Part shown: positions 1 to 64,000 of the stretch, piece after piece
Position numbering within the stretch: the first letter of the stretch is position 1
How the letters are laid out: every line of letters starts with the position of its first letter
IMG/VR virus record: IMGVR_UViG_3300032401_000002
Location: 32,001-96,000 of that record
DNA: 64,000 nucleotides
Strand: one strand, 5' to 3'
DNA from: a virus
The notes under the pieces: generated by a model
Database searches by the model: none
Seen by the model: the letters and a program-made list of their open reading frames with translations, nothing else
Told to the model about the DNA's origin: nothing
Position numbers and translations under genes: made by a program

Positions 1-35
1 CAATGCGCTCCAGGACACCCATCAGTTCTTTGTGC

Positions 36-410
36 TCAGCGGAAGTAGGACGCGCCATGCTTCCTCCTCTGCTCCTCTGAGTTGATCTTACGACCTTCAG
101 GATGAGCACGGTAGTACATGCCGCTCACCAGGCCCGGCTCAGGTACGCCGTTCTCGTTCAGGATCTCACGCTTCTGGCGCTGATACAAATGCTCGGCGAA
201 CAAGATGGGGTTGTCTCCACCGATGCCTCGCTCCTTGCCGGTTTCCTCGACTACCGACCGCGCTTCGTCACGGAGGAACTGATCAGCGATCTGCTCCATC
301 TCGCGGGCAGTGTAATCCTTGCCCTCTTCGTACTCGATCCGATCATGCTTGTTATACGAGGGACGCCTCTTCCAACCACCCATATCTAGTTCGCTTCCTC
401 TTCTGGCCAT
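36..410 (-). CDS. hypothetical protein
   Basis: 124 aa ORF overlapping the upstream gene; codon style matches the operon; start uncertain. Confidence 0.65.
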   Translation of the reverse strand: MARRGSELDMGGWKRRPSYNKHDRIEYEEGKDYTAREMEQIADQFLRDEARSVVEETGKERGIGGDNPILFAEHLYQRQKREILNENGVPEPGLVSGMYYRAHPEGRKINSEEQRRKHGASYFR

Positions 411-730
411 AAGTCTTTGGCGACCTGAAGCATTGCCTGCTCGACGTATTGGCCGACCGACACGGTCGTGATGCCCATACGTTCGGCAACATCCTTCTGC
501 TTCTGGTCTACAATTACGTTCCAGTAAACGGCCTCTTTCTTGCGTTTGCTGAGTTTCTTGAGACAGGACTGGAGGTCAAGGAAGTTGATTGTTAGCCCCT
601 TGTGCTTGATCTCCCAGTCGCCGGTGCGTAGACCGCCCTCCATTGGCTGCTGCCTACACAATGCCTCAAACGTTGTGTAGTTGCGAATAACCTCCCGTAG
701 GATGCGGTGCTTCTGTGTTGGTTCAATCAT
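386..730 (-). CDS. sigma70 region-4-like HTH DNA-binding protein
   Basis: LKKLSKRKKEAV...QKDVAERMGITTVSVGQYVEQA matches the Sigma70_r4 pattern; purine-rich SD upstream. Confidence 0.75.
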   Translation of the reverse strand: MIEPTQKHRILREVIRNYTTFEALCRQQPMEGGLRTGDWEIKHKGLTINFLDLQSCLKKLSKRKKEAVYWNVIVDQKQKDVAERMGITTVSVGQYVEQAMLQVAKDLWPEEEAN

Positions 731-766
731 TACCCCCTCTCTATCGACACGAAAGGGACGTAGACT

Positions 767-1192
767 TTAGTTCTTCTTGGTGCCGCGCTTGACAACGCGC
801 TTCTTACGTCGCAACGGACGCTTGTTGGTGACCCGGCCTTTGCGACCGTAACGCTCCTCGCCAAGAGCCGCCGTGGTCGGCGGATTCCTCAAATAGGCTA
901 GAGTCTTCTCAAGCCACTCGATGGTCATCCATGTTGGAATGCGACGATTACATCCAGCGCACAAGATGCCGCGCGTCAGCCCCGACCCGTGATCGTGGTC
1001 TGTGTGCAATGGCTTCGGCTGCCCCTTGTTCTTGCCGTACTTGGTGTTCTTCTCTTTGCAGTGAGCGCAAACCCCGCCCTGGAACGCCAGGATGACATCC
1101 CACTCATCCGCTGTGATATCGAACTGATCCCGGAGCCTCTTGTCGCGTGCTGCTCGGCGTGTCTCTTCAGGCGTACGCTTAGGTGCGGCCAA
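767..1192 (-). CDS. endonuclease VII family protein
   Basis: QGGVCAHC...LHTDHDHGSGLTRGILCAGCN is the EndoVII motif; start probably TTG at 1192 (track start 1255). Confidence 0.85.
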   Translation of the reverse strand: MAAPKRTPEETRRAARDKRLRDQFDITADEWDVILAFQGGVCAHCKEKNTKYGKNKGQPKPLHTDHDHGSGLTRGILCAGCNRRIPTWMTIEWLEKTLAYLRNPPTTAALGEERYGRKGRVTNKRPLRRKKRVVKRGTKKN

Positions 1193-1964
1193 CGGGATCG
1201 AATCCCTTCGCAGGACACTCGACCGAATGGTCGCAAGTGCAGTCCGGCACGACACCCTCTACTTCACAGTCCACGACGTACTCCCACTTGTCGTAGATGT
1301 CCTCACAGAAATCATGATCTGCCGCAACGACGTGCTCCTTGAAACGATGCGGGCCATCCTTCTCGACGCACAAGATGATCGCCTGGTTGATGTCTTCCAA
1401 GTCCATGTAGAGCTTGACCTGGGCCTCGTACTTGGGCTGATTGGCCGAGCCGACAAAGTCCTGCGCGTAGATGCGCGACATCATTGTCTTGATGTCAACC
1501 AGGTACTCTCCCTTTCCGGGTAGGCGACATCGAGAGAAGTCAGCGAAACCCCGGATGCGGTAAGAGTTGCCCTTGTGGGTCACCAGACTGTCATCGAAGC
1601 AGTTGCCCTCCTTATCCCAGCCGTAGTCGTACTCTCGCTCGACCTCGCTCCACTTGCTGAACCCAAGCTCCTCGACCATGATGAACTGGATCAGACCATG
1701 GTACATGTGACCGATCATGAAGTTCTTCTGGGAGGTAGCATCGTGCTTAGCGTACTCGTGATCTCCCTGGCGCTCGATCCAAAGCTCGCGAGCACACTTG
1801 AGCGCACCCGATGGATGGAAGGCGTTGTCGTCTTCCTTGTTCGGGTGAACTGTGAACGGGATCTCGTCCGGCATCTCGCCGTTGGCGAACCAGTTGTTCA
1901 GGTAAGGAACGAGAATCTCATTCCGTGCCATGTGCTTGGCGAACTTGTTACTGAGCTTAACCAT
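1179..1964 (-). CDS. Cas4-like / PD-(D/E)XK exonuclease
   Basis: HPSGALKC, GHMYH, RGFAD, VDIKT, QVKLYM and C-terminal Cys cluster. Confidence 0.8.
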   Translation of the reverse strand: MVKLSNKFAKHMARNEILVPYLNNWFANGEMPDEIPFTVHPNKEDDNAFHPSGALKCARELWIERQGDHEYAKHDATSQKNFMIGHMYHGLIQFIMVEELGFSKWSEVEREYDYGWDKEGNCFDDSLVTHKGNSYRIRGFADFSRCRLPGKGEYLVDIKTMMSRIYAQDFVGSANQPKYEAQVKLYMDLEDINQAIILCVEKDGPHRFKEHVVAADHDFCEDIYDKWEYVVDCEVEGVVPDCTCDHSVECPAKGFDPVGRT

Positions 1965-2326
1965 TACTCGGCGTACCGACCTCTCCTGTCGTCATCTATT
2001 AATCGGGCTATGATGTCTACGTTACCATCCTCATCGGACAGCACTGAATCCGGGCAATAGATCCTGAGAGCCATAACAGGCTGGCGACCCTCACTCCACG
2101 CCTCGTCTGCGATCTTCTCGAAGTCGTCCAGCTTGATCGAGACCGAGCGGGCTGGCTTGTCGAACGTGCCCCGATGCTTGCACTCGATCAAGAGCTTGGC
2201 GGTGCGCACATCACCTTGATCGGTTACGCTCCCGCCACTAGACAGCGAGCGCTTGCCTGCGAATCGGCGAGCGATCTCGTCCTCCTGCCGGACGCTGAGC
2301 CATTTGGTTGATCCTCTCTTAGCCAA
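1964..2326 (-). CDS. Holliday junction resolvase (Hjc-like PD-(D/E)XK)
   Basis: QE..IA...SGGS...GDV....LIECK motif; likely TTG start at 2326 overlapping the upstream stop. Confidence 0.75.
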   Translation of the reverse strand: MAKRGSTKWLSVRQEDEIARRFAGKRSLSSGGSVTDQGDVRTAKLLIECKHRGTFDKPARSVSIKLDDFEKIADEAWSEGRQPVMALRIYCPDSVLSDEDGNVDIIARLIDDDRRGRYAE

Positions 2327-2573
2327 GGGGAAGGAACTGGGAGTAGGGAGACTCGCCACCAAGCGCGGGATGCAAGGGTCGATTGGTCTTACCCTCGACG
2401 TACTGATCGACACGAGGGGCACTGTTGCCGTGGGCGATCTTGCGGAACTCCTTAGCTTGCTCCACCAGGTCGGACAACTCATCGTACGCAACCTGAACCA
2501 GATCGCCCTGGTCATACTCGCCTGAGTAGAGCACGTCTTCGATGGAGCCGATGTAGAGGCGCGACTCAGCCAT
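2319..2573 (-). CDS. hypothetical protein
   Basis: 84 aa ORF tightly coupled to its neighbours. Confidence 0.65.
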   Translation of the reverse strand: MAESRLYIGSIEDVLYSGEYDQGDLVQVAYDELSDLVEQAKEFRKIAHGNSAPRVDQYVEGKTNRPLHPALGGESPYSQFLPLG

Positions 2574-3016
2574 CAGAATCCATCCAGGTAGTCGCGGAGA
2601 TCGCTCTTGGCGAGGGAGTTTCCCTCGTCTCGACCCAGGTCTCGTCCTTCTTCGTATCCCGTGTCATACCCTCGTTGCCACGCACTGTCATTCGCATCCT
2701 CCTGCTGGATCTCTCGTTGCTCCTGGACGGCCTCTTCGACCAACCTCTCGACATGCTCCGCGTATGCGTTCAACACATGTCGCATCTCGGTATTGGGCTT
2801 AGTGATCTGTCCACCCGTGATCTCGTCGTACAAACCGGGGATACCCTCCATCATGGTACGGAAGTCGTAAAGCTCGCGCTTGATCTGGTCGAGGCTGACA
2901 CCATCGAAGTCTCGATCTGCCACGCGGGCGAATCGATCCGTGGCAGGTAGATCCCTTGCCTTCAAGATAGGCAACCAGAACTTCTGCCACACAGCCTCAA
3001 CATCGTGCTCAGCCAC
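2573..3016 (-). CDS. hypothetical protein
   Basis: 147 aa ORF, coupled; C-terminal GYxxG-type repeats. Confidence 0.7.
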   Translation of the reverse strand: MAEHDVEAVWQKFWLPILKARDLPATDRFARVADRDFDGVSLDQIKRELYDFRTMMEGIPGLYDEITGGQITKPNTEMRHVLNAYAEHVERLVEEAVQEQREIQQEDANDSAWQRGYDTGYEEGRDLGRDEGNSLAKSDLRDYLDGF

Positions 3017-3473
3017 CAGTCCGAGCCTCCTTGGAAGCGCGATATTCCTCCTGGGTCATGCCCCGCTCCTGCGCGAGGAGTTGCTCGAAGGTGCGTCGGC
3101 GCGACGGATGCAGCGTATCACTCGCGTTGAGCTTCCAGGTTTCTCGCTCCTCGGGGGTGATGAGACGCTCGTTCTCCTCGTCAGACCAGTGCTCCTGGTA
3201 CGCTCGCAGGTATGGCTTCGGCTCCTCTTCAACCAATTCGTACGTGGCCTCGAAGATATCCGGCTTGCAGGGATAGAACTCACCCTGGATACCCTTGATG
3301 ATGTAGTCGCCGACCGAGACGCGCATGTCGCCTTCGAGAGTCGGGATGATCAAGCTAGGGCCACGCTCTTCAGGGTCAATGATGGTCGGGCAGAACGCAA
3401 GGCACTCGATGTCGTTCCAACCTTCGTACCTGACGGCCTCAATCACGACGGGCTTCTTACGATACTTGGGCAT
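3009..3473 (-). CDS. conserved phage protein (KYRKKPVVIEA / PGDYG-like family)
   Basis: MPKYRKKPVVIEAV...TLEGDMRVSVGDYIIKGIQGEFYPCKPDIFEATYE; SD GAGGAG before ATG 3473. Confidence 0.85.
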   Translation of the reverse strand: MPKYRKKPVVIEAVRYEGWNDIECLAFCPTIIDPEERGPSLIIPTLEGDMRVSVGDYIIKGIQGEFYPCKPDIFEATYELVEEEPKPYLRAYQEHWSDEENERLITPEERETWKLNASDTLHPSRRRTFEQLLAQERGMTQEEYRASKEARTGG

Positions 3474-3678
3474 GCTGTCTCCTCTCGACGTGGAACCCAT
3501 TGTCTGTCTTGACAATGCGATCCCCACAATATGCGGTCTCGGTACCCTCGGGGGTATCGACTTCAATCCTCTCGTCCTCCATGTAAGAGCGCCCGTTGCA
3601 CCACTCAGCCAACTCCATCCAAGCGTCTAGTGCGTCAAGGCTAACCTCTGTGGGAACGTCACGATGCTGCTGCGGCAT
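3457..3678 (-). CDS. small protein, divergent paralog of the downstream PGDYG-like protein
   Basis: LAEWCNG...VDTPEGTETAYCGDRIVK resembles IPTLEGDMRVSVGDYIIK. Confidence 0.6.
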   Translation of the reverse strand: MPQQHRDVPTEVSLDALDAWMELAEWCNGRSYMEDERIEVDTPEGTETAYCGDRIVKTDNGFHVERRQHAQVS

Positions 3679-4759
3679 CCTCGACCTCCGGTACGACTTC
3701 GAGTACGGTGCGAGTGTTGCGGTCGAGCATCACCTGAAGCACCTGGACACGAATCATCTCCACCGTGTCAGGCCGCGCTTCGAGATGCGCCACAACCTTG
3801 TCCCACCCCTTGACTGTCGTGCCGTCCGGGAGATCGTACATGCTCCCCCTGACCGGGATAACTCCCGTGCGCTTGCCCGTCTGGATGATGTCCGTGAAGG
3901 CATCGATCCCGAAGGGGTAGTCGTCTGTCTCGGCGTAGTAGTAGTCGAACAGAGCCTTATGACCCGTACCCTCGGTCATCTTGTTGCGCACGATGTGTGC
4001 AACGATCTCCTGACCGATCTGCACGTCCGTGCCGTTCTGCTTCACGGAGAAGCGGTTCTTGCCACGCTTCAACTGGACGATGATCGACTCGTGGTGCTCC
4101 AGAGCGTGACCACCCGGCTGTGCAACCAGACCAGGGATACGAGACTGCATGTCGTCGCGCACCTGATTGAGCAGGATCACGCATACGTCATTCTTCCACG
4201 CCAGCGGCGCTGCGGTCTTGACAGCCCAGGTGATCAGCCCTGCCTGGCCACCGACGCGAGGCTTCCCGTCGTCGCCCATCTCCTTCTCGGAGATCACGGC
4301 CCCGATAGAGTCGAAGATGACCAAATCGACAGCGCGGCTCTTGACGATCTTGTGGAGCATCGAGAAGGCTTCCTCGCCAGTCGTCGGGTAGGCCACCAAC
4401 ATGTCATCAGTCTTGACGCCGTTCTTGCGCGCCCACTTCTCATCGAAAGGCTCGTAGGCAATCCAGGCAACGTTCATGTCGAGTTGCTGAGCGTTGCGAG
4501 CAGCGTTCAAACCGACCATCGATGACTTGCCGATGTCCCGTGGGCCGAAGACGCCGACGAGGTAGCCAAGCGGCCACCCTCCCGTCCCTAGCTCGTAGTC
4601 GAGTGCGAGCGAACCAGTCGGGATCGACATGAGGGTCTTCTGGAGACCTCCACGGACAGCCGTGCTCTGGCCGAATGTCTTGGTGATGTCGGCAGCAAGG
4701 AAGTCGAGATCCTCGCGCCTCTTGTCCTGCGTGGGTGTAGTCTTCTGCTTGGCTTTCAT
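3659..4759 (-). CDS. recA: RecA/UvsX-like recombinase
   Basis: IPTGSLALDYELGTGG, Walker A GPRDIGKS, FDSIGA, LNQVR, PGGHALEH. Confidence 0.95.
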   Translation of the reverse strand: MKAKQKTTPTQDKRREDLDFLAADITKTFGQSTAVRGGLQKTLMSIPTGSLALDYELGTGGWPLGYLVGVFGPRDIGKSSMVGLNAARNAQQLDMNVAWIAYEPFDEKWARKNGVKTDDMLVAYPTTGEEAFSMLHKIVKSRAVDLVIFDSIGAVISEKEMGDDGKPRVGGQAGLITWAVKTAAPLAWKNDVCVILLNQVRDDMQSRIPGLVAQPGGHALEHHESIIVQLKRGKNRFSVKQNGTDVQIGQEIVAHIVRNKMTEGTGHKALFDYYYAETDDYPFGIDAFTDIIQTGKRTGVIPVRGSMYDLPDGTTVKGWDKVVAHLEARPDTVEMIRVQVLQVMLDRNTRTVLEVVPEVEDAAAAS

Positions 4760-7700
4760 GTCAGCTTGTACCCTTTCTTGAGCTTTGCGCCCCTAGCCCC
4801 CGTTTCGAGGGTGAACTCTCCCAGCACTCGTGGCTTCAACATGTAGCTGAAGTCCTCGTACTCCTGAGGGAAGGCGGCGAACGTGACCTCTTCGCCTTTC
4901 CACTGTATTGTAACCTTAGCCCATGGGGCACCAGGCTTCCACTTGGCATCGTCCTTGTTCTTGCGTGGCTCCACCTTGGTGATGACTCCAGGCACCTTGA
5001 TCTCGGTCTTCTCGGTTTCCGAAGCTCCCGCCAGTGGAGCACAAGCCTCAAGCCGCTCGATGTTCTTCTCGATGAGATCGGCATTCGTGTCGGTCAGTGA
5101 CACACCAAGGAAGAACTCCTCGAAGTCGTAGATGGCCTGCGCGGTTGGTAGGTCAGTCCGCTCGTAGCCTGTAGCGCTACATGCTACGCAGTCTGCATAG
5201 CTACGCTTGTCGGGGTCGGGCTTGTACTTGCCACGTCCGTCGCACTGCGAGCACTTGGTCAAGCGGTACCCGAATGCGTCGAACGCTCCAGCGGCCATCA
5301 GAGCCTCACGGTAGTTCTTCTTCATCACGACAGGAGACTCGTTGATCGCCTTGTTGAAGAAGTCTTCGGGCGACTCGAAGGGGCCGTTATCGAGACACCA
5401 CTGCGCCGGGATGTCTCCCAGACCCTTCACGTCACGAAGACCGAACAAGATGTCGTTATCCACCTTGGAGATGACGATGTTAGACCTGTTGATGTCGGGC
5501 GGTAGCACACTTACGCCGATGCGACGAGCCTCGTTGATGTAGGCCGCGACCTTCTTGGGCGCTGTAGTGATAGACGCCATCACGAACTCAGTCGGCCACC
5601 TTCGCTTAGCGTACATCGTCCAGGCCAGGATCAGCCCGTACCCAACCGCGTGGGATTTGTTGAAGCTGTACTTCGAGAAGTCCTCGATGGACTTCCAGAT
5701 GTTCTCGGCAGTCCCCTTGGGCATGTGCTGCATCGCCTTCTCCATGTAGATCGGGAACTCAGCCTTCATCTCTTCGCCGAGCTTCTTGCCCAGGATCTTG
5801 CGAATGTGGTCGGCGTCAGACAAGCTGTACCCGATCTCACGGAAGTACGCAATCACTTGCTCCTGGTAGAGGAAGTCTCCGTAGGTTGGTTCGAGGATTC
5901 CTTCCAGGATCGGATGAGGGTATGTGGTGTCTTCCTCTCCGTTGCGGCGAGCCAGGAAGCGATCAACGACCCCACCACGGAGAGGGCCGGGTCGGTTGAG
6001 TGCAACAATCGCTGCGAGATCTTCAACACTTCGCGGTCGAATGTGCTTGCCAATCCTCTTCGCAGCGAATCCCTCTTCGACCTGAAATAGCCCAAGGGTG
6101 TGTCCATTGTCGATAAGCTCCCAGTAGCTGTCAGCCAGCGTGTTGTAGTTGACCTCGTTGCGGAAGTGATTAGCCACCTTGACCATGGCTTCACGAGCCT
6201 CGGGGTGACCTTCCACGAACTCTCCGCGATTACGGGCCTCGATGATCTCAGCGACCTTAGGGCCGAGCACGGCAGGGTCACCGAAGTCGCCGCCCATGAT
6301 AGCGGTCAGCATCAGAGTGTCCAAGTTGCGCAGACCCAAGAAGTCAAACTTAGGGAAGCCCTCCTTCTCGACCTGATGCATCTCAGCCTGCGTGACGATC
6401 ACCTTGCGCTTCTCGTCGTCCGATGCCATGCGTGCAGGAAGGTGGTCGGCGAGATCCACACTAGAGATCACGACAGCAGATGCGTGAACACCGTACGTCG
6501 AGATGCGACCTTCAAGGAGCTTGGCTAGAGCAAACAGTTGCGGCTCTTGCTCCTGCCAATAGGCGAGAGGGTGATCGGTGCCGTCACGGTCAGCCCAGTC
6601 CTGGAGAGTGTCCCACATGTCGTCCCAGTCGAGAGCCTGACCGGCGTCGGTCGTGGACTCGATGATCTCCTTGACCTTGACCATCAGTCCGTAAGGGGGC
6701 TTATCGTACAACACAGCGCCCGCCTTGTCAATGGCTGATTTCGGTCGAATGAAGATGTGGTTACCAACGGGGAGAACACGAGCAGGCCCGTACTTGCGCT
6801 TGACGTACTCGATCATGAACTGACGAGCACTCCGCTCGAAGTCGATGTCGATGTCAGGGAGTCCGTCCGCACGACCGGGGTTCCAGAAGCGCTCGAACTG
6901 CAACCCGTACTTGATCGGGTCGATAGCGGTGATGCCAAGAGCGTACGCGATGATGGAGCCACCAACCGACCCTCGACCCGGCCCGATAAGGCCACCATGC
7001 CGGATAGCGTGGTTGATGAAGTCCCAGACAATCAAGAAGTAGTCATGGAGACCAGCCTCGATGATGGCCTTCAACTCAAACTCAGATCGCTCCCATGCTT
7101 CATCCCAGACAGCGTCAGTGGCGTCCTGGTAGCGCTCCGTGATCCCCTCGGCCACGAGGTCAATCAGAAGCTGCTTAGTGTCAGTGGCATCATCCTCCTT
7201 GAGCTTGAACTTCGGGAGGTAGAGACCAGGCTTGGGCAACTCGAAGCGGCACTGCTCCATGATCGCGTCGGAGTTGCTGATAGCCTGATTGACAATTGAC
7301 TCCGGGAGATGATCGAGGCACTTGCGCACTTCGGCCTCACCCATGATGTACAGAGACTGAGGGTGGTAACAGTCAGGGTTGTCAGGATTGTTAACGACGA
7401 ACTTGCCGTCCACCTTGCGACCCTTGATGTCATCCAGCTTGGAGTTGTACTGCGCGCAGATCAGAGCCTCATGAACGGGCCACAGTTCGGGTGAAGTGTA
7501 GTGAGCATCGTTGGCGTACAGGACACCAATGCCCTTGTCGTTCGCGATCCCGACGAGCGTCTGGTTCAGATCACGCTGCAAGTCAGTGTTGTAGGTCGAA
7601 AGCTCGATGTAGAAGTCATCACCGAAGATCTCTCCGAGCTTGTCGAGCGGCTCGCGGTTGCCATCCTCCAGGAGACTCTTGTTGACAAGAGACCCGATGC

Positions 7701-8142
7701 ACGCCGTGGTGCAGATCAGACCTTCGCGGTACTTCTTGAGGAGATCCCAGTCCACGCGGGCGTCGTAGTAGAACCCCGTACGATGGGCCTCGTCCGAGAT
7801 CCTCAGGAGGTTCTGGTACCCCTTGTACCCTTTGGCCAACAAGATCAAGTGGAAGGCATCCTGCCCCTTCTTGAAGGGAACGCCGTCGAGCTTGGTGTCC
7901 GTGCGTGAGTTGCGAGCCTGGTAGGCTTCCATACCCAGGCCGAATGACAGGTCACGCTTGATCCCCTTCTTCTTGTCCTTCCATGTCATCGCATCCGCAA
8001 ATGACGTTAGACCAGCCACGGTGCCGTGGTCAGTCAGGAAGGCACCGGGGAGTCCAAGCTCCTCGATGCGGTCAGCGATCTCGAAGGTCTTCGAATACCC
8101 ATCGAGGGCACTGTACTCGCTATGGTTGTGGATTGGGATCAA
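4756..8142 (-). CDS. dnaE: DNA polymerase III alpha subunit (PHP-containing)
   Basis: HNHSEYS, TDHG, GPGRGSVGGS, PDIDIDF, KFDFLGL, YSFNKSHA. Confidence 0.97.
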   Translation of the reverse strand: MIPIHNHSEYSALDGYSKTFEIADRIEELGLPGAFLTDHGTVAGLTSFADAMTWKDKKKGIKRDLSFGLGMEAYQARNSRTDTKLDGVPFKKGQDAFHLILLAKGYKGYQNLLRISDEAHRTGFYYDARVDWDLLKKYREGLICTTACIGSLVNKSLLEDGNREPLDKLGEIFGDDFYIELSTYNTDLQRDLNQTLVGIANDKGIGVLYANDAHYTSPELWPVHEALICAQYNSKLDDIKGRKVDGKFVVNNPDNPDCYHPQSLYIMGEAEVRKCLDHLPESIVNQAISNSDAIMEQCRFELPKPGLYLPKFKLKEDDATDTKQLLIDLVAEGITERYQDATDAVWDEAWERSEFELKAIIEAGLHDYFLIVWDFINHAIRHGGLIGPGRGSVGGSIIAYALGITAIDPIKYGLQFERFWNPGRADGLPDIDIDFERSARQFMIEYVKRKYGPARVLPVGNHIFIRPKSAIDKAGAVLYDKPPYGLMVKVKEIIESTTDAGQALDWDDMWDTLQDWADRDGTDHPLAYWQEQEPQLFALAKLLEGRISTYGVHASAVVISSVDLADHLPARMASDDEKRKVIVTQAEMHQVEKEGFPKFDFLGLRNLDTLMLTAIMGGDFGDPAVLGPKVAEIIEARNRGEFVEGHPEAREAMVKVANHFRNEVNYNTLADSYWELIDNGHTLGLFQVEEGFAAKRIGKHIRPRSVEDLAAIVALNRPGPLRGGVVDRFLARRNGEEDTTYPHPILEGILEPTYGDFLYQEQVIAYFREIGYSLSDADHIRKILGKKLGEEMKAEFPIYMEKAMQHMPKGTAENIWKSIEDFSKYSFNKSHAVGYGLILAWTMYAKRRWPTEFVMASITTAPKKVAAYINEARRIGVSVLPPDINRSNIVISKVDNDILFGLRDVKGLGDIPAQWCLDNGPFESPEDFFNKAINESPVVMKKNYREALMAAGAFDAFGYRLTKCSQCDGRGKYKPDPDKRSYADCVACSATGYERTDLPTAQAIYDFEEFFLGVSLTDTNADLIEKNIERLEACAPLAGASETEKTEIKVPGVITKVEPRKNKDDAKWKPGAPWAKVTIQWKGEEVTFAAFPQEYEDFSYMLKPRVLGEFTLETGARGAKLKKGYKLT

Positions 8143-8163
8143 GGCTCTAAGTGTAGCACTCGA

Positions 8164-8187
8164 AGGGGGAGGGAGTGACCCCTCCCC
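8164..8187 (-). terminator. GC-rich hairpin between ssb and dnaE
   Basis: GGGGGAGGG-AGTGAC-CCCTCCCCC inverted repeat. Confidence 0.55.
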
Positions 8188-8202
8188 CGCCGAAGTGAGT
8201 GC

Positions 8203-9126
8203 CTACTCGTCGTCCTCGGCCGGTGCTGCCTTCTTGGCAACGTCAGCCTTGAGGTTGTCGAAGTTACGACGACGGCGTGCGGGCTTGGTCTCCTCCGCAG
8301 GCTCGTCTCCGTCTCCATCGTCCTCTTCCGGCTCGACAACGGCCCTGCGAGAGCGTGTGCTCTTGCTGCCGCCCGACGCCTTACCTGACTTCTTGTTGCG
8401 CTCCTTGTTGTACGGATTGACAACGAAGTCGTCCGGCAGCGGGGCGATGATCTCCCGCATGCGATCCTCGTCTGCCCAGTCATCGAGCAGAGCCTCGAAG
8501 TCGAACTCTTCGAAGAACTCTTCGAGATCCTCTTCGATGCCATCGAGGGCATCTCCGACCGGCACGAACGTGTAGTTCGTGGAGGTCTTCTCACCCGTGC
8601 GAGTCACGGCGAAGACCGTCTCCTCGATGGGCTTGATGTCATCGTTGACCACGAGCGCGTTCCAGAAGTTGAACGGCGACTGGACAACCAGCCCGACTGC
8701 CGGAACCTCAACAGTCTCACCATCCTTGTTCTCGAACTGCCGTGTCGCGATGTCGAAGCCCACGAGCGTCTGGCGCTTGGTGCCAGTCTTCTTCTCGTAG
8801 ATCGGCTCCAACTCCACCGCGAGACCGATGGTCTTGTTGGTCGGCTTCTCGCCGAACCTGTCCATCAGTTCGTCGTACCCGTCCGATCCGTCGAGCACGG
8901 GATCGCGCCGAGAGATGAACGTGTTGTAGACCGGCCCGCCATCCTCGCGCTCGCCAGTGATGACGAAGTCATGAAGAAGAACGGTGGGCGTGTCGTCAAG
9001 CGCCGACAAGAACTGGATGTACTTCGTCTTGTTGGCCTCGAACTTGAAGCGCGGTGTGAACTTCCCACCTGTCGAACGTGTTGCTGCGGCGGCGATGCTG
9101 TCGCCACCAGTGCGGAACTTAGCCAT
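8203..9126 (-). CDS. single-stranded DNA-binding protein (gp32-like)
   Basis: Replication context, OB-like VTRTGEKTSTNYTF, acidic C-terminal tail, strong SD. Confidence 0.75.
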   Translation of the reverse strand: MAKFRTGGDSIAAAATRSTGGKFTPRFKFEANKTKYIQFLSALDDTPTVLLHDFVITGEREDGGPVYNTFISRRDPVLDGSDGYDELMDRFGEKPTNKTIGLAVELEPIYEKKTGTKRQTLVGFDIATRQFENKDGETVEVPAVGLVVQSPFNFWNALVVNDDIKPIEETVFAVTRTGEKTSTNYTFVPVGDALDGIEEDLEEFFEEFDFEALLDDWADEDRMREIIAPLPDDFVVNPYNKERNKKSGKASGGSKSTRSRRAVVEPEEDDGDGDEPAEETKPARRRRNFDNLKADVAKKAAPAEDDE

Positions 9127-9188
9127 GTGACCTCCGTTTGGTGTGCTTGATTGGCTATGCTAAGCGTAGCATACGCTTAGGGAGGCAA

Positions 9189-9311
9189 CTACTTCTTGGT
9201 GCAGGAACAGTTGCCGTCGCACTTACATGCGAGCTTCTTGCCGGTCTTAGCAACAGACGCTGCCAGAACTGGCTCGACCTTCTCGACCTTCTGATACTTC
9301 ACGAATGCCAT
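9189..9311 (-). CDS. 40 aa Cys/Lys-rich small protein (not in ORF track)
   Basis: MAFVKYQKVEKVEPVLAASVAKTGKKLACKCDGNCSCTKK with SD GGAGG 7 nt upstream. Confidence 0.75.
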   Translation of the reverse strand: MAFVKYQKVEKVEPVLAASVAKTGKKLACKCDGNCSCTKK

Positions 9312-9339
9312 AGTTGTACCTCCAACCTTTAGGGTTCGC

Positions 9340-10407
9340 TTAGGCTCCAAATGAGGGTCTGCAACGGTCGATTAAATCGTGAATCTCATCGTCTTCGAGA
9401 TCGGCCAAATCGCCCTTCTCAAGCGCTACATTGGGCACTACGAAAGTCGCTGCGAGGTCGCTCAAGCGGGCCGTCAATTCCTTGAGGGCTTTCTGCCCAG
9501 CACCCTTCACCAAGACACCCTTGGCGTTCACGTAATCTGGGTCGGAGTCGTACGACAAGACAAGCATGCCGAGTGCTCCAAGAAGACGTACCTGCACGTC
9601 GGAGACGCTTGCTCCGAAGGTAGCCACAGCGGTGTAATCAAGCTCGTGCAACCGATGGACGGTGAACACACTCTCAACAACAATCACAGGCTCTCCCCGG
9701 CGTGCAGCTTCCACAGCCCGGCCCCAGTTGTACAGGGTCTGAGCCTTCGGGAAGTCATCAGAGTTGGTGTACTTCGGTACCCACTTGGGGCGATCTTCCT
9801 CGATCCACCGCTCCTGGTACCCTACGAGCCTGTCCTCCCAGTAGTGAGGAATGACGATGGCCGGTGCGACGTACTCTTTGCCGCCCTTGATCCTTCTGCG
9901 CTCGGAGTCATACTTGATCTGGAAATCCTCGACCGTCTGAGGGTCTTTGATGCCCCACTTGTCCAGCAAGGCCACAGGAGCCGATTCTAGCTTCTCAATG
10001 ACCGAATTGGAGTAGTAGGGAAGGGTAACCCCTCGACGCCTCTTAGAAGGCGTCTCAGAGCGTTCTAGGTACCCTTGTAGCTGCTTCATGAAAGCCACAT
10101 CGTCTTCGCCGTCAACATCGGCGTCAGAGAAGGGTGCCAGGTATCGCAGAGCCTCGTCCCACGAGACTATGCCCAACACCTTCATGGCCAGAGATGGCAA
10201 GATACCACCCTCGTTGCATGTGAAGCAATTCCACAAGAAGGTGTCATCGTTGACAGAGAATGACGGGTTGGCATCGGCCCCCGGATGTGTCGGCAGGGGA
10301 CAAGAGGCGAAGTGCTCGCCACGGTTGACGTAGTTGACCCGGACACCCATTTCATCCAGGACTTCTTCTAGTCTCAGTGACTGGCTGATGTCATCCCAGG
10401 TAACCAC
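9340..10407 (-). CDS. dnaG: DNA primase (CHC2 zinc finger + TOPRIM)
   Basis: CPLPTH..DANPSF...WNCFTC; VIVVES; DSD; GDLAD. Confidence 0.9.
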   Translation of the reverse strand: MVTWDDISQSLRLEEVLDEMGVRVNYVNRGEHFASCPLPTHPGADANPSFSVNDDTFLWNCFTCNEGGILPSLAMKVLGIVSWDEALRYLAPFSDADVDGEDDVAFMKQLQGYLERSETPSKRRRGVTLPYYSNSVIEKLESAPVALLDKWGIKDPQTVEDFQIKYDSERRRIKGGKEYVAPAIVIPHYWEDRLVGYQERWIEEDRPKWVPKYTNSDDFPKAQTLYNWGRAVEAARRGEPVIVVESVFTVHRLHELDYTAVATFGASVSDVQVRLLGALGMLVLSYDSDPDYVNAKGVLVKGAGQKALKELTARLSDLAATFVVPNVALEKGDLADLEDDEIHDLIDRCRPSFGA

Positions 10408-11675
10408 TAGACTACGTTGGTGATCTTGAAGGTCGAATCCTTGCTCAAGTCAACGCTCATCTCCCACACGGTTGGCTCGTACGACCGAGACTCGATCACG
10501 CCCATGTGGATGAGGTTCTGCGCCTTCATATCCTTGGTCGCATGTACGCCCAGGATGGTGTCCGCCACCTGGCCGATTGAGTCCGACAGTCCGATCTTGG
10601 ATAGGTCGGCCATCTCGTTTAGCCCCGCAGCCTCGCGGTTGAACTGAGCGGCCACGTAGATGGGCATGTGCTGAGTAGCATCCTTGAGATCCTCGCAGAT
10701 GAAAGACACTTCGCGATGGCGCTGATCGACGCTCGCCTTGCGGACGGATTCGATGAACGACAACTGATCGATGTAGAGAGCCTCGGCCCCCAACTCGATA
10801 GCCTCCTGCATCATCTGCTGGACAGTGCGCTCCCCACGAGGGGGTCGTCGGAAGTAGATCTTGTTGGGGTTGTTGAATGCATCGCGCGCAGCCTTATCCA
10901 ACTCACCCAGCGCCGCTGGACTGAGATTGTGGAGCTTGAAGTCTCGGTAGCTCACGCCAGCGATGATGCATGTGTATCGCTCCATCATCTCCTCGGGCGG
11001 CATCTCCAGAGTGTCGAACACCACGCTCCGAGACTCAGTCCAGACAGCGGCAGTTGCTGACCACAGAAGCTGCCAAGACTTGTAGCGCTTGGGTCGAGCG
11101 ATGATGAAGGTAAGCTCGTCTGTCTTGAGACCACCCAGTGACTTGTCAAGCTCTTCGAATCCAAACGTGACTCCCTGGATCGCGCCGTGCTTGAGGCGCT
11201 CGTGGTACTTGTCCACGACCTCGGCAACCTCGGACGAATCCATCGTGTGCTTGCGATCAGCCGTCTCGGCTCGAATGCGATTGAACTCGCTGAGACCAAT
11301 CCGCAGAGCCTCCTCGGGATTGCCCGCGTTGCGCCCCAACGTCGTGATGACGCGCTTCATCTGCTGACGCTGATAGCGCTCTCGCAGCTTCGTGATAACG
11401 TACCCAATCGGGGCGATAGGCGTGTCGAACTCGTCGTACCCCGTCTCCTCTTCGAGCACACCGCGCGACGGAGGCTCACGGTACTCGTCCATGTACGAGA
11501 TGACGAACTCAAGAGCGGTGCGGATACCATCGTCGCTATCACCGATCAGTTCGGACGATAGGCGCTCTTTCCAGATCGCGCGACAGCCTGCCGGGGTGGC
11601 CATGTGATCAAGAAGCTGATCCTCTAGGACAAGTCCGGCGTACTCCTCGACAACGTCTTCCGTCTCGGTCGTCAT
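10407..11675 (-). CDS. dnaB: DnaB-like replicative helicase
   Basis: GVTFGFEELD..LGGL, LEMP, IDQL, AAQFNR, SDSIGQVAD; ATG 11675 overlaps the dnaC stop. Confidence 0.88.
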   Translation of the reverse strand: MTTETEDVVEEYAGLVLEDQLLDHMATPAGCRAIWKERLSSELIGDSDDGIRTALEFVISYMDEYREPPSRGVLEEETGYDEFDTPIAPIGYVITKLRERYQRQQMKRVITTLGRNAGNPEEALRIGLSEFNRIRAETADRKHTMDSSEVAEVVDKYHERLKHGAIQGVTFGFEELDKSLGGLKTDELTFIIARPKRYKSWQLLWSATAAVWTESRSVVFDTLEMPPEEMMERYTCIIAGVSYRDFKLHNLSPAALGELDKAARDAFNNPNKIYFRRPPRGERTVQQMMQEAIELGAEALYIDQLSFIESVRKASVDQRHREVSFICEDLKDATQHMPIYVAAQFNREAAGLNEMADLSKIGLSDSIGQVADTILGVHATKDMKAQNLIHMGVIESRSYEPTVWEMSVDLSKDSTFKITNVV

Positions 11676-12493
11676 GTGATGGGCCATGCCTCTCCGTTCA
11701 ACTGAAGCTCACGGTTATGAAGGTCGAACTGGTCACTCAGGCGATAGTCAGCCCCGGTCAAGTCGATGGTCAAGTTCTTACCCCAGATGAGTGAGAACAC
11801 TCGGGGGAAGACCTTCTCCAGAACGTCTGGGGTCATGTTGGTTGTGATGATCGTCGGGAAGTCATTGTCAGCACGAGGGCGGATCAGAGCCTCAAGCTCG
11901 TCAGCGAAGAAACGCTTCTGAGCGTCCGAACCCGGCTCGCGCACTTCGTCTAGAACGAGAAGGTCAGCGGTCTGCACACGCTTGATCTTGAACTCGCGCT
12001 CCTTACGATCCTCGATGTCGTAGTACGACTTGACTTCGTAGAAGGGTGCGAACCATCCGTCCACGCCGGACTTGACGAGGCGCTTCAGAGTCGAAGTAGC
12101 TCCCCATGTCTTGCCGGTGCCCAGCCCCGACGAGAAGAACGTCAACCCCTCGCCATTCAGACCACCGCGCTCGAAGTTGGCGACGTAGTAGTCCATCGCC
12201 TCTTTGGCTTCACGCTGATTATCTGTGTCGGTTGGCCACTCTGCCCAGATGAGCTTCTGGTACCTGATCGGGATGTTGTGCAGGAAGTAGAGCATCGACA
12301 GACGCAGCGCGACATGGATGCCGCCCGGCCCGACTGGGCACTCGTACTCCTTCCCCTGATAGGCATACCGACCCTCGTTGAGACAGACCGGGCACACCTT
12401 CCCGGACTGTGTCTTGGACACATATCCGGGATGGCGCTCGATCTGCTCAAGCTGAGAGTCAGTGAAGGTCGTCTTGAAGTCGGCGGGGATCAC
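11672..12493 (-). CDS. DnaC/IstB-like helicase loader ATPase
   Basis: GLGTGKT, LLVLDEV, PTIITTN. Confidence 0.88.
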   Translation of the reverse strand: MIPADFKTTFTDSQLEQIERHPGYVSKTQSGKVCPVCLNEGRYAYQGKEYECPVGPGGIHVALRLSMLYFLHNIPIRYQKLIWAEWPTDTDNQREAKEAMDYYVANFERGGLNGEGLTFFSSGLGTGKTWGATSTLKRLVKSGVDGWFAPFYEVKSYYDIEDRKEREFKIKRVQTADLLVLDEVREPGSDAQKRFFADELEALIRPRADNDFPTIITTNMTPDVLEKVFPRVFSLIWGKNLTIDLTGADYRLSDQFDLHNRELQLNGEAWPIT

Positions 12494-13212
12494 TCGCTAA
12501 GTGTAGCTGATGCGTCGAGTAGCAGCGACTCGTCCTCTTCCACTTGTGCGATTTCTGTGATCTCCTGAACACCGTTCTCGGCGATGTCCGTGATCGTCTG
12601 GTGCATGAACGCCGCGCGCTCCTCGACCGTAGGCTGATCGAGACGCTGGAGCCGGATGCCGAAGTTCTGGAAGATCATCTGAAGCGCATCGTCCAGTCGG
12701 TTGTTGTAGTTGGCCTCGTCGTCGTTCGCGCCTGGTAGGATCAGGCCCGCCGTCTTGGGGATGTAGAAGGCGAACGAGTACCTGAAGGTGCTCAGGAACA
12801 GATACGTCAACTGCGTCATGGCGATCTGCTGAACCTGTAGCTGCTGCTGCTGCTGCTCGGTCTGGATACCCCGCAGGATGTTCTCCATGTTGACTCCGGT
12901 GTGGGCCATGTTGTCCAGGGCCGTACCCAGTGTGATGAAGTTCTGCTTCGCGTAGAGGTACGCCTGCTCCTGCTCGTAGCGGCGCATGAAGATCCTCAGA
13001 TCCTCCTTCCATCCACCGAAGAGTCCAACCGCCTGGTTGAGATCTTCGAGAATGGCATTGCCTCCGTTGGGGATCACATTGAGACCCTTAACGGTCTGCT
13101 CTTCGAACCACGATGCCGAGAGATCCTTGTATGCCTCGGCTACCGCCTGCTTGCCACTGTCGGGTGCCCCAACCAACGCGATGGCGATTGGGAACTCAAG
13201 TGCTGTGCTCAT
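12490..13212 (-). CDS. P-loop kinase/AAA-like protein
   Basis: N-terminal IALVGAPDSGKQ (degenerate Walker A). Confidence 0.55.
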   Translation of the reverse strand: MSTALEFPIAIALVGAPDSGKQAVAEAYKDLSASWFEEQTVKGLNVIPNGGNAILEDLNQAVGLFGGWKEDLRIFMRRYEQEQAYLYAKQNFITLGTALDNMAHTGVNMENILRGIQTEQQQQQLQVQQIAMTQLTYLFLSTFRYSFAFYIPKTAGLILPGANDDEANYNNRLDDALQMIFQNFGIRLQRLDQPTVEERAAFMHQTITDIAENGVQEITEIAQVEEDESLLLDASATLSE

Positions 13213-13892
13213 ACTTCGTCTTCCTCCTTGGCTACCTTGATCGGTAGCAGTCTAACCTGGGGCGTCCCAGGAGTGCTGTACTTCTGGAACATCCACAGAA
13301 GTTCGGGGTACTTGGCGATTGCCGCCTCGGCCTTGTCTTCGTCCAAGGTGTACGTCGTGTGTGTCTCGACCTTGATCGTATCGAGCGCGGCATGGTACAC
13401 ATCGTCATCGATGAGAACACCTTCGTCTTCATCGGCGTCGAGGAACTCCCACATCTCCTTGGCCAAGAACTCGGCTCCGACCATGGCTATCGTACGACCA
13501 TACCGCTTGCCGTCCACCGTGAACTCGAACTTCTTGAGCGTCTCGTTCTCCTCAAGCGTGATGACCGCTTGCTCAGCGTCGGGAAGGATACCCACGACGC
13601 GCCACTCGGGATATTCACGAGCGGCCCACTTCTCGTAGTCCCAGTCGAACGGAGCCAACGTGTCATTGGTAACCGTGACCACCTGACGAAGCAGTTCGAC
13701 TTCATCTCGAACCACTGCCGTCATTAGTTCGAGCATCGGCCCCTTCACCTGGGTCTTGACCTTCGCCGCTTCCTTCTCTTCGGCGTCCGCCTTGCCATAG
13801 CTCTTGGCTAGCTCGTATAGCTCGTCACGAGAGGATGGGTCTTGACTGAGATCCGACTCGATCTCAACAGGGGCTGCCTTGAATCTAGCCAT
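13209..13892 (-). CDS. hypothetical protein
   Basis: 227 aa ORF coupled to its neighbours. Confidence 0.75.
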   Translation of the reverse strand: MARFKAAPVEIESDLSQDPSSRDELYELAKSYGKADAEEKEAAKVKTQVKGPMLELMTAVVRDEVELLRQVVTVTNDTLAPFDWDYEKWAAREYPEWRVVGILPDAEQAVITLEENETLKKFEFTVDGKRYGRTIAMVGAEFLAKEMWEFLDADEDEGVLIDDDVYHAALDTIKVETHTTYTLDEDKAEAAIAKYPELLWMFQKYSTPGTPQVRLLPIKVAKEEDEV

Positions 13893-14190
13893 TGATCACT
13901 ACCACCTTTGTCGGCCCTCCACACTCAGGGCAGATTCTGTCTCTCTGTTGATCGGTCGTTTGGGGCTGAGAGTCAAGCTCCGACCAGTTGCAAATCTGTT
14001 CCAAGGCTTCTCTCTGGTGCCTACATCGGCCACGAAACTCATAGCCAGGGCACTCACAGACAGCCTCTGCTTCGTTTCGATCCCATGGTGGGAGAGTGAC
14101 CAAGTAGTAGGCCGACTCATCTGTAGCCGAAGGCACAGCAACCTCTTGCCAGCCTCCCAGCATCGAGCACTCTTGAATCACCTGTGACAT
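13885..14190 (-). CDS. SWIM zinc-finger protein
   Basis: CECPGYEFRGRCRH plus C-terminal CPECGG; likely start ATG 14190. Confidence 0.8.
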   Translation of the reverse strand: MSQVIQECSMLGGWQEVAVPSATDESAYYLVTLPPWDRNEAEAVCECPGYEFRGRCRHQREALEQICNWSELDSQPQTTDQQRDRICPECGGPTKVVVING

Positions 14191-14551
14191 CCTACTCAGC
14201 TTACCAGGGTGCCCACTAGGCAGTACCGTCACCTACGTAACCATACGGCTCCATGGCGGGAAAGGTTTCGTAGGGAGCCAAGAAACCCCTGCAAATGACC
14301 ACTTTACGCAGCGCGCGAAAGTTACGTAGGTTTGGCGTGAATCCCTTGTTGAGAATAGTTCTCATTAGGTTCCCCCGTCACCCCCTCCAGATTCTTGAAT
14401 CTCTGGATTCTCTGTGCGCTTCTCGCTTTCCTTCAAGATCATCAGATAACCATAATGGTCTCTTTATCGACACAAATCGCGAACAACTTTAGAAACGAGA
14501 AGAGGCCCCTCCTGGAGCCTCTTCAACGTTCGCGGGATGTACCCTGACGGG

Positions 14552-14758
14552 CTACTCCCCCGGATCTGCTCCGTACCGCAGCCACTTCTCAGCAGCCACG
14601 AGGGCAGGGGTCACAACAGCAAGAACTACCCACTGATACCCTGACGGGACAATCGAGAGGACATCTGGGCTAGATACCCAGGTGATCAGCGCAGCAACAC
14701 CTAGAGCACCTAGGGTACGCGCGAAGCGGAGTAGAACAGTCTTGGTCTTTGCGGTCAT
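14552..14758 (-). CDS. small two-TM membrane protein (holin-like)
   Basis: Two hydrophobic segments; SD AGGAGG before ATG 14758. Confidence 0.65.
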   Translation of the reverse strand: MTAKTKTVLLRFARTLGALGVAALITWVSSPDVLSIVPSGYQWVVLAVVTPALVAAEKWLRYGADPGE

Positions 14759-14933
14759 GAAACCTCCTGGATTGAACAATGTGGTCACCAGTTAGGGGGG
14801 TGCAGTTTGCTCATTTAGGGTATCGATTTCCGCCTAGCGAGGGGTCTGGTAAGATAACATTTGGGTCATCCTCCAAAGCGTTGCGGAGCTTCACCTTACT
14901 CTACACACAGACATATTCGAAAGACAGGGAAGA

Positions 14934-16808
14934 GTGACCTCTAGTACCTTGATCGGCTCTGATAGCCGACAAATCCTTCAAGACTTGGTGCATTATCGCA
15001 CCTACGCAGGAACCCAGCAGAACGGTAAGAAAGAGACTCGCGAGCAAGTCATCGACAGAGTCCGGGACATGCACCAGACGATGTTCCCGTGGTTCTCGGA
15101 CGAAATCGCTGATGTCTTCCAGGAGGTTTACGCAGGACGGACAGTTCCTTCTATGCGTACCATGCAATTCGGTGGGATGCCCATCTTCAGAAGCAACGCG
15201 CGAGGGTACAACTGTGCCTTTGCTGCGCTGACCTCTTGGAAGGACTTCGCCGACATGTTCTGGCTCCTGATGAACGGAGTCGGCACTGGCTATTCCGTCC
15301 AGCAGCATCACATCGACCAGCTACCCGTGGTTCACGCATTCGAGGGGCAGACATTCACGGTGCCCGACTCGAAGGAGGGTTGGGCTGATGGAATCGTCGC
15401 TCTGCTCGCGAACCCCCAGGTCAAGATCATCACCGACCTGATTCGGCCCAAGGGTGCCCCGATCTCATCTGGTGGTACAGCCTCAGGCCCTGAGTCGTTG
15501 TCGGAGATGTACGAGAAAGTGAGAGCGATTCTCATTAGTGCTGTGGGCCGCAAGCTCACGTCACTGGAGTGCTTTGATGTCATGTGTCACATCGCAGACG
15601 TGGTTGTAGTCGGAGGCGTTCGACGCGCGGCAACAATTGCTCTCTTCGACGCTGACGACAACTCTATGCTCTCGGCCAAGCAAGGATCATGGTGGGAAGA
15701 CAACGCCCAGCGCATGAGGGCTAACATCTCAGCCGTCCTGGTTCGGAGCGATCCTAACTTTGAGACCAAGCTCCGTCACATCCTGGATATGTGCTTCAAG
15801 TCCAACTGCGGGGAGCCGGGCGTGTCGTTGACAAATGACAGGGAGTACGGATTTAACCCCTGCCATGAGATCAGCCTGCGTGATGGCCAGATGTGCAACT
15901 TGACTGAAGTCAACGCGGCGGCTTGCTCTACCGAAGCAGAGTTCTTCGACGCGGTGTCTTCGGCAGCAGCCATTGGCACGCTTCAGGCTGCCTACACAAA
16001 CTTCGAGTACCTTCAGCCGAAGTGGAAGAAGAACTGCGAGCTTGACGCTCTTCTCGGAGTTAGCATCACCGGCCAAGCTGCCGCGTGGGATCTGTTGACC
16101 CCTGAGGTCTTGGCGCGTGGAGCCGAAGAAGCCGCTCGTGTCAATCGCGAATGGGCACAGAAGCTGGGTATCAACTACGCCGCGCGGGTGACCACGACGA
16201 AGCCTTCTGGTTCTACTTCTGCGTGGTGGGGAACGACCAGTGGTATTCATGCCGCTCACTCCCCATACTACCTCCGTCGAGTTCGCGTTGACCGCAAGGA
16301 TGCATTCGGTCAGCACCTGATCGAGGCGTACGGCGAAGGCGAGGCCGAGTCGGGTTCCTTCGTGGAGTCGGACGCTTACGCGCCTGAGAACATCATCGTG
16401 ACGGTGCCCGTCCACATGAACGGGGCGATCTATCGCGAAGGCGAGACAGCTATCGCACTGATGGAGCGCTCGAAGCACATCTTCGAGAATTGGATCATGC
16501 CCGGCCACAGCACTGGCCCGAATCCTCACAACGTTAGCTTGACCGTGAGCTACCGACCCGAAGAGCAGGCAGAGATCACCGAGTGGATGGTAGACAACTC
16601 CGACTCATGGGCTGGCATCAGTCTCCTGCCCTACGACGGTGGCAACTATACCCAAGCTCCATTCGAAGAGATCAGCGAGCACGAGTTCTTCCAGTGGCTC
16701 AAGAAGGTACCAAGCGTTGTGGACTTTGGAGTCATCGACTTCACAGCACAAGTGGATGAGCGGTTGGGCGAGCTTGCATGCTTCGGCGGACAGTGCGAGG
16801 TCATCTGA
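14934..16808 (+). CDS. nrdJ: class II (adenosylcobalamin-dependent) ribonucleoside-triphosphate reductase
   Basis: YNC, GGVRRAATI, NPCHEI, CNLTE, KPSGS, C-terminal CFGGQCE. Confidence 0.95.
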   Translation: MTSSTLIGSDSRQILQDLVHYRTYAGTQQNGKKETREQVIDRVRDMHQTMFPWFSDEIADVFQEVYAGRTVPSMRTMQFGGMPIFRSNARGYNCAFAALTSWKDFADMFWLLMNGVGTGYSVQQHHIDQLPVVHAFEGQTFTVPDSKEGWADGIVALLANPQVKIITDLIRPKGAPISSGGTASGPESLSEMYEKVRAILISAVGRKLTSLECFDVMCHIADVVVVGGVRRAATIALFDADDNSMLSAKQGSWWEDNAQRMRANISAVLVRSDPNFETKLRHILDMCFKSNCGEPGVSLTNDREYGFNPCHEISLRDGQMCNLTEVNAAACSTEAEFFDAVSSAAAIGTLQAAYTNFEYLQPKWKKNCELDALLGVSITGQAAAWDLLTPEVLARGAEEAARVNREWAQKLGINYAARVTTTKPSGSTSAWWGTTSGIHAAHSPYYLRRVRVDRKDAFGQHLIEAYGEGEAESGSFVESDAYAPENIIVTVPVHMNGAIYREGETAIALMERSKHIFENWIMPGHSTGPNPHNVSLTVSYRPEEQAEITEWMVDNSDSWAGISLLPYDGGNYTQAPFEEISEHEFFQWLKKVPSVVDFGVIDFTAQVDERLGELACFGGQCEVI

Positions 16809-17095
16809 TGAACCTCAAGCAAGAGATCCGTCACGGCGAGGTCATCATCGACTTCTATGCTGAGTGGTGTGGCCCGTGCCACGCCGTGGCCCCTGTCCTT
16901 GACAAGGTCAGCCTTGACACGGGCATCAAGATCGTCAAGGTAGACATTGACGCCGAGCGCGAGATCAGCGAGACGTTCGGGGTTGTGTCCATCCCGACGA
17001 TGGTCTACATGATCAATGGAGACGAACAGGCTCGCGTCACTGGCGCTCTCCCTAAGGACAAGTTGATGGCTGCTTTGGGGATCATCGGCACGTAG
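16808..17095 (+). CDS. trxA: thioredoxin
   Basis: DFYAEWCGPC, SIPT; TGATG coupling to nrdJ. Confidence 0.95.
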   Translation: MNLKQEIRHGEVIIDFYAEWCGPCHAVAPVLDKVSLDTGIKIVKVDIDAEREISETFGVVSIPTMVYMINGDEQARVTGALPKDKLMAALGIIGT

Positions 17096-17097
17096 GG

Positions 17098-17127
17098 TTG
17101 ACTGCCTTGTGGGTCGTGTGCTACAGT
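17098..17127 (+). promoter_or_regulatory. sigma70-type promoter of the RNA island
   Basis: TTGACT-N18-TACAGT with extended -10 TG. Confidence 0.7.
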
Positions 17128-17243
17128 TAGACCTCAAGTGTGAAGCGCCTCTGCTAACGAGGCACCGAGATCGGGAACGCCCTCTCTGACCCCCTCGGTG
17201 AAAGAAAGAGAGGGCCGTGGCCCCGTGGAGACGGGGCAAAGAT

Positions 17244-17273
17244 TTCAACTGCTTCTGAACCGTGTACTATAAT
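17244..17273 (+). promoter_or_regulatory. second promoter of the RNA island
   Basis: TTCAAC-N18-TATAAT. Confidence 0.6.
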
Positions 17274-17483
17274 TTGGGGGCAAGCAGTTACTGAAGGTAT
17301 ACCGATGGTGTAGTTTGCCATCTGATCGCCTGGCTCTTCGGAGCAGGGAGATACATAGTTCGGGTAGCCCATCTGGCGCAGCATTGCTACGGGGATCGCA
17401 ACCGAGGCAGATGCCGAACGAAGTAGAGTTTCGAGACTGGGGGTCGATCCCCAAGGTTGGCCCCCAGTCTCAAAGTTTATCGT

Positions 17484-17555
17484 CGCGGATTGGAGCAGTG
17501 GTAGCTCGCTAGGCTCATAACCTAGAGGTCGTTGGTTCGAATCCATCATCCGCTA
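17484..17555 (+). tRNA. tRNA-Met(CAT), initiator-like
   Basis: Cloverleaf, C1 mismatch, fMet-type D arm, loop CTCATAA. Confidence 0.9.
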
Positions 17556-17920
17556 TGAGGCCACCGCCCTAATACCCACGGGTAGTCGGGTTGTGCTGGC
17601 CTCTCTAGCTCAGGTGTATAACAGGACGGCTTGCCGTCTGAGGCCACCTGGGAACGGGTACGGGGTGGAGGCTGGTCGCCGTCTGCTTGTGGTGTAGCGT
17701 CGTCTTCGGACGGGGTGTAATCCGCAGGTTTGATATAGAGCAGTCCCACTCCGTCCCACCTATCCCTTTCTAGCTCACACAAGACTGTCGCGAAAGCGGC
17801 ACCACACGCGCATCTATGCGCGGATTGAGCAGGGTGGCACACAACCTTGACCAAAAGAGTGTGTCTGCGCATGAGATCGCAGGAACCATCTCACGGGCAT
17901 GGCCCGTTACAGCCATACTA

Positions 17921-17994
17921 CAGCGTGTAGCTCAGTCTGGTAGAGTGTCCGTCTGGGGGACGGAGAGTCGAGGGTTCGAGTCCCTCCACGCTGA
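17921..17994 (+). tRNA. tRNA-Pro(GGG)
   Basis: Cloverleaf, loop CTGGGGG. Confidence 0.93.
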
Positions 17995-18002
17995 TAGCAT
18001 GA

Positions 18003-18078
18003 CTGGATGTAGCTCAGTTTGGTTCAGAGTACCCGATTCGGATTCGGGGAGTCGGAGGTTCGAATCCTCCCATCCAGA
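18003..18078 (+). tRNA. tRNA-Pro(CGG)
   Basis: Cloverleaf, loop TTCGGAT. Confidence 0.92.
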
Positions 18079-18082
18079 TAGA

Positions 18083-18157
18083 CAGGTCGTAGCTCAGTCT
18101 GGTAAGAGTGCCCGCCTTGGACGCGGGGAGTCGGTGGTTCGAATCCACCCGGCCTGA
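18083..18157 (+). tRNA. tRNA-Pro(TGG)
   Basis: Cloverleaf, loop CTTGGAC. Confidence 0.93.
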
Positions 18158-18391
18158 TACCTCCTATCCTGAGGGGGAACCCCGCGTTGACCGTGGGATC
18201 GTAAGCGCGTCTCGGCGCTCGTGGAAACTACCCGGACATAGGCGGGCAAGTCTGCGAGAACAACCTGGGGCGAAGCGCGTACCCTGCGCGAGCGGTTAAC
18301 AGAGCACAAGGTTTACATGGTTCGGCTCGTCGTGATGGTCTGTCGCGCTCCTTGTGCCGCGCGATGGATGGCAGGCCATCCTGAGCAACTT

Positions 18392-18755
18392 GGGCATGCC
18401 CGGTTTCGACAGTCGTGTATGGGCAATGAGATGCAGCGGGTCGCGGCCTTATCGCGCCAAGCCTTGGACAGGGCAACCACATGCAGACGACAACATCGTC
18501 TCCACGGACTACATCGACAACGGCATCGCCGCTCTCGAAGACTTCCTCGCGGAAGCGTCCCTCGTCACGGTCTAGCGAGTACCAATAGACCGCTGTGTCG
18601 CCCAGCTTAGGCGACTGACTGCTCGGAAAGTGACGAGTTGACCCGGAGAGGGAAAGTCCTCTGCCCTGGTGGAGGGCACACAGCCCCCAAAGAAGCTGCT
18701 AGAAGTCTTGTTGTAACCGCTCGGTTGGACGAGGGTTCGACTCCCTCCATGTCCA
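18392..18755 (+). ncRNA. ssrA: tmRNA
   Basis: Acceptor GGGCATG/CATGTCC-A with G3.U70, 5' GGTTTCGAC, 3' GGACGAGGGTTCGACTCCCTC T arm, tag ORF 18483-18575 starting GCA. Confidence 0.93.
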
Positions 18756-18901
18756 CTGCAAGAATCAAGAAATCCCCTAGGGGCGTCGTTGTCTGCTACC
18801 AGTTCCGCAGGAGCAGCCAGGTGCGGAACACCTGCGAGGCGTATGAGGGAGAGTCACGAGAGTGACACGGAGATGTCTTTCCCTAGGGGCATCTCTCACA
18901 C

Positions 18902-18970
18902 GCGGAGTAGGCTAAGGCAGCCAAGTGGTCTCCAACACCACAGGACAGGGTTCGATTCCTTGACGCCGCG
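18902..18970 (+). tRNA. tRNA-Trp(CCA), atypical core
   Basis: GTGGT-CTCCAAC-ACCAC arm, T arm, G73; acceptor mismatch and odd connector lengths. Confidence 0.75.
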
Positions 18971-19055
18971 CTTCATCACTGAAAGGTTCGAGGGTTGACT
19001 GAAGGTACGGTTCGTCTGCTCACGGCAGGCAGCTAGGCTTCAGCAGTGATGGCAT

Positions 19056-19129
19056 GCCCCGTTAGTCTAACGGTTCAGGATACCACCCTCTCACGGTGGG
19101 GATTGCGGGTTCGAATCCCGCACGGGGTA
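19056..19129 (+). tRNA. tRNA-Glu(CTC)
   Basis: Cloverleaf, loop CTCTCAC. Confidence 0.92.
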
Positions 19130-19170
19130 CTGCCTTCGGGCACTGGGCCACGCAGCATCAGTGGCATCAC

Positions 19171-19242
19171 TGGAGGGTAGCTCAATGGTAGAGTGTCCCG
19201 CTGTTAACGGGGTGGTTCTGGGTTCGAGTCCCAGCCTTCCAG
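19171..19242 (+). tRNA. tRNA-Asn(GTT)
   Basis: Cloverleaf, loop CTGTTAA. Confidence 0.93.
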
Positions 19243-19254
19243 CTTGCAACACAT

Positions 19255-19328
19255 GGCCTGTTCGTCTAGCGGTCTAGGATACCGGGCTTTCAACTCGGAC
19301 GACAAGGGTTCGAATCCCTTACGGGCTA
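19255..19328 (+). tRNA. tRNA-Glu(TTC)
   Basis: Cloverleaf, loop CTTTCAA. Confidence 0.92.
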
Positions 19329-19427
19329 CTGACGGTGCCACGAGCCGTCGTAAGCAACTCGTGGTCGTGAACAGAGAGGGACGACGGGAAACCGTCCTCT
19401 GACACGGATGAGAAAGCTCCCACACCT

Positions 19428-19500
19428 TAGAGGGTGGTCTAATCGGCAGGACGCCAGGCTCTGACCCTGGAGATTGAAGGTTCGATCCCTTCCCCTCTAG
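19428..19500 (+). tRNA. tRNA-Gln(CTG)
   Basis: Cloverleaf, loop CTCTGAC. Confidence 0.92.
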
Positions 19501-19505
19501 CTCTC

Positions 19506-19577
19506 AACAGGGTAGACTAACGGTAGGTTCCCTGGCCTTGAACCAGGTCGGTCTAGGTTCGAATCCTAGCCCTGTTA
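19506..19577 (+). tRNA. tRNA-Gln(TTG)
   Basis: Cloverleaf, loop CCTTGAA (C33). Confidence 0.82.
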
Positions 19578-19662
19578 CTGCAACAAGATTGCCACGCCCC
19601 TATGCCGGGGCCAATCTAGGCGGGTATTGCGCCCGTGTGTCCAGGTGAAAGCCCTGGCTTAT

Positions 19663-19737
19663 GCCCCTCTAGCCCAACTGGCCAGAGGCAACGGCTTTAA
19701 AGACCGTTCAGTGAAGGTTCGAATCCTTCGGGGGGCA
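19663..19737 (+). tRNA. tRNA-Leu(TAA), short variable arm
   Basis: Actinobacterial-type Leu body, loop TTTAAAG, C31.A39 mismatch. Confidence 0.82.
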
Positions 19738-20121
19738 CTGAAGGACACGCACGTCTGCGCGAAGGGGTTGCTCCCGGAGAGCTTAGGGCGTCCGTGGTGG
19801 TGTGGCCGAGTAGGACTGGATTCCTCTCCACGAGGGGTACAGTTGCGAAGGCACAACCGGCGAAAGTGACGGGCAACCGGCACGAGTAGTAGCCGCGACA
19901 AGGGTGTTGCGTTCGGCCAGAGCCAATCGGTGAGGTCGGTCTCAGTCAGCACTCGTCTGGGAGTAGTTACCTGGGCAGACGGTGGCGCTTGACAGCGCAG
20001 GGAAGGTACGACCGAAACTGTAGCCATTGACATGGACAAGCAGTGGATAGGTCGTCGGAGGGTTGCTGAATCCCTTCCACCACTCCTTCTATCTCTTTCT
20101 CCCCGCACAGTAACTAGCACT

Positions 20122-20301
20122 ATGGCGGGAATCATGATCAGGTGCTCAGGCACGAAGGACGGGGTACATTGTGCCCGGTACACTCGTTTCATTGGAGCGC
20201 CGAATGTTGACTGGACGTGCGAAGGGTGCCTTGCTGGTCGAGCACCATTCGAGCACAAGTCGAAGGTTGTCCAGCAGCAGATGAAGCACAAGAAGAAGTA
20301 G
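20122..20301 (+). CDS. small zinc-finger-like basic protein inside the RNA island
   Basis: MAGIMIRC(8)C...CEGC...KHKKK, 59 aa from ATG 20122. Confidence 0.6.
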   Translation: MAGIMIRCSGTKDGVHCARYTRFIGAPNVDWTCEGCLAGRAPFEHKSKVVQQQMKHKKK

Positions 20302-20304
20302 CTT

Positions 20305-20378
20305 ACCTCGCTAGCTCAAACGGATAGAGCAAGGGTCTTTTAAACCCAAGGTTCTGGGATCGTACCCCAGGCGAGGTA
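20305..20378 (+). tRNA. tRNA-Lys(TTT)
   Basis: Cloverleaf, loop CTTTTAA, T loop ATCGTAC. Confidence 0.87.
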
Positions 20379-20541
20379 CTCTTGAACGACTATTCGGCTC
20401 CTCTGGACGCTGCGCGGCTTCACCACCGCTCGACTCCATGTGGTTCATGGAGGGTCAAGGTTGTTGACGGTAGGCACGCTCGCGACGTAGCCGAAAGACA
20501 GCTTACCGAAGGGCAAGACCGCACTGGTCGTTCAAGTTATT

Positions 20542-20615
20542 GGATCGCTAGCTCAGTTAGGCAGAGCAGGGGACTCTTAATCCCAAGGTCGTCGGTTCGA
20601 TCCCGACGCGATCCA
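20542..20615 (+). tRNA. tRNA-Lys(CTT)
   Basis: Cloverleaf, loop CTCTTAA. Confidence 0.94.
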
Positions 20616-20635
20616 CTGGCCGCAAGGCCGACAGG

Positions 20636-20717
20636 GCCGGAAGGGCGAGGGTTCGAATCCCTCCCGGACAAGGAGCTTCGGCTCACCGTCCGGTAGCTCA
20701 GTGGGAGAGCGTCCGGC
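20636..20717 (+). ncRNA. circularly permuted tRNA-like RNA (YrlA-like topology)
   Basis: Order: anticodon 3' strand, T arm, acceptor 3', UUCG hairpin, acceptor 5', D arm, anticodon 5' strand. Confidence 0.8.
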
Positions 20718-20722
20718 GTTAT

Positions 20723-20805
20723 GCTCTGGTGGTGGAATTGGTATACACACTAGCCTTAGAAGCTAGCGCCCACAGGGATTGAGGGTTCGACTCCCTCCTA
20801 GAGCA
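20723..20805 (+). tRNA. tRNA-Leu(TAG)
   Basis: Long variable arm, loop CTTAGAA. Confidence 0.93.
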
Positions 20806-20857
20806 CTAGGTAGACGTACCGAGACCCAGCGGATGGGTCAACCTAAAGTCCGCACCC

Positions 20858-20941
20858 GCGCTCGTGATGGAATGGGTAGACATGCTAGGTTGAGAGCCTA
20901 GTGGCCGCGAGGTCGTGCAGGTTCAAGTCCTGCCGTGCGCA
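20858..20941 (+). tRNA. tRNA-Leu(GAG)
   Basis: Long variable arm, loop TTGAGAG. Confidence 0.9.
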
Positions 20942-20942
20942 T

Positions 20943-21012
20943 AGGATGGTAGCCCAACAGAGAGGCAGCCCGACAAGGGAAGAGTTGCCGGAATCGAGTC
21001 CGGCCCATCCGA
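20943..21012 (+). ncRNA. tRNA-like element without a canonical anticodon arm
   Basis: GGATGG/CCATCC acceptor, TAGCCCAA..AGAGGC D arm, GCCGG-AATCGAGT-CCGGC T arm. Confidence 0.6.
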
Positions 21013-21016
21013 CCCT

Positions 21017-21090
21017 GGTACGCTAGCTCAATTGGTAGTAGCGTTCGGTTGAAGCCCGAAAGGTTCTCGGTTCAAGTCCGAGGCGTACCA
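21017..21090 (+). tRNA. tRNA-Phe(GAA)
   Basis: Cloverleaf, loop TTGAAGC. Confidence 0.9.
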
Positions 21091-21100
21091 CTGTAGTATT

Positions 21101-21175
21101 GCCCTCTTAGCCCAATCCGGCAGAGGCACCAGCCTCAAACCCTGGTCAGTGGAGGTTCGACTCCTCCAGAGGGCA
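21101..21175 (+). tRNA. tRNA-Leu(CAA), short variable arm
   Basis: Loop CTCAAAC, C31.C39 mismatch. Confidence 0.85.
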
Positions 21176-21189
21176 TAGTACCACCACAT

Positions 21190-21264
21190 GCGGATCGTAG
21201 CTCAATCGGTCAGAGTCGTGGCTTGTGAAGCCATCGGTTGCGGGTTCGAATCCCGTCGATCCGC
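21190..21264 (+). tRNA. tRNA-His(GTG)
   Basis: G-1:C73 pair, loop TTGTGAA. Confidence 0.92.
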
Positions 21265-21271
21265 CTTGTAC

Positions 21272-21344
21272 GTGCGAATGGCTCAGTAGGTAGAGCATCT
21301 GGTTGCCAATCAGAAGGTCGCGGGTTCGAACCCCGCTTCGCACA
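21272..21344 (+). tRNA. tRNA-Gly(GCC)
   Basis: Cloverleaf, loop TTGCCAA, A73. Confidence 0.92.
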
Positions 21345-21465
21345 TCGGTAGCTGGTTGGCGAGTCCTTCCCATGCAGCCTGGGCGACCTGAGTCTCGGCC
21401 GAGATGAGGGAACCTTGTGAATCGGGTCGTTGGCCAACTTGTGCAAACCATCCAGGTGCCGTCCT

Positions 21466-21539
21466 GCTCCATAAGCTCAGTCTGGCAGAGCGCTGGTCTT
21501 GTAAATCAGGGGTTGTCGGTTCGATCCCGACATGGAGCT
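21466..21539 (+). tRNA. tRNA-Thr(TGT)
   Basis: Cloverleaf, loop CTTGTAA. Confidence 0.93.
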
Positions 21540-21542
21540 TAC

Positions 21543-21615
21543 GACCCGGTAACTCAGTGGACAGAGTCACGGTTTCCTAAACCGTTGGTCACAGGTTCGA
21601 CTCCTGTCCGGGTCA
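21543..21615 (+). tRNA. tRNA-Arg(CCT)
   Basis: Cloverleaf, loop TTCCTAA, A20. Confidence 0.93.
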
Positions 21616-21620
21616 TGTTT

Positions 21621-21693
21621 GGCCTGTTAGCTCAGTGGACAGAGCGTGGGGCTTCTATCCCCAGCGTCGGAGGTTCGATCCCTCCACGGGCCA
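21621..21693 (+). tRNA. tRNA-Arg(TCT)
   Basis: Cloverleaf, loop CTTCTAT. Confidence 0.93.
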
Positions 21694-21834
21694 CTTTACA
21701 CAAGACGCTCGAAGCGTCCTTGTACTAGATGATGCCCTTCGGGGCCGGGCGGGGCGATCCATTGGCCTGGGAACAGAACGAGGTCGAACACGACGGGTGA
21801 CAGTTGAACGGCGGGACGCCCGGTGCCCGCACAT

Positions 21835-21906
21835 GCGAAGGTAACTCAACGGTAGAGTCTCAGTTTTCCAAACTGGTGGTTGCGGGTTCGATTCCCGTCC
21901 TTCGCT
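21835..21906 (+). tRNA. tRNA-Gly(TCC)
   Basis: Cloverleaf, loop TTTCCAA. Confidence 0.92.
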
Positions 21907-21951
21907 CTCGGTGGGTGAGTCCAGGTTCGCCCTGTAAGTAGCCCACCGCTA

Positions 21952-22024
21952 CGCTGTGTAGCTCAGTTGGTAGAGCAATCCCCTCATAAGGGAGAGGTCG
22001 GAGGATCGTAGCCTCCCATAGCGA
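21952..22024 (+). tRNA. tRNA-Met(CAT), elongator
   Basis: Cloverleaf, loop CTCATAA, T loop ATCGTAG; Ile2 identity not excluded. Confidence 0.85.
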
Positions 22025-22130
22025 CTTCGGTCAGTGCTTAGGCACAGGACAACGAACCTCCCAAGACCCGGTACGACTCCACAACATGGGTGGAGCAACG
22101 TTCTGATCAAAAGCCGGGTTGGCCGAACAC

Positions 22131-22201
22131 GCTCCTATAGCTCATGTGGAAGAGTCATCCTTCGTACGGATGTGGTCGCAGTTCGACTCTGCGTGGGAGC
22201 T
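22131..22201 (+). tRNA. tRNA-Thr(CGT)
   Basis: Cloverleaf, loop TTCGTAC. Confidence 0.85.
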
Positions 22202-22204
22202 TGC

Positions 22205-22276
<72 letters not shown>

Positions 22277-22385
22277 TGCAACAAGACTCTCCTCGATGCG
22301 TGAGGGGCTGCTCACCAGCCCGCAAAGCGCAAACACGGGAGATAGACCGGGCGAACGGGAGTGAGCTTCGCCTGGTCGAACTTTC

Positions 22386-22458
22386 GGCCTGTTAGCTCAG
22401 CGGACAGAGCGAGTGGCTTCGAACCACTAGGTCGGGGGATCGTACCCCTCACAGGCCA
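22386..22458 (+). tRNA. tRNA-Arg(TCG)
   Basis: Cloverleaf, loop CTTCGAA, T loop ATCGTAC. Confidence 0.9.
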
Positions 22459-22468
22459 TGTAGTACCT

Positions 22469-22540
22469 GGTTTCGTACGAATCTGGTGAAACGGTTCCCC
22501 TGTCACGGGAATGAGGCGGGTTCGATTCCCGTCGAGACCG
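22469..22540 (+). tRNA. tRNA-Asp(GTC)
   Basis: TTCCC-CTGTCAC-GGGAA arm, G73, weak D stem. Confidence 0.82.
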
Positions 22541-22691
22541 CTATGGGCTGTAGAGTCCTGGGGTGTTGGAGAATCCCCGAAGCTGCGAGGTAGACCAACC
22601 TCCTCGCGGCCTCTAGTCGCGCTCCTTGAAAGCTGGCCCGCAAGGCCGGTGGAAGTATCGGGCAAAACCGACGCGACTCATTCAGGGCCTG

Positions 22692-22763
22692 GGGCGGTTA
22701 GCTCAGTGGGAGAGCAGGTTCTTTACACGTACAAGGTCGGGGGTTCGAATCCCTCACCGCCCA
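22692..22763 (+). tRNA. tRNA-Val(TAC)
   Basis: Canonical D/T arms, loop TTTACAC, mismatched anticodon stem. Confidence 0.87.
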
Positions 22764-22771
22764 TACCAGGA

Positions 22772-22877
22772 TTCAGCGCTAGTGTGCCTGCCTGGGGCCG
22801 AACCACCCGTATGCCGGTGGGGGAATCAGCACCCGAGGGTACTCGGAGTTCAGGTGCGAACCCTGAGCGCTATTGAA
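22772..22877 (+). ncRNA. tRNA-like RNA with D-loop insertion and a tetraloop in place of the anticodon
   Basis: AGCGC/GCGCT acceptor, GTGT/GCAC D stem, CCGAG-GGTA-CTCGG, TCAGG-TGCGAAC-CCTGA T arm. Confidence 0.65.
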
Positions 22878-22879
22878 CG

Positions 22880-22953
22880 TGACCCGTAGCTCAGTGGTAA
22901 GAAGCGGGAGGCTTATATCCTCTTGGTCGTGGGTTCGATTCCCACCGGGTCAA
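22880..22953 (+). tRNA. tRNA-Ile(TAT)
   Basis: Cloverleaf, loop CTTATAT. Confidence 0.88.
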
Positions 22954-22954
22954 T

Positions 22955-23190
22955 CACGAACGGAAAGACAAGCGCGGTCGCAAGATCGAGGAAAGTCAGG
23001 CCACCTGAACCAGGGGAGACCAATGCAACCTGGGGAAACGTGACGAGGACGTGGGAGAAGGTCGCAAGGTCTTCGGCTTACCACCTAATCGGCGGGGTGC
23101 AACCTCAAGCGGACGGTCATCTCAGACCGGACAGGTAGAGGGCACAGATAGATGCTTGTCCTAGACAGAAGCCTGCTTACGAAGTTCGTG
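22955..23190 (+). ncRNA. rnpB: miniature RNase P RNA
   Basis: P1 CACGAAC/GTTCGTG, P2 GACAAGC/GCTTGTC, GAGGAAAGTC, 3' ACAGAAGCCTGCTTA with compensated P4, AGATAGATG. Confidence 0.88.
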
Positions 23191-23244
23191 TACACATGAG
23201 AGTGGTTTGGCGGTCGTGACCCATACCTCACGCGCTCTCACCTT

Positions 23245-23317
23245 TGGCTCGTAGCTCAGTTGGGAGAGCACTTGATTGACATTCAAGAGGTCGTCGGATC
23301 GAGGCCGACCGAGCCAA
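23245..23317 (+). tRNA. tRNA-Val(GAC)
   Basis: Cloverleaf, loop TTGACAT, T loop ATCGAGG. Confidence 0.88.
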
Positions 23318-23388
23318 CTTGCCCACCCGTCGCGTTGTAGGGGAGTGGCATAAGCCCCCGTCTGTTGCAACGCCAGCCGGGGGAACTC

Positions 23389-23462
23389 GCGGTTGTAGCT
23401 CAGTGGAATAGAGTATCAGGTTGCGAACCTGAGGGTCGCTGGTTCGAATCCAGCCAATCGCA
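23389..23462 (+). tRNA. tRNA-Arg(GCG)
   Basis: Cloverleaf, TCAGG-TTGCGAA-CCTGA. Confidence 0.9.
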
Positions 23463-23653
23463 CTCAGCACTACAAGTTTGGGGACGGCCCCGTCAGGCCC
23501 CTTCCCAACGCTACCTCTGGCGAGATAGGGGTCGTGTCAACTCGACCACGAAAGTGTCGGGGCGCTGCGAATCACAGAGCGTGTTATCTGTGGTCGTCTG
23601 CCGGGAGACTACCCCGTGTCAAACCAGGTGTAGCTGACGGCTCGCCTGGCCTA

Positions 23654-23727
23654 GGACTTGTAGCTCAGTGGTATAGAGCATCCGTCTGATACGCGGAGGG
23701 TCGGTGGTTCGACTCCACCCAAGTCCA
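23654..23727 (+). tRNA. tRNA-Ile(GAT)
   Basis: Cloverleaf, loop CTGATAC. Confidence 0.93.
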
Positions 23728-23849
23728 TGAGAAGTAGCTCAGATGCCATCTCGCATGTGTCTCCCGGCCAGAGCCGGATAGGGTGCATGCGGGGCAGAGC
23801 GGGCCGATGATCACGGTCGCGACGAGGGGCTGGCAATCCTCCTTCTCTA
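23728..23849 (+). ncRNA. tRNA-like RNA with a 56-nt structured D loop
   Basis: GAGAAG/CTTCTC acceptor, TA-GCTC...GAGC D stem, GGCCG-ATGATCA-CGGTC, variant T arm. Confidence 0.65.
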
Positions 23850-23852
23850 CAT

Positions 23853-23923
23853 AGTGATGTGACCGAGAGGCCAGGTCGTTGGCTGCAACCCTTCGCACAG
23901 CGGTTCGAATCCGCTCATCACTT
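23853..23923 (+). tRNA. tRNA-Cys(GCA)
   Basis: Loop CTGCAAC, U73, mismatched anticodon stem. Confidence 0.83.
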
Positions 23924-23927
23924 CTTC

Positions 23928-24001
23928 GGGCGGCTAGCTCAATTTGGGAGAGCAACGCGCTTGCACCGCGTAGGTTGGGGGTTCAAGTCCCCCGCTGTCC
24001 A
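23928..24001 (+). tRNA. tRNA-Ala(TGC)
   Basis: G3.U70, loop CTTGCAC. Confidence 0.93.
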
Positions 24002-24003
24002 CT

Positions 24004-24103
24004 ACCGAAAGAACGGGTTCGAATCCCGGCCGCGCGACCCAAGCTAGAGGGGTATACACCAAAGGCGAAGGTCTGATCAGTAGTGTAAGGGCAGCACGTC
24101 GGT
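24004..24103 (+). ncRNA. second circularly permuted tRNA-like RNA
   Basis: ACCGA...CGGG-TTCGAAT-CCCG...TAGTGTAAGGGCAGCAC-G-TCGGT; ACCGA pairs with TCGGT. Confidence 0.62.
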
Positions 24104-24110
24104 TTAACTT

Positions 24111-24186
24111 GGGTTGTGGGGCTGCATGGGGTGGCCATCTCGCTTGCACCGAGAACAACAGCAGGGTTCGATTCCCTGACGATCCA
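24111..24186 (+). tRNA. tRNA-Ala(TGC), atypical second copy
   Basis: G3.U70, loop CTTGCAC; G8G9, unusual D loop, 7-nt variable loop. Confidence 0.78.
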
Positions 24187-24278
24187 CTAGGAAGCAGAAG
24201 CACGCAGATGACTCGTAGGTGTTCTAGAAACCAGGGCCGTAACGCAACCGTGCCCCATCAGCGCTGCATCCTACTCGT

Positions 24279-24362
24279 GGTAGGTTACTCAAGTGGTTAC
24301 GAGAGCGGGTTGCTAACCCGTCAAGTCGCAAGGCTTCCTGGGTTCGAATCCCAGACCTACCG
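24279..24362 (+). tRNA. tRNA-Ser(GCT)
   Basis: Long variable arm, loop TTGCTAA. Confidence 0.92.
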
Positions 24363-24367
24363 TACCA

Positions 24368-24451
24368 GGAAGGTCGCATTGGCGTGCTTATGCGGTTTGA
24401 ACCCGTTGATGGGGCTAATCCCCCGTGGGAGTTCGACTCTCCCACCTTCCT
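24368..24451 (+). tRNA. tRNA-Ser(TGA), atypical D arm
   Basis: Long variable arm, loop TTTGAAC, T arm GGGAG-TTCGACT-CTCCC. Confidence 0.75.
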
Positions 24452-24455
24452 CTTT

Positions 24456-24536
24456 GCTGGCGCTTGCTCAATGGTGAGGGCTACTGGCTGTAACCCAGAA
24501 GACACGTCTATGGGGGTTCGACTCCTCCCGCCAGCA
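24456..24536 (+). tRNA. tRNA-Tyr(GTA)
   Basis: Loop CTGTAAC, variable-arm hairpin, A73. Confidence 0.8.
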
Positions 24537-24542
24537 CTCCGC

Positions 24543-24578
24543 GACACCCCTGCATCCTTCGGGATGTGGGGGTGTTTC
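24543..24578 (+). terminator. hairpin ending the RNA island
   Basis: ACACCCCTGCATCC-TTCG-GGATGTGGGGGTGT followed by TT. Confidence 0.7.
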
Positions 24579-24613
24579 ACGTTGCCTTGTTGTTGGTCTG
24601 CTACAATACGAGA

Positions 24614-24853
24614 GTGAGCACAGTTCACCCCCACGCTAAGCGTTCGCTCGTGGCTCGTCCTCATGCGGTTGCCGGGCACGAGCACACCCACGTAGACGAG
24701 CGAGGCTTCGTCGTCAAGTGCTACCACACTTGCCGAGGCGTTCTTACGTCGTGGCAGTTCTGGCTAGGCACGTTCCTGGCCTTCCCGCTAGAGCACGCCA
24801 TTTGGGAGAAGCTCTGGCCCTTCAATCTTCTAACGCAGTGGATGGGACTCTAG
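24614..24853 (+). CDS. His-rich small membrane protein (probably leaderless)
   Basis: GTG 6 nt after TGCTACAAT; HEHTH then hydrophobic C-terminus. Confidence 0.6.
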   Translation: MSTVHPHAKRSLVARPHAVAGHEHTHVDERGFVVKCYHTCRGVLTSWQFWLGTFLAFPLEHAIWEKLWPFNLLTQWMGL

Positions 24854-25042
24854 ATGGCCAGCACGACCAAGATCGATTTCCCCGGCTACCCTCGTCATGA
24901 TGACGGTGGCGGAACGTGGCAAGGTCGCAAGCCGAAAGGCGAGAAGTGTCACAACTCCTTCGCAGCCTTCGTGGCCAAGGTGAAGGTCTTCAAGGAGGGC
25001 AAAGCCCACCTGGAGCGTCACCACAACGGATACGGCCTGTAG
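24854..25042 (+). CDS. hypothetical protein
   Basis: 62 aa ORF abutting the upstream stop. Confidence 0.6.
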   Translation: MASTTKIDFPGYPRHDDGGGTWQGRKPKGEKCHNSFAAFVAKVKVFKEGKAHLERHHNGYGL

Positions 25043-25044
25043 GG

Positions 25045-25073
25045 TTGACAAACCCTCTCGAAGCGTGTACTCT
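25045..25073 (+). promoter_or_regulatory. early promoter (leaderless helicase mRNA)
   Basis: TTGACA-N17-TACTCT, ATG 6 nt downstream. Confidence 0.85.
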
Positions 25074-25079
25074 TAGTAC

Positions 25080-27128
25080 ATGAGCGAAATCACCACCCTT
25101 TCGGACGAACTCTGGAGCGACATCGAGCACGGTCGTGTTGACCGCTCCAAGTTCCTCTTCCTCGAAGAAAGCGACTCCCTCAAGCGCCAATGGAAGGTCG
25201 AGTCGTTCGATGAGAACTACTGGGCGCGCATGGGTGACACGGTCACGAGGTTCTCGACCGTGTCGGTGAGCAGTTACCCTCGCTTTGCACGGGTGGCTGA
25301 CGAGATGGGCTATACGCCTGTCTTCATGGACGATCCGACCGATCACTTTGACTGGGTCACGTCATTGGATCGCGATCCTCTCGTCGCCGTCAATTCCTCC
25401 CTGGAGGGAACGATTGGTGGTTTCTTGCCGTTCCAGGCACGGGGCCTGAACTTCATGAAGAGCACCAACCGCTGCGTCTACTTCCAGTGGAGCACGGGCA
25501 CGGGCAAGACGTTGGCAGCCGAGGGCACGATCCTCGTCAAGTCCAAGGAGGGCTACGGCGAGAACAAGGACGAGGGCTTCGACCTCTGCTTGTACGTTGT
25601 TAAGCCCAACAACCTCGTGAACACCCAGCGCAAGCTCAAGGATCACACGGGCCTGACGGGACGCATCTTGTCCGGCACGCCCAAGCGCCGCCAGACCATG
25701 ATCGCAGAGACCGCTGCTGCGATGGTCGCTGGCGAGCAGCCTATCCTGATCTTCAACGCCGAGAAGTTCCGCGAGGACACCGAGCTTCTGAAGCTCTTGG
25801 TCGAGGATCACAAGCTCCTGGTCATCTTCGATGAGATGCCGACCAAGTACGCCAACCGTGGCACGGCGCTGTACAAGGCGACGGCCGAGGTTCTCTACAC
25901 GACTTTCGTCATCCCCCAGGACGGCAAGGGCAAGGGCAAGCCGCTCTTCTACCCGAGCGTCAAGGGTGACCGCCCGAGCGAGGTCTTCTACGTTGCCATG
26001 TCGGCCACGCCGATCTCGAACTCACCCGAGGACTTCTTCAACTCGATCCGCCTCATGGACTCCTCGATCTACGGGAGCGTCAAGGACTTCAACAACCAGT
26101 TCGTGTCGTCGCGTGACCGCTGGTTCCAGATCGACGGTTGGAAGTCTCTCGACCTGATGGGCGCGATGGCGGCACACATCGTTCACCAGGTTGACAAGCA
26201 CACTGACCCGGAGATCAACGCTCAGTTCCCGACCAAGCTCCCGCCCGAGACGGTCTACTGCGACATGGACTCGGCCACTGAGAAGCTGTACGCCAAGCTC
26301 CAGAAGGAGTACGAGAACATCAAGAACGGTTCGATGCTCGACTTCGAGGAGATCCTCGCAGCCATCGGCACCTTCCAGATGCTGTGCTCTAATCCCCGCT
26401 CAGTGCTCATCTCGGCCAAGATCCGCGAGGAGTACGAGGCCAAGCTCGATGACTTCCTGGCCACCGACCCGAGCGAGGACGAGATCAAGGAGTTCGAGAA
26501 GAAGTTCCGCGACGGTAGCTTGGTCGCCCTCAAGCTCCGCACCCTCGTCAATGACGATTCCAAGTTCACGGACGAGAACGCCAAGGGCGAGTGCATCGTC
26601 TCCAAGATGATCGAGCTTCGTGAGCGCATCGAGCAGAATGACGACAAGGTCATCGTCTTCTCGACCATGAACCAGACTCTGCTTCCCCTGATCTCCGAGT
26701 GGCTCGACAAGTGGGGCATCACGCATGTGTCGTACCACGGTGGTATCACGGGCCACGCCAACAAGCAGGCGATCATCGATGAGTTCCGCACGAACCCGGA
26801 CGTAAAGGTCTTCCTGAGCACGGATGCTGGGTCGGACTCCATCGATCTTCCCGAGGCCACCCTCACCATCCACTACGACCTTCCCTGGACGAAGAGCAAG
26901 ATCACGCAGCGCGAGAATCGGCAGGATCGCATCGACTCGACCAAGGATGCAGTCCAGGTGGTCACCCTCGCAGTCCCGTTCACGGTCGAGGATCGCAAGG
27001 CCGAGATCCTGAGCATCAAGCAGGGATACCACGACTCGCTCTTCAACGGTGTCATCTCCGAGACCGAGGGCAAGGCCGTGAAGTCTGACTTCTTCTACAT
27101 CCTGACGGGCAAGCGAGAAGGCGAGTAA
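25080..27128 (+). CDS. SNF2-family (SF2) helicase
   Basis: LPFQARG, STGTGKT, FDEM, SATP, KVIVFS, YDLPW...QRENRQDRI. Confidence 0.88.
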   Translation: MSEITTLSDELWSDIEHGRVDRSKFLFLEESDSLKRQWKVESFDENYWARMGDTVTRFSTVSVSSYPRFARVADEMGYTPVFMDDPTDHFDWVTSLDRDPLVAVNSSLEGTIGGFLPFQARGLNFMKSTNRCVYFQWSTGTGKTLAAEGTILVKSKEGYGENKDEGFDLCLYVVKPNNLVNTQRKLKDHTGLTGRILSGTPKRRQTMIAETAAAMVAGEQPILIFNAEKFREDTELLKLLVEDHKLLVIFDEMPTKYANRGTALYKATAEVLYTTFVIPQDGKGKGKPLFYPSVKGDRPSEVFYVAMSATPISNSPEDFFNSIRLMDSSIYGSVKDFNNQFVSSRDRWFQIDGWKSLDLMGAMAAHIVHQVDKHTDPEINAQFPTKLPPETVYCDMDSATEKLYAKLQKEYENIKNGSMLDFEEILAAIGTFQMLCSNPRSVLISAKIREEYEAKLDDFLATDPSEDEIKEFEKKFRDGSLVALKLRTLVNDDSKFTDENAKGECIVSKMIELRERIEQNDDKVIVFSTMNQTLLPLISEWLDKWGITHVSYHGGITGHANKQAIIDEFRTNPDVKVFLSTDAGSDSIDLPEATLTIHYDLPWTKSKITQRENRQDRIDSTKDAVQVVTLAVPFTVEDRKAEILSIKQGYHDSLFNGVISETEGKAVKSDFFYILTGKREGE

Positions 27129-27391
27129 TGGCCGTCCGCAGAGATCACCCCGTCACGGTTCGCGAGAGCTTTCTCCTAGCTGAAGCGTGGACAGACGCCA
27201 TCGGTGGCGTCAGCCACTCCGAGATCCTGATCAGCAACCCTGAGCATCACGACCCGGCTTGGCTGGAGGAGCTTGCAGCCGATGGGTGGACTCTCACGAA
27301 ATATGTCCGCGAGGGGTTGACAAACCCGTCAGAACCGACTACTCTTAGTGAAGTAAGCCATTCCACAAGAGGAGAACACTTTGATTCCTGA
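27128..27391 (+). CDS. hypothetical protein
   Basis: 87 aa ORF coupled (TAATG) to the helicase. Confidence 0.55.
   Translation: MAVRRDHPVTVRESFLLAEAWTDAIGGVSHSEILISNPEHHDPAWLEELAADGWTLTKYVREGLTNPSEPTTLSEVSHSTRGEHFDS
27317..27345 (+). promoter_or_regulatory. early promoter for rIIA/rIIB
   Basis: TTGACA-N17-TACTCT, near-identical to the 25045 promoter. Confidence 0.85.
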
Positions 27392-29321
27392 GACCCGCAA
27401 CATCGAAGTCACCGGCACCCTCCAGGGTGAGAAGGTTGGCATGAGCATCAAGCAGGATGCGCTCGCTCACATCATGAGCGTCCTGACCGACCTCTATTCC
27501 GACCCCGAGCTTGCTGTCGTTCGTGAGTACAGCACGAACGGCTTCGATGCACACGTCGAGGCTGGTGTCTCCCTCCCGGTCGAGGTCACGACACCGAGCA
27601 ACATGTCGCCGTACTTCAAGGTGCGCGACTTCGGCAATGGTCTTAACGCTGAGGACATCCGCGAGATCTACTCGCAGTACGGCGCTTCGACCAAGCGTGG
27701 CTCGGACGACGTTGTCGGGATGCTGGGCCTGGGCTGCAAGTCGGCTCTGACCTACACCGACCAGTTCACGCTGACGGGCATCAAGGATGGCATTGCCACC
27801 GAGGTCGCGATCTCCCGTGACGCGGATGGTGCTGGTTCGATGACCATCGTCGCAACCTACGCCACGGATGACGCTTCGGGCGTCGAGGTTGTCGTGCCTG
27901 TCAAGGGAATGAACACGTTCGCCAAGACGGCTCAGGACTTCTTCCGCTTCTGGGAGCCGGGCACGGTGCTCGTGGACAGCAAGGAGCCGGTCGCGGTCGA
28001 GGGTCTTCAGGTCACTGATGACATCCTCGTCACAGACAAGCTCGATTCCTCCTACATCGTCATGGGCAACGTCGCTTATCCCTTCGACACCTACGAGCGC
28101 TACAACATCGTCGCGCGAGTCGCTATTGGTGCGGTGCAGTTCACGCCGTCACGCGAGGCGCTCCAGATGACCGACAAGACGACGCAGGCCATCAACGACG
28201 TGAAGGTGCGGGCCGAGGAAGGCAAGCTCAACGCCATCCAGGCTCTGGTGGACGCTGCCTCGGATCGCTTCGAGGGCATCATGGTCGCGCTCTCGGCCGA
28301 GAACATCTACGGGATCAGGCTCAACAAGCTCACGTACCAGGGCACGGAGTTCCCCGACCGGATCGAGATCTCCGACAAGAAGGATGCGCAGGAGTTCGTC
28401 GCGGTCAAGGCCGTCAAGGGCTACCGCTCCAAGGGTTGGAGCAAGGAGAAGTGGGTCGCTACGTCTTACATCTCCAAGGTTGTCTTCATGACCGGCTACA
28501 ACGGATCGGCGTTCACTCCTACCAAGCGCCTCAAGCTGGAGGGCTGGGAGGCACTCCAGACCGGCGAGAGCTTCGTGCGGCCCGAGCACTACTACCTGAT
28601 CGATAAGCTCACCAAGGCCGAGAAGCAGTGGATCAGGCCCGAGCAGATCGTGAACTGGGCCGACGTTGACGCCATCAAGATCGTGCGAGAGAGTCGGACT
28701 GGTGCCACCAAGGAAGACGGCGCTCCGAGCGGTTCGTACGAGGGCTACGTTGCAGGCAGTCGTCGCAACGACATCCTGGCCTCGGAGATCAACCCCTCCA
28801 ATCGGGTCGGCCTCTTCTACTGCGACCACAAGAACTCCCGTCACTACCGCGAGATCATCTTCTCCAAGTACCCGAACGCCACCATCGTGGAGCTTCCCTC
28901 GAACCGCATGAGCAAGTTCCTTCGCTTCTTCCCCAAGGCTCGTCACGCTCGCGACACGAGCATCAGCATCGCCAAGAAGTGGAGCGAGACGCTGACGGTC
29001 GAGCAGAAGCTCGCGATCAACTTCGAGCAGGCTGGTCGGTACGAGTACAGCTACATGACCAAGCTGGACGAGGCGCTGATCCAGGACGAGGACTTCTCGG
29101 CCATCGTGAAGGCGTACAAGTCCAAGGCCAAGGCTGCGGCCAAGTACAACATCATGAAGAACTTCCTGCACGGCACCAAGATCGAGAACATGATCGAGGA
29201 CACCACGGATAAGTACCCCCTCTTGACAGCCATGAACTTGTACGGTACTATGGGAGAGAAGGCATCTGCCGACCTCATCGTCTATCTGAACGCGGCCTAC
29301 TTGGTCGGGAAGGAGATCTAA
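27381..29321 (+). CDS. rIIA: RIIA-like protein (N-terminal GHKL ATPase)
   Basis: LYSDPELAVVREYSTNGFDAH, VRDFGNGL, YGASTKR, GMLGLGCKS, FTPSREAL. Confidence 0.88.
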   Translation: MIPETRNIEVTGTLQGEKVGMSIKQDALAHIMSVLTDLYSDPELAVVREYSTNGFDAHVEAGVSLPVEVTTPSNMSPYFKVRDFGNGLNAEDIREIYSQYGASTKRGSDDVVGMLGLGCKSALTYTDQFTLTGIKDGIATEVAISRDADGAGSMTIVATYATDDASGVEVVVPVKGMNTFAKTAQDFFRFWEPGTVLVDSKEPVAVEGLQVTDDILVTDKLDSSYIVMGNVAYPFDTYERYNIVARVAIGAVQFTPSREALQMTDKTTQAINDVKVRAEEGKLNAIQALVDAASDRFEGIMVALSAENIYGIRLNKLTYQGTEFPDRIEISDKKDAQEFVAVKAVKGYRSKGWSKEKWVATSYISKVVFMTGYNGSAFTPTKRLKLEGWEALQTGESFVRPEHYYLIDKLTKAEKQWIRPEQIVNWADVDAIKIVRESRTGATKEDGAPSGSYEGYVAGSRRNDILASEINPSNRVGLFYCDHKNSRHYREIIFSKYPNATIVELPSNRMSKFLRFFPKARHARDTSISIAKKWSETLTVEQKLAINFEQAGRYEYSYMTKLDEALIQDEDFSAIVKAYKSKAKAAAKYNIMKNFLHGTKIENMIEDTTDKYPLLTAMNLYGTMGEKASADLIVYLNAAYLVGKEI

Positions 29322-29323
29322 GC

Positions 29324-30325
29324 ATGAGTCTCAACTACACACTCGTCGGGAACGAGGCGGGAGAGAAGAACGTCACTCTCTACGTCGAGGGTCGCAAGCC
29401 CCTCCTCGCCCACTCGACGCATCCCAAGTTCGACGCCATCGTCGCTGGCATCCTCGCGGACGACGCCTCGGTGGCCGATCTCTTCGACCTGAGCCAGGTC
29501 GCGGGTCAGAAGTTCGAGAAGCTGTCGGAGCGGGTCGCGGTCGCCAATGGCCGGGTCTACTTCGATGGCGAGGAGCTTGACGAGGCCATCTCCGGTGAGA
29601 TCGTCGGTTTCATCGAGGCCAGCGTCGAGGACTGGAAGCCCCTCGTCGCGTTCATCGAGAACGTCATGCAGAACCCGAACCCGCACTCGCGGGAGAACCT
29701 CTACACCTGGCTGGTGGCGCACGAGATCACGATCACCGAGTCGGGCCTGCTCGTTGGCTACAAGGGCGTCGAGAAGGATGCGGACGGCAACCTTCAGTCG
29801 TCTTCAGAGGGAGTCGCCACGGTGGACGGCACGGTGTTCGAGGGCAAGATCCCGAACCCCATCGGAGCCGTCGTGGAGATGCCCCGCGCGTCAGTCGATC
29901 ACGACCCGAGCAACCCGTGCATGAGTGGCCTGCACGTCGGGACGTACCAGTACGCCAAGGGCTTCGCCTCGGTGCTCCTGGAGGTTCACGTCAACCCGCG
30001 CGACATCGTGAACGTCCCGGACGCCAGCTTCAAGTTCCGCACTTGCCGGTACACTGTCGTCCAGGTGATCGAGGATCGCTACACGTCCAAGGTCGTCGCG
30101 GACGCCAAGCCCGCCGAGCAGGTTGCGGCCGAGTACGATCTCCGCAAGGGGACGATCTTCGAGGACACCGATGCTCGCCGGATCGGTCGGAAGCTCAAGG
30201 TGGTCGAGGTCGAAGGTGACCAGGCAGTCGTGGAGTCCAACGGCAAGACCACGAGGGTCAAGATCGCCCGGCTCTTCACCCGCAAGTACAAGCTCGTGCG
30301 GAAGGGCCGCAAGCCGAAGGCGTAG
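29324..30325 (+). CDS. rIIB: RIIB-like protein
   Basis: NPNPHSRENLY.WL, GYKGV, VEMPR..VD, CMSGLHVG, VHVNPRDIVNVP; follows rIIA. Confidence 0.88.
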   Translation: MSLNYTLVGNEAGEKNVTLYVEGRKPLLAHSTHPKFDAIVAGILADDASVADLFDLSQVAGQKFEKLSERVAVANGRVYFDGEELDEAISGEIVGFIEASVEDWKPLVAFIENVMQNPNPHSRENLYTWLVAHEITITESGLLVGYKGVEKDADGNLQSSSEGVATVDGTVFEGKIPNPIGAVVEMPRASVDHDPSNPCMSGLHVGTYQYAKGFASVLLEVHVNPRDIVNVPDASFKFRTCRYTVVQVIEDRYTSKVVADAKPAEQVAAEYDLRKGTIFEDTDARRIGRKLKVVEVEGDQAVVESNGKTTRVKIARLFTRKYKLVRKGRKPKA

Positions 30326-30355
30326 GAAGCTCTGTAAGGCGTTCTAAGCCTCAGA

Positions 30356-30391
30356 AACGACAAGGGCACCCACTGGGTGCCCTTAGTCGTT
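30356..30391. terminator. bidirectional terminator at a convergent junction
   Basis: AACGAC-AAGGGCACC-CACTG-GGTGCCCTT-A-GTCGTT. Confidence 0.8.
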
Positions 30392-30432
30392 GGAGGCCCG
30401 GAGAATCGCTCCTGAGGCCGTATGGAGGGTGT

Positions 30433-31914
30433 CTAGACCTCGATGTAGGACTTGTTGCGTCGGCGAAGCTGGGTGTAGATGGTTTCGTCCTGCGGATTGA
30501 CCGTATTCGTGACCAGACGCTTGACCTTGGCCTGCGGATCGCTCAACTGAGCACCAGCTACTGTGTAGGTTGCCTCGTTCGTTGCAACCGTGATTTCTGC
30601 GGTGCCACCAGCAACACCCTTGAGGGTTGCGACCGTGGCTGAAGTCAGAACAGCCGTTACGTCGGCGTTGATCGTCTGGCCCGTTGAGTAGTCCGTGCCT
30701 GCCGTGCCAGTCAGGTTGATCAACTTGACAAGAGCGGCGAACGTGAGGGCCGCTGAGCCAGCGATCTTCAACTCGTCCAGGACAGGGTTGACTCCACCGG
30801 AGAAGGTTGCTGCGCCACGAGCCAGGTTAACACCAGTCACCGCGAGGGTGAATGCGTTAGCTGCCGTCCCCGGAGTGCGAGCCGTCAGAGTTGTGGTCGT
30901 GGTCACAGCGACTGCCGTGACATCGGCGTTGGCTGTAGCCACCTGATAGTCCGTACCAGGAACACCACCCGAACCGTTGATCGCGTTCTGGAAGTTGGTC
31001 ATCGAGCCAGCACCACCGTTGATCAGGATTTCGTCGTTGGCGGGCGTAAGGGCTGTCTTGAACGTGTAGGTGCGACCGTTGACAACCGCCGTAGCGTTGT
31101 TCGCGGGCGTGCCTGCCGTGTCGTTGACTGTGTTGGTAGCCTTGACCTCGGTTAGAGACGTCTTGATCGTGTAGACGCGAGCATTGATGGTCACCGTTGC
31201 TGCGTTCGAAGCATTGCCGCCTGCCTGAGTGATCGTTGCCGCATCCTGGTTGGCAGCCGAAGCTGTCGCCTGGAACCCAGCTTGCGCTGAGTGGAGTCCA
31301 CGAAGGTCTACGGCGGTTGCGCTCGCAGATACGACGTATTGACCGGCGTTGCGCTTGAGAACTCGAAGAACCCGACCATCAGTCAGATCAACCGAGTGAA
31401 CGCCCGAGCCGAGCTTAACGCTCCTGATGTTGCCGTCTGTCTGATAGACGCGGAAGCCGAATCGAGTCAGACCTACGATGCTAGTGGAAGCTGCGTCCAC
31501 TGTATGAACACCAGACTGCGAGCCGCTCGTGTTGATCGCCGCACCGCCCCTAGTGGCCGATACCTGGAACGCGCCTGCGCCGAAGCCTGCGGTGATTACC
31601 CAGTAGCGAACACCCGGAAGTAGACCAGTCGGGAGAGCACCCGTTGTCGAGAAGACAACAGCGTCACCGATTGCGAAGCCGTGGGTGGCCTTGGAGACTA
31701 CGCCAGGGGTGGCGATGGTTACCGTGAAGGTGCCCGAGTTCTGAAGCACGCGAACAAAGTTGTCCTTCTCGCGAACCAGGATAAGCTGTGTTGCGCGGTC
31801 ATCAACATCAACGAGGGCGACTACGCCTTCCTTGATTGTCTTCTTGGCCGCTGAAGAGTTGGGGATTCGGAAGCCTCGACCTGAGATTCCACGAATGCTG
31901 CGGTTGGTTGCCAT
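30433..31914 (-). CDS. virion structural/decoration protein with FCCH-like and nested beta-rich domains
   Basis: Ala/Thr/Gly-rich; HGFAIGDAVVFSTTGALPTGL motif typical of phage fibre modules. Confidence 0.7.
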   Translation of the reverse strand: MATNRSIRGISGRGFRIPNSSAAKKTIKEGVVALVDVDDRATQLILVREKDNFVRVLQNSGTFTVTIATPGVVSKATHGFAIGDAVVFSTTGALPTGLLPGVRYWVITAGFGAGAFQVSATRGGAAINTSGSQSGVHTVDAASTSIVGLTRFGFRVYQTDGNIRSVKLGSGVHSVDLTDGRVLRVLKRNAGQYVVSASATAVDLRGLHSAQAGFQATASAANQDAATITQAGGNASNAATVTINARVYTIKTSLTEVKATNTVNDTAGTPANNATAVVNGRTYTFKTALTPANDEILINGGAGSMTNFQNAINGSGGVPGTDYQVATANADVTAVAVTTTTTLTARTPGTAANAFTLAVTGVNLARGAATFSGGVNPVLDELKIAGSAALTFAALVKLINLTGTAGTDYSTGQTINADVTAVLTSATVATLKGVAGGTAEITVATNEATYTVAGAQLSDPQAKVKRLVTNTVNPQDETIYTQLRRRNKSYIEV

Positions 31915-31996
31915 TTCAGTGTTGTCCTTTAGATCAGTTCATCCCGCTTGATTGCGGGGAACCACTGTACTCTTTACGGGCCGATCCAAGGACTTT

Positions 31997-32464
31997 CTAA
32001 GCTACGCGCTGAGCCAGGAGGATACTTTCAGCGTAGACGATGACCGGGTCAGGTTTGGAAGAGTTCTGTGCCCAACGAAGCTGAAGAGCGCCTGCTGTGA
32101 CACTTGTACGAACGAGGCCCTCCACCACAGTCAGGGCTGGAGCATCAGTGCCATCCAGCACGGAAGTCGATCCCGGCAAGATCATCTTGGGATCAAGAGA
32201 CGTGTACCAGTAACAATAGGAGCCAACGGGTACCGTCAAGTCGAGCTTGAGATCGGTCTTCTTCTTGGCTGACCAAATCAGTCGTAGCTCGAAGAGCCAT
32301 GTGGTGCTATACGGAAGGGTGGACGACAAGTGGTCGTCGGCTTGGAGAGTTGTTGACGACACTACTTGCTCGTTGACGGGCTTGCGGACAAAGACGAAGG
32401 GCATACCCGGCCCCTGCGGGCCGGGCACCCCTTGTGGCCCGCGCATCAGGCCGATTAGGCCCAC
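31997..32464 (-). CDS. fibre protein C-terminal part (short collagen repeat + BclA/C1q-like head)
   Basis: GPQGVPGPQGPG then beta domain ending LQLRWAQ...SILLAQRVA. Confidence 0.75.
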   Translation of the reverse strand: MGLIGLMRGPQGVPGPQGPGMPFVFVRKPVNEQVVSSTTLQADDHLSSTLPYSTTWLFELRLIWSAKKKTDLKLDLTVPVGSYCYWYTSLDPKMILPGSTSVLDGTDAPALTVVEGLVRTSVTAGALQLRWAQNSSKPDPVIVYAESILLAQRVA

Positions 32465-32643
32465 GTACCGCCGACCTTGGTGTAGACATCGCCGGTGTCA
32501 GTGCGGAGGTAGAAGTCTCCGTTGACACCGAGCGTGTCATTGGGCACGGTTGTTCCGAAGTACCACACAGAACCGGGTGCTCCCGGTGCTCCAGGAGCGC
32601 CAGTCGCTCCAGGTGTGCCGCTTAGGTTTCCGATCAAGCCCAT
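32455..32643 (-). CDS. fibre protein middle module (collagen-like)
   Basis: GTPGATGAPGAPGAPG-SVWYFG..VP...GVNGDFYL...GDVY. Confidence 0.75.
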   Translation of the reverse strand: MGLIGNLSGTPGATGAPGAPGAPGSVWYFGTTVPNDTLGVNGDFYLRTDTGDVYTKVGGTWA

Positions 32644-32909
32644 GATCCGCCCTCCTTCATGTAGATGTTCGTTGTTGCTGTGTCGAGGTAGAAGTCTCCA
32701 TCAGAGCCTACCGCGTCACTTGGCACTCCAGTACCGGAATGCCAATATGGTGGGTATGCGACCCATAAGCCCTTGAATTGCAGCAAGCAGCGCCGCACTT
32801 CGGGATCGTCCAGGTCAACCGTGGCGAGAGATCCGTCACGGGGAATCTTGGTCTTTCCTATGCGAAGTGGTGTGCGGGAGAGATTGGCGACACGTAGCGG
32901 CGTTACCAT
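32634..32909 (-). CDS. fibre protein N-terminal module
   Basis: WHSGTGVPSDAVGSDGDFYLDTATTNIY repeat homologous to the next ORF. Confidence 0.75.
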   Translation of the reverse strand: MVTPLRVANLSRTPLRIGKTKIPRDGSLATVDLDDPEVRRCLLQFKGLWVAYPPYWHSGTGVPSDAVGSDGDFYLDTATTNIYMKEGGSWA

Positions 32910-32965
32910 GCAGTCTCAGCGTAGCCGGGCCTCCACCAGGAGTCCCCCTGAAGGGGTAACTCATA

Positions 32966-35008
32966 TTACCGCGTCTCGAAGCCCTGATCGTAGACCGGAA
33001 GGCCAAGCTCGGCGTATCGAGGGAACAGCTTGAAGCTAGACACCCAGGCGTCAAGAGTCAGAGCCTCAGCCTTCAGTTCGAGCACGCGGCCACGCTCCGC
33101 GCTATTGAAGTGAACGGCCCCGGTAGGATTGTTGACCGCATCCCCGAAGCGCCTGAACGGCCCATCAACTGTAGCTCGAATTGACCAAGCCACTCGGCGT
33201 CTGCCGATCACGATGTTGTCTACCCAGAAGTTACCCAGTGGCTTGTTGGGGCTGGGATTGGCCCTGACTGTGACAGAGTACGAAACCCCACTCAAGAGAT
33301 TCCGGTACAAGCCAAGGTCGAAGTGGAGTAGGTTCCACTGTGCAGGCTGGAGCTTGGGCACGGTGACTCGGTAGATGGTCGTGTCATCGTTGAGGTAGAT
33401 CTGAGGCTGATTCAAGATTGAGACCGAGTTAGGCACCCAGATCGCCAAGTCGAGGTACGTCTGCGTCCAATCGTCAACGAGGAACTGGTTGGTGGTGATA
33501 GCCTTGGACGTTCGGAATGACCCATCGCCCGACAAGGTCTTGGTTTGATCCACAAGAAGGTCACTGCCTGTGACGCTCTGGAAGAGGTTGACATCGCTAG
33601 AGTACACGGCTGCCAATTGCGCCCCGTCCACGGGCGTACGAGAGTTGTAGACTTTGGTTCGCAAGACCGCGTAACCCGTAGGTGCCACAGTGATCGCACT
33701 CAAGTAAGCATCGCGATCTATGAACGCAGCGACGAATCCGAATCGTCCTGTCTCGGTAGCGTACGCCAAATCAGTGATCGTGACGGGTAGGAACCACACT
33801 GTGCTGACGAGCGTACCGTCGATCTGGGTATCGAAGATCGTTGACGTGACATTGGTGCCCTTGATCTCCACGCGCCAGAGGTAGTGCTTGGTAGGATCGA
33901 GCGGCCCACCAACGCTGTTCGAGTGCAGTCCAGTCTCGGTCTTGATACCTCCCGTGATGTCCACCCGCTTGGCATCGAAGACTGTCCCGACATCATTCCA
34001 AGAGAGACTAATCTGAACATACGATCCGAGATCATCAGGGATGTTCTTGCGCTCGCGAAGGAGCAGCGATAGGCGATTAGTGAGAGGGTCGATAGCTTGT
34101 GCTCCGACTTCGCCGCCTGCCGTGAAGTACACGTTGTAAGCTCCGTCAATCGGGATGGGATCGTTCTGGGTGCCATCTCCGCGCACGAACTCGAACTCTT
34201 CAGCGATAGTCCCGATGTAGGCCGTGGCATCCAGAGTCGGCGTGATGCATACAGCCCCCAGGCGGGTATCGAAGTCGAGCCATGATTCGGCCCATGTGGT
34301 CTTGAATGCCCGGAGCGCCATGACTGTGATCGTCTGGGCGGCGGGGGCACCCAACTTGGCCAAGTAGAGTCGCACTCCCGTGATGCTCCTGTTGTCGAAG
34401 CCCGCATTGGCGAAGCTGGCAACAGGAATCAGCAACTGGGGCATGATGCTGATGTTGTCGTTAAAGAGAACCTGGGCTGAATCGTGTCCTGTGCCGAACG
34501 TGCCGTTGGGGTCGGAAGTGAACATGATGTACGAGTCGAGCACGTCGAAAGAGTTGTAGTTGGGGAAGATCACAGCTACATCATCCATAGCGCTGATATC
34601 GCTAGGTACGTCCGGAAGAGATGACTCAAGGAAGGTAGCTAGGTTCGACCCATTCGTGACGCACTGTAGACCAGACCAACCAAAGTGACTCCCCATCTTG
34701 CCCACGGTGATAGCCCCCGTGCCCGTGCCCGTCTTTACCCATGCTTCGGTGTAGAGTGTCAGGCCCGGCTTCAACTCAAGTGCGGTCTGGGGCACTGCGA
34801 TCATGGGATCGTTCGTTGACTGATCTAGATCAGGATCTTGGGGTACAGGGATGAGGTCTGTGAACTCACGGAAGTTTCTGATGTCAACGTGCTCTTGGGT
34901 GGTCAAGAATGCTTCGTTGGCGTTGCTCCAGAGGGTTGAGTCGAAGGGTGCCCACTGGTTCCAGCGGCCACGAGGGTCATCGAAGGTTTCTGAGAGTGTC
35001 CAAGTCAT
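32966..35008 (-). CDS. tail/baseplate structural protein
   Basis: 680 aa beta-rich ORF in the baseplate operon. Confidence 0.7.
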   Translation of the reverse strand: MTWTLSETFDDPRGRWNQWAPFDSTLWSNANEAFLTTQEHVDIRNFREFTDLIPVPQDPDLDQSTNDPMIAVPQTALELKPGLTLYTEAWVKTGTGTGAITVGKMGSHFGWSGLQCVTNGSNLATFLESSLPDVPSDISAMDDVAVIFPNYNSFDVLDSYIMFTSDPNGTFGTGHDSAQVLFNDNISIMPQLLIPVASFANAGFDNRSITGVRLYLAKLGAPAAQTITVMALRAFKTTWAESWLDFDTRLGAVCITPTLDATAYIGTIAEEFEFVRGDGTQNDPIPIDGAYNVYFTAGGEVGAQAIDPLTNRLSLLLRERKNIPDDLGSYVQISLSWNDVGTVFDAKRVDITGGIKTETGLHSNSVGGPLDPTKHYLWRVEIKGTNVTSTIFDTQIDGTLVSTVWFLPVTITDLAYATETGRFGFVAAFIDRDAYLSAITVAPTGYAVLRTKVYNSRTPVDGAQLAAVYSSDVNLFQSVTGSDLLVDQTKTLSGDGSFRTSKAITTNQFLVDDWTQTYLDLAIWVPNSVSILNQPQIYLNDDTTIYRVTVPKLQPAQWNLLHFDLGLYRNLLSGVSYSVTVRANPSPNKPLGNFWVDNIVIGRRRVAWSIRATVDGPFRRFGDAVNNPTGAVHFNSAERGRVLELKAEALTLDAWVSSFKLFPRYAELGLPVYDQGFETR

Positions 35009-35020
35009 GTCTGTCCTTTA

Positions 35021-38000
35021 CTAGACCGTTACCGTACCGAAGTCTGCTGCTGACCCAAGGCCCGTGACCGGGGTTGTGCTGTTGATCGTCACAGTACCGT
35101 AGCTCGGCGTTCCAGTCAGGCCAGCCGGGCGGGCCGTGTTGCTCACCTTGACTGAGCCGAAGCTCGCAGTGCTGGTTAGTGCTGCCACCATGACGGGGCC
35201 GTGGACTGAGCCGAACGAGGCCGCGCTGTTGAGACCTGTCATGTTCACTGTGCGCTTGATGTACACTGAGCCGAACGACGCTGCCGATCCAAGGCCGGGG
35301 ATGGGGACAGTGACGTTGAATCGCATGACTGCGAAGCTCGGTGTTGAGGTCAGGCCGGGAACGGGGACAGTCGTGTTGAACCTTGGGACACCAAAGGCAG
35401 CGGTCGAGGTTAGGCCAGTGACAGGAACTGCCTTGTTGTGCTGCTCGGCAGCGGTGGGCAGGCCGATACCAATGACCGTGTTGGCATCGACTGGATCGAA
35501 GTTCTCTTCGAGTGTGTCGTTGACAACACCCACGCCGATTGCCGTGTTGGAGTCGTTGGTCGGGCCAACATCGAGCGCAGTGACGACACCGATACCGATG
35601 ATGGTGGCTGTGTCTGTCGCGAAGTTGTCGATGACTGCGCTTGGTACACCATGCCCGCTGCTTGTAGCTGCATCGTCCAGCGTAGACTGCAAGTTGCCGA
35701 AGACGCCACCACCGTAGGTGCCCGTACCGTAATTGGGCATGAACGGCCCTTCGAACTCATCGGTGATCGGTGTGCCTGTACCAACGACAACGCCTTCATC
35801 GTCAGTCGGCGGCGAGGGGATAACACCCTGAGCGACAACGGTCGCAGCATCAACGTAGATGACATCCTGGAGAGACGTGGTTAGACGCTCAGCTAGGCGG
35901 CTACGAGCGATGTTGGTTACGATCCTACCATCATCGTTATACGTGTAAGAGATGTCATAGTCATCTGTCTGGAAGAACTGGTTGCCTTGTTTGTCAGGGC
36001 GAGAGTAGACCAGGATGTTGCGAGCCGGGAATCCAGTCTCGCTTAGTGGTGAGGGGATGTAGCCACCGAAGAAGACAAGCTCGTCGGTGATGTCGGGGTT
36101 GACCTGATACGAGACGTACAACTCAGCACCGTCTTCGATGGTGGTGCCGGTGGCTCGATCCCATGTGTTCTCTTGGAGCATCTCTTCATCGTACAAGATG
36201 TCTACGATGAGTTCGTCGTCTCTAGAGATGGTGTAGTTGTTGCGAAGGAAGCGAACCTCGTCAATCCCGACGAAGTACGCCTTCTTGTTGAACTCAGCCT
36301 GCTCGTACGTGTACAAGTGGCGAGCCGTGCGGTTGAACCGCATCGGGACTTGAGCCAGATTCTGATACGACTCACTGATGCGGTCGTTGATCGTTGAGAC
36401 TGTGCCGATGTTGTCGAACACAGACTCTGCCGGAAGCTCGACCGGGTCGCTCAGGATGTTGGGGTCGAATCTCTCGACCACGAGCTTTCCCAAGATCGAA
36501 TCTTGATCAACAGAGATCAACAGTGAAGACTGGAACTGATCCGTGCCCTGGATGTAGACCCTGGATGCCGTGATGGGATCGACAAGAGCCTTGTCGGCAA
36601 TGTCTACGAGGCCCGCTGAGATCAACTGATTGGCTTTGATCTTACCAAGGGCCAAGGCAGCGAGGAACTCCTTCTGCTTGTACTCGAACTCCTTGATGGG
36701 CGTGCGCAGTCCAGCGAGGATCTTAGTCTGTACGGGAGTCGCGTTGCGCAGGAACCAGTCTTCGACGGTGTTGCGGATCGTTGAGTTGTTGAACTGATCC
36801 TCGACCCACGTCGGGAACCTACGATAGACACGAGGAGCCAGCCTGGGGAAGTCAGGGATGTTGAACGGCAAGGGGTTCAGCGACGAGAACTCTAGCTTGA
36901 TGAAGCTGGCCTTGATCGGCTGAGGGAACTCAATCGTCTCGTTGCGACGAAGGGTGTAGGTCTCCTGAATCGGAGTCCACAACATGTAGTCCCAGTCGTT
37001 CAAGATCTTGGGAGCGTCACCAGACGTGCCCTGCTGTGTCCAGTAAACGTTCATTCGCACACCCGGAGTACGTGGGGCAATGTTGATCGCCTCGATCAGG
37101 GTCGGGATGCGTTCGCCTTCGACATCGGTGCCCCTGAGGTCGAAGTACAGGCTCTCCACAGCTTCGGGGGTCGGGGCAGGCTCGGACATCCACCCCGCGC
37201 GGGTGTTGTCGTGGACGTACTTCGCCTTCTCTCTGTGGGTGGTGTACCTGTAAGCGTTACCCAGCACATCTCGACCTTCATCTGCTACATCAGCCCACAC
37301 TCGCATAACAAGGTTGCGCTCTGGATCGAGCACGTATTGGCCAGTCCCGACGTTGTACGATGAGTAGGGGTAGATGACCGCTCCGGTGGCAAGCGATGTT
37401 GTCGTACCTGAATACCCGACATTCAGGGTGATTGAGACGGAGTCAACTCCGTCAACGTAGAACACCTGGTCAGGCACGTCCTGGCGAACGATGTAGTCGC
37501 CAACCGCTACCACTGAAGTGGTATCTACGGATGTGCCAATGGAGAACCCACCGTTGGTGAATGTCAAGGTACCAGGGATCGTCCTGGAGCTAAGCTGGTT
37601 GGGCGAGTGAGTGAATACGATGTCGCAGGCCGAGACATCTCGCGAGGAAACACGAAGTTCGTAAACCTTTGACAAGTCTCCTTCGACCGCGAGCTTGTCA
37701 TCCAGGTAGAAGTCAAGCCACGAAAGCCCAGGGGAGATTACCCCGACTTCCACACCTGACCTCAACTTCAAGGGAGACAGGGCATCGGTGAGATCCCACA
37801 ACTCCCAGGCGAACTGCACACTTGTGTCGTTGCCGCTTCCGCTCTGGTCGAACTCCAGAAGATACGGAGATGTCTGAACCAGGATTCCGAACCCAAGCAT
37901 GTTGGGTGTGACGCCTGCTCGGTCGGCGTTGCCAGGGTAGACGAACCTCTGGCGAGCTTCGCGCGACGTGTATCCATCTTGACTTGAAAGCGTTACCTCG

Positions 38001-38599
38001 TCAAGGTCAACAGGAGTGTCCTGTACCAAGAGAGGGCCAACGGTGTCTCGAAGTGTGTTGACATAGCGCCCCAGCCGAAGATGCTTAACGAACAACGGCC
38101 ACTCGAACTTGGCACTCGTGCTCGTGGGCCATGCATCGTCTCGTCGTGTGAAGACAAGTCGCACATAGCGTGTGTGGATCATGTACCCCTTGGCATCAGT
38201 GAAGTTGAACTCTGCATTCTGCCAGGCTGTTCGATTGCTCGCGTCATAGGAGATGTAGTCGTCATGCAAGAGACCCTCTTGAGCCTTGACGGGCAGCCAC
38301 ACAGCTTGTCGGTCGGGTGTGCTGATAGCGTCGTACTGAACGCTGATGTTGATTGGCGCACGAAGCACGTCGAAGTTCAGGAAGTTGATCTCACGAATCC
38401 TGCCGAGGTCGATCTCCAAGATTTCGGAAGTGAGCGCTCCTCCCTTGTCGGCAGCCAGGTAGTTCGACCCAGTCTCGTCAACCGAGGCAAAGCGTGATGT
38501 GCTCGACCACCAGAATGTGTCGGGGTACTGGATCTGATCGATCCCCGGAAGGGTGAAGTAGCTGACGGGATAGACTCCGTTGATTAGGACATCACTCAT
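35021..38599 (-). CDS. large baseplate wedge/minor tail protein with C-terminal repeats
   Basis: 1192 aa, follows the baseplate J/I-like genes; C-terminal DxAxVxGxG and GLxSAAxFG repeats. Confidence 0.75.
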   Translation of the reverse strand: MSDVLINGVYPVSYFTLPGIDQIQYPDTFWWSSTSRFASVDETGSNYLAADKGGALTSEILEIDLGRIREINFLNFDVLRAPINISVQYDAISTPDRQAVWLPVKAQEGLLHDDYISYDASNRTAWQNAEFNFTDAKGYMIHTRYVRLVFTRRDDAWPTSTSAKFEWPLFVKHLRLGRYVNTLRDTVGPLLVQDTPVDLDEVTLSSQDGYTSREARQRFVYPGNADRAGVTPNMLGFGILVQTSPYLLEFDQSGSGNDTSVQFAWELWDLTDALSPLKLRSGVEVGVISPGLSWLDFYLDDKLAVEGDLSKVYELRVSSRDVSACDIVFTHSPNQLSSRTIPGTLTFTNGGFSIGTSVDTTSVVAVGDYIVRQDVPDQVFYVDGVDSVSITLNVGYSGTTTSLATGAVIYPYSSYNVGTGQYVLDPERNLVMRVWADVADEGRDVLGNAYRYTTHREKAKYVHDNTRAGWMSEPAPTPEAVESLYFDLRGTDVEGERIPTLIEAINIAPRTPGVRMNVYWTQQGTSGDAPKILNDWDYMLWTPIQETYTLRRNETIEFPQPIKASFIKLEFSSLNPLPFNIPDFPRLAPRVYRRFPTWVEDQFNNSTIRNTVEDWFLRNATPVQTKILAGLRTPIKEFEYKQKEFLAALALGKIKANQLISAGLVDIADKALVDPITASRVYIQGTDQFQSSLLISVDQDSILGKLVVERFDPNILSDPVELPAESVFDNIGTVSTINDRISESYQNLAQVPMRFNRTARHLYTYEQAEFNKKAYFVGIDEVRFLRNNYTISRDDELIVDILYDEEMLQENTWDRATGTTIEDGAELYVSYQVNPDITDELVFFGGYIPSPLSETGFPARNILVYSRPDKQGNQFFQTDDYDISYTYNDDGRIVTNIARSRLAERLTTSLQDVIYVDAATVVAQGVIPSPPTDDEGVVVGTGTPITDEFEGPFMPNYGTGTYGGGVFGNLQSTLDDAATSSGHGVPSAVIDNFATDTATIIGIGVVTALDVGPTNDSNTAIGVGVVNDTLEENFDPVDANTVIGIGLPTAAEQHNKAVPVTGLTSTAAFGVPRFNTTVPVPGLTSTPSFAVMRFNVTVPIPGLGSAASFGSVYIKRTVNMTGLNSAASFGSVHGPVMVAALTSTASFGSVKVSNTARPAGLTGTPSYGTVTINSTTPVTGLGSAADFGTVTV

Positions 38600-39918
38600 A
38601 CCGCACGACCCTCCATAACGAGAGGCGTGTTGGTGATAGCGACCGCGCTCTCAGCCAAGAACTCGGCGTCAGCCGAGATCGCAACAAGGAAGGGGAACAA
38701 AGCCGACAGCGTGTTCGGGAATAAGCCATAATGCTGGCTTGCGTAGATGTCGTATTGGGATGTCCCTCCCACTGACTCATAGAACTCATTGGTTCCATAG
38801 AGGGGATCTGACAGGGCAGCATCGGTGTAGGCGTGAATACCCTCGACCGTGTGGAACACGACTGGAAGCTCTCGCTGCGAGCCGTAGTAGTACCCTGCCT
38901 CGTTCTCGACACCGGACTCGATGAAGTTGTTGTCAATTGTGGAACGAGTGGGCCACGGCACACCGGCACTTCCCTCGACCAAGCGAGAAACGTGAATCCG
39001 CTCGGATGAGGAGAATGCGTCTCCGTTGATGGGGATGTCGATGTACTGAATGTCATTGGGGATGACTGTGCCAAACGTGTCCGCTGCTCGTAGCCTGTCG
39101 ATCAAGTCGATGACATTCCGCTCGATCTCAGGAAGCATTCGAGTCTTGGATGTGGCTTCGTACCCAAGCGTGACGGTCAACTTGCTTCCGCCAACGGGGG
39201 CAGGAACGGGGCGAACACCGCTAGCCAGAGTCGGAGGTACGAATGTGAAGCTACGAGCGTGTGTCTGCTGGTAGTCTTGGTCGAATACGTCGGCAGTAGC
39301 ATTCAAGAAGCGCGGGATCACGACGAACTCATTGGTGCTTAGGCTGGTGCCCTCGGCGTCAAGCCCCAACTGGTCATCGCTGAACTGGTCGTAGATGAAC
39401 TTGTAGTGGGCGATGACATCACTCTGAATCCCTGATCCCGCCTGAGCCATCGTGGCGATGCCCAAGTTCGAGTTTCCGTATCGAGTGGCCGTGAAGAAGT
39501 CGGCGATCCTGTGCTTGTAGCCTTGATCGGCAAGTTGGATCTGATCCCACTGTGTCGGAGTCAGAGCCTCGACACTGGTGTCGAATGTGTAGGTTTCGGG
39601 AAGCAGTCGATTGAACCGGAACTGTGCTGCGTAGAAGTCATCCAGCACCTGGAAGTTCATGAACTCCGCTTCGTAGCGCAGGCGAGTCGCAAAGGTCTGC
39701 TTCTTGAGCAGGCCCGCTCCAGAGTCCCCGCCAAGGGCCTGGAGGAAGCGATAGAGATGGGTGTCCCGGCCCTGCTGGTAGACTTCCTCCGGGAACCGAT
39801 CCATCACGTCATCGACGGTGGACGGCCCATCAAGCGGCTCCACGACAGTGATGTTCGTCGTGAATACGGTGATGGTCGGATCAGTCTCCGCGCCGGATAG
39901 CTGCGCTAGACTTGGCAT
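38596..39918 (-). CDS. baseplate wedge protein (P2 gpI-like position)
   Basis: Directly downstream of the J-like gene. Confidence 0.65.
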   Translation of the reverse strand: MPSLAQLSGAETDPTITVFTTNITVVEPLDGPSTVDDVMDRFPEEVYQQGRDTHLYRFLQALGGDSGAGLLKKQTFATRLRYEAEFMNFQVLDDFYAAQFRFNRLLPETYTFDTSVEALTPTQWDQIQLADQGYKHRIADFFTATRYGNSNLGIATMAQAGSGIQSDVIAHYKFIYDQFSDDQLGLDAEGTSLSTNEFVVIPRFLNATADVFDQDYQQTHARSFTFVPPTLASGVRPVPAPVGGSKLTVTLGYEATSKTRMLPEIERNVIDLIDRLRAADTFGTVIPNDIQYIDIPINGDAFSSSERIHVSRLVEGSAGVPWPTRSTIDNNFIESGVENEAGYYYGSQRELPVVFHTVEGIHAYTDAALSDPLYGTNEFYESVGGTSQYDIYASQHYGLFPNTLSALFPFLVAISADAEFLAESAVAITNTPLVMEGRAV

Positions 39919-39919
39919 A

Positions 39920-41995
39920 TTAGGTCGTCCAGGTGTTCTGAGCGCGGACGGTGATTCTCACTGCGCCGCTGCTCGGAGAAGCTGCAAGCTCGTTGTCCTG
40001 GATGAAGAAGTCGTTGGTGATGTAGATGGGGCCACCACTCAGAGTGTCACCACTTGCTGAGACCTCTTCGAGTCGGTTGCCTGTTTCGTTGGTGAAGCGC
40101 ACATTGTCCACTCCAGGTACATTGTGGATGGCCTGAAGAATGTCTGAAGTCTGGATAGCTGCGCCGTAGTATTGGTTGTTGAAGAATGAGTCTAGAGCGG
40201 CTACGATGCTCGCATCCACTACTGCTCGTGTCGATCCCAGAGTGTACATGACTGTGACGATAGGAGTGAAGTACCTCACCTTGGCTCGATGCACGAGCAC
40301 GTCCTGGGTGGTTTGCTTGGACTTCTCCATGATCGCCTGAAGGTCAGAGACGTTCTGATCGTAGAGGTAACCATCGACCGTGAACTCTACGCCGCCGACG
40401 TTCTCGATGAGCGCTCCCGTGTTGCTACCTTCATCGTCTGTGGGTGCGAAACCGCCGATGTGGTTGGTGCCACTCAGGAACCATTCGATACCATTGCGAC
40501 ACCGGATCGTTCCGTAGTTGGAGTTGACCTCTTCCACGAGGATGTAGTGAGCCTTGCGGGTGTAGGCCACTCCGTCATACAAGTTGTAGTACGTCGAGTC
40601 GGCAACGTTCCAATAGTTCGCCTTGAAGTACGTAGCCGAGCCGATCTGGATCTCCTCCGGGAGATCGAGCACGGGCTGCCAGTAAAGGGGCTGGATCATC
40701 GAACCCACGGTTGCCTCCTTGCCGTCGAGCTTGCGACGGAAGTTGATCACCTTGGTCGGGGTAGTCTTCTGGTATGTCCAACGAAGAGCGGTGGAGTTCT
40801 GGAGGTAGTTGGCCGGGCCAGGAACAACCTCGACAGAAGTTGCTGACGCCAACTTGCTTCCGTTGATGAAGACATCAACAGCATTCAGGATTCCGTAGTC
40901 GTAGTTGTTGCGACTGTTGAGGCTCATGTAGGCGTGCTCTAGAAGATAGACGTTGCCTTCTGACAAACTGGGGTTGCCTGATAGGTTCACTGTCGAGTAG
41001 GCGTTCAAGAACGTGACGTTCGGTGACGTGACGGGTGTGTCATTCGTCTGGACTGCTCCGGTGTCTGCCTTGATCGGAGGCGAGTTGAAGATGTAGTCTA
41101 CGCCAGGTCGGAAGAACGTTGCCGTCGCGGGGTCAAGTGTGCCGTCTGTCAGGTAGTAGTTCGTCTGGTACGTTGACTTGGAGTACGGAATCGTGCTCTT
41201 AGCACTTGTGCGCTTGTGGAGGTAGACTGTTCCTGTCGTGTCGTATCCGCCGCCCTGTGTCTGTTGGGCCGCATCGTCAATGACTGGGATCTGGACGTAC
41301 TCCTGGTATCGACTAATGGGGCCGAGGACGTTGGCCTTCGTGACCGAGTTGGCCGAAACAGCTAGAGCCAAGAACATGTCTGTCGTACCCGAAATGTTGC
41401 GCAAGAACGTGCGCTGGAACCGCACCTTGTAAGCAGCGTCGTCTTCACCATCCGACCCACCCGTCATTGCCTGATCGTTGCCCACGCTGGTGATGCCGAC
41501 GATAGACTTCAAGCCACCGAACCCGACTACCTTGTTGGCGTCGATGTTACCGATTGTACCTGCCACCGTACACTGCACCGTGGCCTCAACCAGGAGGGCG
41601 CTTGCTTCGAGCACGACTGTTTCGGTCGTGACGAAGATCAGGCTGGGGAACACCGTGTCATCGATGTTGGCAACGATCTGTGTGCCACGAGGGATCGTGA
41701 CAGCGTTCGTGGTGGCCGTGTTGCGTCGGAACTGCACCGTACCGTAGGACGGGGTAGACTGCTGACGGCCGAAGTTGAAGATGCTGAGGTAGGCGTCCAG
41801 GCGTCCACCCGACATCGAGTCGATGTTGTGCTGCTCCTGAAGGACAGTGAAGTCAACCTGCTGGGATGCGATCAGTTCGGCCGTGGCCTCGATGATCTTG
41901 CGCTCTGGCGTTCCTACCTCTGCCGAGACGGTTGGGTCGAGCAACCGAAGCTGGTTGACGATCTGCTGAACGATCTGGTCTACGGTTAGTGACAT
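39920..41995 (-). CDS. baseplate J-like wedge protein
   Basis: SGGRLD, TIPRGT, AGTIGN, MTGGSDGEDDAAYKVR, VPGVDNV. Confidence 0.92.
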   Translation of the reverse strand: MSLTVDQIVQQIVNQLRLLDPTVSAEVGTPERKIIEATAELIASQQVDFTVLQEQHNIDSMSGGRLDAYLSIFNFGRQQSTPSYGTVQFRRNTATTNAVTIPRGTQIVANIDDTVFPSLIFVTTETVVLEASALLVEATVQCTVAGTIGNIDANKVVGFGGLKSIVGITSVGNDQAMTGGSDGEDDAAYKVRFQRTFLRNISGTTDMFLALAVSANSVTKANVLGPISRYQEYVQIPVIDDAAQQTQGGGYDTTGTVYLHKRTSAKSTIPYSKSTYQTNYYLTDGTLDPATATFFRPGVDYIFNSPPIKADTGAVQTNDTPVTSPNVTFLNAYSTVNLSGNPSLSEGNVYLLEHAYMSLNSRNNYDYGILNAVDVFINGSKLASATSVEVVPGPANYLQNSTALRWTYQKTTPTKVINFRRKLDGKEATVGSMIQPLYWQPVLDLPEEIQIGSATYFKANYWNVADSTYYNLYDGVAYTRKAHYILVEEVNSNYGTIRCRNGIEWFLSGTNHIGGFAPTDDEGSNTGALIENVGGVEFTVDGYLYDQNVSDLQAIMEKSKQTTQDVLVHRAKVRYFTPIVTVMYTLGSTRAVVDASIVAALDSFFNNQYYGAAIQTSDILQAIHNVPGVDNVRFTNETGNRLEEVSASGDTLSGGPIYITNDFFIQDNELAASPSSGAVRITVRAQNTWTT

Positions 41996-42004
41996 GCTCT
42001 ACTC

Positions 42005-42472
42005 TTAGGTAAGCGCCTGGGCAAAGGAGATAGCATCTCCCGAAGCGGTGCGAAGCACACACCGAACGAGGACTACATCGCCAAGCTGTTGGATGACTAC
42101 GTCTTCAATGCTGGCGAGGATCTCGCTGGAGTTGAAGGTGTTCTTGCCCCCGTACAGGAGCGTTTCTCGATTGAGTCGATCAAGCTGTTGCTGCTGGTAC
42201 CCTGTCAAGATCCTACGAACCTCGGCCTCGATGTTCAACAAGATCTCTCCCGACACCAGGTTTCCGATCTGTGAGTTGACCGAAGTACCATCCGGGAGTG
42301 TACCCCCGTCGAGGACGGAGCCGTAATCGGGATGGAAGGGATCGGTACCGCGAGGTTCGAGCAGCCAGTTCTTGAGATCCTGGACTAGCTTCTGCTGCCC
42401 CGTTACGGTGGCGAACCCCCCAGGCCCGGCGAAGTTGAGATCACCGTTCTTGACATGGAACGACCAAGACAC
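42005..42472 (-). CDS. gp25/GPW-like baseplate protein
   Basis: QKLVQDL..WLLEPRGTDPFHPDYGS. Confidence 0.88.
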   Translation of the reverse strand: MSWSFHVKNGDLNFAGPGGFATVTGQQKLVQDLKNWLLEPRGTDPFHPDYGSVLDGGTLPDGTSVNSQIGNLVSGEILLNIEAEVRRILTGYQQQQLDRLNRETLLYGGKNTFNSSEILASIEDVVIQQLGDVVLVRCVLRTASGDAISFAQALT

Positions 42473-42511
42473 TATCTGTACCTTTCGTGGGTCATCTCTT
42501 ATAGGCCCGAT

Positions 42512-45500
42512 CTAGAGAAGCTGGTAGTAGTAGTTGGTGGTAGATGCATTCACGTCTTCTGTGAACCAGATGCGCGATCCGTCCTTCGAGATCATCGCGC
42601 TCGTGACGGTTCCGTCAACATAGTGCTCCCTGTAGCCTGTCCCGTCTATGTTCATAGTGATCGCCTTGCCACGCCCGGCCTCGGGCGGACGCAGCACGAA
42701 ACAGATGACATCAGTTTCGCTGACCGTGAGATAGTCTTGGTAGACGATTGCGAATGCGAGAGTCTGATCCGATCCCGTAGGATTGAAGAGCGTGACCATT
42801 CCAGTGCCATCCTTGTTGCAGCGTCTAACATTCAAAGTGGCGCTGTCGATGAAGACAACCTGCGTGGAGTCCGCTGACCATCCGGCCGCAACGGGATAGC
42901 CGTACGTGATCGGGGCATTACTCAGGATGACCGTCCTTGTGCCATTCTTGAGGCAGACTTCGAGATCCTGAAGGTTGCCTGACTTCTGCTGCCAGAGTAT
43001 AAGAGCGCTGGAGTCTGGGGCATAGCTGATGGGGCTATTACCCAAATCGGCTGTGACATTGATCACGGCAGACCCGATATTGTCATACAGCCAACTACTG
43101 ATAAATCCAACTCGATTGAACAGCCCCCACGTTCCGTCAGGGGCCAAAGCGCCCGCTCTCTCGTAAGGCACTGAGTTCTCCCAGTGGTTTCCGGGCGGTG
43201 CCGTCTGGAGGATCAGGGTCGAGCCGTCATTCCCGACATTCCACATCTTTCGGGCCGTACCCCCGGTATGCTCAAAGGGCTTGTTAACCCACTGCGTCGA
43301 GCCGTGCGCCGAGGCGTTCCAGCCGTAGTAGTCACTCGTAAGGAATGTATCACCAATCGTGTCATCGTAGACCGACCCATCTGGATTGAACAGCTTCACC
43401 AAAGAGTCTGGCGGGCCAGTCGTGTAATCCTCCACTATGACCTTATTCTGGCCGCTGACAAGACCAGTCAAGCCATTCACGTAGTCTCCATAGGTGACGA
43501 AGGTGCCGTCTGCGAGAACACCATCCGATAAGGTGTCATTGAGTACGAATGACCCATCATCGGCGATCTCGTTGAGGAAGTACGAACCGCTGACGTTCCC
43601 GACGAAGACGGGGTCGATACCACTACCAGCACTGCTAATGACTACGTCAGTCGCGTAACCTCCACCCGTCACAGCCACGTCGGCGACTTCGGCGAATGTC
43701 CTCGTGTCGATGACCACCAGGAGGTTGTCGTTACCATCAGCCAGCACAAGCCTGTCCGAGCTAAAGTATGGCTCGCCCGCTGGGTAGGTTGTCGTGATAG
43801 GAATGACAGTGTTGTCTGACAAGTCAAGCAAGTTGATCTGAGCGGAGTTGATGTTGTCGCTCGTCATGTAGGCACCCGTGGGGTCGAACACGAACTGGGT
43901 CGGGTAATCAGTCCACGGGATGTGCTGCTCAATCATCGTGTCTGTAGCGATGTCGATCACACAAATCTCACAAGCCGCTGATGCGTTCAGCAGCGCACGA
44001 GCGACGTAGATCTTCGACCCATCTGGAGACACAGCAATACAGTCATCGGGGAATATGCCATCTGCTCCGTTATCGCGAGTGTCAATGGTCGTAGTCACGG
44101 TATCAGTGCCAGTGTCGATGACGATGATGCGGCCATTGTTCGGGGCAACGAGGTAGAACTTGGTTCCATCGGGGCTGAAGACGCCTGGCCCGTTGCAGTA
44201 GAAGGCCAGCGTGATAGGTGATCCTACCGTCTGCGCTCCCACATCGATTGCCCTCAGTCTGTAGGTCGAGCCGGTACCCGTGGTGACATACATCTTGGTG
44301 GAGTCTGGACTGATGCATTTCGAGAACACCCCCTGCAAGTTCGCGATGGTGTACGTGTGCTCGATGGTGTCATCTATCAGGCTAACCTGCGAGATTTGGG
44401 CGTTATAGCTGCCTGAGAAAGCCTTGTAGCTGTTGGGCGAGAACGCCCAGCCATAGATGGACGAGTTGAGAGTCGTAATCGGCGATCCGAACGCTTGAGT
44501 CAGCGGATTGAATCTAACCAGGACACTTGTGCCATCCCCCGTATCTGCATAAAGATACGTCTTCGCCTTGTTGGGCGTAACCTGCATGTAGTTCCAGTAA
44601 GGCACCAGCCCCGAAACAATCGTGGACGTTACAGTGTTCGTAGCGAGGTCAACGACTGCGATAGCATCAGAGTTCTCGTCGGGCACGTATGCTGTGCCGC
44701 CCGCCGCCACTGCGCCCGCCGTCTCGTTCGAAGCAACGTAACCACTAGAGCCGAATGCGTTTGTGGCCTGCACTTCAGCGTAGATCTTCCAGCCGACATC
44801 CCAAAGCTCAGTAACATACGTCTGATTCGTCTGGCCGACGATCAGCGTTGCACCACCGGCTGGCTCGCTTCTGTAGAGGGCTAGGTCGCGTACGCGAACG
44901 TCCTGGATAGCTGAGAAGCTAGCGCCGCCTGCGTTCACAAGCTGTAGCACTACGAATGAGCAAGTCGGCTCGATGAGCATGTACGAGGGGACTATTGTGA
45001 AGTACCCTGTGTGAGTAACATCAAATGTGCTGAGCGGGGACACAGCAAGCTGGACGGCGTTGACATCGTACTGGAAGCACATCACCAGAGCGTTACCGAA
45101 AGCCGTGTGATTCTGATACAAGTCACCTGTCACATAGAGGTAGTCACCGACCCCAGTCAACGGAATGTCATTGGATGTCCACTTGCCGGGGTTCTCTCCG
45201 ATTGGCACGGTGAACCCAATATGTCGAATCCCGTAAGTCTGGAATGTGGTGTTCCCCATGAAGCCCTGTTCCTGGTTCCAGTTCTCAAGCTGGGCTGGCT
45301 TGAGTGCCACCCTTGAAGGCGCAAACGTTGATCGATACCACTTGTGGGTGTATGAAGTTGGGCCGTTGATCCAGCCCGAATGTCCAACGGTTATGGTCGT
45401 GCCAACGCCGCCCCCGCCAGTTAGAACCGGAGGCGTCACATTGACAGGAGCAGCCCCAGCGCCAACAAGTGTCAAGAGGTTGGAGAGATGTGAGTACCCA

Positions 45501-45913
45501 CCACCGATGGCGTTGTAGGCTCGGATGACACACCTGACCACGTCCCCCAGTTGGGCACCGATATTGGGTAGGTAGATGAAGGAGTTGGTCTCGCCAGTCG
45601 AGGCTCCGTTCACGTACCAGTGGTATGTGTAGAACGTCGGAGAGTTAGTCCATATTCCGGGATCAGCGTACAACGTGCTGTACGTGTGTGGGATCGTGTC
45701 ACCGTCTGCGTAGATGACTGCACCGGAATCGTACAAGGGCACACCACCGGGGTTGGGGCCAAACTCGTTCGGGTCGCTGGGTCGGCTACGTCCGAAGATT
45801 GTTTCTGTAGGAAGCTCCTGGAAGTCAGCGTCCTCTTCGGAAAGGCTAGCGTCGGAGTACGGATCGACTGTGCCGAATGCTGGAGAGGGATGTAGACCTT
45901 GTACGTTGGTCAT
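42512..45913 (-). CDS. modular receptor-binding/adhesin protein (Ig-like + carbohydrate-binding + YVTN/TolB beta-propellers)
   Basis: Ig-like GxW...YxWY repeats; FSPDGTKFY / VSPDGSKIYV / IDTxTDTV propeller blades. Confidence 0.75.
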   Translation of the reverse strand: MTNVQGLHPSPAFGTVDPYSDASLSEEDADFQELPTETIFGRSRPSDPNEFGPNPGGVPLYDSGAVIYADGDTIPHTYSTLYADPGIWTNSPTFYTYHWYVNGASTGETNSFIYLPNIGAQLGDVVRCVIRAYNAIGGGYSHLSNLLTLVGAGAAPVNVTPPVLTGGGGVGTTITVGHSGWINGPTSYTHKWYRSTFAPSRVALKPAQLENWNQEQGFMGNTTFQTYGIRHIGFTVPIGENPGKWTSNDIPLTGVGDYLYVTGDLYQNHTAFGNALVMCFQYDVNAVQLAVSPLSTFDVTHTGYFTIVPSYMLIEPTCSFVVLQLVNAGGASFSAIQDVRVRDLALYRSEPAGGATLIVGQTNQTYVTELWDVGWKIYAEVQATNAFGSSGYVASNETAGAVAAGGTAYVPDENSDAIAVVDLATNTVTSTIVSGLVPYWNYMQVTPNKAKTYLYADTGDGTSVLVRFNPLTQAFGSPITTLNSSIYGWAFSPNSYKAFSGSYNAQISQVSLIDDTIEHTYTIANLQGVFSKCISPDSTKMYVTTGTGSTYRLRAIDVGAQTVGSPITLAFYCNGPGVFSPDGTKFYLVAPNNGRIIVIDTGTDTVTTTIDTRDNGADGIFPDDCIAVSPDGSKIYVARALLNASAACEICVIDIATDTMIEQHIPWTDYPTQFVFDPTGAYMTSDNINSAQINLLDLSDNTVIPITTTYPAGEPYFSSDRLVLADGNDNLLVVIDTRTFAEVADVAVTGGGYATDVVISSAGSGIDPVFVGNVSGSYFLNEIADDGSFVLNDTLSDGVLADGTFVTYGDYVNGLTGLVSGQNKVIVEDYTTGPPDSLVKLFNPDGSVYDDTIGDTFLTSDYYGWNASAHGSTQWVNKPFEHTGGTARKMWNVGNDGSTLILQTAPPGNHWENSVPYERAGALAPDGTWGLFNRVGFISSWLYDNIGSAVINVTADLGNSPISYAPDSSALILWQQKSGNLQDLEVCLKNGTRTVILSNAPITYGYPVAAGWSADSTQVVFIDSATLNVRRCNKDGTGMVTLFNPTGSDQTLAFAIVYQDYLTVSETDVICFVLRPPEAGRGKAITMNIDGTGYREHYVDGTVTSAMISKDGSRIWFTEDVNASTTNYYYQLL

Positions 45914-46623
45914 AGGTGACCGTACCCAACTACAGTGTCGAGATCGTCAAATGTCCAGCCTGGTAGACCATGGCCAACAACAACTGCTGCATCGTCACTG
46001 CCCTGACCGATGATGCCTCGACCGACAACAACTGCTGCGTCATCGTTGGCGTAGATCCAAGCCTGGTATGTAACCACGAGAGAGCCTGCTCCCATGGTGG
46101 AGTAGAAGTTGATCACGCGACCTGTCGGATCGGCGTTGTAGTCCGTGAACCACAACTCGGGTGAAACGGTCATCCCGTTCAAGACTGGGTGAACGCACAA
46201 AGGCCCGACTGGCTCGGAAGCCAACGTGAACGTTGTGAATCCAGTGCCATTGTAGAATGTGTCCTTGACAGTTGGTGCGATCCCTCGACCGTTCATCTCG
46301 GTGCGCTCCATCTGAATGTGGAATGTGCCGTCTGACTGCACGCGCGTGTCTCCAGGGGCCATGTTGTCCATGACGAACTCGTGCTGGACTAGGTCGTCTA
46401 GCTTGGCTTCGAGATGCCAGACCCATCCCTGTCTCTTGGCCGTCCATCGCTCTCCCTTATTGGGAACACGAAGAAGACCACCTGGGGATTCACGGAAGCT
46501 GGCGATGAACGGAGCCTTGGTCTTGTCGAAGCAGTGGGTCATGCGGGTTGAGATATCGATGTCATCGATCTCCAAGACGATGTAGTCCTGACCAGGTGTG
46601 GCTGTTCGCTGCTGAGTAGCCAT
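45910..46623 (-). CDS. putative baseplate spike-associated protein
   Basis: Follows the hub; OB-like VPNKGERW; C-terminal DDAAVVVGxG repeats. Confidence 0.5.
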   Translation of the reverse strand: MATQQRTATPGQDYIVLEIDDIDISTRMTHCFDKTKAPFIASFRESPGGLLRVPNKGERWTAKRQGWVWHLEAKLDDLVQHEFVMDNMAPGDTRVQSDGTFHIQMERTEMNGRGIAPTVKDTFYNGTGFTTFTLASEPVGPLCVHPVLNGMTVSPELWFTDYNADPTGRVINFYSTMGAGSLVVTYQAWIYANDDAAVVVGRGIIGQGSDDAAVVVGHGLPGWTFDDLDTVVGYGHL

Positions 46624-49151
46624 TACGCTGCACCCACCGTGTTGATGTTGCCAGCCAAGGCAAAGCCAGGCATCTCAGTGCGGTCGTTGTTCGTCCTGGT
46701 TAGGGCTGGTGATGTCATGACGGCGCTAGTCTGGAATCCGCTAGAGTAGTCGAACGTGTGTGTGACGGAGTCGCAATACATCTGAAGGTCATGGTCGGGG
46801 AACTCGATCAGACCCCCGGCCATCACTTCGGGCTGGAAGGTGAACTCGACCGATGTAGCGAAGGTACTAGCCCACAACTGCATGAAGCGCTGCCACGCCA
46901 ACAAGAACTCGTACGCCGTGTTGCGGATGAGAGGTTGTTCTTCCTTGTGCGGACGCGCTCCGTAGTGCTGGAGGAACTGCCAAGCATCCTGGAGCCGTCC
47001 CAGCTTGGCGTCCTTGGTCTGTCCCTTGTGATCCTCGTATGGCTCGATGAATGAGTTGAGCATGAATGCCTGGGTCAACGTAGCTACGCCTCGCGTGCTG
47101 GCCTCGTCTAGCCAATCGACCTTGCCATCGAGCGCGAATGTGTCCCCTACCACGTAGACGTGTGTCGCCAGAGCGTCGTCGTTCAACTGGATACCCATGT
47201 TGATGATCTCGATGTCTTCGATCTTCCAGTAGGGCTTCCGCGTCACCCCAAAGTAGTCAGGGTAGAAGGCCAAGAAGCGCCCATCGGGCATCGACCTGAA
47301 TGTCCGCATGCTTGCCTGAGCGAACTGCTTCACACCTTCTAGACACGACACGTCGTTCATTAGAGCACGGTTGCCCGTCAGGAACTTGGATTCGATGCGG
47401 TTCGACGGGAATGCGAAGTTGGCTGCGAAGGCTGCGTTGGCTGAGAAGGCCGCAAGCTGTTCGAACGATACGCCACCGCTACTCGTACCCGCTGGTGCAG
47501 ACGTATCTCCTTCTTGGGTCTGACCCTTGCTCGGCTTGGTTGACTGCTGGATCAACACGGCGTCTACGAGCTTGGTTGGCGCGGGCGGGCCATTGGCGAT
47601 CACACCTTTACGCATGATGGTCACCTTGCCACTTAGCGTGAGTCGAACCATGTCAAGTGACGAGTCTCCCGCCAGTCCATTGAAGAACTTCTTGAGAGCC
47701 GCCGCGTCTGTTGACGAGACGGCGATGTTGTCCTTGTCTTGGTTCAGACTGATCAGTTCGAGCTTGGTGGAGGACTTCTTCGCGCGCTGAAGGAGCGCTG
47801 CCAGCCAAGGCTGATGACTCTTGTACTTGACCTTGGCAACCTGCTTCTCCTTGTCTGTCATCAGTTTCTGAATCGCTGGCGTATCGAAGCTGACATTGGA
47901 GGGATCGACAGTCGTGCTGGGGACATTCTTGGGCGCGACCACGACACTCTGCGAGGCGTATTGCTTGGCCTTGTTGAAGGCTACGGTCATGTCCTTCTTG
48001 GGGATGGGCCTTCCGAGAGCCTTCTCGATCCACTGCTTGATCTTGGTGAGGTCGTTGCTCTTTGCGCCCTGGATGAAGTTGGCCTGGACAGCCTTCAAGC
48101 GCTTGCAGAAGAGTTGCGAAGCCAAACCAGCGTCCATCAGATCCTTGACGGGATGCCCGTCGATCTCGATGAGCGGCTTGAAGGTTACGTTGTTGGCGAA
48201 AGAGTTGGTGGGGCGCATAGCGTACAATCCATATCCGTACAGTTCACCCTCACTCTTCTCATGGCTGTAAGCAGCCTTGTACCCACTCAGCACATAAGCC
48301 GCAAGGGCTGGCACAAGAATCGGGATGCCAATCGAGTCTGCCTGCTGCTGAATAGCCTTGAAGATCTTCTGAGCCTGCGGTGATTCCGGCGCATTGCCAT
48401 CAGAAGTCGGGGAGGCATTGTCGTCAGCGGCAGAGTATCCAGGTACGCCCATGGCCTGTCCAAGGAACTGCTGTAGGTTCGAGATGTCTGTGTTCACGTC
48501 ACCGTGTACGTCTTCATAAAGCTGGGCAGCCTTCTTGGGTAGATCTGAAGGTAGCTCGGATATCAACACGTCATTAGCTCCCCACCCAGCGATGTCGATC
48601 ATGAATCGACCCAATAGCTTAGCGAATCCTCCGTCATGCATTGCACCCGTATCCACACCAGTGCCGCCCACCTTGACCCCACCGAAGTTGTACGTAGCGC
48701 TCTGCGCTTCTCCAGTTGCTGCATCGTAGACCCAGTTGCCATCCTGAGACAACACCCACTGGTTGAAGAACTCCAAACCTGGATCGAACCAAGTGAACGC
48801 GAGTCGCTTCAGGGTGCAAGACGCAGTGAAGCTCGCGTTGCCGGGGTAGCCTTGGTAGTACGGGACAGAGTTGAGGTAGCCAGTGAAGACCTGGATCGGG
48901 CGACCAGCCACTCGCTGCATCCAGATCGTTACGAGATCCATCGGAAGGAAGATCGACTTTCTGCCTGACTCGTCATCCCTGAGCCACTTCTGGTATCTGT
49001 TGCGAAGCTCGAAGTTCGCGGTTGACAAGTCTCCCATGTTCTGAGTCACGCTGCCGCTCACCACGTCGGAAGACACGTCGTAGATCCGCCCGTCGAGATT
49101 GCTCGACCGGATGAAGATGTAGACTTTGGGTGCGTAGATTAGTCGCTTCAT
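46623..49151 (-). CDS. baseplate hub protein
   Basis: YDVSSDVV.GSV, VFTGYL, YCDSVTHTFDYSSGFQT typical of gp27/gp44-like hubs. Confidence 0.75.
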   Translation of the reverse strand: MKRLIYAPKVYIFIRSSNLDGRIYDVSSDVVSGSVTQNMGDLSTANFELRNRYQKWLRDDESGRKSIFLPMDLVTIWMQRVAGRPIQVFTGYLNSVPYYQGYPGNASFTASCTLKRLAFTWFDPGLEFFNQWVLSQDGNWVYDAATGEAQSATYNFGGVKVGGTGVDTGAMHDGGFAKLLGRFMIDIAGWGANDVLISELPSDLPKKAAQLYEDVHGDVNTDISNLQQFLGQAMGVPGYSAADDNASPTSDGNAPESPQAQKIFKAIQQQADSIGIPILVPALAAYVLSGYKAAYSHEKSEGELYGYGLYAMRPTNSFANNVTFKPLIEIDGHPVKDLMDAGLASQLFCKRLKAVQANFIQGAKSNDLTKIKQWIEKALGRPIPKKDMTVAFNKAKQYASQSVVVAPKNVPSTTVDPSNVSFDTPAIQKLMTDKEKQVAKVKYKSHQPWLAALLQRAKKSSTKLELISLNQDKDNIAVSSTDAAALKKFFNGLAGDSSLDMVRLTLSGKVTIMRKGVIANGPPAPTKLVDAVLIQQSTKPSKGQTQEGDTSAPAGTSSGGVSFEQLAAFSANAAFAANFAFPSNRIESKFLTGNRALMNDVSCLEGVKQFAQASMRTFRSMPDGRFLAFYPDYFGVTRKPYWKIEDIEIINMGIQLNDDALATHVYVVGDTFALDGKVDWLDEASTRGVATLTQAFMLNSFIEPYEDHKGQTKDAKLGRLQDAWQFLQHYGARPHKEEQPLIRNTAYEFLLAWQRFMQLWASTFATSVEFTFQPEVMAGGLIEFPDHDLQMYCDSVTHTFDYSSGFQTSAVMTSPALTRTNNDRTEMPGFALAGNINTVGAA

Positions 49152-49930
49152 CAGTGAAGTCCGAACTTCTTCTTCTCGGCTAAGTTAGCCGCAGCCTTCT
49201 TGGCCTTGGCAGTCTCCGCAGCCGTCTCTCCGATGTGAGGCGTGGGGTTCGTGAACGCTCCGAAGACCTGACGATAGGTGATCTTGCGATCAATGGCCTG
49301 GACAATGTCTTCTCGACCGCGTGTGTAGTCGAACAAGACCTTACAAGTTAGGGTGAAGGCGGGAGCGTTCTTGAAGCGCTCATGACCAGCCTCCATGTGA
49401 GTGATGGCGATCTTGTACTTGACCGGCCGGAAGTGATCGAAAGCATTGGGGTTCGGGGGTTTGAACATAGCGAAGTCCACTGCTTGGAAGTCGCTGCCAG
49501 TGTACTCGGTGGCGCTCAGGATCGAGTGCTGATGATGCACGACGTAGCGCACGAGCTTATCGTACTCGTACTGGTTCGCCATCTGTCCTTCGACAACCAG
49601 ATCGCTCTGGCTCAAGTGGCGAGGGTAGTACGATCTTGACGTGTGAGTCTGTGCGTACTCTCCCGCCACTGCCCACCCAGTCGTGAACCGATCCACGAAG
49701 AGGTAGATCTTGTGGAGGCTCTGATTGTCTGATGCCAGATTTGTCAACGACGCATTGGCGTTGTTCTCCGTGGCGGGGTAGTGGGGTAGCTTGTTGAAGA
49801 ATCCCTGACCTCGGGCCAGGAACGCAGGCGGTGGCTGACCTGATGCTTCCATCGAGAAAGACGAGTCACCAAACTTGTTGACCTTGCCCTTGGCTACCTT
49901 CTTCTTCTTGTTGACGCCCTCAATAGCCAT
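49151..49930 (-). CDS. tail/baseplate protein
   Basis: 259 aa coupled ORF between the hydrolase and hub genes. Confidence 0.65.
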   Translation of the reverse strand: MAIEGVNKKKKVAKGKVNKFGDSSFSMEASGQPPPAFLARGQGFFNKLPHYPATENNANASLTNLASDNQSLHKIYLFVDRFTTGWAVAGEYAQTHTSRSYYPRHLSQSDLVVEGQMANQYEYDKLVRYVVHHQHSILSATEYTGSDFQAVDFAMFKPPNPNAFDHFRPVKYKIAITHMEAGHERFKNAPAFTLTCKVLFDYTRGREDIVQAIDRKITYRQVFGAFTNPTPHIGETAAETAKAKKAAANLAEKKKFGLH

Positions 49931-51804
49931 TAGATGGGTAGCACCTGGAATCCTGTTGCCGAAGCCTTGCGCCCAGACGACACGTTGCCCCAGGTAGTCT
50001 TGTGCGGCGTTCCGCTGCCATGGGAGAACATGAGCGTGTTGTCTCCACGGAACTGCTCCAGAAGCATGTCTACGTGGACGGTGTTGCTAGCGGGGCCATA
50101 GATGATCAGGTCACCGGCCTTGAGCTTCTCAAGAGGCTGAATCTTGCTCCTGAAGTTGTTGTACATGCTTCCCGTGTACGAACCATTGAAGGTGCCGCCT
50201 GATCCAGTAGCGTACGCCCTGTTCTTGTTAGTGCCCCAGCAATAAAGGAGAGCAACCGAGTTGGAACAGTCGGAGACAGTGAGCGCCGAGAAGTCTCCAG
50301 GCGCGATGTTCTCGACATCCTTACGGCCTGCCTGGTCGTAGGTCGGCTTGCCGTTCTTGTCGCCGTAGGCGATGAACTTGTAGGCCCAGTTGATCACCGA
50401 CAACCGGACTCCACTGGCTGCCCCTGCGGGAGCGCCCGCGTCAGCAACGACAGTAGCATTGGCTCCCATGACCAGATTGGCGTACTTGAGTGTATCTGCG
50501 TTGCGCGTACTGCCTGCCACCCAAGTTTGGAGACCTTCAAGTGGAGGATTCGTATAGGGGTTTCCCGACTTGAGTGCCCCGATCACATCTGGGTAGTTGC
50601 CATTGTTGATCGTCTTAGCGGTGTACTGAGCGCCAAGCTCTCGGGTGGGGTAAGCTGCGATGTGTGCTCCATTGGAAGAGATGAAGCCGGGGTACTTGGC
50701 GTAATCTTGTGTAGAGTTCATCCAGTTGTTGCCCGCTATCTGCCTTGCTTGATCCGCGCCTTCAATGCGGCCCCACCCAGCCAGGAAGGCAAGGTTCTCC
50801 TTTGTGATGGGCCACCCACCAGCTTTCAGAGTCGCTTCAACCCAAGGTGCGGCCTGAACCCCAGACTTGACGGTGTAGGTCGAAGTACCTCCGGTGCTTG
50901 TGGCGAAACCAGGAGCACCACCGAGGTAGGTTGTGCCGAAGAGCTTCATGTAAGCCGCGTCCACGTCCTTGGGGAGCGCGTCATTGTTGAGCAAGCTGTT
51001 GAAGCCGAAGTTGGCGAAGTCGCCCGTGCTCCACGCTGCCACTAGCCCCTGGAAGTTGTTACCCATCGTTCGAGCCAGGTCTGCCGCCTGACCTGAGATC
51101 TCTGGGTTGAGGAACGGGTTCTTCGAGTTACCATCCTGTCCGAACACCCCTTGAGTGTTCTTGAAGGTCTCGCTGTTGCCAAAGGCAGACATACCGATCT
51201 TGGCTAGTAGGTTCTGATTGGTGAGGTTGTCTGTGAAGGAGTGCATCGTGATGCCTCGGAAGAAGTTGAGGGCGTTGTCGTCTACGATCTCAGCGGTGAT
51301 CGACCACTCGGGTGCATAGACAGACTTGTCGTACGAGAACCCACTAAGGTTCGTCACCTGGATGTAGAAGTCCCAGCCTCGCTCGGGGTACTGAAAGAGA
51401 ATGGCTCGCTCGTCACGCAGACGTTGGCCTTTGATATCGGCTCCCGATCCCTCCATGTAGGAGTGGAACCAAGAGATGATGTCGTACATCTCGTCATTGG
51501 GGTTGTACGATTCATAACCTCCACTGGAGAGATACCCCTTCACCTTGGGCTTGGGGTTTCCACCGTCTACGCGCATGCCCGCCGTCTGACCCGTGATCGT
51601 GATCGGGCCAACGTAGGTTGACAAGATCTGCGTGACCTCTCCACCAATGGTTGGGATAGTGGCCGTGTTGAGTTCGTACGTCCACTTGATCGAGTTGGCA
51701 CCCGAATGGATGTACAAGTTCTTCTTGATGCGAGGGTGACTGAAGATCAGCGTGGCCCCCTTATCCAAGAGGAGCTTATCTTGACCCGTTAGAGGAGGAC
51801 TCAC
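49930..51804 (-). CDS. tail-associated peptidoglycan hydrolase (tube-like N-terminus, lysozyme-like domain, NlpC/P60)
   Basis: WGRIEG...NNWMN...AAYPT domain; SDCSNSV...GDLIIYG....HV NlpC/P60 motif. Confidence 0.8.
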   Translation of the reverse strand: MSPPLTGQDKLLLDKGATLIFSHPRIKKNLYIHSGANSIKWTYELNTATIPTIGGEVTQILSTYVGPITITGQTAGMRVDGGNPKPKVKGYLSSGGYESYNPNDEMYDIISWFHSYMEGSGADIKGQRLRDERAILFQYPERGWDFYIQVTNLSGFSYDKSVYAPEWSITAEIVDDNALNFFRGITMHSFTDNLTNQNLLAKIGMSAFGNSETFKNTQGVFGQDGNSKNPFLNPEISGQAADLARTMGNNFQGLVAAWSTGDFANFGFNSLLNNDALPKDVDAAYMKLFGTTYLGGAPGFATSTGGTSTYTVKSGVQAAPWVEATLKAGGWPITKENLAFLAGWGRIEGADQARQIAGNNWMNSTQDYAKYPGFISSNGAHIAAYPTRELGAQYTAKTINNGNYPDVIGALKSGNPYTNPPLEGLQTWVAGSTRNADTLKYANLVMGANATVVADAGAPAGAASGVRLSVINWAYKFIAYGDKNGKPTYDQAGRKDVENIAPGDFSALTVSDCSNSVALLYCWGTNKNRAYATGSGGTFNGSYTGSMYNNFRSKIQPLEKLKAGDLIIYGPASNTVHVDMLLEQFRGDNTLMFSHGSGTPHKTTWGNVSSGRKASATGFQVLPI

Positions 51805-53825
51805 GGTAGGATACCATGATCCCTGGCAAATCCGAATGCATCTTCAACGCCTGAGATGGCTTCCTGCGCATAGTGCTGAGCGCCATGGAACTGATTGGAG
51901 GCACTGTGATCCTTATCACTATCCACGTTGATCTTGAACCACTTCTTGGCTTCGGCCGACAACCCAATAGTCTGCTTGGTGTTCTTGTGGCTTTGCTTCT
52001 CATTGGTCTTGCCCATTGCCGACATGAGGTACTTCTTCTCCGCTTGGGCGATTGCGTGCTGGCGCTCTTCACCCTTGGTGCCCTTCTTGTCGAGCTTCTT
52101 GACGATATCGCTGCGTGCGTCCGCGAGGCCCTCTCTCATCTTGTCCCCGCCACCGAACTTCTTGATGACCCCCTGGAAGTCATTCTCGCTTGCAGTGTCG
52201 CCTAGCATGGACAGATCAGCCAATGCCTCGGTCTTACCAAGCACGTTGCCTCTGACGCTATTACTCATCAACTGCTTCAGGTTCATCCCACCAAAGAGTT
52301 CGGGGTTAGAGTCGATCATCATCTGTAGCGATGAGAGTGCGTCCTCTGCCTTCTTGCTTACGGGCCGACCCGCCGTCATGTCTACGTACGCTTGATTGAG
52401 TTCACCCATGTCCTTGAATCCATACGACTTCACTAGCTGATTGCCAATTGACATAGGTGCCTTGAGTCGAGCGCCCAAAGCGTTGGGGCCAATCGTAGCC
52501 TTGGCGTAAGACTGTCCGGTCTGTGCCATCGCCATGAAGGTCTGCGTGCGATCTTGCAGCATCGCCGCGCCCTTCTCGGGACTCATCCCAGTGACTGCGC
52601 TGAAAGCGCTAAGCTGCGCTGCGTACCCAGTTGTCGAGCCTGGCCCGTTCTCGGCCAACTGCGAAGCCAAGCTGACTACCTTCTCAGTGAAGTCGCTCAA
52701 GTTCATGTTGGCCGACTTGGCTGCTTCTCCGAAGCCTGAGATGGTGTCTGTGAACTGAGACATCTCTGTACCGCCAAACCGGATCATCGGGTCGAGCATC
52801 TTCATTGTCGTCTCGGGTGTCATGCGATTGTGAATCTCGAACTGCTTCAGCGTCTCAGCCAAAGTGTCAGCCTGGTCTCCTCCGTAGCCGTACTGTGCCA
52901 ACGTTGCGCGAGCCTGTCTAGCCTGATCTCCTGAGTAGTTGGGATTGAAGCCGAACTTGCTTGACCACATCGATTTGAGATTGCTCTTGAGCGACTCACG
53001 GTAAGCTGGTGACATGAATCCAAACAAGCTACTCTCGCGAGAGTAGCCAAGATCCTGGCCCGCGTTCATTGCCGCGTTCATTGCCCCAAAGTGGCCAGTC
53101 ATAGATCTATGCATGTTCATCACGTTGGCCTTCAGTGCCTGCCCGGTGAACATTGCCTCGCTGGCACGACGAGCAAGTAGCTGCGGCGTACCCATGGCGT
53201 ATTGACCAGTCTCGGGATTCACTTTAAGCTCTGCTGGATCTCCTCGACTTTCTCTACTGCCTAAGTAGGTTCCTGGAGCGAAGTTCTTGAGATTTAGCTG
53301 ACCCTCGGCCGCGTACCCCAACGTCTGGCGTAGGCCGACAGGAATCTCTCCGATGCGCTTCTGAGCCTTGACGAACTGCTGTTCTAGCGAGTCGGGTTCG
53401 TCCCCTCCCGCACCGGCTGGAGCACGAGATGAATGATCAGGTACGTCATACCCGCCAACGTTCTGACCAGGGGGAGGAAGTGGCCCACCGCCAGATCCGC
53501 TACCACCTGTACTTGCTGACCCCCGCACTTCGCCAACAGTCTGGCCGGTCGGGTGTGGAGTGGTGCCTCCCGTGCGGGCCGAAGGTGACTGCATCTCCTC
53601 GGCAACATCACCGGCAACCGAAGCTGCGCTGCTTCTACCACTGCGCACCTGTCCGGTCAGTCCGCCCGCTCCAGCAAGCTGCTCTGCGTAGTCGCCAAGA
53701 GCCACCTTCAGTGTCTCCACTGACGTAGCGAATGAGTTACCGAATGCGATCAACTTCTCAGCATTCTTGTCTTGCAAGAGCTTGAGATCGACCTGGATAC
53801 GGTTGCTTGGCTGGTTACGTGGCAT
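51801..53825 (-). CDS. tape measure protein
   Basis: Helical Ala/Gly/Met-rich 674 aa ORF after the tail assembly chaperones. Confidence 0.75.
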   Translation of the reverse strand: MPRNQPSNRIQVDLKLLQDKNAEKLIAFGNSFATSVETLKVALGDYAEQLAGAGGLTGQVRSGRSSAASVAGDVAEEMQSPSARTGGTTPHPTGQTVGEVRGSASTGGSGSGGGPLPPPGQNVGGYDVPDHSSRAPAGAGGDEPDSLEQQFVKAQKRIGEIPVGLRQTLGYAAEGQLNLKNFAPGTYLGSRESRGDPAELKVNPETGQYAMGTPQLLARRASEAMFTGQALKANVMNMHRSMTGHFGAMNAAMNAGQDLGYSRESSLFGFMSPAYRESLKSNLKSMWSSKFGFNPNYSGDQARQARATLAQYGYGGDQADTLAETLKQFEIHNRMTPETTMKMLDPMIRFGGTEMSQFTDTISGFGEAAKSANMNLSDFTEKVVSLASQLAENGPGSTTGYAAQLSAFSAVTGMSPEKGAAMLQDRTQTFMAMAQTGQSYAKATIGPNALGARLKAPMSIGNQLVKSYGFKDMGELNQAYVDMTAGRPVSKKAEDALSSLQMMIDSNPELFGGMNLKQLMSNSVRGNVLGKTEALADLSMLGDTASENDFQGVIKKFGGGDKMREGLADARSDIVKKLDKKGTKGEERQHAIAQAEKKYLMSAMGKTNEKQSHKNTKQTIGLSAEAKKWFKINVDSDKDHSASNQFHGAQHYAQEAISGVEDAFGFARDHGILP

Positions 53826-53846
53826 AATGTGAGAGATGACTAGGGG

Positions 53847-53875
53847 TTGACAAGCGCTCGAAACCCTCGTAGTCT
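53847..53875 (+). promoter_or_regulatory. early promoter
   Basis: TTGACA-N17-TAGTCT, same family as 25045/27317. Confidence 0.8.
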
Positions 53876-53915
53876 TAGATTAGAGGGCCGGACGGCCCTA
53901 CTTGAGAGGAGAACG

Positions 53916-54314
53916 TTGAGTACAACCTGGCCCGGCGAAGAAGAGGTCATGGATCGATGGGAGTACGACCACGGTGAAGCTCCTACATTGGAGTTCACTC
54001 GTGAGTATCCCAACATCGCCAACAAGGTTGTGTTCCGGCTCCCGGAGTCTCCCGTCACTGAAGCACCCATGGGTAAACAGGACTTCTGGATGGATTCCTG
54101 GGAGAGTGCCGCATTGTTCTTAACGCTGCTTGCGTTCTTTCCTCTCCTCGTCGTCGTGATCCCAGTCGTTTGGTTCTCGTTGCTCTCCAAGTTAGATACG
54201 CAGCCAGAGGCCAAGGGGCTATTCAACTTCGTTAGCTTCTTCATGGCAATTCTGGTTCTGGGTGGGGCGCTACTGGCCTTATTGGCTGGCCCGATGACCG
54301 CTGGGAGCACTTGA
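53916..54314 (+). CDS. two-TM membrane protein, antisense to the tail operon
   Basis: SD GAGGAG before TTG 53916; two hydrophobic helices. Confidence 0.7.
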   Translation: MSTTWPGEEEVMDRWEYDHGEAPTLEFTREYPNIANKVVFRLPESPVTEAPMGKQDFWMDSWESAALFLTLLAFFPLLVVVIPVVWFSLLSKLDTQPEAKGLFNFVSFFMAILVLGGALLALLAGPMTAGST

Positions 54315-54392
54315 GCCTGAGAGTGGGCACTAGAAGGGGTCTGTGCGGGCCTGTATGGCCTCCTAAGAGCTTCCGAGGGCATACGGGGGTAC

Positions 54393-54759
54393 TTACTCCA
54401 CTGCGATGCCAAATCGCCTTAGATCGGCAATGGTAGCCTCGACCTCTTCGTGGCTGAGTCGCTCGTAGTTCTCAAGCTCGTCTTCGTTCAGCGCGCGGGC
54501 GAACAACTCATCCTCGTCAACCTGAGCGCCATCTAGCGCGTCAAGGATCTCCTTGGCTTCGCCGGGGTGCATCGCAATGATCATCGAGCGGAACCTGTGC
54601 CACTCTAGCTCCTGCGCTACTTCCTGCTCGTACACGATAACCGTCAAGAGCGCAAGCTGCTGCACGTCATTCAAGTCGCCCTGTAGGATACCCTGACTAT
54701 GAGCGAGGCGGCAGAGGGTTAGAGCGTGTGCCGACCCGCTGTCGATTTTAGCTCAAGTT
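54393..54759 (-). CDS. tail assembly chaperone, -1 frameshift extension (gpT-like)
   Basis: Frame open back to CTA AAA T at 54756-54761 within the upstream chaperone. Confidence 0.7.
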
Positions 54760-55249
54760 CACTGAATGCCTGTGCTTGTCGTAGAAGCAGGTTGCTGAAC
54801 TCAAGGTAGATCGACTCGATCACGGGGTCGTACCACTTGACTACGCGCTCGAAGTTAGCTCGGATACGCTGAATCGGATCTCGCTCTTCATCGGCGGACA
54901 AAGCAGCCGACAAGGGGCGTCCGTCTAGCGTGAGGATACAGGCTGCCACGTACACAGCCTCGATGGCGTCTCCCATGCCAAAGGACTCGTCGTAGTCCTT
55001 AACTAGAAGGCTGCACGCCAAGCGCTCTCCTCGACGGAGAGTCTTGATCGTGAAGGTGTGACCGAAGACCTCGATGTCTGAAGTCAGATAGCCCAGATAG
55101 AGAAGGCCCTCGACATCATCGTAGATCTTGGGATCGAACTCATCCGCCTTGTCGGCGTTGAGCATGGGCTGGTCTGTTTCCTCGTCACGTTCAACGGTGA
55201 ACCCAGCCGGGCCAAAGTCCACATCGGACTCGAAGTCGGGATTAGACAT
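54719..55249 (-). CDS. tail assembly chaperone (gpG-like)
   Basis: Between tube and TMP; HTFTIKTL; strong SD. Confidence 0.8.
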   Translation of the reverse strand: MSNPDFESDVDFGPAGFTVERDEETDQPMLNADKADEFDPKIYDDVEGLLYLGYLTSDIEVFGHTFTIKTLRRGERLACSLLVKDYDESFGMGDAIEAVYVAACILTLDGRPLSAALSADEERDPIQRIRANFERVVKWYDPVIESIYLEFSNLLLRQAQAFSELELKSTAGRHTL

Positions 55250-55283
55250 GATACCTCCTTATCGGCCAGGAGGCGAGAGAACC

Positions 55284-55868
55284 TTAGTGAGTCTCTTGCT
55301 CCCGTGTCATGTACGTGTACATGACCGTCATCGTCTTGATGACCTCCATGGTGCCGATCTCGATCTGCTCGTCGTCCCGGATATCCGTGATGACGACGTT
55401 GTGGTAAAGCTCTGCGTAGTGCTTCACCTTCGGGCCACCGCGAACGCCTGTGTTCGGCGGGTAGATGATCTTCGATGCGTTGACGGGCTTGTTGAGAGCC
55501 GACAGTCGCAGGAAGACTTCAGAAAGGTCGTTGTAGCGAGCGTTGGAGCGCTGTCCAGCCGTGCCGAAGCCACCCGTGTCCGTGATCTTCATGATCTGAT
55601 CCCAGACCTTCTGGCCGTACATCTCGAACAACTGCACCTGTAGGGTGCCAGCGCCGATTGCGGCCGGGGTGATGATCTGGAGCGGGTACTGCTGGTCAAG
55701 AGGCTGGATGGCCACCGGGGTAGCAACGGGCTGCGGAGCCTGATGCGAAACCTGCTGGGCGAATCCAATGACGTGACCGTTCCACCAGAAGCTGGTGAAA
55801 CCGGAACCACCGACGCGGAACGGCTTGGTGCGGTTGAAGATGTTCTGCTGTGCGCTTGAAGATGCCAT
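55284..55868 (-). CDS. tail tube protein
   Basis: Follows the sheath; YHNVVITDI...EVIKTMTVMY. Confidence 0.82.
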   Translation of the reverse strand: MASSSAQQNIFNRTKPFRVGGSGFTSFWWNGHVIGFAQQVSHQAPQPVATPVAIQPLDQQYPLQIITPAAIGAGTLQVQLFEMYGQKVWDQIMKITDTGGFGTAGQRSNARYNDLSEVFLRLSALNKPVNASKIIYPPNTGVRGGPKVKHYAELYHNVVITDIRDDEQIEIGTMEVIKTMTVMYTYMTREQETH

Positions 55869-55878
55869 TGTCTAGTCC

Positions 55879-57882
55879 TTAGATGCCCTGGACGTTCGTT
55901 GCGTCCGTTGTGTCGAAGGTTACGCCCTGAGCGGAGTCGATGCTGAAGCTGATCGAGACCTGGTTGAGCGGGTATGCGGGTAGGTAGCTGAAGCGAACCT
56001 CAAGAGCGCTCGCGTCAGACGGGTTCCTACGAACCTGGATCGACTGGTAAGAAACCAGCGCACCCTCAGAGCGGAGACGCTCCAGGACAGCCGTGACGAT
56101 AAGCTGAACTCGGAAGTTCGACTGGTCGTCCAGGACGATCTGGCCAATGACCTCTGTGTCGATGCTCTCGCGGATGTTCTCCATCATGTACTGCTTGGCG
56201 CGAACAACATTGAACTCTCGGCGAACCAGAGTATCCGTTGCGGTGGTGATCGCATGACGTACCTGGATCGTTCCACGCTTGGCCTCAATGACCGTCAGGC
56301 CCGCCTGTGCGTCGGCGTCCTTGTCGGTCTCGGTGCGTGAGTCGTTGACTGATGTGATGACATTGATACGCTTGCGCGTCATCGGAGTCTGCACGGGGTA
56401 GCGACTAAGTGCGCCTGCGAAGGCTGCTGCTACGTACTGACCGCCGAAGAGGGCGTCCACCCCGGTGACGGGGTTAGCGAAGTTGAAGGATGACGGCGAT
56501 ACGAAGAGCACACTGTCAGCCGGGGTGCGAGCACCAATGGCCTGAGCGTGAGCCTGTAGAGTGGCCTTGGAAGCCAAGGCACCACCAGTGCCGTCCTCGC
56601 CTACGATAGCCACGAGCAACTGCTGTTGCTGCTGGGCCATGTAGTTGACATGATCCTGCACCTTCTGTAGAATCTGAAGGTTGAGGGAGTCCGTGACCGT
56701 TGTAGCCAGGTTGCCAGCGGCGATGATCGGGACGATAACGTTTACGTCTTCGATGTCGCGAAGGTTCTTAAGGGTGTCCTCCCAGTCGTTGACACTGCCT
56801 GTCGGAGTCGTGCGCGGGCTACCTTCTGTGAAGAGAGCCTGGACGATCACGCTAGCAGCGCCGTTCTCGAATGCAACCGAAGCTGCGAAAGACACTGGAT
56901 TGAGAATGTTTCCAACTGAGTCGTAAGCCGGGCCGAACTTGTCCTCGACATCACTCTGGCCGAAGCAGCGGGTCGGGAGCCAGTAGTCGCTCGGTGTCGC
57001 ACGGTAAGAGACTCGGACGGCGAGCTTGTCAGCCGAAGCGCCAATCGTAGTCGTTCCCGCCGAACGGCTTAGCTGAAGGGTTGCCCCTGTGCCGGTCAAG
57101 ATGTAGTCCAGATCGGTGGTGGTGCCCTTCTGATAGAGAGCAGAAGTGTTGGCGAATGTGCCGGGTGCTGTCTTGACAACAATGTTGTCGGCAGTTGTCG
57201 GCAGGTTGACCGGAGTCAGGTTGTTCAACTGCACCGCGATGTCGCTGAACTGAACAGCGCCAACTGTGTAGTCGAGGTAGACAGTCTGGAACTTCCTGAG
57301 AACAGTCGCCGTGTTGACCCAAACGATGGTCGGGGTTGCGCCTCCTGCGCCAACGACTGCGTAGTCCGCAACCGGGGCCAGGCCCTCGGTGCCGACCTTG
57401 ACGGTAGCCGATACGGTTCCCGAAGTGCGCTGAGCCGGGGTAGCAAGGCTCGTGCCATTAAGGACGATGGACTCGGTCTTACCGTCACCCTGCGACGGTG
57501 AACCTGAGTTCTCGAAGTACACGACAACCGACTCGCCATTGCCAATGGTGGTCTGCATCGCGCGAACGATGCTGACGATCCCCTGAGTAGTCAAGAGGGT
57601 CGAGTCAACGTTATAGTCTAGATTGGTCAGAGTGGTTGAAGCCCGGAAAGGCTCAAGGGTTACGTTGCTCGCGTCACGAACGACGATGGTGCTGGTGTCC
57701 ACGTTGAGAGCACCAAGCTGGATGGGAGTGTTGTCGTCCAGAACGAACACCTGAACGAAATCCTCATAGCCCTGTCCAGGGCCGACAATGCAGATCGACG
57801 TAGGATCTAGCAGGATGGGCGAGAACGACGGTGATACGATCTCACTGACGGTTACGCCGGGCTTTACGTATGCGAGTGCCAA
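55879..57882 (-). CDS. tail sheath protein
   Basis: YVKPGVTVSE, VRHAITT, REFNVVR, YLPAYPLNQV. Confidence 0.93.
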   Translation of the reverse strand: MALAYVKPGVTVSEIVSPSFSPILLDPTSICIVGPGQGYEDFVQVFVLDDNTPIQLGALNVDTSTIVVRDASNVTLEPFRASTTLTNLDYNVDSTLLTTQGIVSIVRAMQTTIGNGESVVVYFENSGSPSQGDGKTESIVLNGTSLATPAQRTSGTVSATVKVGTEGLAPVADYAVVGAGGATPTIVWVNTATVLRKFQTVYLDYTVGAVQFSDIAVQLNNLTPVNLPTTADNIVVKTAPGTFANTSALYQKGTTTDLDYILTGTGATLQLSRSAGTTTIGASADKLAVRVSYRATPSDYWLPTRCFGQSDVEDKFGPAYDSVGNILNPVSFAASVAFENGAASVIVQALFTEGSPRTTPTGSVNDWEDTLKNLRDIEDVNVIVPIIAAGNLATTVTDSLNLQILQKVQDHVNYMAQQQQQLLVAIVGEDGTGGALASKATLQAHAQAIGARTPADSVLFVSPSSFNFANPVTGVDALFGGQYVAAAFAGALSRYPVQTPMTRKRINVITSVNDSRTETDKDADAQAGLTVIEAKRGTIQVRHAITTATDTLVRREFNVVRAKQYMMENIRESIDTEVIGQIVLDDQSNFRVQLIVTAVLERLRSEGALVSYQSIQVRRNPSDASALEVRFSYLPAYPLNQVSISFSIDSAQGVTFDTTDATNVQGI

Positions 57883-57960
57883 GGGTTTCAGAGTCTCCTA
57901 AAGGGTTTCAATCTCAAACCTTAGGGTGGAGTAGACGGCTAGAAAGTAGCGGCCGTGTCA

Positions 57961-59118
57961 TTAGGCTGTAGTCACCGTGCCAAAGCTGGCCTCGCTGCCC
58001 TTGCCTGTGATGTTGACAGTGAGCTTGAAGGTCGGGGTGCCAAAGGTCGGGGTGCTCGTGAATCCTGTTACGTTGGCCGTTCTGTTCACACTCTTGGAAC
58101 CAAAGGCTGCTGCTGACCCAAGACCAGTCACAGACACGTTGATGTGGCCTGTGAATGTCGGGGTGCCGAACGATGCCGCCGAACCGAGGCCGGTCACGTT
58201 GGTCGTCCTTGAGATCTTCAGTGTACCAATCGAGGCCACGGAGTTTAGTCCGACCAGAGTCGTCGTGGTGTTTACCGACAAGACACCGAAAGCCTGCGTT
58301 CCTGTTAGGCCCACAAGCGTGGTTGCCGTGTTCACCTTCAAGGTGCCGAAGGCTGCCGCTGAGCCAAGCGCAGACCCAATCGGGATGAATGTCCATCCAG
58401 GGATGATCGTGGTTGTGCCGAAGCTGGCAGCCGACCCCAGACCTGTGATGTTGACCGTCATGTCTTCTCGGGCTAGCGCGCCAATCTGGGCCGCTGAGCC
58501 AAGACCCGTCACGTTCACCGTGCGACTGATAGTGGTCGTACCGAATGCTGCGGCCGAGCCGAGAGCAGGCGGGAACGCCTGAGTGTTGATCTTGAAGACG
58601 CCGAAGGAAGCCGCCGAGTTGAGTCCAGGGATGGGAACGGTTGTCTTGAACGTGCGTGTTCCGAAGGCTGGCGTGCTGGAAAGCCCGGTGATGTTGACCG
58701 TTCTCTTGTTGCCGACCACGCCGAATGCGGGTACGCTGCTGAGGCCAACCGTGTTGACTGTCCTGCTGATGTAGACGGTGCCAATGCTTGCTGCTGAGCC
58801 AAGTCCAACGAGCGTCTTCTTGTGGTTGACATGCAACGTACCGAACGCTGCCGCCGATGCGAGAGCCGTTGGCGCAACGAACTGGATGTTGTAGGTCTCG
58901 TCCGCCGAGATAACGCCCGTGCCTCGAACCCACTGGTAGTCATCATCGTTATCGGTCTGGTACTCTGCGCCCGTTACAACACCAACAGCCCTGAGGCGGT
59001 TAGGATAGCTGTACGGGTGATTCGGGTCGGGATCGAGGTTGTTGTCCTCGTACTCGAACGGATTCGACCAAGCAAGCTCGGGATGATCGCTGAACGGAAG
59101 AATGAGAGTGCTAGACAT
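57961..59118 (-). CDS. neck/whisker-like repeat protein
   Basis: About 14 tandem VxGLxSAAxFGTxxV repeats. Confidence 0.7.
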   Translation of the reverse strand: MSSTLILPFSDHPELAWSNPFEYEDNNLDPDPNHPYSYPNRLRAVGVVTGAEYQTDNDDDYQWVRGTGVISADETYNIQFVAPTALASAAAFGTLHVNHKKTLVGLGSAASIGTVYISRTVNTVGLSSVPAFGVVGNKRTVNITGLSSTPAFGTRTFKTTVPIPGLNSAASFGVFKINTQAFPPALGSAAAFGTTTISRTVNVTGLGSAAQIGALAREDMTVNITGLGSAASFGTTTIIPGWTFIPIGSALGSAAAFGTLKVNTATTLVGLTGTQAFGVLSVNTTTTLVGLNSVASIGTLKISRTTNVTGLGSAASFGTPTFTGHINVSVTGLGSAAAFGSKSVNRTANVTGFTSTPTFGTPTFKLTVNITGKGSEASFGTVTTA

Positions 59119-59782
59119 CGAAGTCCACCGGCTGTTCGAACTGCGGATACGACTGTGACTCTACTCGCGTGATGAATGACCACTGATCCTGCGGGTAGGT
59201 GTTGTAGAAGCCACCATGGATCTCGATGTTCAAGTCTGACGAGTACACCAACACGTCCTCGGGAGACCATGGGGCGATCTGGGCCGTGACGCCACCGTCG
59301 TTGATTTCGTCCACGTTGAGCATCAACTGGCTGAATGCCAGCATGAGGGGGTCATCGGGTGACCCATAGATGCTGGTGAAGAAGTTACCTAGCTGGGCGT
59401 CAAGACGACCGAAGCTCAGAACCTCGACCAGTGAGTCCACCAGGAGGTCAAGGTCGAGAGGGGTCAGGGCGTGGCATGAGAAGTTCAACGTGCCCTCGAA
59501 GCGACGATGATTCCACTTTCTGAGGATTTCGTTGTCGTCTAGGAACCACTCTTCGTGACCCACGCCAGCGTTGATGATCCTCTGGCCGTTGTACTCTACC
59601 ACGATAGACGGGTAGTCCAACTTGACGAGGGGATAGTGCGGCGTGATCTTGAGATCGACAAGCTGACGCTCGCGCGTGTAAGCCGTGTCGTAGACTGCAT
59701 GCAGGGCGTTGACGATCCCTCGCAGGACAAGTCGGCGATAGGAGGTAACAGAAAGATCAGTTGTGCGGAGCGCTTCACTCAT
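59111..59782 (-). CDS. tail terminator/completion protein
   Basis: YPSIVVEY motif; position upstream of the sheath. Confidence 0.65.
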   Translation of the reverse strand: MSEALRTTDLSVTSYRRLVLRGIVNALHAVYDTAYTRERQLVDLKITPHYPLVKLDYPSIVVEYNGQRIINAGVGHEEWFLDDNEILRKWNHRRFEGTLNFSCHALTPLDLDLLVDSLVEVLSFGRLDAQLGNFFTSIYGSPDDPLMLAFSQLMLNVDEINDGGVTAQIAPWSPEDVLVYSSDLNIEIHGGFYNTYPQDQWSFITRVESQSYPQFEQPVDFDV

Positions 59783-60114
59783 ACTCTCAACCCATCGAGA
59801 AGGCTTTGTACGAACACTTGAGTCTCGGAGCTATCTGACATAGCTTCCTCCATCGAATCAAGACCAATCTGTGTGACTTGCGTGTAGATGCTTTGATCGA
59901 GCAGGATAGCCTTCACCATGGCATCTTTGGTCTCCAGGCGATACCCGTATTCGCCATCATCCAGAGTGGCCTTGAAGGGTGCCCATGATCGTCTTAGGCC
60001 CTTGACGTTTGCGTCAGACTGACCCTGGATCAGGAGCGGCAAGATCTCTGTTCGCGCTCGTCGGTTGGCGATCTTGACGGCTAGTCTGACCACGCTCTGC
60101 TGTGCGGTAGGCAT
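59779..60114 (-). CDS. neck-region hypothetical protein
   Basis: 111 aa coupled ORF. Confidence 0.6.
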   Translation of the reverse strand: MPTAQQSVVRLAVKIANRRARTEILPLLIQGQSDANVKGLRRSWAPFKATLDDGEYGYRLETKDAMVKAILLDQSIYTQVTQIGLDSMEEAMSDSSETQVFVQSLLDGLRV

Positions 60115-60896
60115 TAGACGGTCGTAACCAATCCGAAGTCGTGCGCGTTCGTCAGCCCAACGGGCCTCTTGCTACTATTGACAACCAAGTCGCTGAAGTA
60201 GATTGAATCTACGGGAACCCCGTACAAGGCACTGTTGGTCGGAGCCTTGCTCATCTGGAAACTCTGCCCCACCTGGAATGGCTGATGACCACTGCGCTGC
60301 GCTCCTCGTCTACCTAGGCCGCGCATGGTGATCTGCTGAACGCGCTTCAACTGGAATCGATCATGCATGTCGGTGATCGTGTAGCCATCCTGATCTAGCA
60401 CAACGTTGATGCAGAGATCGTTGTCGCCCAGTCTGGGGTACCAAGGGGCCACACCTTCTGCATCGAAGGTCTGGATCATCACACCCTGCTCGTTGACTCG
60501 GAAGACATCAATTGCTACGTCAGGCTCAAGGAGCCAAGTCAGAAGTGGATTGGCGAAGCCTCCGTAACGAGGGGCCTTGATTGATCCATTCGGCTGCGCG
60601 CCCGTCACGAGTTGTCCGTCAGTGGTGACCCAGACATCGAACGGATTGTCCTCGACTGACACGAATCCGAAGCTGTAGCAAACTGGGCAATCGTTTCGCG
60701 TCTGCTCGTACACTGAATCGAAGCAGGCCGGGCACTTCTTGGCTTCGCCGTTCTCGACATCGTCTAGGTTGTACATGTGACGAAAGACAACAGGCTGGCC
60801 CATCTTGCGACACAGATCCATGTTCTCGCGACGAAGTCTCTTGATCTCCTGCGGAGTGTTCGGCGGGCCGACCTCGCGAAAGGTTACGTACCGCAC
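60114..60896 (-). CDS. head-tail connector (stopper-like) protein with CxxC pairs
   Basis: CPAC...CPVCYSFGF; position after the adaptor. Confidence 0.6.
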   Translation of the reverse strand: MRYVTFREVGPPNTPQEIKRLRRENMDLCRKMGQPVVFRHMYNLDDVENGEAKKCPACFDSVYEQTRNDCPVCYSFGFVSVEDNPFDVWVTTDGQLVTGAQPNGSIKAPRYGGFANPLLTWLLEPDVAIDVFRVNEQGVMIQTFDAEGVAPWYPRLGDNDLCINVVLDQDGYTITDMHDRFQLKRVQQITMRGLGRRGAQRSGHQPFQVGQSFQMSKAPTNSALYGVPVDSIYFSDLVVNSSKRPVGLTNAHDFGLVTTV

Positions 60897-61766
60897 TTAG
60901 AAGCCCCTGCCGACGTTCCTTGACCGCATCGGGCCAGGAAGCATGCGACCGGCCTTCGTACCGAGGAGGAGAGAGCCGTGCGTGATGTCGTAACCACGGA
61001 GCTTGACTTGCTTCGTCCACTTGTCGAACAATGGAGCTTCAACATCGTAGACAGCTTTCCAAGCCTGCTGGTATCGCTTTCTGTCCATGAAGGCTACGGG
61101 AGACGAGACAACATCGGGCTGCTCGGTGTACGAGCGCATCAGATGTCGGATGGATGCAACGAGTAGGCCCTGGGCTGCCAGTGGGCCGTATGACCCCTGC
61201 GACCATGGGTAGCTAGCCTCAGTGTAGTCGGAGAACGGCATCGTCTCGTTCACGTTCATGATGACCTCTGGAATGAAGGCTCGAATCTTGGTCTTATCGA
61301 AGACAGCCAGTGTCTGATCCCGGAGCCAAGGGCCACCCAGTTCAGAGTCGAAGCAGTCTTCTAGCTTGAGCCATGCCATGTCAACGTATGGATCAGACAC
61401 CGCAGACCCAGAGCGAACAAACGGATCAATGACAGTGAAGTCAACAATGACAGACTTGAGGGCGTTCGGGTACGGTGCAGAAGATACGCCAGTGTAGTCG
61501 AACGTCATGACGCCCTTGTACTCACCGGGTATGTCAGTTAGGTTGATAACCTGGAACTGAGCATGACCGTCACCAACGATGTCTGCTGGATTGCTCTGGA
61601 CAGATGGTGTGTTGGGATCATCACCCGGCTTCAGGATTGTGACGATGGCCGATGTGATATCGCCCATGGGGATCAGAGTGTCGCCCGCGTTGTTGTACAG
61701 CCAGCCGTCTAGAATGGCGCTGTCATTCAGCATCACATTGGGCTGTCGCTCGTATCCGAAACTCAT
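60897..61766 (-). CDS. head-to-tail adaptor protein
   Basis: Ig-like N-terminus, helical adaptor-like C-terminus; first gene of the neck operon. Confidence 0.6.
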   Translation of the reverse strand: MSFGYERQPNVMLNDSAILDGWLYNNAGDTLIPMGDITSAIVTILKPGDDPNTPSVQSNPADIVGDGHAQFQVINLTDIPGEYKGVMTFDYTGVSSAPYPNALKSVIVDFTVIDPFVRSGSAVSDPYVDMAWLKLEDCFDSELGGPWLRDQTLAVFDKTKIRAFIPEVIMNVNETMPFSDYTEASYPWSQGSYGPLAAQGLLVASIRHLMRSYTEQPDVVSSPVAFMDRKRYQQAWKAVYDVEAPLFDKWTKQVKLRGYDITHGSLLLGTKAGRMLPGPMRSRNVGRGF

Positions 61767-62028
61767 GTTCTCTCTCCTACCGCCATGGGTGTGGGTCTGC
61801 CTAGCCTTGTCTCAGGAACTCGCATTGGAACCTTAGCCTCGGCGTGCCCGACCTGTCCGAGTAAGTGCTCCCCCCTGCCCCTAGAGAGTCCCGAAGGCTG
61901 GCGCAGGTTATGGGTGAGCCGATCACTTGCGACAAGACCCGTTCGTTGTCATCACCCCTTAGGTGGCTGATTGACCTCTGTCTGTAGTGACCTAACAACC
62001 CGGTGACTTCTGTGCTAGAATAGGTGAC

Positions 62029-62454
62029 ATGTGGGATTCAGGCATCGCTCGCTACCAGCTAGCCATACCCGAAGCCAGTAACGCCGACGAGAGTGGTCAG
62101 CAACAGGATCTCACCTGGATGCTGCCTGGCATCTTGAAAGCGCTGGCTAAGGCTGGCTACGGTGACTCGACCGTGCGCAAGCACATCGATGGCGTCTGGA
62201 CGAACCCTGACACGGGTGAGTCTTTCGCTGAGCCAATGACCTGGATTGACCTGGACGTGGAGGACACGCCTGAGAATGATCAGACACTCCACTCGTTCGC
62301 TGCCGAGGTCGCACGCGCGACTGGACAGCACAAGCTGTACTTCAACAAGATTCCCCTTCCTCGTGTCCTAGTCTCCCCTTCGGAGACCGCTCATCCACTC
62401 TTTGAGCTACCGGACATGGCCGCAGGCGGGAATCTCTCACCAGACTTCCCCTAG
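62029..62454 (+). CDS. hypothetical protein (probably leaderless)
   Basis: 141 aa; ATG 7 nt after TGCTAGAAT. Confidence 0.7.
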   Translation: MWDSGIARYQLAIPEASNADESGQQQDLTWMLPGILKALAKAGYGDSTVRKHIDGVWTNPDTGESFAEPMTWIDLDVEDTPENDQTLHSFAAEVARATGQHKLYFNKIPLPRVLVSPSETAHPLFELPDMAAGGNLSPDFP

Positions 62455-62616
62455 GAGGGGTCGTGTACGGCTCTCAGAGCCGTTCTAAGCGCCATTGAGG
62501 GGTATACCCTACCACCAACATGGCTTTACAGAAAGGACAGGGCAGAAGCCCCCGTACGAGAAGCATGGCAGGCCCGTAGTTTCGGTCTCAAACGATGTTC
62601 TCAGTACGGCAGTGTT

Positions 62617-63036
62617 ATGAGACATATCAAGACACAAATCGCGATTGTCGTCCTGGCAATCGCTGTGACACTCACCGGGACAGCACACGCAACACAAGCC
62701 ACACCATCTGTTACGAAGCAGACGTGGCAATGGCAATACAAGGTATGGATGCCCCAGCACTGGCAGAATCTTGCTCAGTGTGAAGAGCATCTCGACTGGC
62801 ACCACTCAGGGGGAGATTACGAAGGAGCTTTCGCCTTTGCACGAACTACATGGGATGCCTTTAAGTACAATGGGTACCCTAGCTCTGCTGCCAACGCAAC
62901 ACCATGGCAACAGTACCGTGTAGCCCGCAGGATTGCCGCCCACTATCACTCAATCGCTGGATCGTGGGGCTGCTGGAGAGGCCCGCAACATGCCTGGGTC
63001 AGGAATGGGTTACCTGAACATGGCACATGGAAGTAA
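62617..63036 (+). CDS. secreted Rpf-like (resuscitation-promoting factor) transglycosylase
   Basis: Signal peptide (AHA); WQNLAQCE, YEGAFAF...TW, A..ATPWQQ..VA..., W.C. Confidence 0.85.
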   Translation: MRHIKTQIAIVVLAIAVTLTGTAHATQATPSVTKQTWQWQYKVWMPQHWQNLAQCEEHLDWHHSGGDYEGAFAFARTTWDAFKYNGYPSSAANATPWQQYRVARRIAAHYHSIAGSWGCWRGPQHAWVRNGLPEHGTWK

Positions 63037-63039
63037 ACT

Positions 63040-63061
63040 GAGGGGGCCAATCGGCCCCCTC
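63040..63061. terminator. hairpin at a convergent junction
   Basis: GAGGGGGCC-AATC-GGCCCCCTC. Confidence 0.7.
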
Positions 63062-63063
63062 TT

Positions 63064-63261
63064 CTACGCCGAGCGCTTAACCATCCACTCTTTCTTGTCG
63101 TGTACGTACACGATGTTGTCGGGGTATTCGACCTCGCTCATGGTCGATAGATCCTCGGGTGGTAGATCAAACCCACCTAGTTCTCCGGGTCGCCCCCAGA
63201 GATCGACGGACAGCTTGTCTAGCTGGCGCATCTTCCACCAGAGACGGAGACGAGTGATCAT
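63064..63261 (-). CDS. hypothetical protein
   Basis: 65 aa ORF coupled (ATGA) to the upstream gene. Confidence 0.55.
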   Translation of the reverse strand: MITRLRLWWKMRQLDKLSVDLWGRPGELGGFDLPPEDLSTMSEVEYPDNIVYVHDKKEWMVKRSA

Positions 63262-63833
63262 CCGCTGACGCGCTCGACTGTGACCGAACGGTCAAAGTTG
63301 ACGCCCTCGGGCATGGCCGGGTTCGGCTTGTCAACGTTCTCCTGGCCGTGTCGGAGCGTCTCATGAAGAGCCTCGTCTGATCCGGGCACGTCGGCGAAGA
63401 CCTGGCCACTCGTGCGGACGTTGCGGTCTTCAGGGGCACGCTGACCCTTGCCGTCCCAGTCGTCTGCGGTCTGGATCACGGTGTCAGCCTCGGTGTAGAC
63501 CTTGGGTGCATCCGTGCGACCCAGGTACCCAACGGGCTGGTACTGGAGGGCACGAGCTTCAGTAACCGTGATGATCTCGAAGAGACTACCCACGCCACGG
63601 ATGAAGGCGTAGTCCTCCTGGAGCGCAACCGGAATCGACTCCGTGTCACCCTGCTGACCACGCGGAGCTAGCTGGACGCGGTACGGGTCTTTGTTGTTTC
63701 CGAGACGGAAGTGGACAGGCATCTGGCGAAGATTCCTGATGATCTTCGGGCCTGCCTTGGGGCGCGTAGCGCGCGGCTTGGGTGCTGCCTTGGGTGCTGC
63801 CTTGGGTGCTGCTGCCTTACGGGGTGTTGCCAT
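63258..63833 (-). CDS. hypothetical protein with AKP-rich N-terminus (possible head-associated protein)
   Basis: KAAPKAAPK repeats; strong SD GGAGG. Confidence 0.75.
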   Translation of the reverse strand: MATPRKAAAPKAAPKAAPKPRATRPKAGPKIIRNLRQMPVHFRLGNNKDPYRVQLAPRGQQGDTESIPVALQEDYAFIRGVGSLFEIITVTEARALQYQPVGYLGRTDAPKVYTEADTVIQTADDWDGKGQRAPEDRNVRTSGQVFADVPGSDEALHETLRHGQENVDKPNPAMPEGVNFDRSVTVERVSG

Positions 63834-64000
63834 TCTAATTCGACCTCCTCAGGTCTATCTCGTCCGATCCCCGGTAATGGGGCGGGCCGTTGATACTCTA
63901 TTCGGTCATTACACGGGAGTAGTTAAGAGATAGAGAGTAGCCTTGTACCAAGAGTGCTACACTTGGACATATCACTAGAGGCCCATGGAGGGCCTTGAAG

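Follow-up and report, generated by a model that had tools for sequence, protein, structure and literature searches.

A probable tRNA operon of a phage, with a reduced RNase P RNA, a subset of conserved structured elements and many rapidly replaced self-folding spacers

An uncultured phage of ~150 kb carries, at positions 17131–24578 of the window (the whole 64,000-nt stretch of its DNA that was analyzed, to which all coordinates refer), a 7.4-kb RNA operon lying entirely on one strand. The interpretation we favor, and hold to be fairly probable, is a self-processing tRNA operon in which most spacers between the tRNA genes are fast-evolving, self-folding linkers and a handful are real, unnamed small RNAs. 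Such an operon would equip the phage with a full decoding set (37–39 tRNAs), with a tmRNA and with a reduced RNase P RNA of its own, and is probably transcribed as a single untranslated unit, from promoter to terminal hairpin, across the following features.

17095–17127, plus strand: phage promoter for the RNA operon, made up of GGGTTGAC, an 18-nt spacer, TACAGT and then TAG
17483–24537, plus strand: tRNA array, 39 genes, 20/20 amino acids, no encoded CCA
24543–24576, plus strand: terminal hairpin of 15 bp, folding z −4.73, 92–94% conserved in the related phages L018 and L020

The tRNA count of the earlier note, 39 genes covering all 20 amino acids, was recovered in full by ARAGORN, with every gene on the plus strand between 17483 and 24537, and 37 of the 39 reached or exceeded the gathering score of the Rfam tRNA model, the two misses being Ala-tgc2 (24111–24187) and Ser-tga (24368–24452). 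As had also been claimed, CCA directly follows none of the 39. The gene order is syntenic with the arrays of L004, L024, L025 and L027; identity to the tRNAs of L027 is uneven (100% for some, 40–75% for others), indicating a mosaic array. In a search for sigma-70-like sites on the plus strand from 16900 to 25100, the promoter was the sole site, with no internal promoters within the array; the motif GGGTTGAC-N17/18-TAC..TTAG was found again at 25042, 27314 and 53844. The terminal hairpin is likely the operon terminator, and the island ends drawn previously, 17131 and 24578, match the promoter just upstream and this hairpin. The array adjoins replication genes.

Three further genes lie within the array.

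18392–18758, plus strand: tmRNA with G3:U70 in the acceptor stem, Rfam score 56.7 bits (gathering score 47)
20122–20301, plus strand: gene for a 59-aa protein, 83% amino-acid identity in L027
22954–23195, plus strand: reduced type A RNase P RNA, 242 nt, directly abutting tRNA-Ile(tat)

The tmRNA named in the earlier note is thus backed by a score above the gathering threshold; its 30-aa tag, ADDNIVSTDYIDNGIAALEDFLAEASLVTV, called by ARAGORN at a relaxed threshold, is conserved in L027, and no SmpB was found in the phage. There is a single credible ORF inside the island, as proposed, but it spans only 20122–20301 and is shorter than the 89-aa frame. The product has four cysteines with zinc-ribbon-like spacing and a lysine-rich tail, and no Pfam match; over a longer enclosing frame (20032–20298), mismatches to L027 are distributed 12/9/28 by codon position.

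The RNase P RNA, also anticipated, aligns end-to-end with the Rfam type A model (positions 1–367, E 4e-13) with large deletions, although its 49.4 bits fall under the gathering score of 100; ~125 model positions are absent, chiefly the specificity domain and P18. The predicted fold retains P1–P5, P15 and the P4 core: like the bacterial type A RNA (E. coli M1 RNA, rnpB; RF00010), it has P1–P3, P5, the P15 region and both P4 strands, GAGGAAAGUC and ACAGAAGCCUGCUUA, whereas the bacterial RNA is about 370 nt long and the phage version has a specificity domain shrunk to two hairpins, lacks P18 and is encoded inside a tRNA array without a phage rnpA. Across seven clade members, 10 of 30 pairs showed compensatory changes, P4 included, and between strains hairpins are swapped together with compensating pairs. 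The motif pair of the reduced form occurs on 14 IMG/VR contigs, with tRNA genes at 11 of the 14 loci examined, and the 236-nt RNA of L009 scores above the Rfam gathering threshold. In the literature searched, as far as its accessible text extends, no RNase P RNA encoded by a virus is described.

Since no rnpA was found in the phage, the RNA presumably partners with host RnpA, and together they would cleave the 5' ends of the array tRNAs. The 3' ends would then be trimmed and CCA added by a phage class II CCA-adding enzyme, the domains of which lie within a 1065-aa ORF elsewhere in the same genome. A link between catalytic or structured RNAs and adjacent phage tRNA genes has a counterpart in the Theta (HDV-like) ribozymes, which adjoin tRNAs in gut phages and are tied to tRNA processing (PMC10879173); in contrast to those phages, the catalytic RNA here would be the RNase P RNA, the activity of which is predicted from sequence, and Rfam models of HDV-like, hammerhead and other small ribozymes gave no match in the spacers on the array strand.

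We analyzed the 27 spacers of at least 40 nt for folding. Their mean z against shuffles was −1.86, with 11 of 27 below −2, and the 23 spacers of up to 200 nt averaged −1.85 vs −0.08 in 69 coding segments matched to them for length (Mann-Whitney p 3.5e-8), so that, as a class, they fold better than shuffled controls. The earlier note's view that most long spacers are end-closed rather than random linkers likewise held, with a helix joining both ends in 14 of 22 spacers, where shuffles expect 7.75 (P 0.0045). The excess is not universal: z was near or above zero for 18158–18391 (0.07), 21345–21465 (−0.06), 22764–22879 (−0.21) and 24003–24110 (+0.57). Non-homologous spacers of L004, L024 and L025 are equally well folded (z −1.5 to −2.05), which points to selection acting on foldedness over particular RNAs. 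About nine spacers would be lineage-specific linkers, rapidly replaced and selected for a self-contained fold but not for sequence; this fold may let neighboring tRNAs fold independently and, on a transcript of 7.4 kb that is not translated, may expose few unstructured stretches to Rho or exonucleases. C-over-G windows account for 12.9% of windows in the array vs 21–33% in nearby coding sequence, a deficit that lends weak support to Rho avoidance. Fourteen array junctions have spacers of just 3–14 nt, so that an insulator is not indispensable to the tRNAs.

The candidate linkers, none of which has a homolog in any relative, the nearest included, are as follows.

19579–19662, 20380–20541, 20807–20857, 20942–21016 and 21908–21951, plus strand: lineage-specific spacers, first to fifth
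22026–22130, 22542–22691, 23196–23244 and 24003–24110, plus strand: lineage-specific spacers, sixth to ninth

Several of these nine fold strongly (z −2.1 to −3.3). Homologs of the other 18 of the 27 are found in phages with flanking proteins 74–82% identical, and in the distant arrays with syntenic gene order just 3 of the 27 are recovered. Length and presence vary at orthologous junctions: the Thr-cgt/Thr-ggt spacer measures 3 nt in this phage, but 202 nt in a strain 99% identical to it, 86 nt in L027 and, in L004, 165 nt. About ten spacers, on the other hand, are 76–96% identical to L027, compared with 37–60% at four-fold sites in the genes for RNR, thioredoxin and helicase and in the small ORF. 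Divergent patches occur in the array between 99%-identical strains and, the array being mosaic, recent recombination, and not constraint, could explain some of the conservation seen in the spacers. Across spacers, two-sided changes kept pairing in 59 of 97 cases vs 38% under the null (p 3e-4), and covariation among homologs is present for a subset of elements, 9 of the 27 spacers having no homologs; per-element counts come from 3–7 sequences each. Paired and unpaired positions change at equal rates (0.206 and 0.215), a pattern more in keeping with sequence-specific function, or with recent ancestry, than with a role in structure alone.

Around 10–12 spacers would be RNA elements under selection, freed by the same processing as the tRNAs: a 352-nt leader, three tRNA-derived mimics and several modules of 40–190 nt. 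Of the remainder, one holds the 59-aa protein gene, one would be the terminator and at least one tRNA debris. The conserved segments other than the mimics are listed here.

17131–17482, plus strand: structured leader RNA, 352 nt, z −3.10, 67–69% identical to L027 and L028
17778–17920, plus strand: module in the 3' part of the Met>Pro-ggg spacer, with 86% identity to L027 and 78% to L024, a distant relative
18972–19055, 19131–19170 and 19330–19427, plus strand: three conserved spacers, 81–96% identical to L027 (four-fold sites 37–60%)
19739–20121, plus strand: conserved non-coding portion of the 566-nt spacer, 5' of the small ORF, 81.5% identical to L027
21345–21465, 21695–21834 and 22277–22385, plus strand: partly conserved spacers, with cores of 67–92 nt 91–94% identical to L027
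23319–23388, plus strand: conserved spacer, 91% identical to L018
23464–23653, plus strand: conserved spacer, 79% identical to L027 and 72% to L018
24188–24277, plus strand: conserved spacer of 90 nt preceding tRNA-Ser(gct), with 96% identity to L027 and 99% to L020

The leader, which matches no Rfam family, has fully conserved blocks at ~17215–17246 and ~17353–17420 and a consensus fold of 84 pairs, 13 with compensatory changes. The 17778–17920 module occupies the same junction in L027 and L024 (34 pairs, 5 compensatory), the spacers within 18972–19427 separate Trp, Glu, Asn, Glu and Gln tRNAs, and a 52-nt block at 20039–20090 is 100% identical to L027. For the spacers within 23319–23653, two-sided changes relative to L018 keep 5 pairs and break 2.

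Three modules are tRNA-shaped and would be unable to decode.

20617–20722, plus strand: circularly permuted tRNA-like RNA, with the break in the anticodon loop, read directly from the sequence
22781–22874, plus strand: long-variable-arm tRNA-like RNA, in which the T loop is the variant GUGCGAAC and the anticodon loop is non-canonical
23728–23852, plus strand: Ile-like tRNA mimic, 84–88% identical in L027, L018 and L020

The permuted RNA runs in the order T arm, acceptor 3' strand, UUCG hairpin, acceptor 5' strand, D arm; it sits at the same junction in L027, L024 has two copies elsewhere, and some of its base pairs show compensatory changes. The long-variable-arm RNA is called by ARAGORN at the 80% threshold only, with a 4-base anticodon, and has 87% identity to its counterpart in L018 and 72% to that in L004, which occupies another junction; of its 26 pairs, 5 are compensatory, and each of four helices holds one or more of these. 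The Ile-like mimic has an acceptor-like stem, a D stem with an inserted hairpin of ~55 nt, an anticodon-like loop AUGAUCA and an aberrant T loop of 9 nt. Its 40 pairs are 95.6% paired with 6 compensatory, and its covariation score of 0.229 (0.117 in shuffles) was reached by 0 of 500 and fell to 0.02–0.09 with partners slid. Because these modules are placed in the array just as tRNA genes are, they could plausibly be released by RNase P together with 3' trimming.

Taken further, nearly all of the ~25 spacers could be discrete trans-acting small RNAs, decoys for host tRNA-targeting defenses or regulators, with the array as their release cassette; this extended version, close to the earlier note's, we regard as unlikely. 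It would accommodate the folding excess and end closure, the conserved subset in which loops are conserved as much as stems, and the covariation of the three mimics, and it has precedents in T4 RNAs C and D, stable small non-tRNA RNAs of the T4 tRNA region with no known role (PMC3014915), and in the bacterial and phage Y RNAs, which mimic tRNA (PMC4201824). The T4 likeness is drawn at the level of description, and the array here would carry many more such elements, mostly poorly conserved. The element at 20617–20722 resembles YrlA (RF02553; PMC4201824) in being circularly permuted with a T arm, a closed acceptor-like stem and a D arm, but its 33.7 bits fall short of the model's gathering score, 69, plain tRNA-tRNA junctions scoring up to 35, and no Ro60/Rsr (TROVE) gene was found in the phage. 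What stood of the ~25 structured RNAs is the folding excess and a conserved, covarying subset; against the full repertoire stand the nine spacers without homologs, the three traceable in distant arrays, the differing presence of modules among 99%-identical strains and the several spacers that fold no better than shuffles, such as 24003–24110.

Still less likely, in our estimation, the spacers are neutral debris, decaying tRNA duplicates plus random filler, with structure that is a relic of former cloverleaves. In the spacers of all five arrays, hairpins resembling T arms are enriched (13 seen vs ~0.5 expected), with remnants at 17442 and 24017 and in relatives, which supports, under the favored reading as well, a tRNA origin for some spacers; Ala-tgc2, which fails the Rfam model, and the 108-nt spacer preceding it have no counterpart in L027, whose single Ala-tgc matches just the 3' end of Ala-tgc2; and spacer lengths differ freely from array to array. 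Recognizable tRNA pieces, however, occur in only 2–4 window spacers, whereas the z shift spans the whole spacer class in every array, about ten spacers are conserved far above four-fold sites and compensatory changes exceed the null. Miniature mobile elements, with closing stems as terminal inverted repeats, would account for the presence/absence polymorphism, including a unique end-closed module of 202 nt, set precisely between two tRNAs of L022 (otherwise 99.4–99.8% identical) and the 162-nt module 20380–20541, missing in L027, where its two Lys tRNAs are 2 nt apart, but are very improbable, as no two window spacers are alike and the L022 insert matches none of the other sequences compared, leaving no multi-copy family, with no target-site duplication visible at the junctions and no transposase or homing endonuclease in the array.

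The self-processing tRNA operon that we favor also has parallels among large-phage arrays. The nearest cultured-phage matches of the helicase are just ~27% identical, so an actinophage label for this phage is not established. Going by the excerpted accounts of mycobacteriophage arrays (PMC5966550, PMC1475703), the common features are a dense one-strand tRNA block with a tmRNA near replication genes, and the array here differs in covering 20 amino acids without encoded CCA, in carrying a conserved leader and tRNA mimics besides its own RNase P RNA, and in a tmRNA tag of 30 residues ending in TV.

Between window positions 17131 and 24578, ARAGORN called 39 tRNA genes, all on the plus strand and together covering every one of the 20 amino acids. 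ARAGORN and Rfam confirmed the inventory that the earlier note had read from the sequence, namely a full tRNA set without encoded CCA, a tmRNA and an RNase P RNA. The gathering score (the family threshold) of the canonical Rfam tRNA model, RF00005, was met by 37 of the 39 calls, the exceptions being Ala-tgc2 and Ser-tga, and CCA is absent directly 3' of all the tRNAs and of the tmRNA. The domains of a class II CCA-adding enzyme are encoded in the same genome, outside the window, within a 1065-aa ORF in which they occupy residues 388-817, with ~380 N-terminal and ~250 C-terminal residues outside the domain matches:

Positions 14194-17391 of the full phage record (G000:C1:14194-17391; L031:1195-4392 on the minus strand): CCA-adding enzyme ORF with PolyA_pol head, RNA-binding, HD and tRNA_NucTran2_2 domains.

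A search of the phage genome found no RnpA, SmpB or Ro60. Inside the array, an 89-aa ORF (20032-20301) was rejected as a gene because it is conserved as coding in its last 59 codons only. In the distant syntenic array of L024, an ORF of the PDDEXK_5 nuclease family (L024:6232-6642) separates tRNA-Val(gac) from tRNA-Arg(gcg), showing that protein genes are able to enter such arrays.

The sole promoter-like site on the plus strand of the island lies at ~17095-17127 and consists of GGGTTGAC, 17-18 nt and TAC(T/A)(C/G)TTAG, a phage-specific motif that recurs on the same strand at 25042, 27314 and 53844, where it heads three further gene blocks; by itself, GGGTTGAC is present 9 times where 2.4 occurrences would be expected. 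Neither GGGTTGAC at 18992 nor TTGACC near 17850 has the phage -10 motif, and both were discarded as internal promoters. The 3' end of the island is a 15-bp hairpin, and from this hairpin and the single promoter-like site we infer that the island is probably read as one transcription unit.

The source record, of which the window covers bases 32001-96000, is a 150,167-bp IMG/VR virus judged 93% complete. Directly upstream of the array are genes for a DNA polymerase III alpha subunit, a DnaB-type helicase, a class II ribonucleotide reductase (RNR) and thioredoxin, and directly downstream a SNF2-type helicase, which is a typical large lytic phage set. Helicase comparison revealed no close relative among cultured phages: the best match was 27% identical and the weak matches, at or below ~27%, were mostly to actinophages, so that an actinophage assignment would be tentative. 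Megablast and blastn against cultured phages returned short tRNA matches only, and none for the RNase P RNA. A helicase with identical protein sequence was present on at least 24 contigs in JGI, ENA and Logan assemblies, and thus the phage is common in its habitat; JGI samples 3300032516, 3300032053 and 3300031772, from sediment, contain it. The helicase, used as the single query protein, gave no relatives in IMG/VR, and a pattern scan of IMG/VR and JGI metagenomes recovered one distant relative only, on two contigs (L004 and L002); protein look-ups supplied a graded series of others, and further relatives are present in the ENA assemblies ERZ1305449, ERZ1426815, ERZ27248074 and ERZ27247977.

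Relatives compared with the window and the part of the array that each carries.
L021, L022, L023: strains, DNA 95.7-99.8% identical to the window; full or partial array
L027: RNR 79% identical to that of the window; full array
L020: helicase 82% identical; array 3' end
L018 and L028: helicase 74% identical; both array ends
L004, L024, L025: distant relatives; syntenic arrays

RNase P RNA counts as a housekeeping ribozyme of cells, and no description of a virus-encoded form was found in those portions of the literature that were searched. In a permissive Rfam scan, the 242-nt RNA at 22954-23195 matched the bacterial type A model RF00010 over its full length with 49.4 bits (E 4e-13), short of the gathering score of 100, and its L027 homolog scored 52.4 bits. 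The model alignment indicates that P1, P2, P3, both P4 strands, P5 and the P15 region are retained, the P4 strands being GAGGAAAGUC and ACAGAA..GCUUA. In contrast to bacterial type A RNAs, only two hairpins are left of the specificity domain, and none of the 24 positions of P18; 140 model positions, in spans of 15, 15 and 110, align to just 88 nt of the phage RNA. The full specificity domain, P7-P14, reads the T and D loops of tRNA. Homologs occupy the same site in six related lineages, between a Val-tac or Ile-tat tRNA and a Val-gac tRNA, and the seven-member alignment contains 30 consensus pairs, 10 of them compensatory, including three in P4 (such as AU to GC, or CG to AU). A pattern of the two P4 strands at mini-form spacing matched 14 IMG/VR contigs, with tRNA genes in the fetched locus in 11 cases and the match amid several tRNA genes in 10. 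A 236-nt mini RNase P RNA of an unrelated phage (L009:352-587) reached 105.5 bits, above the gathering score despite its size. A virus form with little beyond the catalytic half, conserved, covarying and recurrent in unrelated phage tRNA arrays, would amount to a natural experiment on how far RNase P can be minimised, and would also show phage takeover of tRNA maturation.

The RNA of the unrelated phage is flanked by tRNA-Ile(tat) and tRNA-Gly(tcc). In the strains L021 and L023, differences from the window across 22205-24600 fall almost only within the RNase P RNA, which shows 15 mismatches and 7-8 gap positions, the alternative allele having one apical hairpin swapped and two stems with compensating changes (window 23052-23090; L021:7868-8116).

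The spacers between the tRNAs, most of the long ones of which the earlier note considered end-closed, multi-helix elements rather than random linkers, do fold better as a class than dinucleotide shuffles. Across the 27 spacers of at least 40 nt, the mean z (folding energy score against shuffled sequence) was -1.86, with 11 below -2; for the 23 spacers of at most 200 nt it was -1.85, versus -0.08 in 69 coding segments matched for length and taken from the same window (p 3.5e-8). End closure likewise holds, with a helix joining both ends in 14 of 22 spacers versus 7.75 expected (P 0.0045). The same shift (z -1.5 to -2.05) appears in three distant syntenic arrays with nearly no shared spacer sequence. 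Small self-cleaving ribozymes of the theta or HDV-like kind were dismissed as an explanation, having no Rfam match on the array strand: the permissive scan of 16500-25200 returned one chance-level match, on the opposite strand (drz-agam-1, E 7.5).

Conservation divides the spacers. At four-fold degenerate sites, the window and L027 agree in 37% of positions for RNR and thioredoxin, in 55% for the helicase and in 60% for the small ORF of the array; about ten spacers, named by their window start, exceed this benchmark at 76-96% (18972, 19131, 19330, 19739, 21345, 21695, 22277, 23464, 23728 and 24188). The 352-nt leader (17131-17482) is 62-69% identical overall, with some blocks 100% conserved; IMG/VR scans with a leader block and with the Ile-like mimic described below gave no matches. 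Nine spacers have no detectable homolog in any relative (19579, 20380, 20807, 20942, 21908, 22026, 22542, 23196 and 24003), and these include several of the best-folding ones. Only three elements could be traced in the distant arrays, the 3' module of the Met>Pro spacer, a permuted tRNA and a long-arm tRNA-like RNA, the latter two at other junctions. Orthologous junctions differ in the length of their spacers: the Thr-cgt/Thr-ggt junction measures 3 nt in the window, 202 nt in L022, 86 nt in L027 and 165 nt in L004, with mutually unrelated inserts. A multi-copy family of mobile elements was rejected, there being no similarity between spacers. The tRNAs themselves are mosaic in their identity to L027, some at 100% and others at 40-75%, and the strains differ in divergent patches.

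One such patch of ~120 nt in the tmRNA>Trp spacer (18783-18900) is ~25% divergent between the window and L021 and L022, contains a compensating stem change and looks like a recombination patch; outside it, the array is near-identical in these two strains, L021 differing by its RNase P allele and L022 by its 202-nt insert. That insert (L022:6924-7125), in a strain 99.4-99.8% identical to the window, is a unique end-closed module without a match among the compared sequences.

Covariation was assessed on the window's own minimum-energy folds, blind to relatives. Where both sides of a pair had changed, pairing persisted in 59 of 97 cases versus 38% for random canonical position pairs (overall p 3e-4), and one-sided changes showed no excess. 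Compensatory changes number 13 among the 84 pairs of the leader, 5 of 34 in the Met>Pro module, 5 of 26 in the long-arm RNA (at least one in each of its four helices) and 6 of 40 in the Ile-like mimic, whose covariation score of 0.229 compares with 0.117 for shuffles (reached by 0 of 500) and 0.02-0.09 for slid partners. With 3-4 sequences per element and a mosaic array, this evidence is real but thin.

Three elements resemble tRNAs. The first (20617-20722) reads as a circularly permuted tRNA, in the order anticodon-stem 3' strand, T arm, acceptor 3' strand, UUCG hairpin, acceptor 5' strand, D arm and anticodon-stem 5' strand, and this layout recurs in L027 and in two copies in L024 with the acceptor-like stems altered. 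The Y RNA YrlA, which has been assayed as a substrate of RNase P, RNase Z, the CCA-adding enzyme and tRNA modification enzymes, has the topology of a circularly permuted tRNA (PMC4201824), and like it the phage element possesses a T arm, a closed acceptor-like stem and a D arm. Unlike YrlA, it scores 33.7 bits with RF02553 versus a gathering score of 69, no better than tRNA-junction artefacts (an ordinary tRNA-tRNA junction in L027 receives 35 bits), and the phage genome contains no TROVE (Ro60/Rsr) domain, search controls being positive; on these grounds we rejected YrlA membership. The second, the long-arm RNA (22781-22874), has acceptor-like, anticodon-like, long variable and T arms and a non-canonical anticodon loop. 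The third, the Ile-like mimic (23728-23852), comes after tRNA-Ile(gat), of which it seems to be a diverged copy, with a ~55-nt hairpin inserted in the D loop, an aberrant T loop and an intact-looking AUGAUCA loop. T-arm-like hairpins in the spacers of all five arrays total 13 against ~0.5 expected, which points to tRNA duplication and remodelling as one source of spacers. Such hairpins occur in only 2-4 window spacers, and most window spacers bear no tRNA trace; the notion that most are hidden tRNAs fails, as ARAGORN at a 90% threshold adds nothing outside the annotated genes and at 80% adds three candidates.

The purpose of the non-tRNA RNAs in phage tRNA clusters is an old question, dating from T4 RNAs C and D, and the graded set found here, with strongly conserved tRNA mimics at one end and hairpins of rapid turnover at the other, makes it testable. 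The spacers fit a mixture of a selected core and fast-replaced, self-folding modules. Of the repertoire of about 25 RNAs envisaged in the earlier note, what stands is a core of 10-12 elements that the data fit as being under selection, some clearly tRNA-derived mimics, while turnover among the other modules is too fast for a fixed repertoire. The selected elements would be freed by processing of the flanking tRNAs, a route likened to that of T4 RNAs C and D (PMC3014915). The fast-replaced modules keep a self-contained fold in every lineage, which we read as a cis-acting property: it would insulate the folding of neighbouring tRNAs, and would keep a long transcript that is not translated from exposing unstructured RNA to Rho and exonucleases. 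The share of C-rich windows, 12.9% in the array versus 21-33% in nearby coding sequence, agrees weakly with such shielding. If most spacers serve only to insulate folding or to shield against Rho, they would provide a useful design rule for long untranslated operons. A more ambitious reading, which we consider rather unlikely, is a self-sufficient tRNA factory with its own minimal RNase P ribozyme, CCA enzyme and full tRNA set, whose transcript would also deliver a dozen selected small RNAs, including the three non-decoding mimics, which would act on host tRNA-directed enzymes or defences as decoys or sponges, and the leader, which would control operon read-through.

The tmRNA (18392-18758) passes the RF00023 threshold (56.7 bits versus 47), and its acceptor strands GGGCAUG and CAUGUCC form a tRNA-Ala-like G3:U70 pair. 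The tag frame of 30 codons, from GCA to TAG (18483-18575), is kept in L027. The predicted tag, ADDNIVSTDYIDNGIAALEDFLAEASLVTV, has 30 residues and a C-terminal TV; the peptide of L027, ASDEIASTDYIDNGIAEIEAFLAEKSLATV, is similar, so the tag is seemingly selected as a peptide. Usual tmRNA tags have an LAA-type end, and this one may carry no standard ClpXP degron.

Ala-tgc2 (24111-24187), called by ARAGORN and not by the Rfam tRNA model, has no counterpart in L027, nor has the preceding 108-nt spacer (24003-24110), which contains a lone T-arm remnant at 24017; the single Ala-tgc at this junction in L027 matches Ala-tgc2 in its 3' end only. Ala-tgc2 and this spacer look like a duplication in decay. 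Finally, an unrelated 115-kb IMG/VR phage contig (L007) has a single RNA region (2438-2853, 6827-7195 and 8947-9135) that brings together a GOLLD RNA (199.7 bits), a tmRNA, 18 tRNAs and a motif pair of the mini RNase P type.

Follow-up and report, generated by a model that had tools for sequence, protein, structure and literature searches.

Phage tRNA arrays are usually read only as devices for codon supply or for escape from defence, with their uncalled parts treated as spacer, and fragments and pseudogenes do occur in them. In phage T4, RNA species I and II are small stable RNAs that are not tRNAs and that are cut from the same precursors as the tRNAs. No function is known for them, and neither is known to have a D-loop insert or a sealed anticodon stem. 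Both appear on the map of the T4 tRNA cluster (PMC2330249), and the element described below shares with them only its position inside an array; T4 carries eight tRNAs, compared with 39 in the phage studied here. Other non-decoding RNAs that mimic the D/T elbow of tRNA are the Y RNAs, among them YrlA (RF02553) and Yrn1, some of which are phage-encoded (Chen et al. 2014, PMC4201824). YrlA is permuted, with the T arm, a closed acceptor-like stem and the D arm following each other in that order, whereas our element keeps the order of a tRNA and ends at the acceptor side. In this it resembles Yrn1, which also ends at the acceptor side and has a closed, short-looped anticodon arm (PMC4201824). A survey of candidate structured viral RNAs mentions tRNA-like candidates only in general terms (PMC10690425). 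As far as we found in the literature and in Rfam as searched, an arm inserted in the D loop combined with a sealed anticodon stem had not been described.

The window, by which we mean the whole stretch of 64,000 nucleotides that was analysed, covers bases 32001-96000 of the record of an uncultured IMG/VR virus of 150 kb, estimated to be 93% complete. The proteins of this phage include a DnaE-type polymerase, a class II RNR and an SNF2 helicase. A close relative was not found among GenBank phages, and many sediment metagenome runs contain DNA that is near-identical to it; in 16 DNA runs, the fraction of sampled words present was at least 0.64. The + strand carries 39 tRNA genes, as called by ARAGORN, and a tmRNA between 17483 and 24537. 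Within this array, the gene of the tRNA-like element (22775-22871, +) occupies the 116-nt gap between tRNA-Val(UAC) on its left (22692-22763, +) and tRNA-Ile(UAU) on its right (22880-22953, +). The first-pass annotation, made from the window alone, had placed the element one tRNA upstream of an RNase P RNA, and tRNA-Ile(UAU) does lie between the two; it is directly followed by an RNase P class A-like RNA (22954-23195) whose match is sub-threshold (49.4 bits, E 5.5e-14, gathering score 100). One DNA contig (X17) covers the element and differs at 22844 by a single C to U, which would turn a G-C pair into G.U; with a depth of 2.5, this change is possibly no more than an error. In another contig, of 85 kb (X19), the match begins only at 22876, and the 82 nt that end the contig on the upstream side did not align at 80%. 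Two metatranscriptome runs (X22 and X23) had no contig over 22768-22880, which reflects lack of cover and not silence.

Read on the + strand, the element follows the arm order of a tRNA. Its closing, acceptor-like stem pairs AGCGC (22775-22779) with GCGCU (22867-22871) and leads into a UA linker at tRNA positions 8-9 (22780-22781), then into a D stem formed by GUGU (22782-22785) and GCAC (22829-22832). The D loop, which had been given as about 43 nt with a CCACC...GGUGG hairpin, proved to be exactly 43 nt long (22786-22828) and contains an arm of its own. Within it, the conserved nine-nucleotide bulge GGGGCCGAA (22794-22802; consensus GRGGCCGAA) is followed by the hairpin itself, with CCACC (22803-22807), the loop CGUAUGCC (22808-22815) and GGUGG (22816-22820). 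The remainder of the D loop, GGGAAUCA (22821-22828), would occupy the place of G18, G19 and A21 of a tRNA; among the homologs described below, its GGGAA and the A that immediately precedes the D stem are kept, with a variable length between them. The equivalent of the anticodon stem is a capped stem, CCGAG (22833-22837) and CUCGG (22842-22846) around GGUA (22838-22841), which abuts the D stem directly with no nucleotide at position 26. A variable region of 3 nt, AGU (22847-22849), separates it from the T arm, composed of UCAGG (22850-22854), the loop UGCGAAC (22855-22861) and CCUGA (22862-22866). The 3' tail AUUGAACG (22872-22879) reaches the 5' end of tRNA-Ile(UAU) and has no encoded CCA. Pairing of its UGAA with UUCA (22772-22775) is possible if a 3-nt bulge is spanned, and neither of the two homologs compared with it keeps this pairing.

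Cloverleaf order, UA, D stem and T arm with its UGCGAAC loop were each found where the first-pass annotation had put them. Its acceptor stem is present as well but weaker than described, with only five clean pairs, since 1:72 and 2:71 would be U.U and C.A. The 4-nt GGTA loop that it had considered incapable of normal decoding is 4 nt long in both homologs too, and with an anticodon-equivalent loop of only 4 nt the element cannot decode.

We compared these features with canonical tRNA (RF00005). In both, the closing stem is followed by U8-A9, and both have a 5-bp stem in the anticodon position and a short variable region; in the D position the element has a putative stem of 4 bp. Its T arm has the expected 5 bp, the G53-C61 pair and a 7-nt loop with U54, C56, R57 and A58. 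The element is encoded within a tRNA array and on the same strand as the tRNAs, its rate of change is that of tRNAs, and its covariance model gives weak end-to-end matches to tRNAs. Unlike a canonical tRNA, it has a loop of 4 nt instead of the 7-nt loop with U33 and purine 37, a 43-nt D loop with its own arm, no position-26 nucleotide, a variable region of 3 nt and no conserved 7-bp acceptor, and position 55 is G in the window. It gave no match to RF00005 of at least 29 bits and no tRNA-finder call; ARAGORN, which listed 39 tRNAs, called none at the element. Rfam searches at the gathering score and at E <= 10 matched no family to 22764-22879, RF00005 and RF02553 included. By these sequence tests, the element is a member of neither of these two families.

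Folded by itself, the window element reaches a minimum free energy of -41.7 kcal/mol, which at z -0.23 against shuffles is no better than chance. The fold energies of all three distinct element sequences are ordinary in this respect (z -0.23, -1.57 and -1.11). With this z score and no ARAGORN or Rfam match, a single sequence cannot show more than chance, and the support for the element comes from its homologs.

Relatives were fetched through the SNF2 helicase, whose gene lies 2.2 kb downstream of the element, and the helicase alignment led to 17 loci; the comparison leaves out two relatives (P0002 and P0003, helicase 79-82%) with contigs that stop short of the slot or that came without DNA. 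Locus L004, with a helicase 74% identical, has the same gene order as the window, Arg-Asp-Val(UAC)-gap-Ile(UAU)-RNase P-like-Val(GAC). Its 118-nt gap holds an ortholog in the same slot, 91-92% identical to the element, while the nine tRNAs shared by the two arrays have a median identity of 82%. Some spacers are not shared between the window and L004, and the 150-nt spacer at 22542-22691 has no counterpart in L004. In three strains with about 99.4% identity to the window (L013-L015) the element is identical and adds no distinct sequence, so that the distinct sequences number three (window, L004 and L029).

The third sequence came from a covariance search of the kind proposed by the first-pass annotation. 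A model built only from the window and L004 found a homolog at 57.9 bits (E ~1e-11) in L029 and L032, two IMG/VR contigs of one phage. The helicase of L029 is 47% identical to that of the window. Here, the element sits between tRNA-Phe and tRNA-Leu(CAA), a slot that in the window is 8 nt long, and the tRNA order is otherwise the same. Different slots in otherwise syntenic arrays suggest that the element is an autonomous module. Between window and L029 its identity is 70%, and that of 30 orthologous tRNAs ranges from 60 to 86%, with a median of 73%. These figures support the view that the element evolves at the rate of the true tRNAs around it. The tRNA mimic read from one sequence in the first-pass annotation had been staked on conserved homologs, and both a close ortholog (L004) and a distant copy (L029/L032) have been found.

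The element is single-copy in both carrier genomes and was not found in the complete arrays L007 and L053, in the partial arrays L005, L006 and L010, or in 15 further related IMG/VR records taken whole. The arrays and records of relatives that lack it number at least 20. L053 is the closest available relative of L029, with 63% helicase identity. Its absence from complete arrays of close relatives of both carriers (L007 and L053), and from the 15 other records, indicates that the element is dispensable. Wider searches gave little more. No homolog was found in GenBank phages, where matches at the level of the T arm only had E >= 0.09. In IMG/VR, an exact 18-mer of the hairpin hit one unrelated coding contig only (L002), and single-protein searches with the helicase and the RNR returned nothing. 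Pattern scans for the conserved blocks in IMG/VR, JGI metagenomes and GTDB genomes recovered the L029/L032 phage and, beyond it, only chance matches in coding DNA (L042, L069 and others). Taken with the patchy distribution, these empty scans make the element a rare accessory of such arrays. The RNase P-like RNA is more widespread, being present in the window, L004, L010, L029 and L053. Since the complete array of L053 has it without the element, the two are not coupled.

Comparison of the window clade with L029 revealed five base pairs, in four helices, that have changed on both sides and are still paired. The closing stem went from GCGC/GCGC to GCGG/CCGC in L029, with one pair changed on both sides; an A-U pair became G-C in the inserted hairpin stem and another in the capped stem; and two pairs were replaced in the T stem (CCCGG/CCGGG in L029). 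In an alignment that was fitted to the covariance model, 97% of cells are paired; shifting the partners by 1-3 columns lowers this to 28-50%, and the observed values were reached in only 4 of 500 column shuffles. The three spacers and their flanking sequence were also aligned with plain MAFFT, and from this alignment RNAalifold returned the same five helices and the same five compensatory pairs. It added a 3-bp extension, CCU (22791-22793) with GGG (22821-22823), under the inserted hairpin, which leaves the 9-nt bulge. The statistical power is low, because there are three distinct sequences and all five double changes fall on the one branch that separates the window clade from L029. The pairing that encloses the D-loop insert draws no support from covariation, as the D stem GUGU/GCAC is invariant, and a conserved U.G pair within it fits the + strand only. 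Judged on covariation, the element is a conserved four-way junction RNA with a tRNA-like arm order. That a distant phage keeps the same fold through compensatory changes argues for a selected RNA and not a dead tRNA.

Conservation extends to unpaired parts, namely UA, GRGGCCGAA, GGGAA, the A before the 3' strand of the D stem, AGU and the core of the T loop. The bulge is the best conserved unpaired stretch across the three sequences, being the same in the window and L029 and differing by one G to A in L004. In the D arm, U8-A9 and the 4-bp stem never vary, the loop measures 43-45 nt and a GGG run before the 3' strand is conserved. The T loops are UGCGAAC in the window, UGCAAAU in L004 and UUCGAGU, the canonical form, in L029. 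All three keep U54, C56, R57, A58 and the G53-C61 pair, while at position 55 the window clade has G and L029 has U. By contrast, the hairpin loop differs in each, CGUAUGCC in the window, CGUAUUCC in L004 and UGACGCU in L029 (8, 8 and 7 nt). The suggestion of the first-pass annotation that the element displays this loop, UAUGCC, as its functional part found no support, with a G to U in L004 and a shorter, different loop in L029. This pattern suggests that the bulge and the junction are better functional candidates than the hairpin loop. The tetraloop is not conserved either (GGUA in the window and L004, CGCA in L029). The closing helix takes a different form in each homolog, a 7-bp stem with an A.A mismatch in L004 and, in L029, 4 bp, an internal loop of 13 nt and 4 nt and an outer helix of 10 bp running from 1 nt past tRNA-Phe to 6 nt short of tRNA-Leu.

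Run with filters off on four related arrays, the covariance model (R2) had true tRNAs as its only other matches, which it aligned end to end at 11-19 bits; this again marks the architecture as tRNA-like. No ORF is common to the copies in the window, L004 and L029, no consistent site complementary to the conserved bulge was seen elsewhere in the arrays, and a local similarity comparison identified no ancestor tRNA. At the level of sequence comparison, these results confirm the element as a real, conserved, tRNA-shaped RNA that cannot decode. Our main reading, to which we assign a probability of about 0.6, is that it is the gene of a non-decoding small RNA derived from a tRNA and maintained by selection in a small number of large phages whose tRNA arrays are nearly complete.

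Alternatively, the element may act in cis, as a structured spacer that spaces, insulates or stabilises the neighbouring pre-tRNAs and has no life after processing; it might then block an exonuclease or be the place where RNase E, III or P enters or cuts. Several features fit this reading. The long spacers of these arrays are mostly structured, and others carry tRNA-like hairpins, as in L010, where the spacer at 596-721 has an acceptor-like 7-bp stem and a T-like loop, UGCGACU. The 10-bp outer helix between tRNA-Phe and tRNA-Leu in L029 resembles a double-strand processing site, and relatives do without the element altogether. However, a spacer acting in cis would leave unexplained why unpaired GRGGCCGAA, GGGAA and the T-loop core are conserved at a tRNA-like level between phages whose helicases are 47% identical, and why one module occupies two different slots. 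Other spacers, such as the one at 22542-22691, turn over completely between the window and L004. We therefore regard a purely cis-acting role as unlikely.

A second alternative is decay: the element would be the remnant of a tRNA gene whose D loop took up an insertion and whose anticodon loop collapsed, and which has yet to be erased. Phage tRNA arrays do hold fragments and pseudogenes, neither ARAGORN nor the Rfam tRNA model detected the element, and most relatives are without it. Against decay, the insertion and the sealed loop are common to the window and L029, and the stems have since been repaired by compensatory changes. Free decay of the pseudogene type is not what the alignment contains, with 97% of cells paired and five double changes that keep the pair. 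The rate of change equals that of working tRNAs (identities of 70% and 91%, against tRNA medians of 73% and 82%), and the T loop of L029 is canonical. On this evidence decay is very unlikely.

The change of slot in otherwise colinear arrays could also reflect a small mobile or recombining cassette, derived from a tRNA and kept by its own spread and not by any benefit to the phage. Its patchy occurrence, in 2 lineages of >20, and the 10-bp inverted repeat that flanks the L029 copy would be in keeping with this, but each carrier genome has one copy, there are no direct repeats and no terminal repeats common to the window and L029 copies, no nuclease or transposase gene adjoins the element, and the scans of IMG/VR, JGI metagenomes and GTDB genomes turned up no further copies. 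We find such a cassette highly improbable.

It is scarcely likely that the element is a Y-RNA-like partner of a host Ro60/Rsr, in which a tRNA-like domain would sit on a long, Ro60-binding closing stem in the orientation of Deinococcus Yrn1. D and T arms resembling those of tRNA do occur in bacterial and phage Y RNAs, and the 5-bp anticodon arm of Yrn1 is closed and short-looped (PMC4201824). A long and interrupted basal helix is present in the L029 copy, and a weak YrlA match (34 bits) was seen in a related array (L053, 2865-2960). However, the basal helix differs among the three copies, no conserved Ro-binding helix was seen, and neither YrlA (RF02553) nor another Rfam family matched the element at E up to 10. 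Known phage Y RNAs adjoin a phage Ro60 (PMC4201824), and no TROVE/Ro60 gene (PF05731) was found in the 93%-complete genome of this phage (G000), in a search for which control genomes gave the expected matches.

The reading of the element as a class II tRNA with unusual decoding, in which CCACC/GGUGG would be the anticodon arm and the tetraloop hairpin the long variable arm, is hardly credible and was rejected. In its favour, the tetraloop hairpin with the 3 nt and the T arm after it resembles the long variable arm of tRNA-Leu, Ser and Tyr, the L029 copy has its highest local similarity score with the variable and T arms of the neighbouring tRNA-Leu(CAA) (score 32; next 24), and the hairpin loop of that copy has 7 nt. 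Against it, the would-be anticodon loop is without tRNA features (8, 8 and 7 nt, no U33 or purine 37, sequence not conserved), no D arm is possible between UA and the hairpin in L029, the hairpin and the would-be variable arm are 12-15 nt apart, and GUGU and GCAC pair across the hairpin in the consensus fold. An origin of the element from a class II tRNA is possible.

The plan of a tRNA-like body with an arm in the D loop is found a second time in these arrays. Directly after tRNA-Ile(GAU), the window contains a second cloverleaf with a long structured D-loop insert (23726-23852). The insert enters the D loop at the same point, and a G-rich stretch and then an A lie between it and the D stem. 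With a model of this second family, copies were found in five further loci (L003, L004, L005, L029 and L053), always in that one slot; the family is far more widespread than the single-copy element. Its loop is the 7-nt AUGAUCA in the window clade and a different 7-nt sequence in L005, and the L029 copy appears to have a short capped loop. Since model R2 gave no match to the second family, the two are unrelated in sequence. The plan common to both suggests that the D loop is a tolerated, and probably used, site for an insert in a tRNA-like fold.

Returning to a non-decoding small RNA kept by selection, the following course can be proposed. The element would be transcribed from the + strand within the tRNA/tmRNA array of ~7.4 kb and released by the maturation of its neighbours. 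By standard tRNA processing, 3' trimming of tRNA-Val(UAC) would set its 5' side and the RNase P cut at the 5' end of tRNA-Ile(UAU) its 3' side. As the cuts of the neighbours would free it, RNase P need not act on the element itself. It is doubtful that its own ends are processed or receive CCA, because no 7-bp tRNA acceptor is conserved there, and for the same reason aminoacylation is improbable.

Once released, it would be expected to adopt the core of the tRNA L shape, with the closing stem stacked on the T arm and the D stem directly on the tetraloop-sealed stem. The T loop (U54, C56, R57 and A58) could dock onto the 3' segment of the D loop, which is rich in G. The extra arm would be seated where the D loop varies in length; it would consist of 3 bp, the 9-nt GRGGCCGAA bulge, 5 bp and the variable loop, and would project from the elbow. 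A partner, whether protein or RNA, would most probably make contact at the bulge and the GGGAA that follows. Candidate partners are a tRNA-binding enzyme or a host factor that targets tRNAs, with the RNA as ligand or decoy. Our preferred guess is that the RNA acts in trans, as ligand or decoy of a tRNA-binding protein. As with the TROVE/Ro60 search above, profile searches of three genomes (G000, G001 and G002) gave no partner gene, with no match to PF01981 or PF01195 (the Pth and Pth2 families), though a very divergent Pth-like protein could escape such profiles.

More tentatively, and with considerable doubt, the two unrelated families may belong to a class of tRNA-shaped adaptor RNAs of large soil and sediment phages with near-complete tRNA sets, in which the D loop would be a socket for a functional arm and the anticodon end would be sealed or degenerate. 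The body would open the way to the tRNA-handling machinery or to tRNA-targeting defences of the host, and the arm would add a second specificity. Where phage and host contend for translation, such an RNA could serve as decoy, inhibitor or recruiter.

For the biology of these phages, our results mean that at least part of the array 'spacer' is selected, non-decoding RNA derived from tRNA. Two families in the same arrays are natural examples of where the tRNA fold tolerates a large insertion, and together they suggest that tRNA shapes have roles other than decoding when phages infect. Should a partner of the element be found, it could reveal a new way in which phages act on tRNA enzymes or on tRNA-cleaving defence systems.

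A second tRNA-like family was found in the array, at window positions 23726-23852, and in five contigs of related phages (L003, 77-203; L004, 1375-1503; L005, 2982-3095; L029, 7988-8090; L053, 7671-7775). The tRNA-Ile(GAU) gene always lies directly 5' of it, and its D loop holds a long structured insert. Copies from the clade of the window retain a 7-nt loop, AUGAUCA, which contains GAU and has C at position 37; in more distant copies the loop differs or is shorter. We further noticed a permuted tRNA-like element at window 24004-24103, in which the T arm comes first and the D arm last. Its D arm reads UAGUGU-AAGGGCA-GCAC, with the same stem sequence as in the non-decoding tRNA-shaped gene at 22775-22871. 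No match to YrlA was obtained for the permuted element at E 10, and the permuted form is not present in L004.

A reduced RNase P RNA-like gene of ~240-320 nt matched RF00010 in the window (22954-23195) and in L004 (592-854), L029 (7283-7523), L010 (2902-3219) and L053 (6523-6810), at 43-49 bits, well short of the gathering score of 100. Several related phage arrays keep this gene 3' of tRNA-Val(UAC) or tRNA-Ile(UAU). Contigs from relatives of this gene also occur in the metatranscriptome runs X22 (record 16) and X23 (record 27), which establishes their presence in RNA libraries but is no proof of transcription.

Inside the related 39-tRNA array of L053, positions 2865-2960 weakly match YrlA (34 bits, E 2e-4, versus a gathering score of 69), and positions 2689-2789 weakly match the manA RNA motif (25 bits). 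The L010 spacer between tRNA-Phe and tRNA-Leu(CAA) (596-721) contains tRNA-like hairpins: GCUCGAC/GUCGAGC gives a 7-bp stem that resembles an acceptor, and CCGG-UGCGACU-CCGG a T-like hairpin; the covariance model of the 22775-22871 element gave no match to it. ARAGORN called a tRNA whose anticodon has 2 nt ('at') at L006 3438-3510 (Rfam tRNA match, 47 bits), directly 3' of tRNA-Val(UAC), the slot that in the window is occupied by the 22775-22871 element and tRNA-Ile(UAU).

In L006 (1369-1779), as in L005 (1848-2258) and L007 (6232-6642), a 136-aa ORF of the PDDEXK_5 nuclease family (PF11645) sits as an insertion inside the tRNA array; the window's array has no such ORF. A 150-nt spacer separates tRNA-Asp from tRNA-Val(UAC) in the window (22542-22691). 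L004 has no counterpart of it, its tRNA-Asp and tRNA-Val(UAC) genes abutting, and between its tRNA-Arg(UCG) and tRNA-Asp genes it carries an unrelated spacer of ~100 nt instead. The spacers of these arrays turn over rapidly, in contrast to the 22775-22871 element.

Follow-up and report, generated by a model that had tools for sequence, protein, structure and literature searches.

A miniaturised bacterial-type RNase P RNA gene in the tRNA array of a large phage

RNase P RNA is regarded as a cellular housekeeping gene; to our knowledge, only one other ribozyme is likewise shared by all cellular life. A 236-nt locus lying in the tRNA array of a phage raises the question of whether a virus can hold a maintained gene for this RNA and, if so, what the RNA would do for its carrier. 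The window analysed here is a stretch of 64,000 nt (bases 32001-96000) of an IMG/VR record of 150,167 bp with a completeness rating of 93%, and all coordinates given below are window positions unless another record is named. The record is of sediment origin and represents an uncultured phage of ~150 kb. Its genes encode a tail sheath, a baseplate wedge, and minor tail and virion proteins, together with DnaE, DnaB, ribonucleotide reductase and an SNF2 helicase; from this structural and replication gene content, the carrier is a large contractile-tailed phage.

Genomic setting and identification

The RNase P RNA gene is located inside an island (17483-24537) of 39 tRNA genes and a tmRNA gene, all on a single strand, in which 12 of the inter-tRNA gaps are of 10 nt or less. 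It occupies 22955-23190 on the plus strand (236 nt from P1 to P1; Rfam envelope 22954-23195), and the boundaries given by the first-pass annotation of this DNA are exactly those of the outer pair of P1. The upstream tRNA-Ile(UAU) (22880-22953, +) has its discriminator at 22953, 1 nt before P1, and the downstream tRNA-Val(GAC) (23245-23318, +) starts 54 nt past P1, a neighbour that is also present in the related phage contig L004. Promoter-like and terminator-like sites were not found near the RNA gene within the island; a single promoter-like site is present at 17098-17127, and the number of such sites is not above chance. The 54-nt spacer between the RNA and tRNA-Val (23191-23244, +) contains a hairpin (-15.2 kcal/mol, z = -1.4) that has no T run and is thus unlike a terminator. 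The locus was also considered as an attP or integration site, a reading that was rejected because the deletions are internal and leave a full-length gene, unlike a terminal fragment, and because there is no integrase nearby.

The island and its border contain further features. The tmRNA gene (18392-18758, +) exceeds the cut-off of its Rfam model (RF00023, 56.7 bits) and is not listed by ARAGORN in the window, while ARAGORN does list tmRNAs in the related loci L004 and L013. A sub-threshold match to the Y RNA-like YrlA RNA (RF02553; 33.7 bits against a cut-off of 69, E 1.9e-4) is located at 20627-20739 (+), overlapping the start of tRNA-Leu(UAG). Immediately upstream of the island, a 105-aa ORF (16778-17095, +) with a WCGPC motif is thioredoxin-like.

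The Rfam model of bacterial type A RNase P RNA (RF00010, RNaseP_bact_a) matches the locus end to end (model positions 1-367) at 22954-23195, with a score of 49.4 bits and E-values of 1.8e-14 (local), 3.7e-13 (7.4-kb tRNA island) and 1.8e-15 (150-kb genome). RF00010 scores best among the Rfam models, and no other reaches a significant E-value. The match is not due to chance. Type A, type B and type T models had all been named in the first-pass annotation as a check on its proposal; only the first of these responded, and neither the type B model (RF00011) nor the type T model (RF02357) matched anywhere in the phage genome at E <= 10.

The score falls short of the RF00010 gathering cut-off of 100 bits, solely because P18 and most of the specificity domain (S-domain) are missing. 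A standard Rfam annotation run therefore misses the gene, and the search at curated thresholds reported nothing at 22955-23190. A blastn search of the RNA against 50,697 GenBank phage records likewise gave no match. Thermodynamic folding is uninformative by itself (z = -1.2 for the whole region and -0.5 for the S-domain remnant); the sub-fold at 23100-23143, which corresponds to the P15/P17-like part, has z = -3.7.

Architecture of the RNA

The catalytic domain can be followed element by element along the plus strand. P1 (22955-22961 with 23184-23190) has 7 bp, and a P1-like terminal helix of differing sequence is formed by all 17 members of the family described below, a count that is partly circular, as the P1 ends of the relatives were picked by pairing. 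P2 (22967-22974 with 23153-23160) keeps its pairing in the relatives, where the mean helix score is 7.0 with a sequence's own partner and 4.2 with the 3' strands of other sequences. The P3 hairpin (22975-22979 with 22984-22988) consists of 5 bp closed by a GCAA tetraloop and is present in all relatives with 3-11 bp. P1, P2 and P3 are thus formed throughout the family by unrelated sequences. CR-I (J3/4), GAGGAAAGUC, is located at 22988-22997 by the RF00010 alignment and overlaps the 5' strand of P4 (22993-23001 with 23171-23178), which carries the bulged U22996. The whole segment comprising CR-I and the P4 5' strand with its bulged U (22988-23001) is invariant in 17 of 17 sequences.

P5 (23002-23005 with 23096-23099) covaries, its strands being CACC/GGUG in the window and CAUC/GAUG in the close relative L070, with five other pair sets across the family. 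The RF00010 alignment then places the J5/15 CAA at 23100-23102, P15 at 23103-23106 with 23138-23141, a P17-like hairpin at 23114-23118 with 23125-23129, and the GGU of L15 at 23134-23136. Pairing of P15 is seen in 16 of 16 sequences, each position showing 3-4 pair types. The CR-IV joiner (23144-23154), which is aligned to the model and kept in the family, runs directly into the P2 3' strand, and CR-V (23165-23179), consisting of J2/4 and the P4 3' strand (ACAGAA, four bases, GCUUA), is invariant except at its covarying positions. Every catalytic landmark listed in the first-pass annotation, P1, P2, P3 with GCAA and P4 among them, was found where it had been placed. P16 is mostly lost and vestigial, and P18 is missing, with 24 model positions against no residues in the RF00010 alignment. 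Judged from sequence, the predicted catalytic and substrate-binding residues are retained in CR-I with its bulged U, CR-IV, CR-V, the J5/15 CAA and the L15 GGU.

The S-domain is represented by a remnant of ~90 nt (23006-23095) between the two strands of P5, and ~140 S-domain positions of RF00010 are unalignable and skipped as local ends. Hairpin H1 (23010-23014 with 23029-23033) covaries among the window and the relatives L070 and L002, in which three of its five pairs differ and yet remain paired. It is directly followed by the conserved GGAAACGUG (23034-23042). Helix H3 (23051-23054 with 23081-23084) also covaries among these three sequences, its second pair being U:A, A:U or C:G. It encloses a conserved GAG, a P12-like hairpin (23057-23074) whose sequence and length vary, and, on the 3' side, a bulge that reads UUA or UCA. 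An H3-type module recurs in L066 and L068, whose S-domains are otherwise unlike. The H3 arm looks like P10/P11/P12, with the bulge located where type A has a conserved AA, a likeness judged by eye against the RF00010 consensus and the structure line from a bacterial example. In the same comparison with the RF00010 consensus, the CR-II (J11/12) and CR-III (J12/13) motifs, which contact the D and T loops of tRNA (PMC4919922), are absent by eye, and P13 and P14 are not recognisable in the RNA.

The S-domain had been described in the first-pass annotation as strongly reduced to two T-loop-like motifs. The reduction is confirmed; the remnant is not limited to two loop motifs, as it spans ~90 nt with two helices backed by covariation and a P10/P11/P12-like arm. 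The T-loop assignment of UGCAA and GGAAAC is not supported. UGCAA sits in the H1 loop and is partly conserved, GGAAAC is kept in two relatives and altered in a third, and nothing shows that either is a T-loop.

Other pairings within the remnant were considered and set aside. GGAAACGUG is not the 5' strand of P10/P11, since a compensatory change shows 23081-84 to pair with 23051-54. Variants that delete 23070-73 and leave the other side unchanged contradict the minimum-energy fold, in which 23016-22 pairs with 23068-74. The H1 loop (23016-19) could form a P6-like pseudoknot with the P17 loop (23120-23) in the window and L070 and not in L002; it is not claimed, because four base pairs between two loops are within chance. 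A short helix of CGA (~23044-46) with UCG (23089-91) is conserved without covariation and is therefore not claimed either.

Relatives, natural variants and selection on the fold

Relatives were sought in IMG/VR with a pattern of CR-I, 140-170 bases and the start of CR-V. About half of the 32 loci retrieved are chance matches in genes, and the remainder are clear small RNase P RNAs. Extra relatives came from one metagenome scan and further motif scans, and the resulting family set comprises 17 distinct sequences of 207-281 nt. Scanning for the motifs of three subfamilies returned mostly chance matches in coding DNA; RNase P features are missing from about half of loci L002-L033, from nearly all of L034-L065 and L071-L096, and from L097, a contig of a Dehalococcoidia MAG. 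The search through the neighbouring SNF2 helicase in IMG/VR yielded no confirmed relative. By DnaE, the nearest cultured phages are actinophages (~30% identity), and RF00010 had no match in the five cultured actinophages searched (Rhodococcus phage E3, Gordonia phages SCentae, RedWattleHog and Skog, and Saccharomonospora phage PIS 136).

About two thirds of the family members are located among same-strand tRNA genes, and 0-14 nt separate the upstream tRNA from P1 at 7 of the 18 distinct family loci. The RNA is most closely related to L070, on a 2-kb contig with 17 tRNAs, and to L002/L004. L004 is an 89.5-kb phage contig in which the order of the tRNA and tmRNA genes mirrors that of the window, and its copy of the RNA also lies just before tRNA-Val(GAC), a syntenic position occupied by a diverged sequence.

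Several members depart from the common arrangement. In L007 (7826-8017, +) the strand pairing with the P2 3' strand is located after CR-V and not before P3, and no P1 is evident, which suggests a rewired, circularly permuted topology. The smallest member, L014 (679-885, -; 207 nt), has P16 and P17 wholly deleted, and its P15 closes a plain 11-nt loop with the GGU still inside. A P18-like hairpin is kept in L015, L027, L005 and L018, which are not beside tRNAs in the fetched loci. L015 (G005, 343 kb) and L019 (G003, 203 kb) are classed as proviruses by IMG/VR, so that bacterial contigs may account for some of the 'phage' copies.

Covariation was taken over 16-17 relatives and scored solely at positions fixed by invariant motifs, which avoids alignment freedom. 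The four variable pairs of P4 are 98.5% paired, with 3 and 4 pair types at two variable positions, and the first three pairs of both P5 and P15 are 100% paired, with up to 3 and with 3-4 pair types, respectively. For each of the three helices these values were reached in none of 5000 partner shuffles, a control that ignores relatedness, the pair types nonetheless coming from clearly separate lineages.

The stretch itself is present in at least 16 sediment metagenome runs. Variants from two DNA runs and two RNA-library runs were aligned to it, and the stretches without cover in the RNA runs X19 and X22 were left out of the evidence. These near-identical variants from other sediment samples contain three compensatory double changes, each of which restores a pair. 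One, in H3, couples 23052 T>A to 23083 A>T (runs X22 and X16); the other two lie in the P17-like hairpin and couple 23117 T>C to 23126 A>G and 23115 G>A to 23128 C>T. In X22, deletions and substitutions at 23058-23076 convert the 18-nt hairpin into a GCC-UUCG-GGC mini-hairpin, in a reconstruction that takes each listed place as the first omitted base. The core (22954-23051) is unchanged in the X22 and X16 variants, and in the X15 contig a single base of J1/2, at 22964, is missing. X22 is represented by a 263-nt contig of a sediment metatranscriptome library, spanning 22954-23171; it gives a weak hint of expression, as its source may be contaminating DNA.

Judged from the covariation and the compensatory changes, the fold is under selection. 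This bears on the idea that the locus is a functionless, decaying fragment of a host rnpB gene acquired by the phage, which would suit both the score below the Rfam cut-off and the ~130 nt that are missing relative to a normal type A RNA. Such an origin is most improbable: the deletions are clean losses of whole structural elements that leave each remaining helix intact, the pairing has been kept by compensatory change, the position is maintained in a diverged phage, and such forms occur in many independent phage lineages. It is close to certain that the phage holds a maintained RNase P RNA gene. The central proposal of the first-pass annotation, a phage-borne miniaturised RNase P RNA of bacterial type, is borne out by the covariance-model hit, the covariation of P4, P5 and P15 across the 17 relatives, the compensatory changes in the variants and the phage context.

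Putative function and place among known RNase P RNAs

The function that we consider probable is that of a selectively maintained mini type A RNase P RNA, the putative catalytic subunit of an enzyme that would be completed by host RnpA and would mature the phage's own tRNAs. This is the simplest reading of a gene that keeps the active-site and substrate residues, stands among its presumed substrates and has no phage protein subunit to accompany it. No match to RnpA (Pfam PF00825, Ribonuclease_P) was found in the phage or in five other carrier records, and we infer that the RNA may use host RnpA or no protein, as had been conjectured at the outset, since either would fit the missing gene.

The RNA would be transcribed in the array, together with the 39 tRNAs and the tmRNA. 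Its 5' end would be freed by the 3' cut of tRNA-Ile just past the discriminator, and its 3' end by the 5' cut of tRNA-Val, followed by trimming to P1. The product is predicted, with the support of the data on the fold, to form a complete catalytic domain (P1-P5, P15, a short P17 and the three conserved regions of the C-domain) carrying an S-domain stub. It would then bind host RnpA, a step that is proposed because the phage is without an RnpA of its own, and remove the 5' leaders of the phage pre-tRNAs and pre-tmRNA. Many of the pre-tRNA substrates have leaders of only 3-10 nt. The likely benefit would be extra RNase P capacity, independent of host transcription, for ~40 simultaneous substrates.

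Counting against this host-RnpA reading, the elements with which type A RNAs read the tRNA elbow (CR-II, CR-III, P13 and P14) are unrecognisable and P18 is missing; in laboratory constructs, the loss of S-domain elbow elements or of P18 lowers affinity and makes the fold less stable. The L15 GGU pairs with the 3'-CCA of tRNA, and this target, too, is absent from the phage pre-tRNAs until a CCA enzyme acts: the 3'-CCA is encoded in none of the 39 tRNA genes (17483-24537), nearly all of which continue with T. A CCA-adding enzyme is encoded ~16 kb upstream of the window start, where a CCA-adding type PolyA_pol domain (PF01743, 82.6 bits; G000:C1:15844-16230) is part of a 1066-aa open frame. With regard to the missing S-domain, the E. 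coli C-domain alone still cleaves pre-tRNA, less efficiently (PMC5839562).

The first-pass annotation had also suggested that the array processed by the RNA may include tRNAs with non-standard elbows. The T arms are ordinary in most of the 39 tRNAs, with GAUCG replacing GUUCG in four, and this idea is therefore at best marginal. The four GAUCG tRNAs are Lys-UUU (20305-20379), Met-CAU (21952-22025), Arg-UCG (22386-22458) and Val-GAC (23245-23318); the motif, at the start of the T loop, looks like an A at position 54, and their Rfam scores are otherwise normal.

In type A RNAs, RnpA contacts P2/P3, CR-IV, CR-V and P15. The phage RNA keeps these parts and has largely lost the substrate-reading S-domain, and the phage has no RnpA gene, as would also be expected of a decoy or competitor, that is, a poor enzyme that binds host RnpA and thereby either deprives host tRNA maturation of the protein or directs it elsewhere. 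A comparable role has been put forward for the RNase P-like RNA of camelpox virus (PMC3001073), so that the notion has a viral precedent. A decoy role is nevertheless very unlikely here: a decoy would have no use for the active-site residues, the bulged U, the CAA of J5/15 or the GGU of L15, all of which show little or no variation among 17 diverged relatives, and blocking RNase P would harm a phage with 39 tRNAs of its own.

Bacterial-type P RNAs require protein in vivo, which makes it unlikely that the RNA is an active ribozyme working alone, or with an unrecognised phage protein, in place of host RnpA. The regions contacted by RnpA are moreover conserved, and no ORF for a small basic protein was found in or beside the tRNA island, where the thioredoxin is the only credible small ORF. 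Bacterial P RNAs are, however, active alone in vitro at high salt, RnpA is absent from six phage records, and many large ORFs of the genome have no family assignment. C-domain constructs are likewise active alone in vitro at high salt (PMC5839562). Host RnpA as the partner of a catalytic phage RNA remains the preferred reading.

Relative to bacterial type A RNAs (E. coli M1 RNA, encoded by rnpB; RF00010), the phage RNA shares P1-P5, P15, CR-I, CR-IV and CR-V as well as the bulged U, the CAA and the GGU. It is 236 nt long, whereas the bacterial examples fetched are of ~360-380 nt, and it differs in having no P18, a vestigial P16 and an S-domain of ~90 nt with no recognisable P13, P14, CR-II or CR-III. 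It is also phage-encoded within a tRNA array, is unaccompanied by an rnpA gene and scores below the gathering cut-off. Type T (type P) RNase P RNAs, found in Pyrobaculum and its relatives (RF02357), have ~200 nt, with a catalytic domain and nearly no specificity domain (PMC4919922), and are thus likewise naturally shortened RNAs that keep the catalytic domain. By contrast, they are archaeal, chromosomal and associated with archaeal proteins, while the phage RNA is bacterial in sequence and includes an S-domain stub. Engineered 'mini' bacterial P RNAs reduced to the C-domain (Eco CP RPR) are similar in that a type A C-domain without its S-domain cleaves pre-tRNA (PMC5839562). These are laboratory constructs of reduced efficiency, whereas the phage RNA is natural and appears to have been shaped by selection.

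An RNase P-like RNA was described earlier from camelpox virus and related orthopoxviruses (PMC3001073). It is eukaryote-like, belongs to animal viruses and has no link to viral tRNA genes, unlike the bacterial-type phage RNA in its tRNA array. In HeLa cells, the poxvirus RNA lowered endogenous pre-tRNA processing activity by only 20%, and it has been discussed as a possible decoy (PMC3001073). A full-text literature search for phage or viral RNase P RNAs returned no phage case and the poxvirus RNA as the sole viral one, and Rfam 15 contains no dedicated family for phage RNase P RNA. Phage miniature RNase P RNAs apparently constitute an unpublished class.

A broader proposal can be advanced tentatively, with rather less than even confidence. 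Streamlined RNase P ribozymes might be widespread in large tRNA-rich phages and make up a class not yet described, in which the short S-domain would be adaptive by relaxing elbow recognition for packed or odd precursors, and in which host RnpA would be taken over so that the phage controls tRNA maturation. If this is true, no viral RNase P ribozyme would have been known before them, and no natural one of bacterial type would be smaller. As standard Rfam thresholds miss such genes, phage annotation pipelines do not report them. The RNA raises the question of how substrates are chosen in vivo with almost no specificity domain, and whether this is achieved through the takeover of host RnpA. For structural and mechanistic studies of RNase P, it would provide a naturally occurring minimal ribozyme of bacterial type that selection has shaped, and a phage-borne, half-size version with a whole catalytic core would extend the range of viral translation genes, which includes tRNAs, tmRNA and the CCA enzyme, to a catalytic RNA.

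What the first reader, a model, noticed from the sequence alone, without database searches (positions are those of the whole stretch)
24004..24103. Circularly permuted tRNA mimic 2 with an expanded acceptor domain
Seen: the same T-before-D order as 20636 with unrelated sequence. ACCGA pairs with TCGGT, the T arm is CGGG-TTCGAAT-CCCG and the D arm is GTGT-AAGGGCA-GCAC. The acceptor is poorly paired and continues into GACC/GGTC and a small internal domain. Inference: two independent permuted elements argue for a selected RNA class rather than an accident.
Basis: partly seen in the sequence, partly recalled or inferred. Interest (0 to 1): 0.7.

Follow-up and report, generated by a model that had tools for sequence, protein, structure and literature searches.

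The report
Eroded phage tRNA mimic (YrlA-type)
This 100-base spacer between two alanine tRNA genes of an uncultured sediment phage is a tRNA look-alike with its parts in rotated order, the same design as the known bacterial Y RNA YrlA; it is the most eroded of a small family that related phages keep in their tRNA operons, so it is a variant of a known kind.

Summary
At 24004-24103 (+) lie, in order, ACCGA, a 4-5 nt variable loop, a T arm with the canonical TTCGAAT loop, a 51-nt insert, TA, a D arm (GTGT-AAGGGCA-GCAC), G, then TCGGT. With the T arm held fixed, shuffled flanks reproduced the D arm plus closing stem once in 50,000 trials.

T-before-D order is the published YrlA (Y RNA-like) design, not a new class. 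The sister element at 20637-20716 and two relatives' elements hit Rfam YrlA at 34-35 bits (threshold 69). Element 2 gives no hit.

Related phages carry such modules at the same array positions (after tRNA-Lys, around tRNA-Ala). Six of them keep 91% of pairs, and 14 of 21 pairs covary.

Element 2 is the weakest member:
- the acceptor is unpaired;
- the 15:48 pair is broken (A:A);
- the first T-stem pair is A·G;
- the tRNA-like fold is 13 kcal/mol worse than the free fold;
- the two closest non-identical relatives lack it.

One metagenome contig does hold a homolog with an identical D arm.

The 93%-complete phage genome has no Ro60/TROVE, DUF2828, VWA or RtcB gene.

Most likely it is a divergent, possibly decaying, Ro-less tRNA-elbow mimic released by tRNA processing. 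This scan has reported YrlA-like modules in many other phages' tRNA arrays.

The parts
23928..24002 (+). tRNA-Ala(UGC) #1, canonical. Its 3' end lies 2 nt before the element, so 3' processing of this tRNA would set the element's 5' end.
   Evidence: ARAGORN; Rfam tRNA 62.6 bits
24004..24008 (+). Closing-stem 5' strand ACCGA, in the position of the 3' strand of a tRNA anticodon stem. With the next bases it reads ACCGAAAG, one base off the YrlA 5' motif GNCGAAN0-1G.
   Evidence: 5/5 pairs; at most 3/5 in five shifted registers; motif from PMC4201824
24009..24012 (+). Variable-loop equivalent AAGA. A44 is kept, as in all family members. Position 48 is A, which cannot form the Levitt pair with A15.
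24013..24029 (+). T arm: ACGGG / TTCGAAT / CCCGG. Four pairs plus an A·G mismatch. The T loop is canonical, with G53-C61.
   Evidence: T arm outside any ARAGORN tRNA; the same 15-mer as the T arms of tRNA-His and tRNA-Glu(CTC)
24030..24080 (+). Acceptor-position domain (51 nt). The base is an unpaired 7x7 loop. Then come GACC 24036-24039 / GGTC 24070-24073, GCU 24043-24045 / GGC 24064-24066, and a small inner hairpin. It also holds the 8-nt palindrome CTGATCAG (24073-24080).
   Evidence: constrained and free folds; pair counts; metagenome contigs break inside it
24081..24098 (+). U8-A9 equivalent (TA), then the D arm GTGT / AAGGGCA / GCAC, then G26. A14, G18, G19 and A21 are present. Against the family's GCTC/GAGC, the stem differs on both sides at two pairs.
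   Evidence: identical in the X19 metagenome homolog; close to the L022 D arm GTGC-AACGGCA-GCAC
24099..24103 (+). Closing-stem 3' strand TCGGT.
   Evidence: TCGGTT is kept in the X19 homolog
24104..24110 (+). 7-nt trailer TTAACTT up to the next tRNA. RNase P cleavage at 24110/24111 would set the element's 3' end (inference).
   Evidence: coordinates
24111..24187 (+). tRNA-Ala(UGC) #2, non-canonical: G8, D arm GGCT-GCATGGGGT-GGCC, G3:U70 kept, below Rfam's tRNA threshold. It is conserved, with compensatory changes, as Ala#2 of L009. In L004 and L005 it is missing together with element 2.
20637..20716 (+). Sister element 1: a clean permuted tRNA-like module with a 6-bp acceptor closed by a UUCG hairpin and a G15:C48 pair. 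Its free fold is the permuted cloverleaf.
   Evidence: (YrlA 33.7 bits)

Best explanation
Element 2 is a tRNA-derived RNA module of the YrlA type: a tRNA shape with no anticodon loop, opened where the anticodon loop would be and joined across the acceptor end. It lies in the phage's single-strand tRNA operon.

Inferred steps:
- It is transcribed with the array.
- It is freed as an RNA of about 105-108 nt when the flanking alanine tRNAs are matured. 3' processing of Ala#1 acts 2 nt upstream. RNase P acts at the 5' end of Ala#2, 7 nt downstream.
- It acts, if it acts at all, by presenting a tRNA-like T-loop/D-loop elbow on a 5-bp closing stem to proteins that recognise tRNA shape.

Shown:
- It belongs to a family that related phages keep at fixed places in their arrays.
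- Within that family it is the most diverged copy. The acceptor helix is replaced by an open loop plus a small inserted domain, and the 15:48 tertiary pair is lost.
- Unlike classical YrlA, it has no long Ro60-binding stem, and the phage has no detectable Ro60 gene.

Any partner would therefore be a host protein or another tRNA-binding factor.
For: Architecture and chance:
- All parts are present in tRNA register.
- D arm plus closing stem recur in 1 of 50,000 flank shuffles.
- There are only two descriptor hits in 150 kb, both in array spacers.

Family:
- Modules with the same order lie after tRNA-Lys (window, L010), between two tRNA-Ala genes (window, L008, L009) and between tRNA-Ala and tRNA-Ser (L008, L009, L012, L022).
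- For five of them the unconstrained fold is the permuted cloverleaf.
- On six members, 91% of cells pair against 71.5% in shuffles. 14 of 21 pairs change on both sides, and slid controls give 33-51%.
- The acceptor helix was not used to find them, yet it is 83% paired with 5 of 6 pairs covarying.
- G26 and A44 are invariant, and 15:48 is G:C or A:U in 6 of the 7 other members.
- Closing stems pair 5/5 in 10 of 43 T..D combinations against 8 of 215 in shifted registers, Fisher p = 1e-4.

Link to YrlA:
- Rfam YrlA gives 33.7, 35.2 and 34.0 bits for element 1, L012 and L010.
- The topology and the 15:48 covariation match those described for YrlA (PMC4201824).

Element 2 itself:
- Its D stem keeps pairing through changes on both sides relative to the family.
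- A metagenome contig (run X19) has a homolog. It is 83% identical over 24013-24072 and only 5/10 identical in the next 10 nt, yet its D arm is identical and TCGGTT is kept.
- L022 has a near-identical D arm on a paired acceptor carrying a 96-nt insert.
Against: - The acceptor is 0/7 or 4/7 paired, against 4-7/7 in the other members. 15:48 is A:A and the first T-stem pair is A·G.
- The tRNA-like fold is 13 kcal/mol above the free fold, which uses D-arm bases otherwise. The MFE is no better than shuffles.
- The Rfam YrlA model gives no usable hit: none at E<=10 in a 131-nt search, and 11.2 bits for a misplaced match.
- The two closest non-identical relatives (82% and 74% helicase identity) lack element 2 and Ala#2.
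- All full copies I could read are 100% identical, so there is no covariation within the orthologs.
- I have no evidence of transcription.
- The 93%-complete genome has no TROVE, DUF2828 or VWA_2 match.
Confidence: 0.5

Rival explanations
1. Decaying relic. Element 2 was once a working module of the same family and is now non-functional spacer that still shows its ancestry. It is kept only because it lies between two tRNAs.
For: - The acceptor helix is lost, the Levitt pair is broken and the T stem has a mismatch.
- There is no thermodynamic support.
- It is lost together with Ala#2 in L004 and L005/L006.
- Metagenome contigs break within the acceptor-position domain, which suggests strain variation there.
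Against: - The T loop, the D loop (A14, G18, G19, A21), G26, A44 and a perfect 5-bp Watson-Crick closing stem are all intact.
- The D arm is identical in a relative in which the neighbouring 10 nt are half changed.
- L022, at 47% helicase identity, keeps a near-identical D arm.
Confidence: 0.3
2. Processing element. The stretch works in cis as a leader of the odd tRNA-Ala#2 or as a spacer. It folds as the free-energy minimum (closing stem, T hairpin, long irregular arm) and guides RNase P or 3' processing rather than mimicking a tRNA in trans.
For: - The free fold is 13 kcal/mol better than the tRNA-like one.
- The element abuts both tRNAs, at 2 and 7 nt.
- It is gained and lost together with Ala#2 in L004 and L005.
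- The array encodes its own small RNase P-like RNA.
Against: - In the X19 contig the element stands directly before tRNA-Ser, without Ala#2.
- The free fold is no more stable than shuffles.
- It does not explain the intact D-loop and T-loop consensus.
Confidence: 0.1
3. Chance juxtaposition of two unrelated tRNA fragments: the 3' half of one tRNA followed by the 5' half of another.
For: - T arm then D arm is what any two adjacent tRNAs give. The YrlA model hits many such junctions in this array.
- Chen et al. filtered for this artefact.
- Closing-strand complementarity alone is common within the array.
- The acceptor strands do not match.
Against: - Neither arm lies in a tRNA gene.
- The flank shuffle gives 2e-5.
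- No resident tRNA is a paralog of either half beyond the generic T arm.
- Relatives have modules at the same syntenic place.
Confidence: 0.05
4. True circularly permuted tRNA gene, as in Cyanidioschyzon merolae, matured by end-joining into a decoding tRNA.
For: - The 3' half lies before the 5' half, with the break in the anticodon loop.
- Exactly 7 nt (TTAACTT) follow the closing stem.
Against: - There is no acceptor helix to aminoacylate.
- Position 37 of the would-be loop is U.
- The genome has no RtcB match.
- In the other family members the acceptor is sealed by a tetraloop.
Confidence: 0.02

Closest known systems
YrlA (Y RNA-like A), Rfam RF02553; Chen et al. 2014, RNA 20:1715 (PMC4201824)
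   Same: - The order is basal stem, V region, T arm, acceptor-like arm, D arm, basal stem.
- The conserved tRNA T-loop and D-loop bases are present.
- 15:48 covaries as G:C or A:U in the family.
- YrlA also occurs in phages: Chen et al. list it in 22 bacteriophages.
- Element 1, L010 and L012 give sub-threshold hits of 34-35 bits.
   Different: - There is no long Ro60-binding stem, only 5-6 bp.
- The GNCGAAN0-1G motif is not conserved across the family. Element 2 has ACCGAAAG, one base off.
- The element is not next to a Ro60 gene, and none is detected in the phage.
- It lies inside a tRNA operon.
- Element 2 has no acceptor hairpin, a D stem GTGT/GCAC instead of the near-invariant GCTC/GAGC, and no model hit.
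YrlA-like modules in phage tRNA arrays reported earlier by this scan (mostly Felix O1-type phages with a Ro60-like gene)
   Same: A permuted, acceptor-sealed tRNA shape sits among phage tRNA genes.
   Different: Those notes describe a conserved terminal 'handle' and a neighbouring Ro60-like or DUF2828 gene. Here I found neither. I did not test their handle motif beyond reading the flanks.
Circularly permuted tRNA genes of the red alga Cyanidioschyzon merolae (from my own knowledge, Soma et al. 2007)
   Same: The 3' half is encoded upstream of the 5' half.
   Different: Those mature into normal decoding tRNAs through a circular intermediate and have intact acceptor stems. They are eukaryotic nuclear genes.
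Two-piece (permuted) tmRNA genes of alpha-proteobacteria and others (from my own knowledge)
   Same: The gene order of a tRNA-like domain is permuted.
   Different: tmRNA keeps a chargeable acceptor end and carries a tag reading frame. This phage already has a standard one-piece tmRNA at 18392-18758.

Membership tests
YrlA (RF02553) | T arm, then acceptor-like arm, then D arm, enclosed by a basal helix | tested here: met
   closing stem 5/5, T arm, D arm and TA/G26 spacing all in tRNA register
YrlA (RF02553) | Conserved tRNA-like T-loop and D-loop nucleotides and a 15:48 pair (G:C or A:U) | tested here: inconclusive
   T loop TTCGAAT, G53-C61, A14, G18, G19 and A21 are present. 15:48 is A:A in element 2, although it covaries correctly in 6 of the 7 other family members.
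YrlA (RF02553) | Acceptor-position stem-loop (AS) between the T and D arms | tested here: not met
   0/7 or 4/7 scattered pairs at the base. Only GACC/GGTC pairs further in. The other members have 4-7/7.
YrlA (RF02553) | 5' motif GNCGAAN0-1G on a long basal stem, the presumed Ro60 site | tested here: inconclusive
   Element 2 reads ACCGAAAG (5 of 6 fixed bases) within a 5-bp stem. There is no extended stem, and the motif is absent from most family members.
YrlA (RF02553) | Encoded within about 4 kb of, and on the same strand as, a Ro60/TROVE gene | tested here: not met
   No TROVE, DUF2828 or VWA_2 match in the 150-kb, 93%-complete record. None in the two partial relatives that could be searched.
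YrlA (RF02553) | Covariance-model score at or above the gathering score (69 bits) | tested here: not met
   No hit at E<=10 in a 131-nt search. An 11.2-bit misplaced match in the genome search.
Phage-array family of permuted tRNA-like modules defined here | Module not inside any tRNA gene, in a spacer of the tRNA operon, at a conserved array position | tested here: met
   Element 2 lies between Ala#1 and the conserved odd Ala#2, as do L008_A and L009_A. The subtype with an el2-like D arm stands before tRNA-Ser in L022 and the X19 contig.
Phage-array family of permuted tRNA-like modules defined here | Free fold equals the permuted cloverleaf | tested here: not met
   True for element 1, L010, L008_A, L009_A and L012. 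Not true for element 2 (-13.6 against -26.8 kcal/mol).
Functional circularly permuted tRNA gene | Paired 7-bp acceptor stem with a processable 3' end, and a 7-nt anticodon loop with a purine at 37 | tested here: not met
   The acceptor is unpaired. The would-be loop TTAACTT has U at 37. No RtcB ligase match.

The most novel reading that the evidence does not exclude
Ro60-independent tRNA-elbow mimics are a standing part of the tRNA operons of this phage lineage, up to three per array at fixed positions, alongside a phage-encoded miniature RNase P RNA. They would serve a phage-specific purpose, for instance as ligands or decoys for host tRNA-recognising enzymes or defence nucleases, or as cofactors of the phage's own tRNA maturation. 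Element 2 would be a subtype in which the acceptor arm has been turned into a new functional domain.
Probability: 0.12. Interest if true: 0.7.

Novelty: new variant of a known kind. Interest (0 to 1): 0.35.

Why it matters
tRNA mimicry by Y-like RNAs is established for bacteria, and for phages that carry a Ro60 gene. Here the same design recurs in phages without a detectable Ro60 gene and without the Ro60-binding stem. It is embedded in tRNA operons that also hold a tmRNA and a small RNase P-like RNA. If these modules are functional, the tRNA-shaped part of Y RNAs has a role of its own, apart from Ro60, which bears on the open question of what that domain is for. Element 2 adds little to this: it is the least well-formed copy. 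Its main value is that it shows which parts survive erosion (T loop, D arm, closing stem) and which do not (acceptor helix, 15:48 pair).

Tried and rejected
Searches that found nothing:
- BLAST of the element against the phage collection found only tRNA-Ala matches.
- A single-protein search of viral contigs with the downstream helicase found no relatives. An alignment was needed.
- Exact and degenerate DNA patterns for the element found nothing in IMG/VR.
- The long-gap pattern recovered L022/L037, plus two false matches that are a tRNA-Asn T arm followed by a tRNA-Gln D arm.
- The last contig look-up (P0017) gave a locus with no tRNA array.

Sequencing runs:
- The run search gave 16 sediment DNA runs holding the stretch, and two metatranscriptomes with 5-8% of the sampled words.
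- The one RNA contig laid on the element covers only 24005-24039, with 5 mismatches and unlike flanks. It is another organism's T arm and says nothing about expression.
- I could not retrieve the letters of the X19 contig over 24013-24072, or the roughly 234 nt upstream of it.

Not built or not held:
- I did not build my own covariance model. MAFFT placed the gap for the 4-nt variable loops in the closing stem, which would have mixed two registers.
- TROVE could not be searched in L008-L010, because those records are not held.
I redid the analysis from coordinates.

Readings considered and dropped:
- Two-piece tmRNA was dropped, because a normal tmRNA is present.
- A mascRNA-like element was dropped: 11.3 bits, E 8.7.
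- A coding ORF was dropped: the ORFs at 23934-24203(-) and 24109-24477(+) overlap tRNA genes.

Full report
CONTEXT

The window is bases 32001-96000 of a 150,167-bp IMG/VR virus record, estimated 93% complete. It is about 57% G+C. Near-identical DNA occurs in many sediment metagenomes.

From 17483 to 24537, all on the + strand, lie 39 tRNA genes and a tmRNA. The finding sits in the 108-nt spacer between a canonical tRNA-Ala(UGC), 23928-24002, and a second, odd tRNA-Ala(UGC), 24111-24187.

THE OBSERVATION

In tRNA numbering the stretch reads:

- closing strand ACCGA, 24004-24008
- AAGA (positions 44-48)
- T arm ACGGG / TTCGAAT / CCCGG, 24013-24029, with the first pair A·G
- 51 nt in the acceptor position
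- TA (positions 8 and 9)
- D arm GTGT / AAGGGCA / GCAC, 24083-24097
- G26
- closing strand TCGGT, 24099-24103

Seven further bases (TTAACTT) reach the next tRNA.

A descriptor I wrote for this order finds exactly two places in the whole genome on either strand: this one and 20637-20716. With the T arm held fixed and its flanks shuffled, a D-arm-like motif arose in 2.2% of trials. D arm plus a 5/5 closing stem arose in 1 of 50,000.

Two cautions apply.

- Inside an array, complementarity of the closing strands alone is not rare. Shuffling them among the 76 T..D combinations gives 1.5 hits per shuffle. What is unusual is that both arms lie outside any tRNA gene.
- The element is not thermodynamically distinctive (z = +0.42). 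The tRNA-like fold is 13 kcal/mol worse than the free fold, which keeps the closing stem and T hairpin but pairs D-arm bases with 24030-24039.

WHAT KIND OF THING IT IS

T arm, then acceptor-like arm, then D arm, closed by a basal helix, is the published architecture of YrlA. YrlA is the tRNA-like Y RNA bound by bacterial and mycobacteriophage Ro60 (Chen et al. 2014, PMC4201824).

The sister element at 20637-20716 scores 33.7 bits on Rfam YrlA, E 3.6e-6 in a local search, against a threshold of 69. It is the best YrlA match in the genome. Element 2 gives no usable match.

The same model also produces weak hits to ordinary junctions between neighbouring tRNAs. Chen et al. filtered out this artefact.

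RELATIVES

I found relatives through the SNF2-type helicase gene just downstream of the array, 25080-27128.

- Copies with an identical helicase carry an identical element.
- The next relatives, L004 (82% helicase identity) and L005/L006 (74%), lack it. Their tRNA-Ala runs straight into the 90-nt spacer that in the window follows Ala#2. Element 2 plus Ala#2 therefore form a 185-nt indel bounded by the repeat TCCACTA, 23998-24004 and 24183-24189.
- More distant relatives show that the arrangement is old. The odd Ala#2 has a clear homolog with compensatory changes in L009, and L008 also has an atypical second tRNA-Ala.

Permuted tRNA-like modules occupy the same array positions:

- between the two Ala genes: L008 5633-5700 and L009 8081-8148
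- between tRNA-Ala and tRNA-Ser: L008 5831-5915, L009 8320-8396, L012 4135-4255 and L022 about 8512-8654
- after tRNA-Lys: the window's element 1 and L010 2875-2944

L012 and L010 hit YrlA at 35.2 and 34.0 bits.

EVIDENCE THAT THE FAMILY IS SELECTED

- For element 1, L010, L008_A, L009_A and L012 the unconstrained minimum-energy fold is the permuted cloverleaf.
- On an alignment of six members without element 2, 91% of cells pair against 71.5% in shuffles (0 of 500 reach it). 14 of 21 pairs change on both sides, and sliding the partners drops pairing to 33-51%.
- The closing, T and D stems were part of my search criteria, so their pairing is partly built in. The acceptor helix was not, and it is 83% paired with 5 of 6 pairs covarying.
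- When T and D hairpins are picked without regard to closing strands, the closing strands pair 5/5 in 10 of 43 cases. In shifted registers the figure is 8 of 215 (Fisher p = 1e-4).
- G26 and A44 are invariant. The 15:48 tertiary pair is G:C or A:U in six of the seven other members, the covariation reported for YrlA.

WHERE ELEMENT 2 STANDS

It is the most eroded member:

- the base of the acceptor is an open 7x7 loop
- 15:48 is A:A
- the first T-stem pair is A·G
- the tRNA-like fold is not the favoured one

Against simple decay, several features are intact:

- the canonical T loop
- A14, G18, G19 and A21
- G26, A44 and a perfect Watson-Crick closing stem
- a D stem that differs from the family's GCTC/GAGC on both sides at two pairs and still pairs

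Two observations suggest the D arm is held.

- L022 (47% helicase identity) has GTGC-AACGGCA-GCAC on a module whose acceptor is paired and carries a 96-nt branched insert.
- A contig in a freshwater-sediment run (X19) matches 24013-24072 at 83% identity. It then reads TCTATAGGTG, only 5 of 10 identical to the window, followed by an identical 15-nt D arm, then A, then CTCGGTT. This stands directly before tRNA-Ser(GCT), without Ala#2. I could not obtain the rest of that contig.

Neither half of element 2 has a paralog among the phage's own tRNAs beyond a generic T arm.

MECHANISM

Shown: the architecture, the family, and the position abutting two tRNAs.

Inferred from what is known of tRNA maturation: the element is co-transcribed and cut free by RNase P at 24110/24111 and by 3' processing of Ala#1, giving an RNA of about 105-108 nt.

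Inferred from YrlA biology: it would act through its tRNA-like elbow as a ligand for tRNA-recognising proteins.

What is missing for the classical Ro60 mechanism:

- There is no TROVE, DUF2828 or VWA_2 match in the genome.
- The basal stem is only 5-6 bp.
- The presumed Ro60 motif is not conserved in the family. Element 2's ACCGAAAG is one base off.
- A true permuted tRNA gene is close to excluded: no acceptor helix, U at the would-be position 37, and no RtcB match.

I put 0.5 on a divergent but still shaped tRNA mimic, 0.3 on a relic of one, and about 0.1 on a cis processing element. The rest goes to chance juxtaposition or a real permuted tRNA.

NOVELTY AND SCORE

The class is known, and this scan has already reported YrlA-like modules in the tRNA arrays of many other phages. 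What differs here is the lack of a Ro60 gene and handle, several modules at fixed array positions, and, for element 2, an opened and expanded acceptor arm. That makes it a new variant of a known kind, of moderate-to-low interest in itself (0.35).

Noticed in passing
window 22954-23195 (+); also L010 6523-6810 and L012 2902-3219: A miniature RNase P RNA-like gene of about 240 nt lies inside the tRNA array. It matches Rfam bacterial RNase P class A end to end at 49.4 bits (threshold 100), E 1.5e-14 in a local search. Relatives give sub-threshold hits (43-44 bits) at the same array position. This supports the first readers' note of a phage-encoded small RNase P RNA.
   Followed up: partly
window 24111-24187 (+): The second tRNA-Ala(UGC) is non-canonical: G8, an unusual D arm, a long variable region, below Rfam's tRNA threshold. 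Yet it is conserved with compensatory acceptor and anticodon-stem changes in L009 (8224-8300), and it keeps G3:U70. It looks like a maintained, specialised alanine tRNA.
   Followed up: partly
window 24188-24277 (+); L004 379-468: The 90-nt spacer between Ala#2 and tRNA-Ser(GCT) is almost identical in L004, whose helicase is only 82% identical. That suggests a conserved RNA element of unknown kind.
   Followed up: no
window 22764-22879 (+); L005 390-507: The spacer between tRNA-Val(TAC) and tRNA-Ile(TAT) carries a T-arm-like hairpin outside any tRNA gene and is conserved in L005. First readers noted it as a tRNA mimic with an insert in the D loop.
   Followed up: no
L008 5633-5700 and L009 8081-8148: The modules between the two Ala genes in these relatives have lost the elbow signature on both sides at once. 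Their T loops are TCCGAAC and TTCCAGC, and their D loops lack GG. All four helices and A15:U48 are kept.
   Followed up: partly
window 24037-24091: Metagenome contigs from two sediment runs end at 24037, 24051 and 24091, inside the acceptor-position domain. This suggests that co-occurring strains differ there.
   Followed up: no
window 27381-30325 (+): Downstream of the helicase lie an rIIB-like gene (Pfam Phage_T4_rIIB, from contig annotations) and, before it, a large HATPase_c_3 protein.
   Followed up: no
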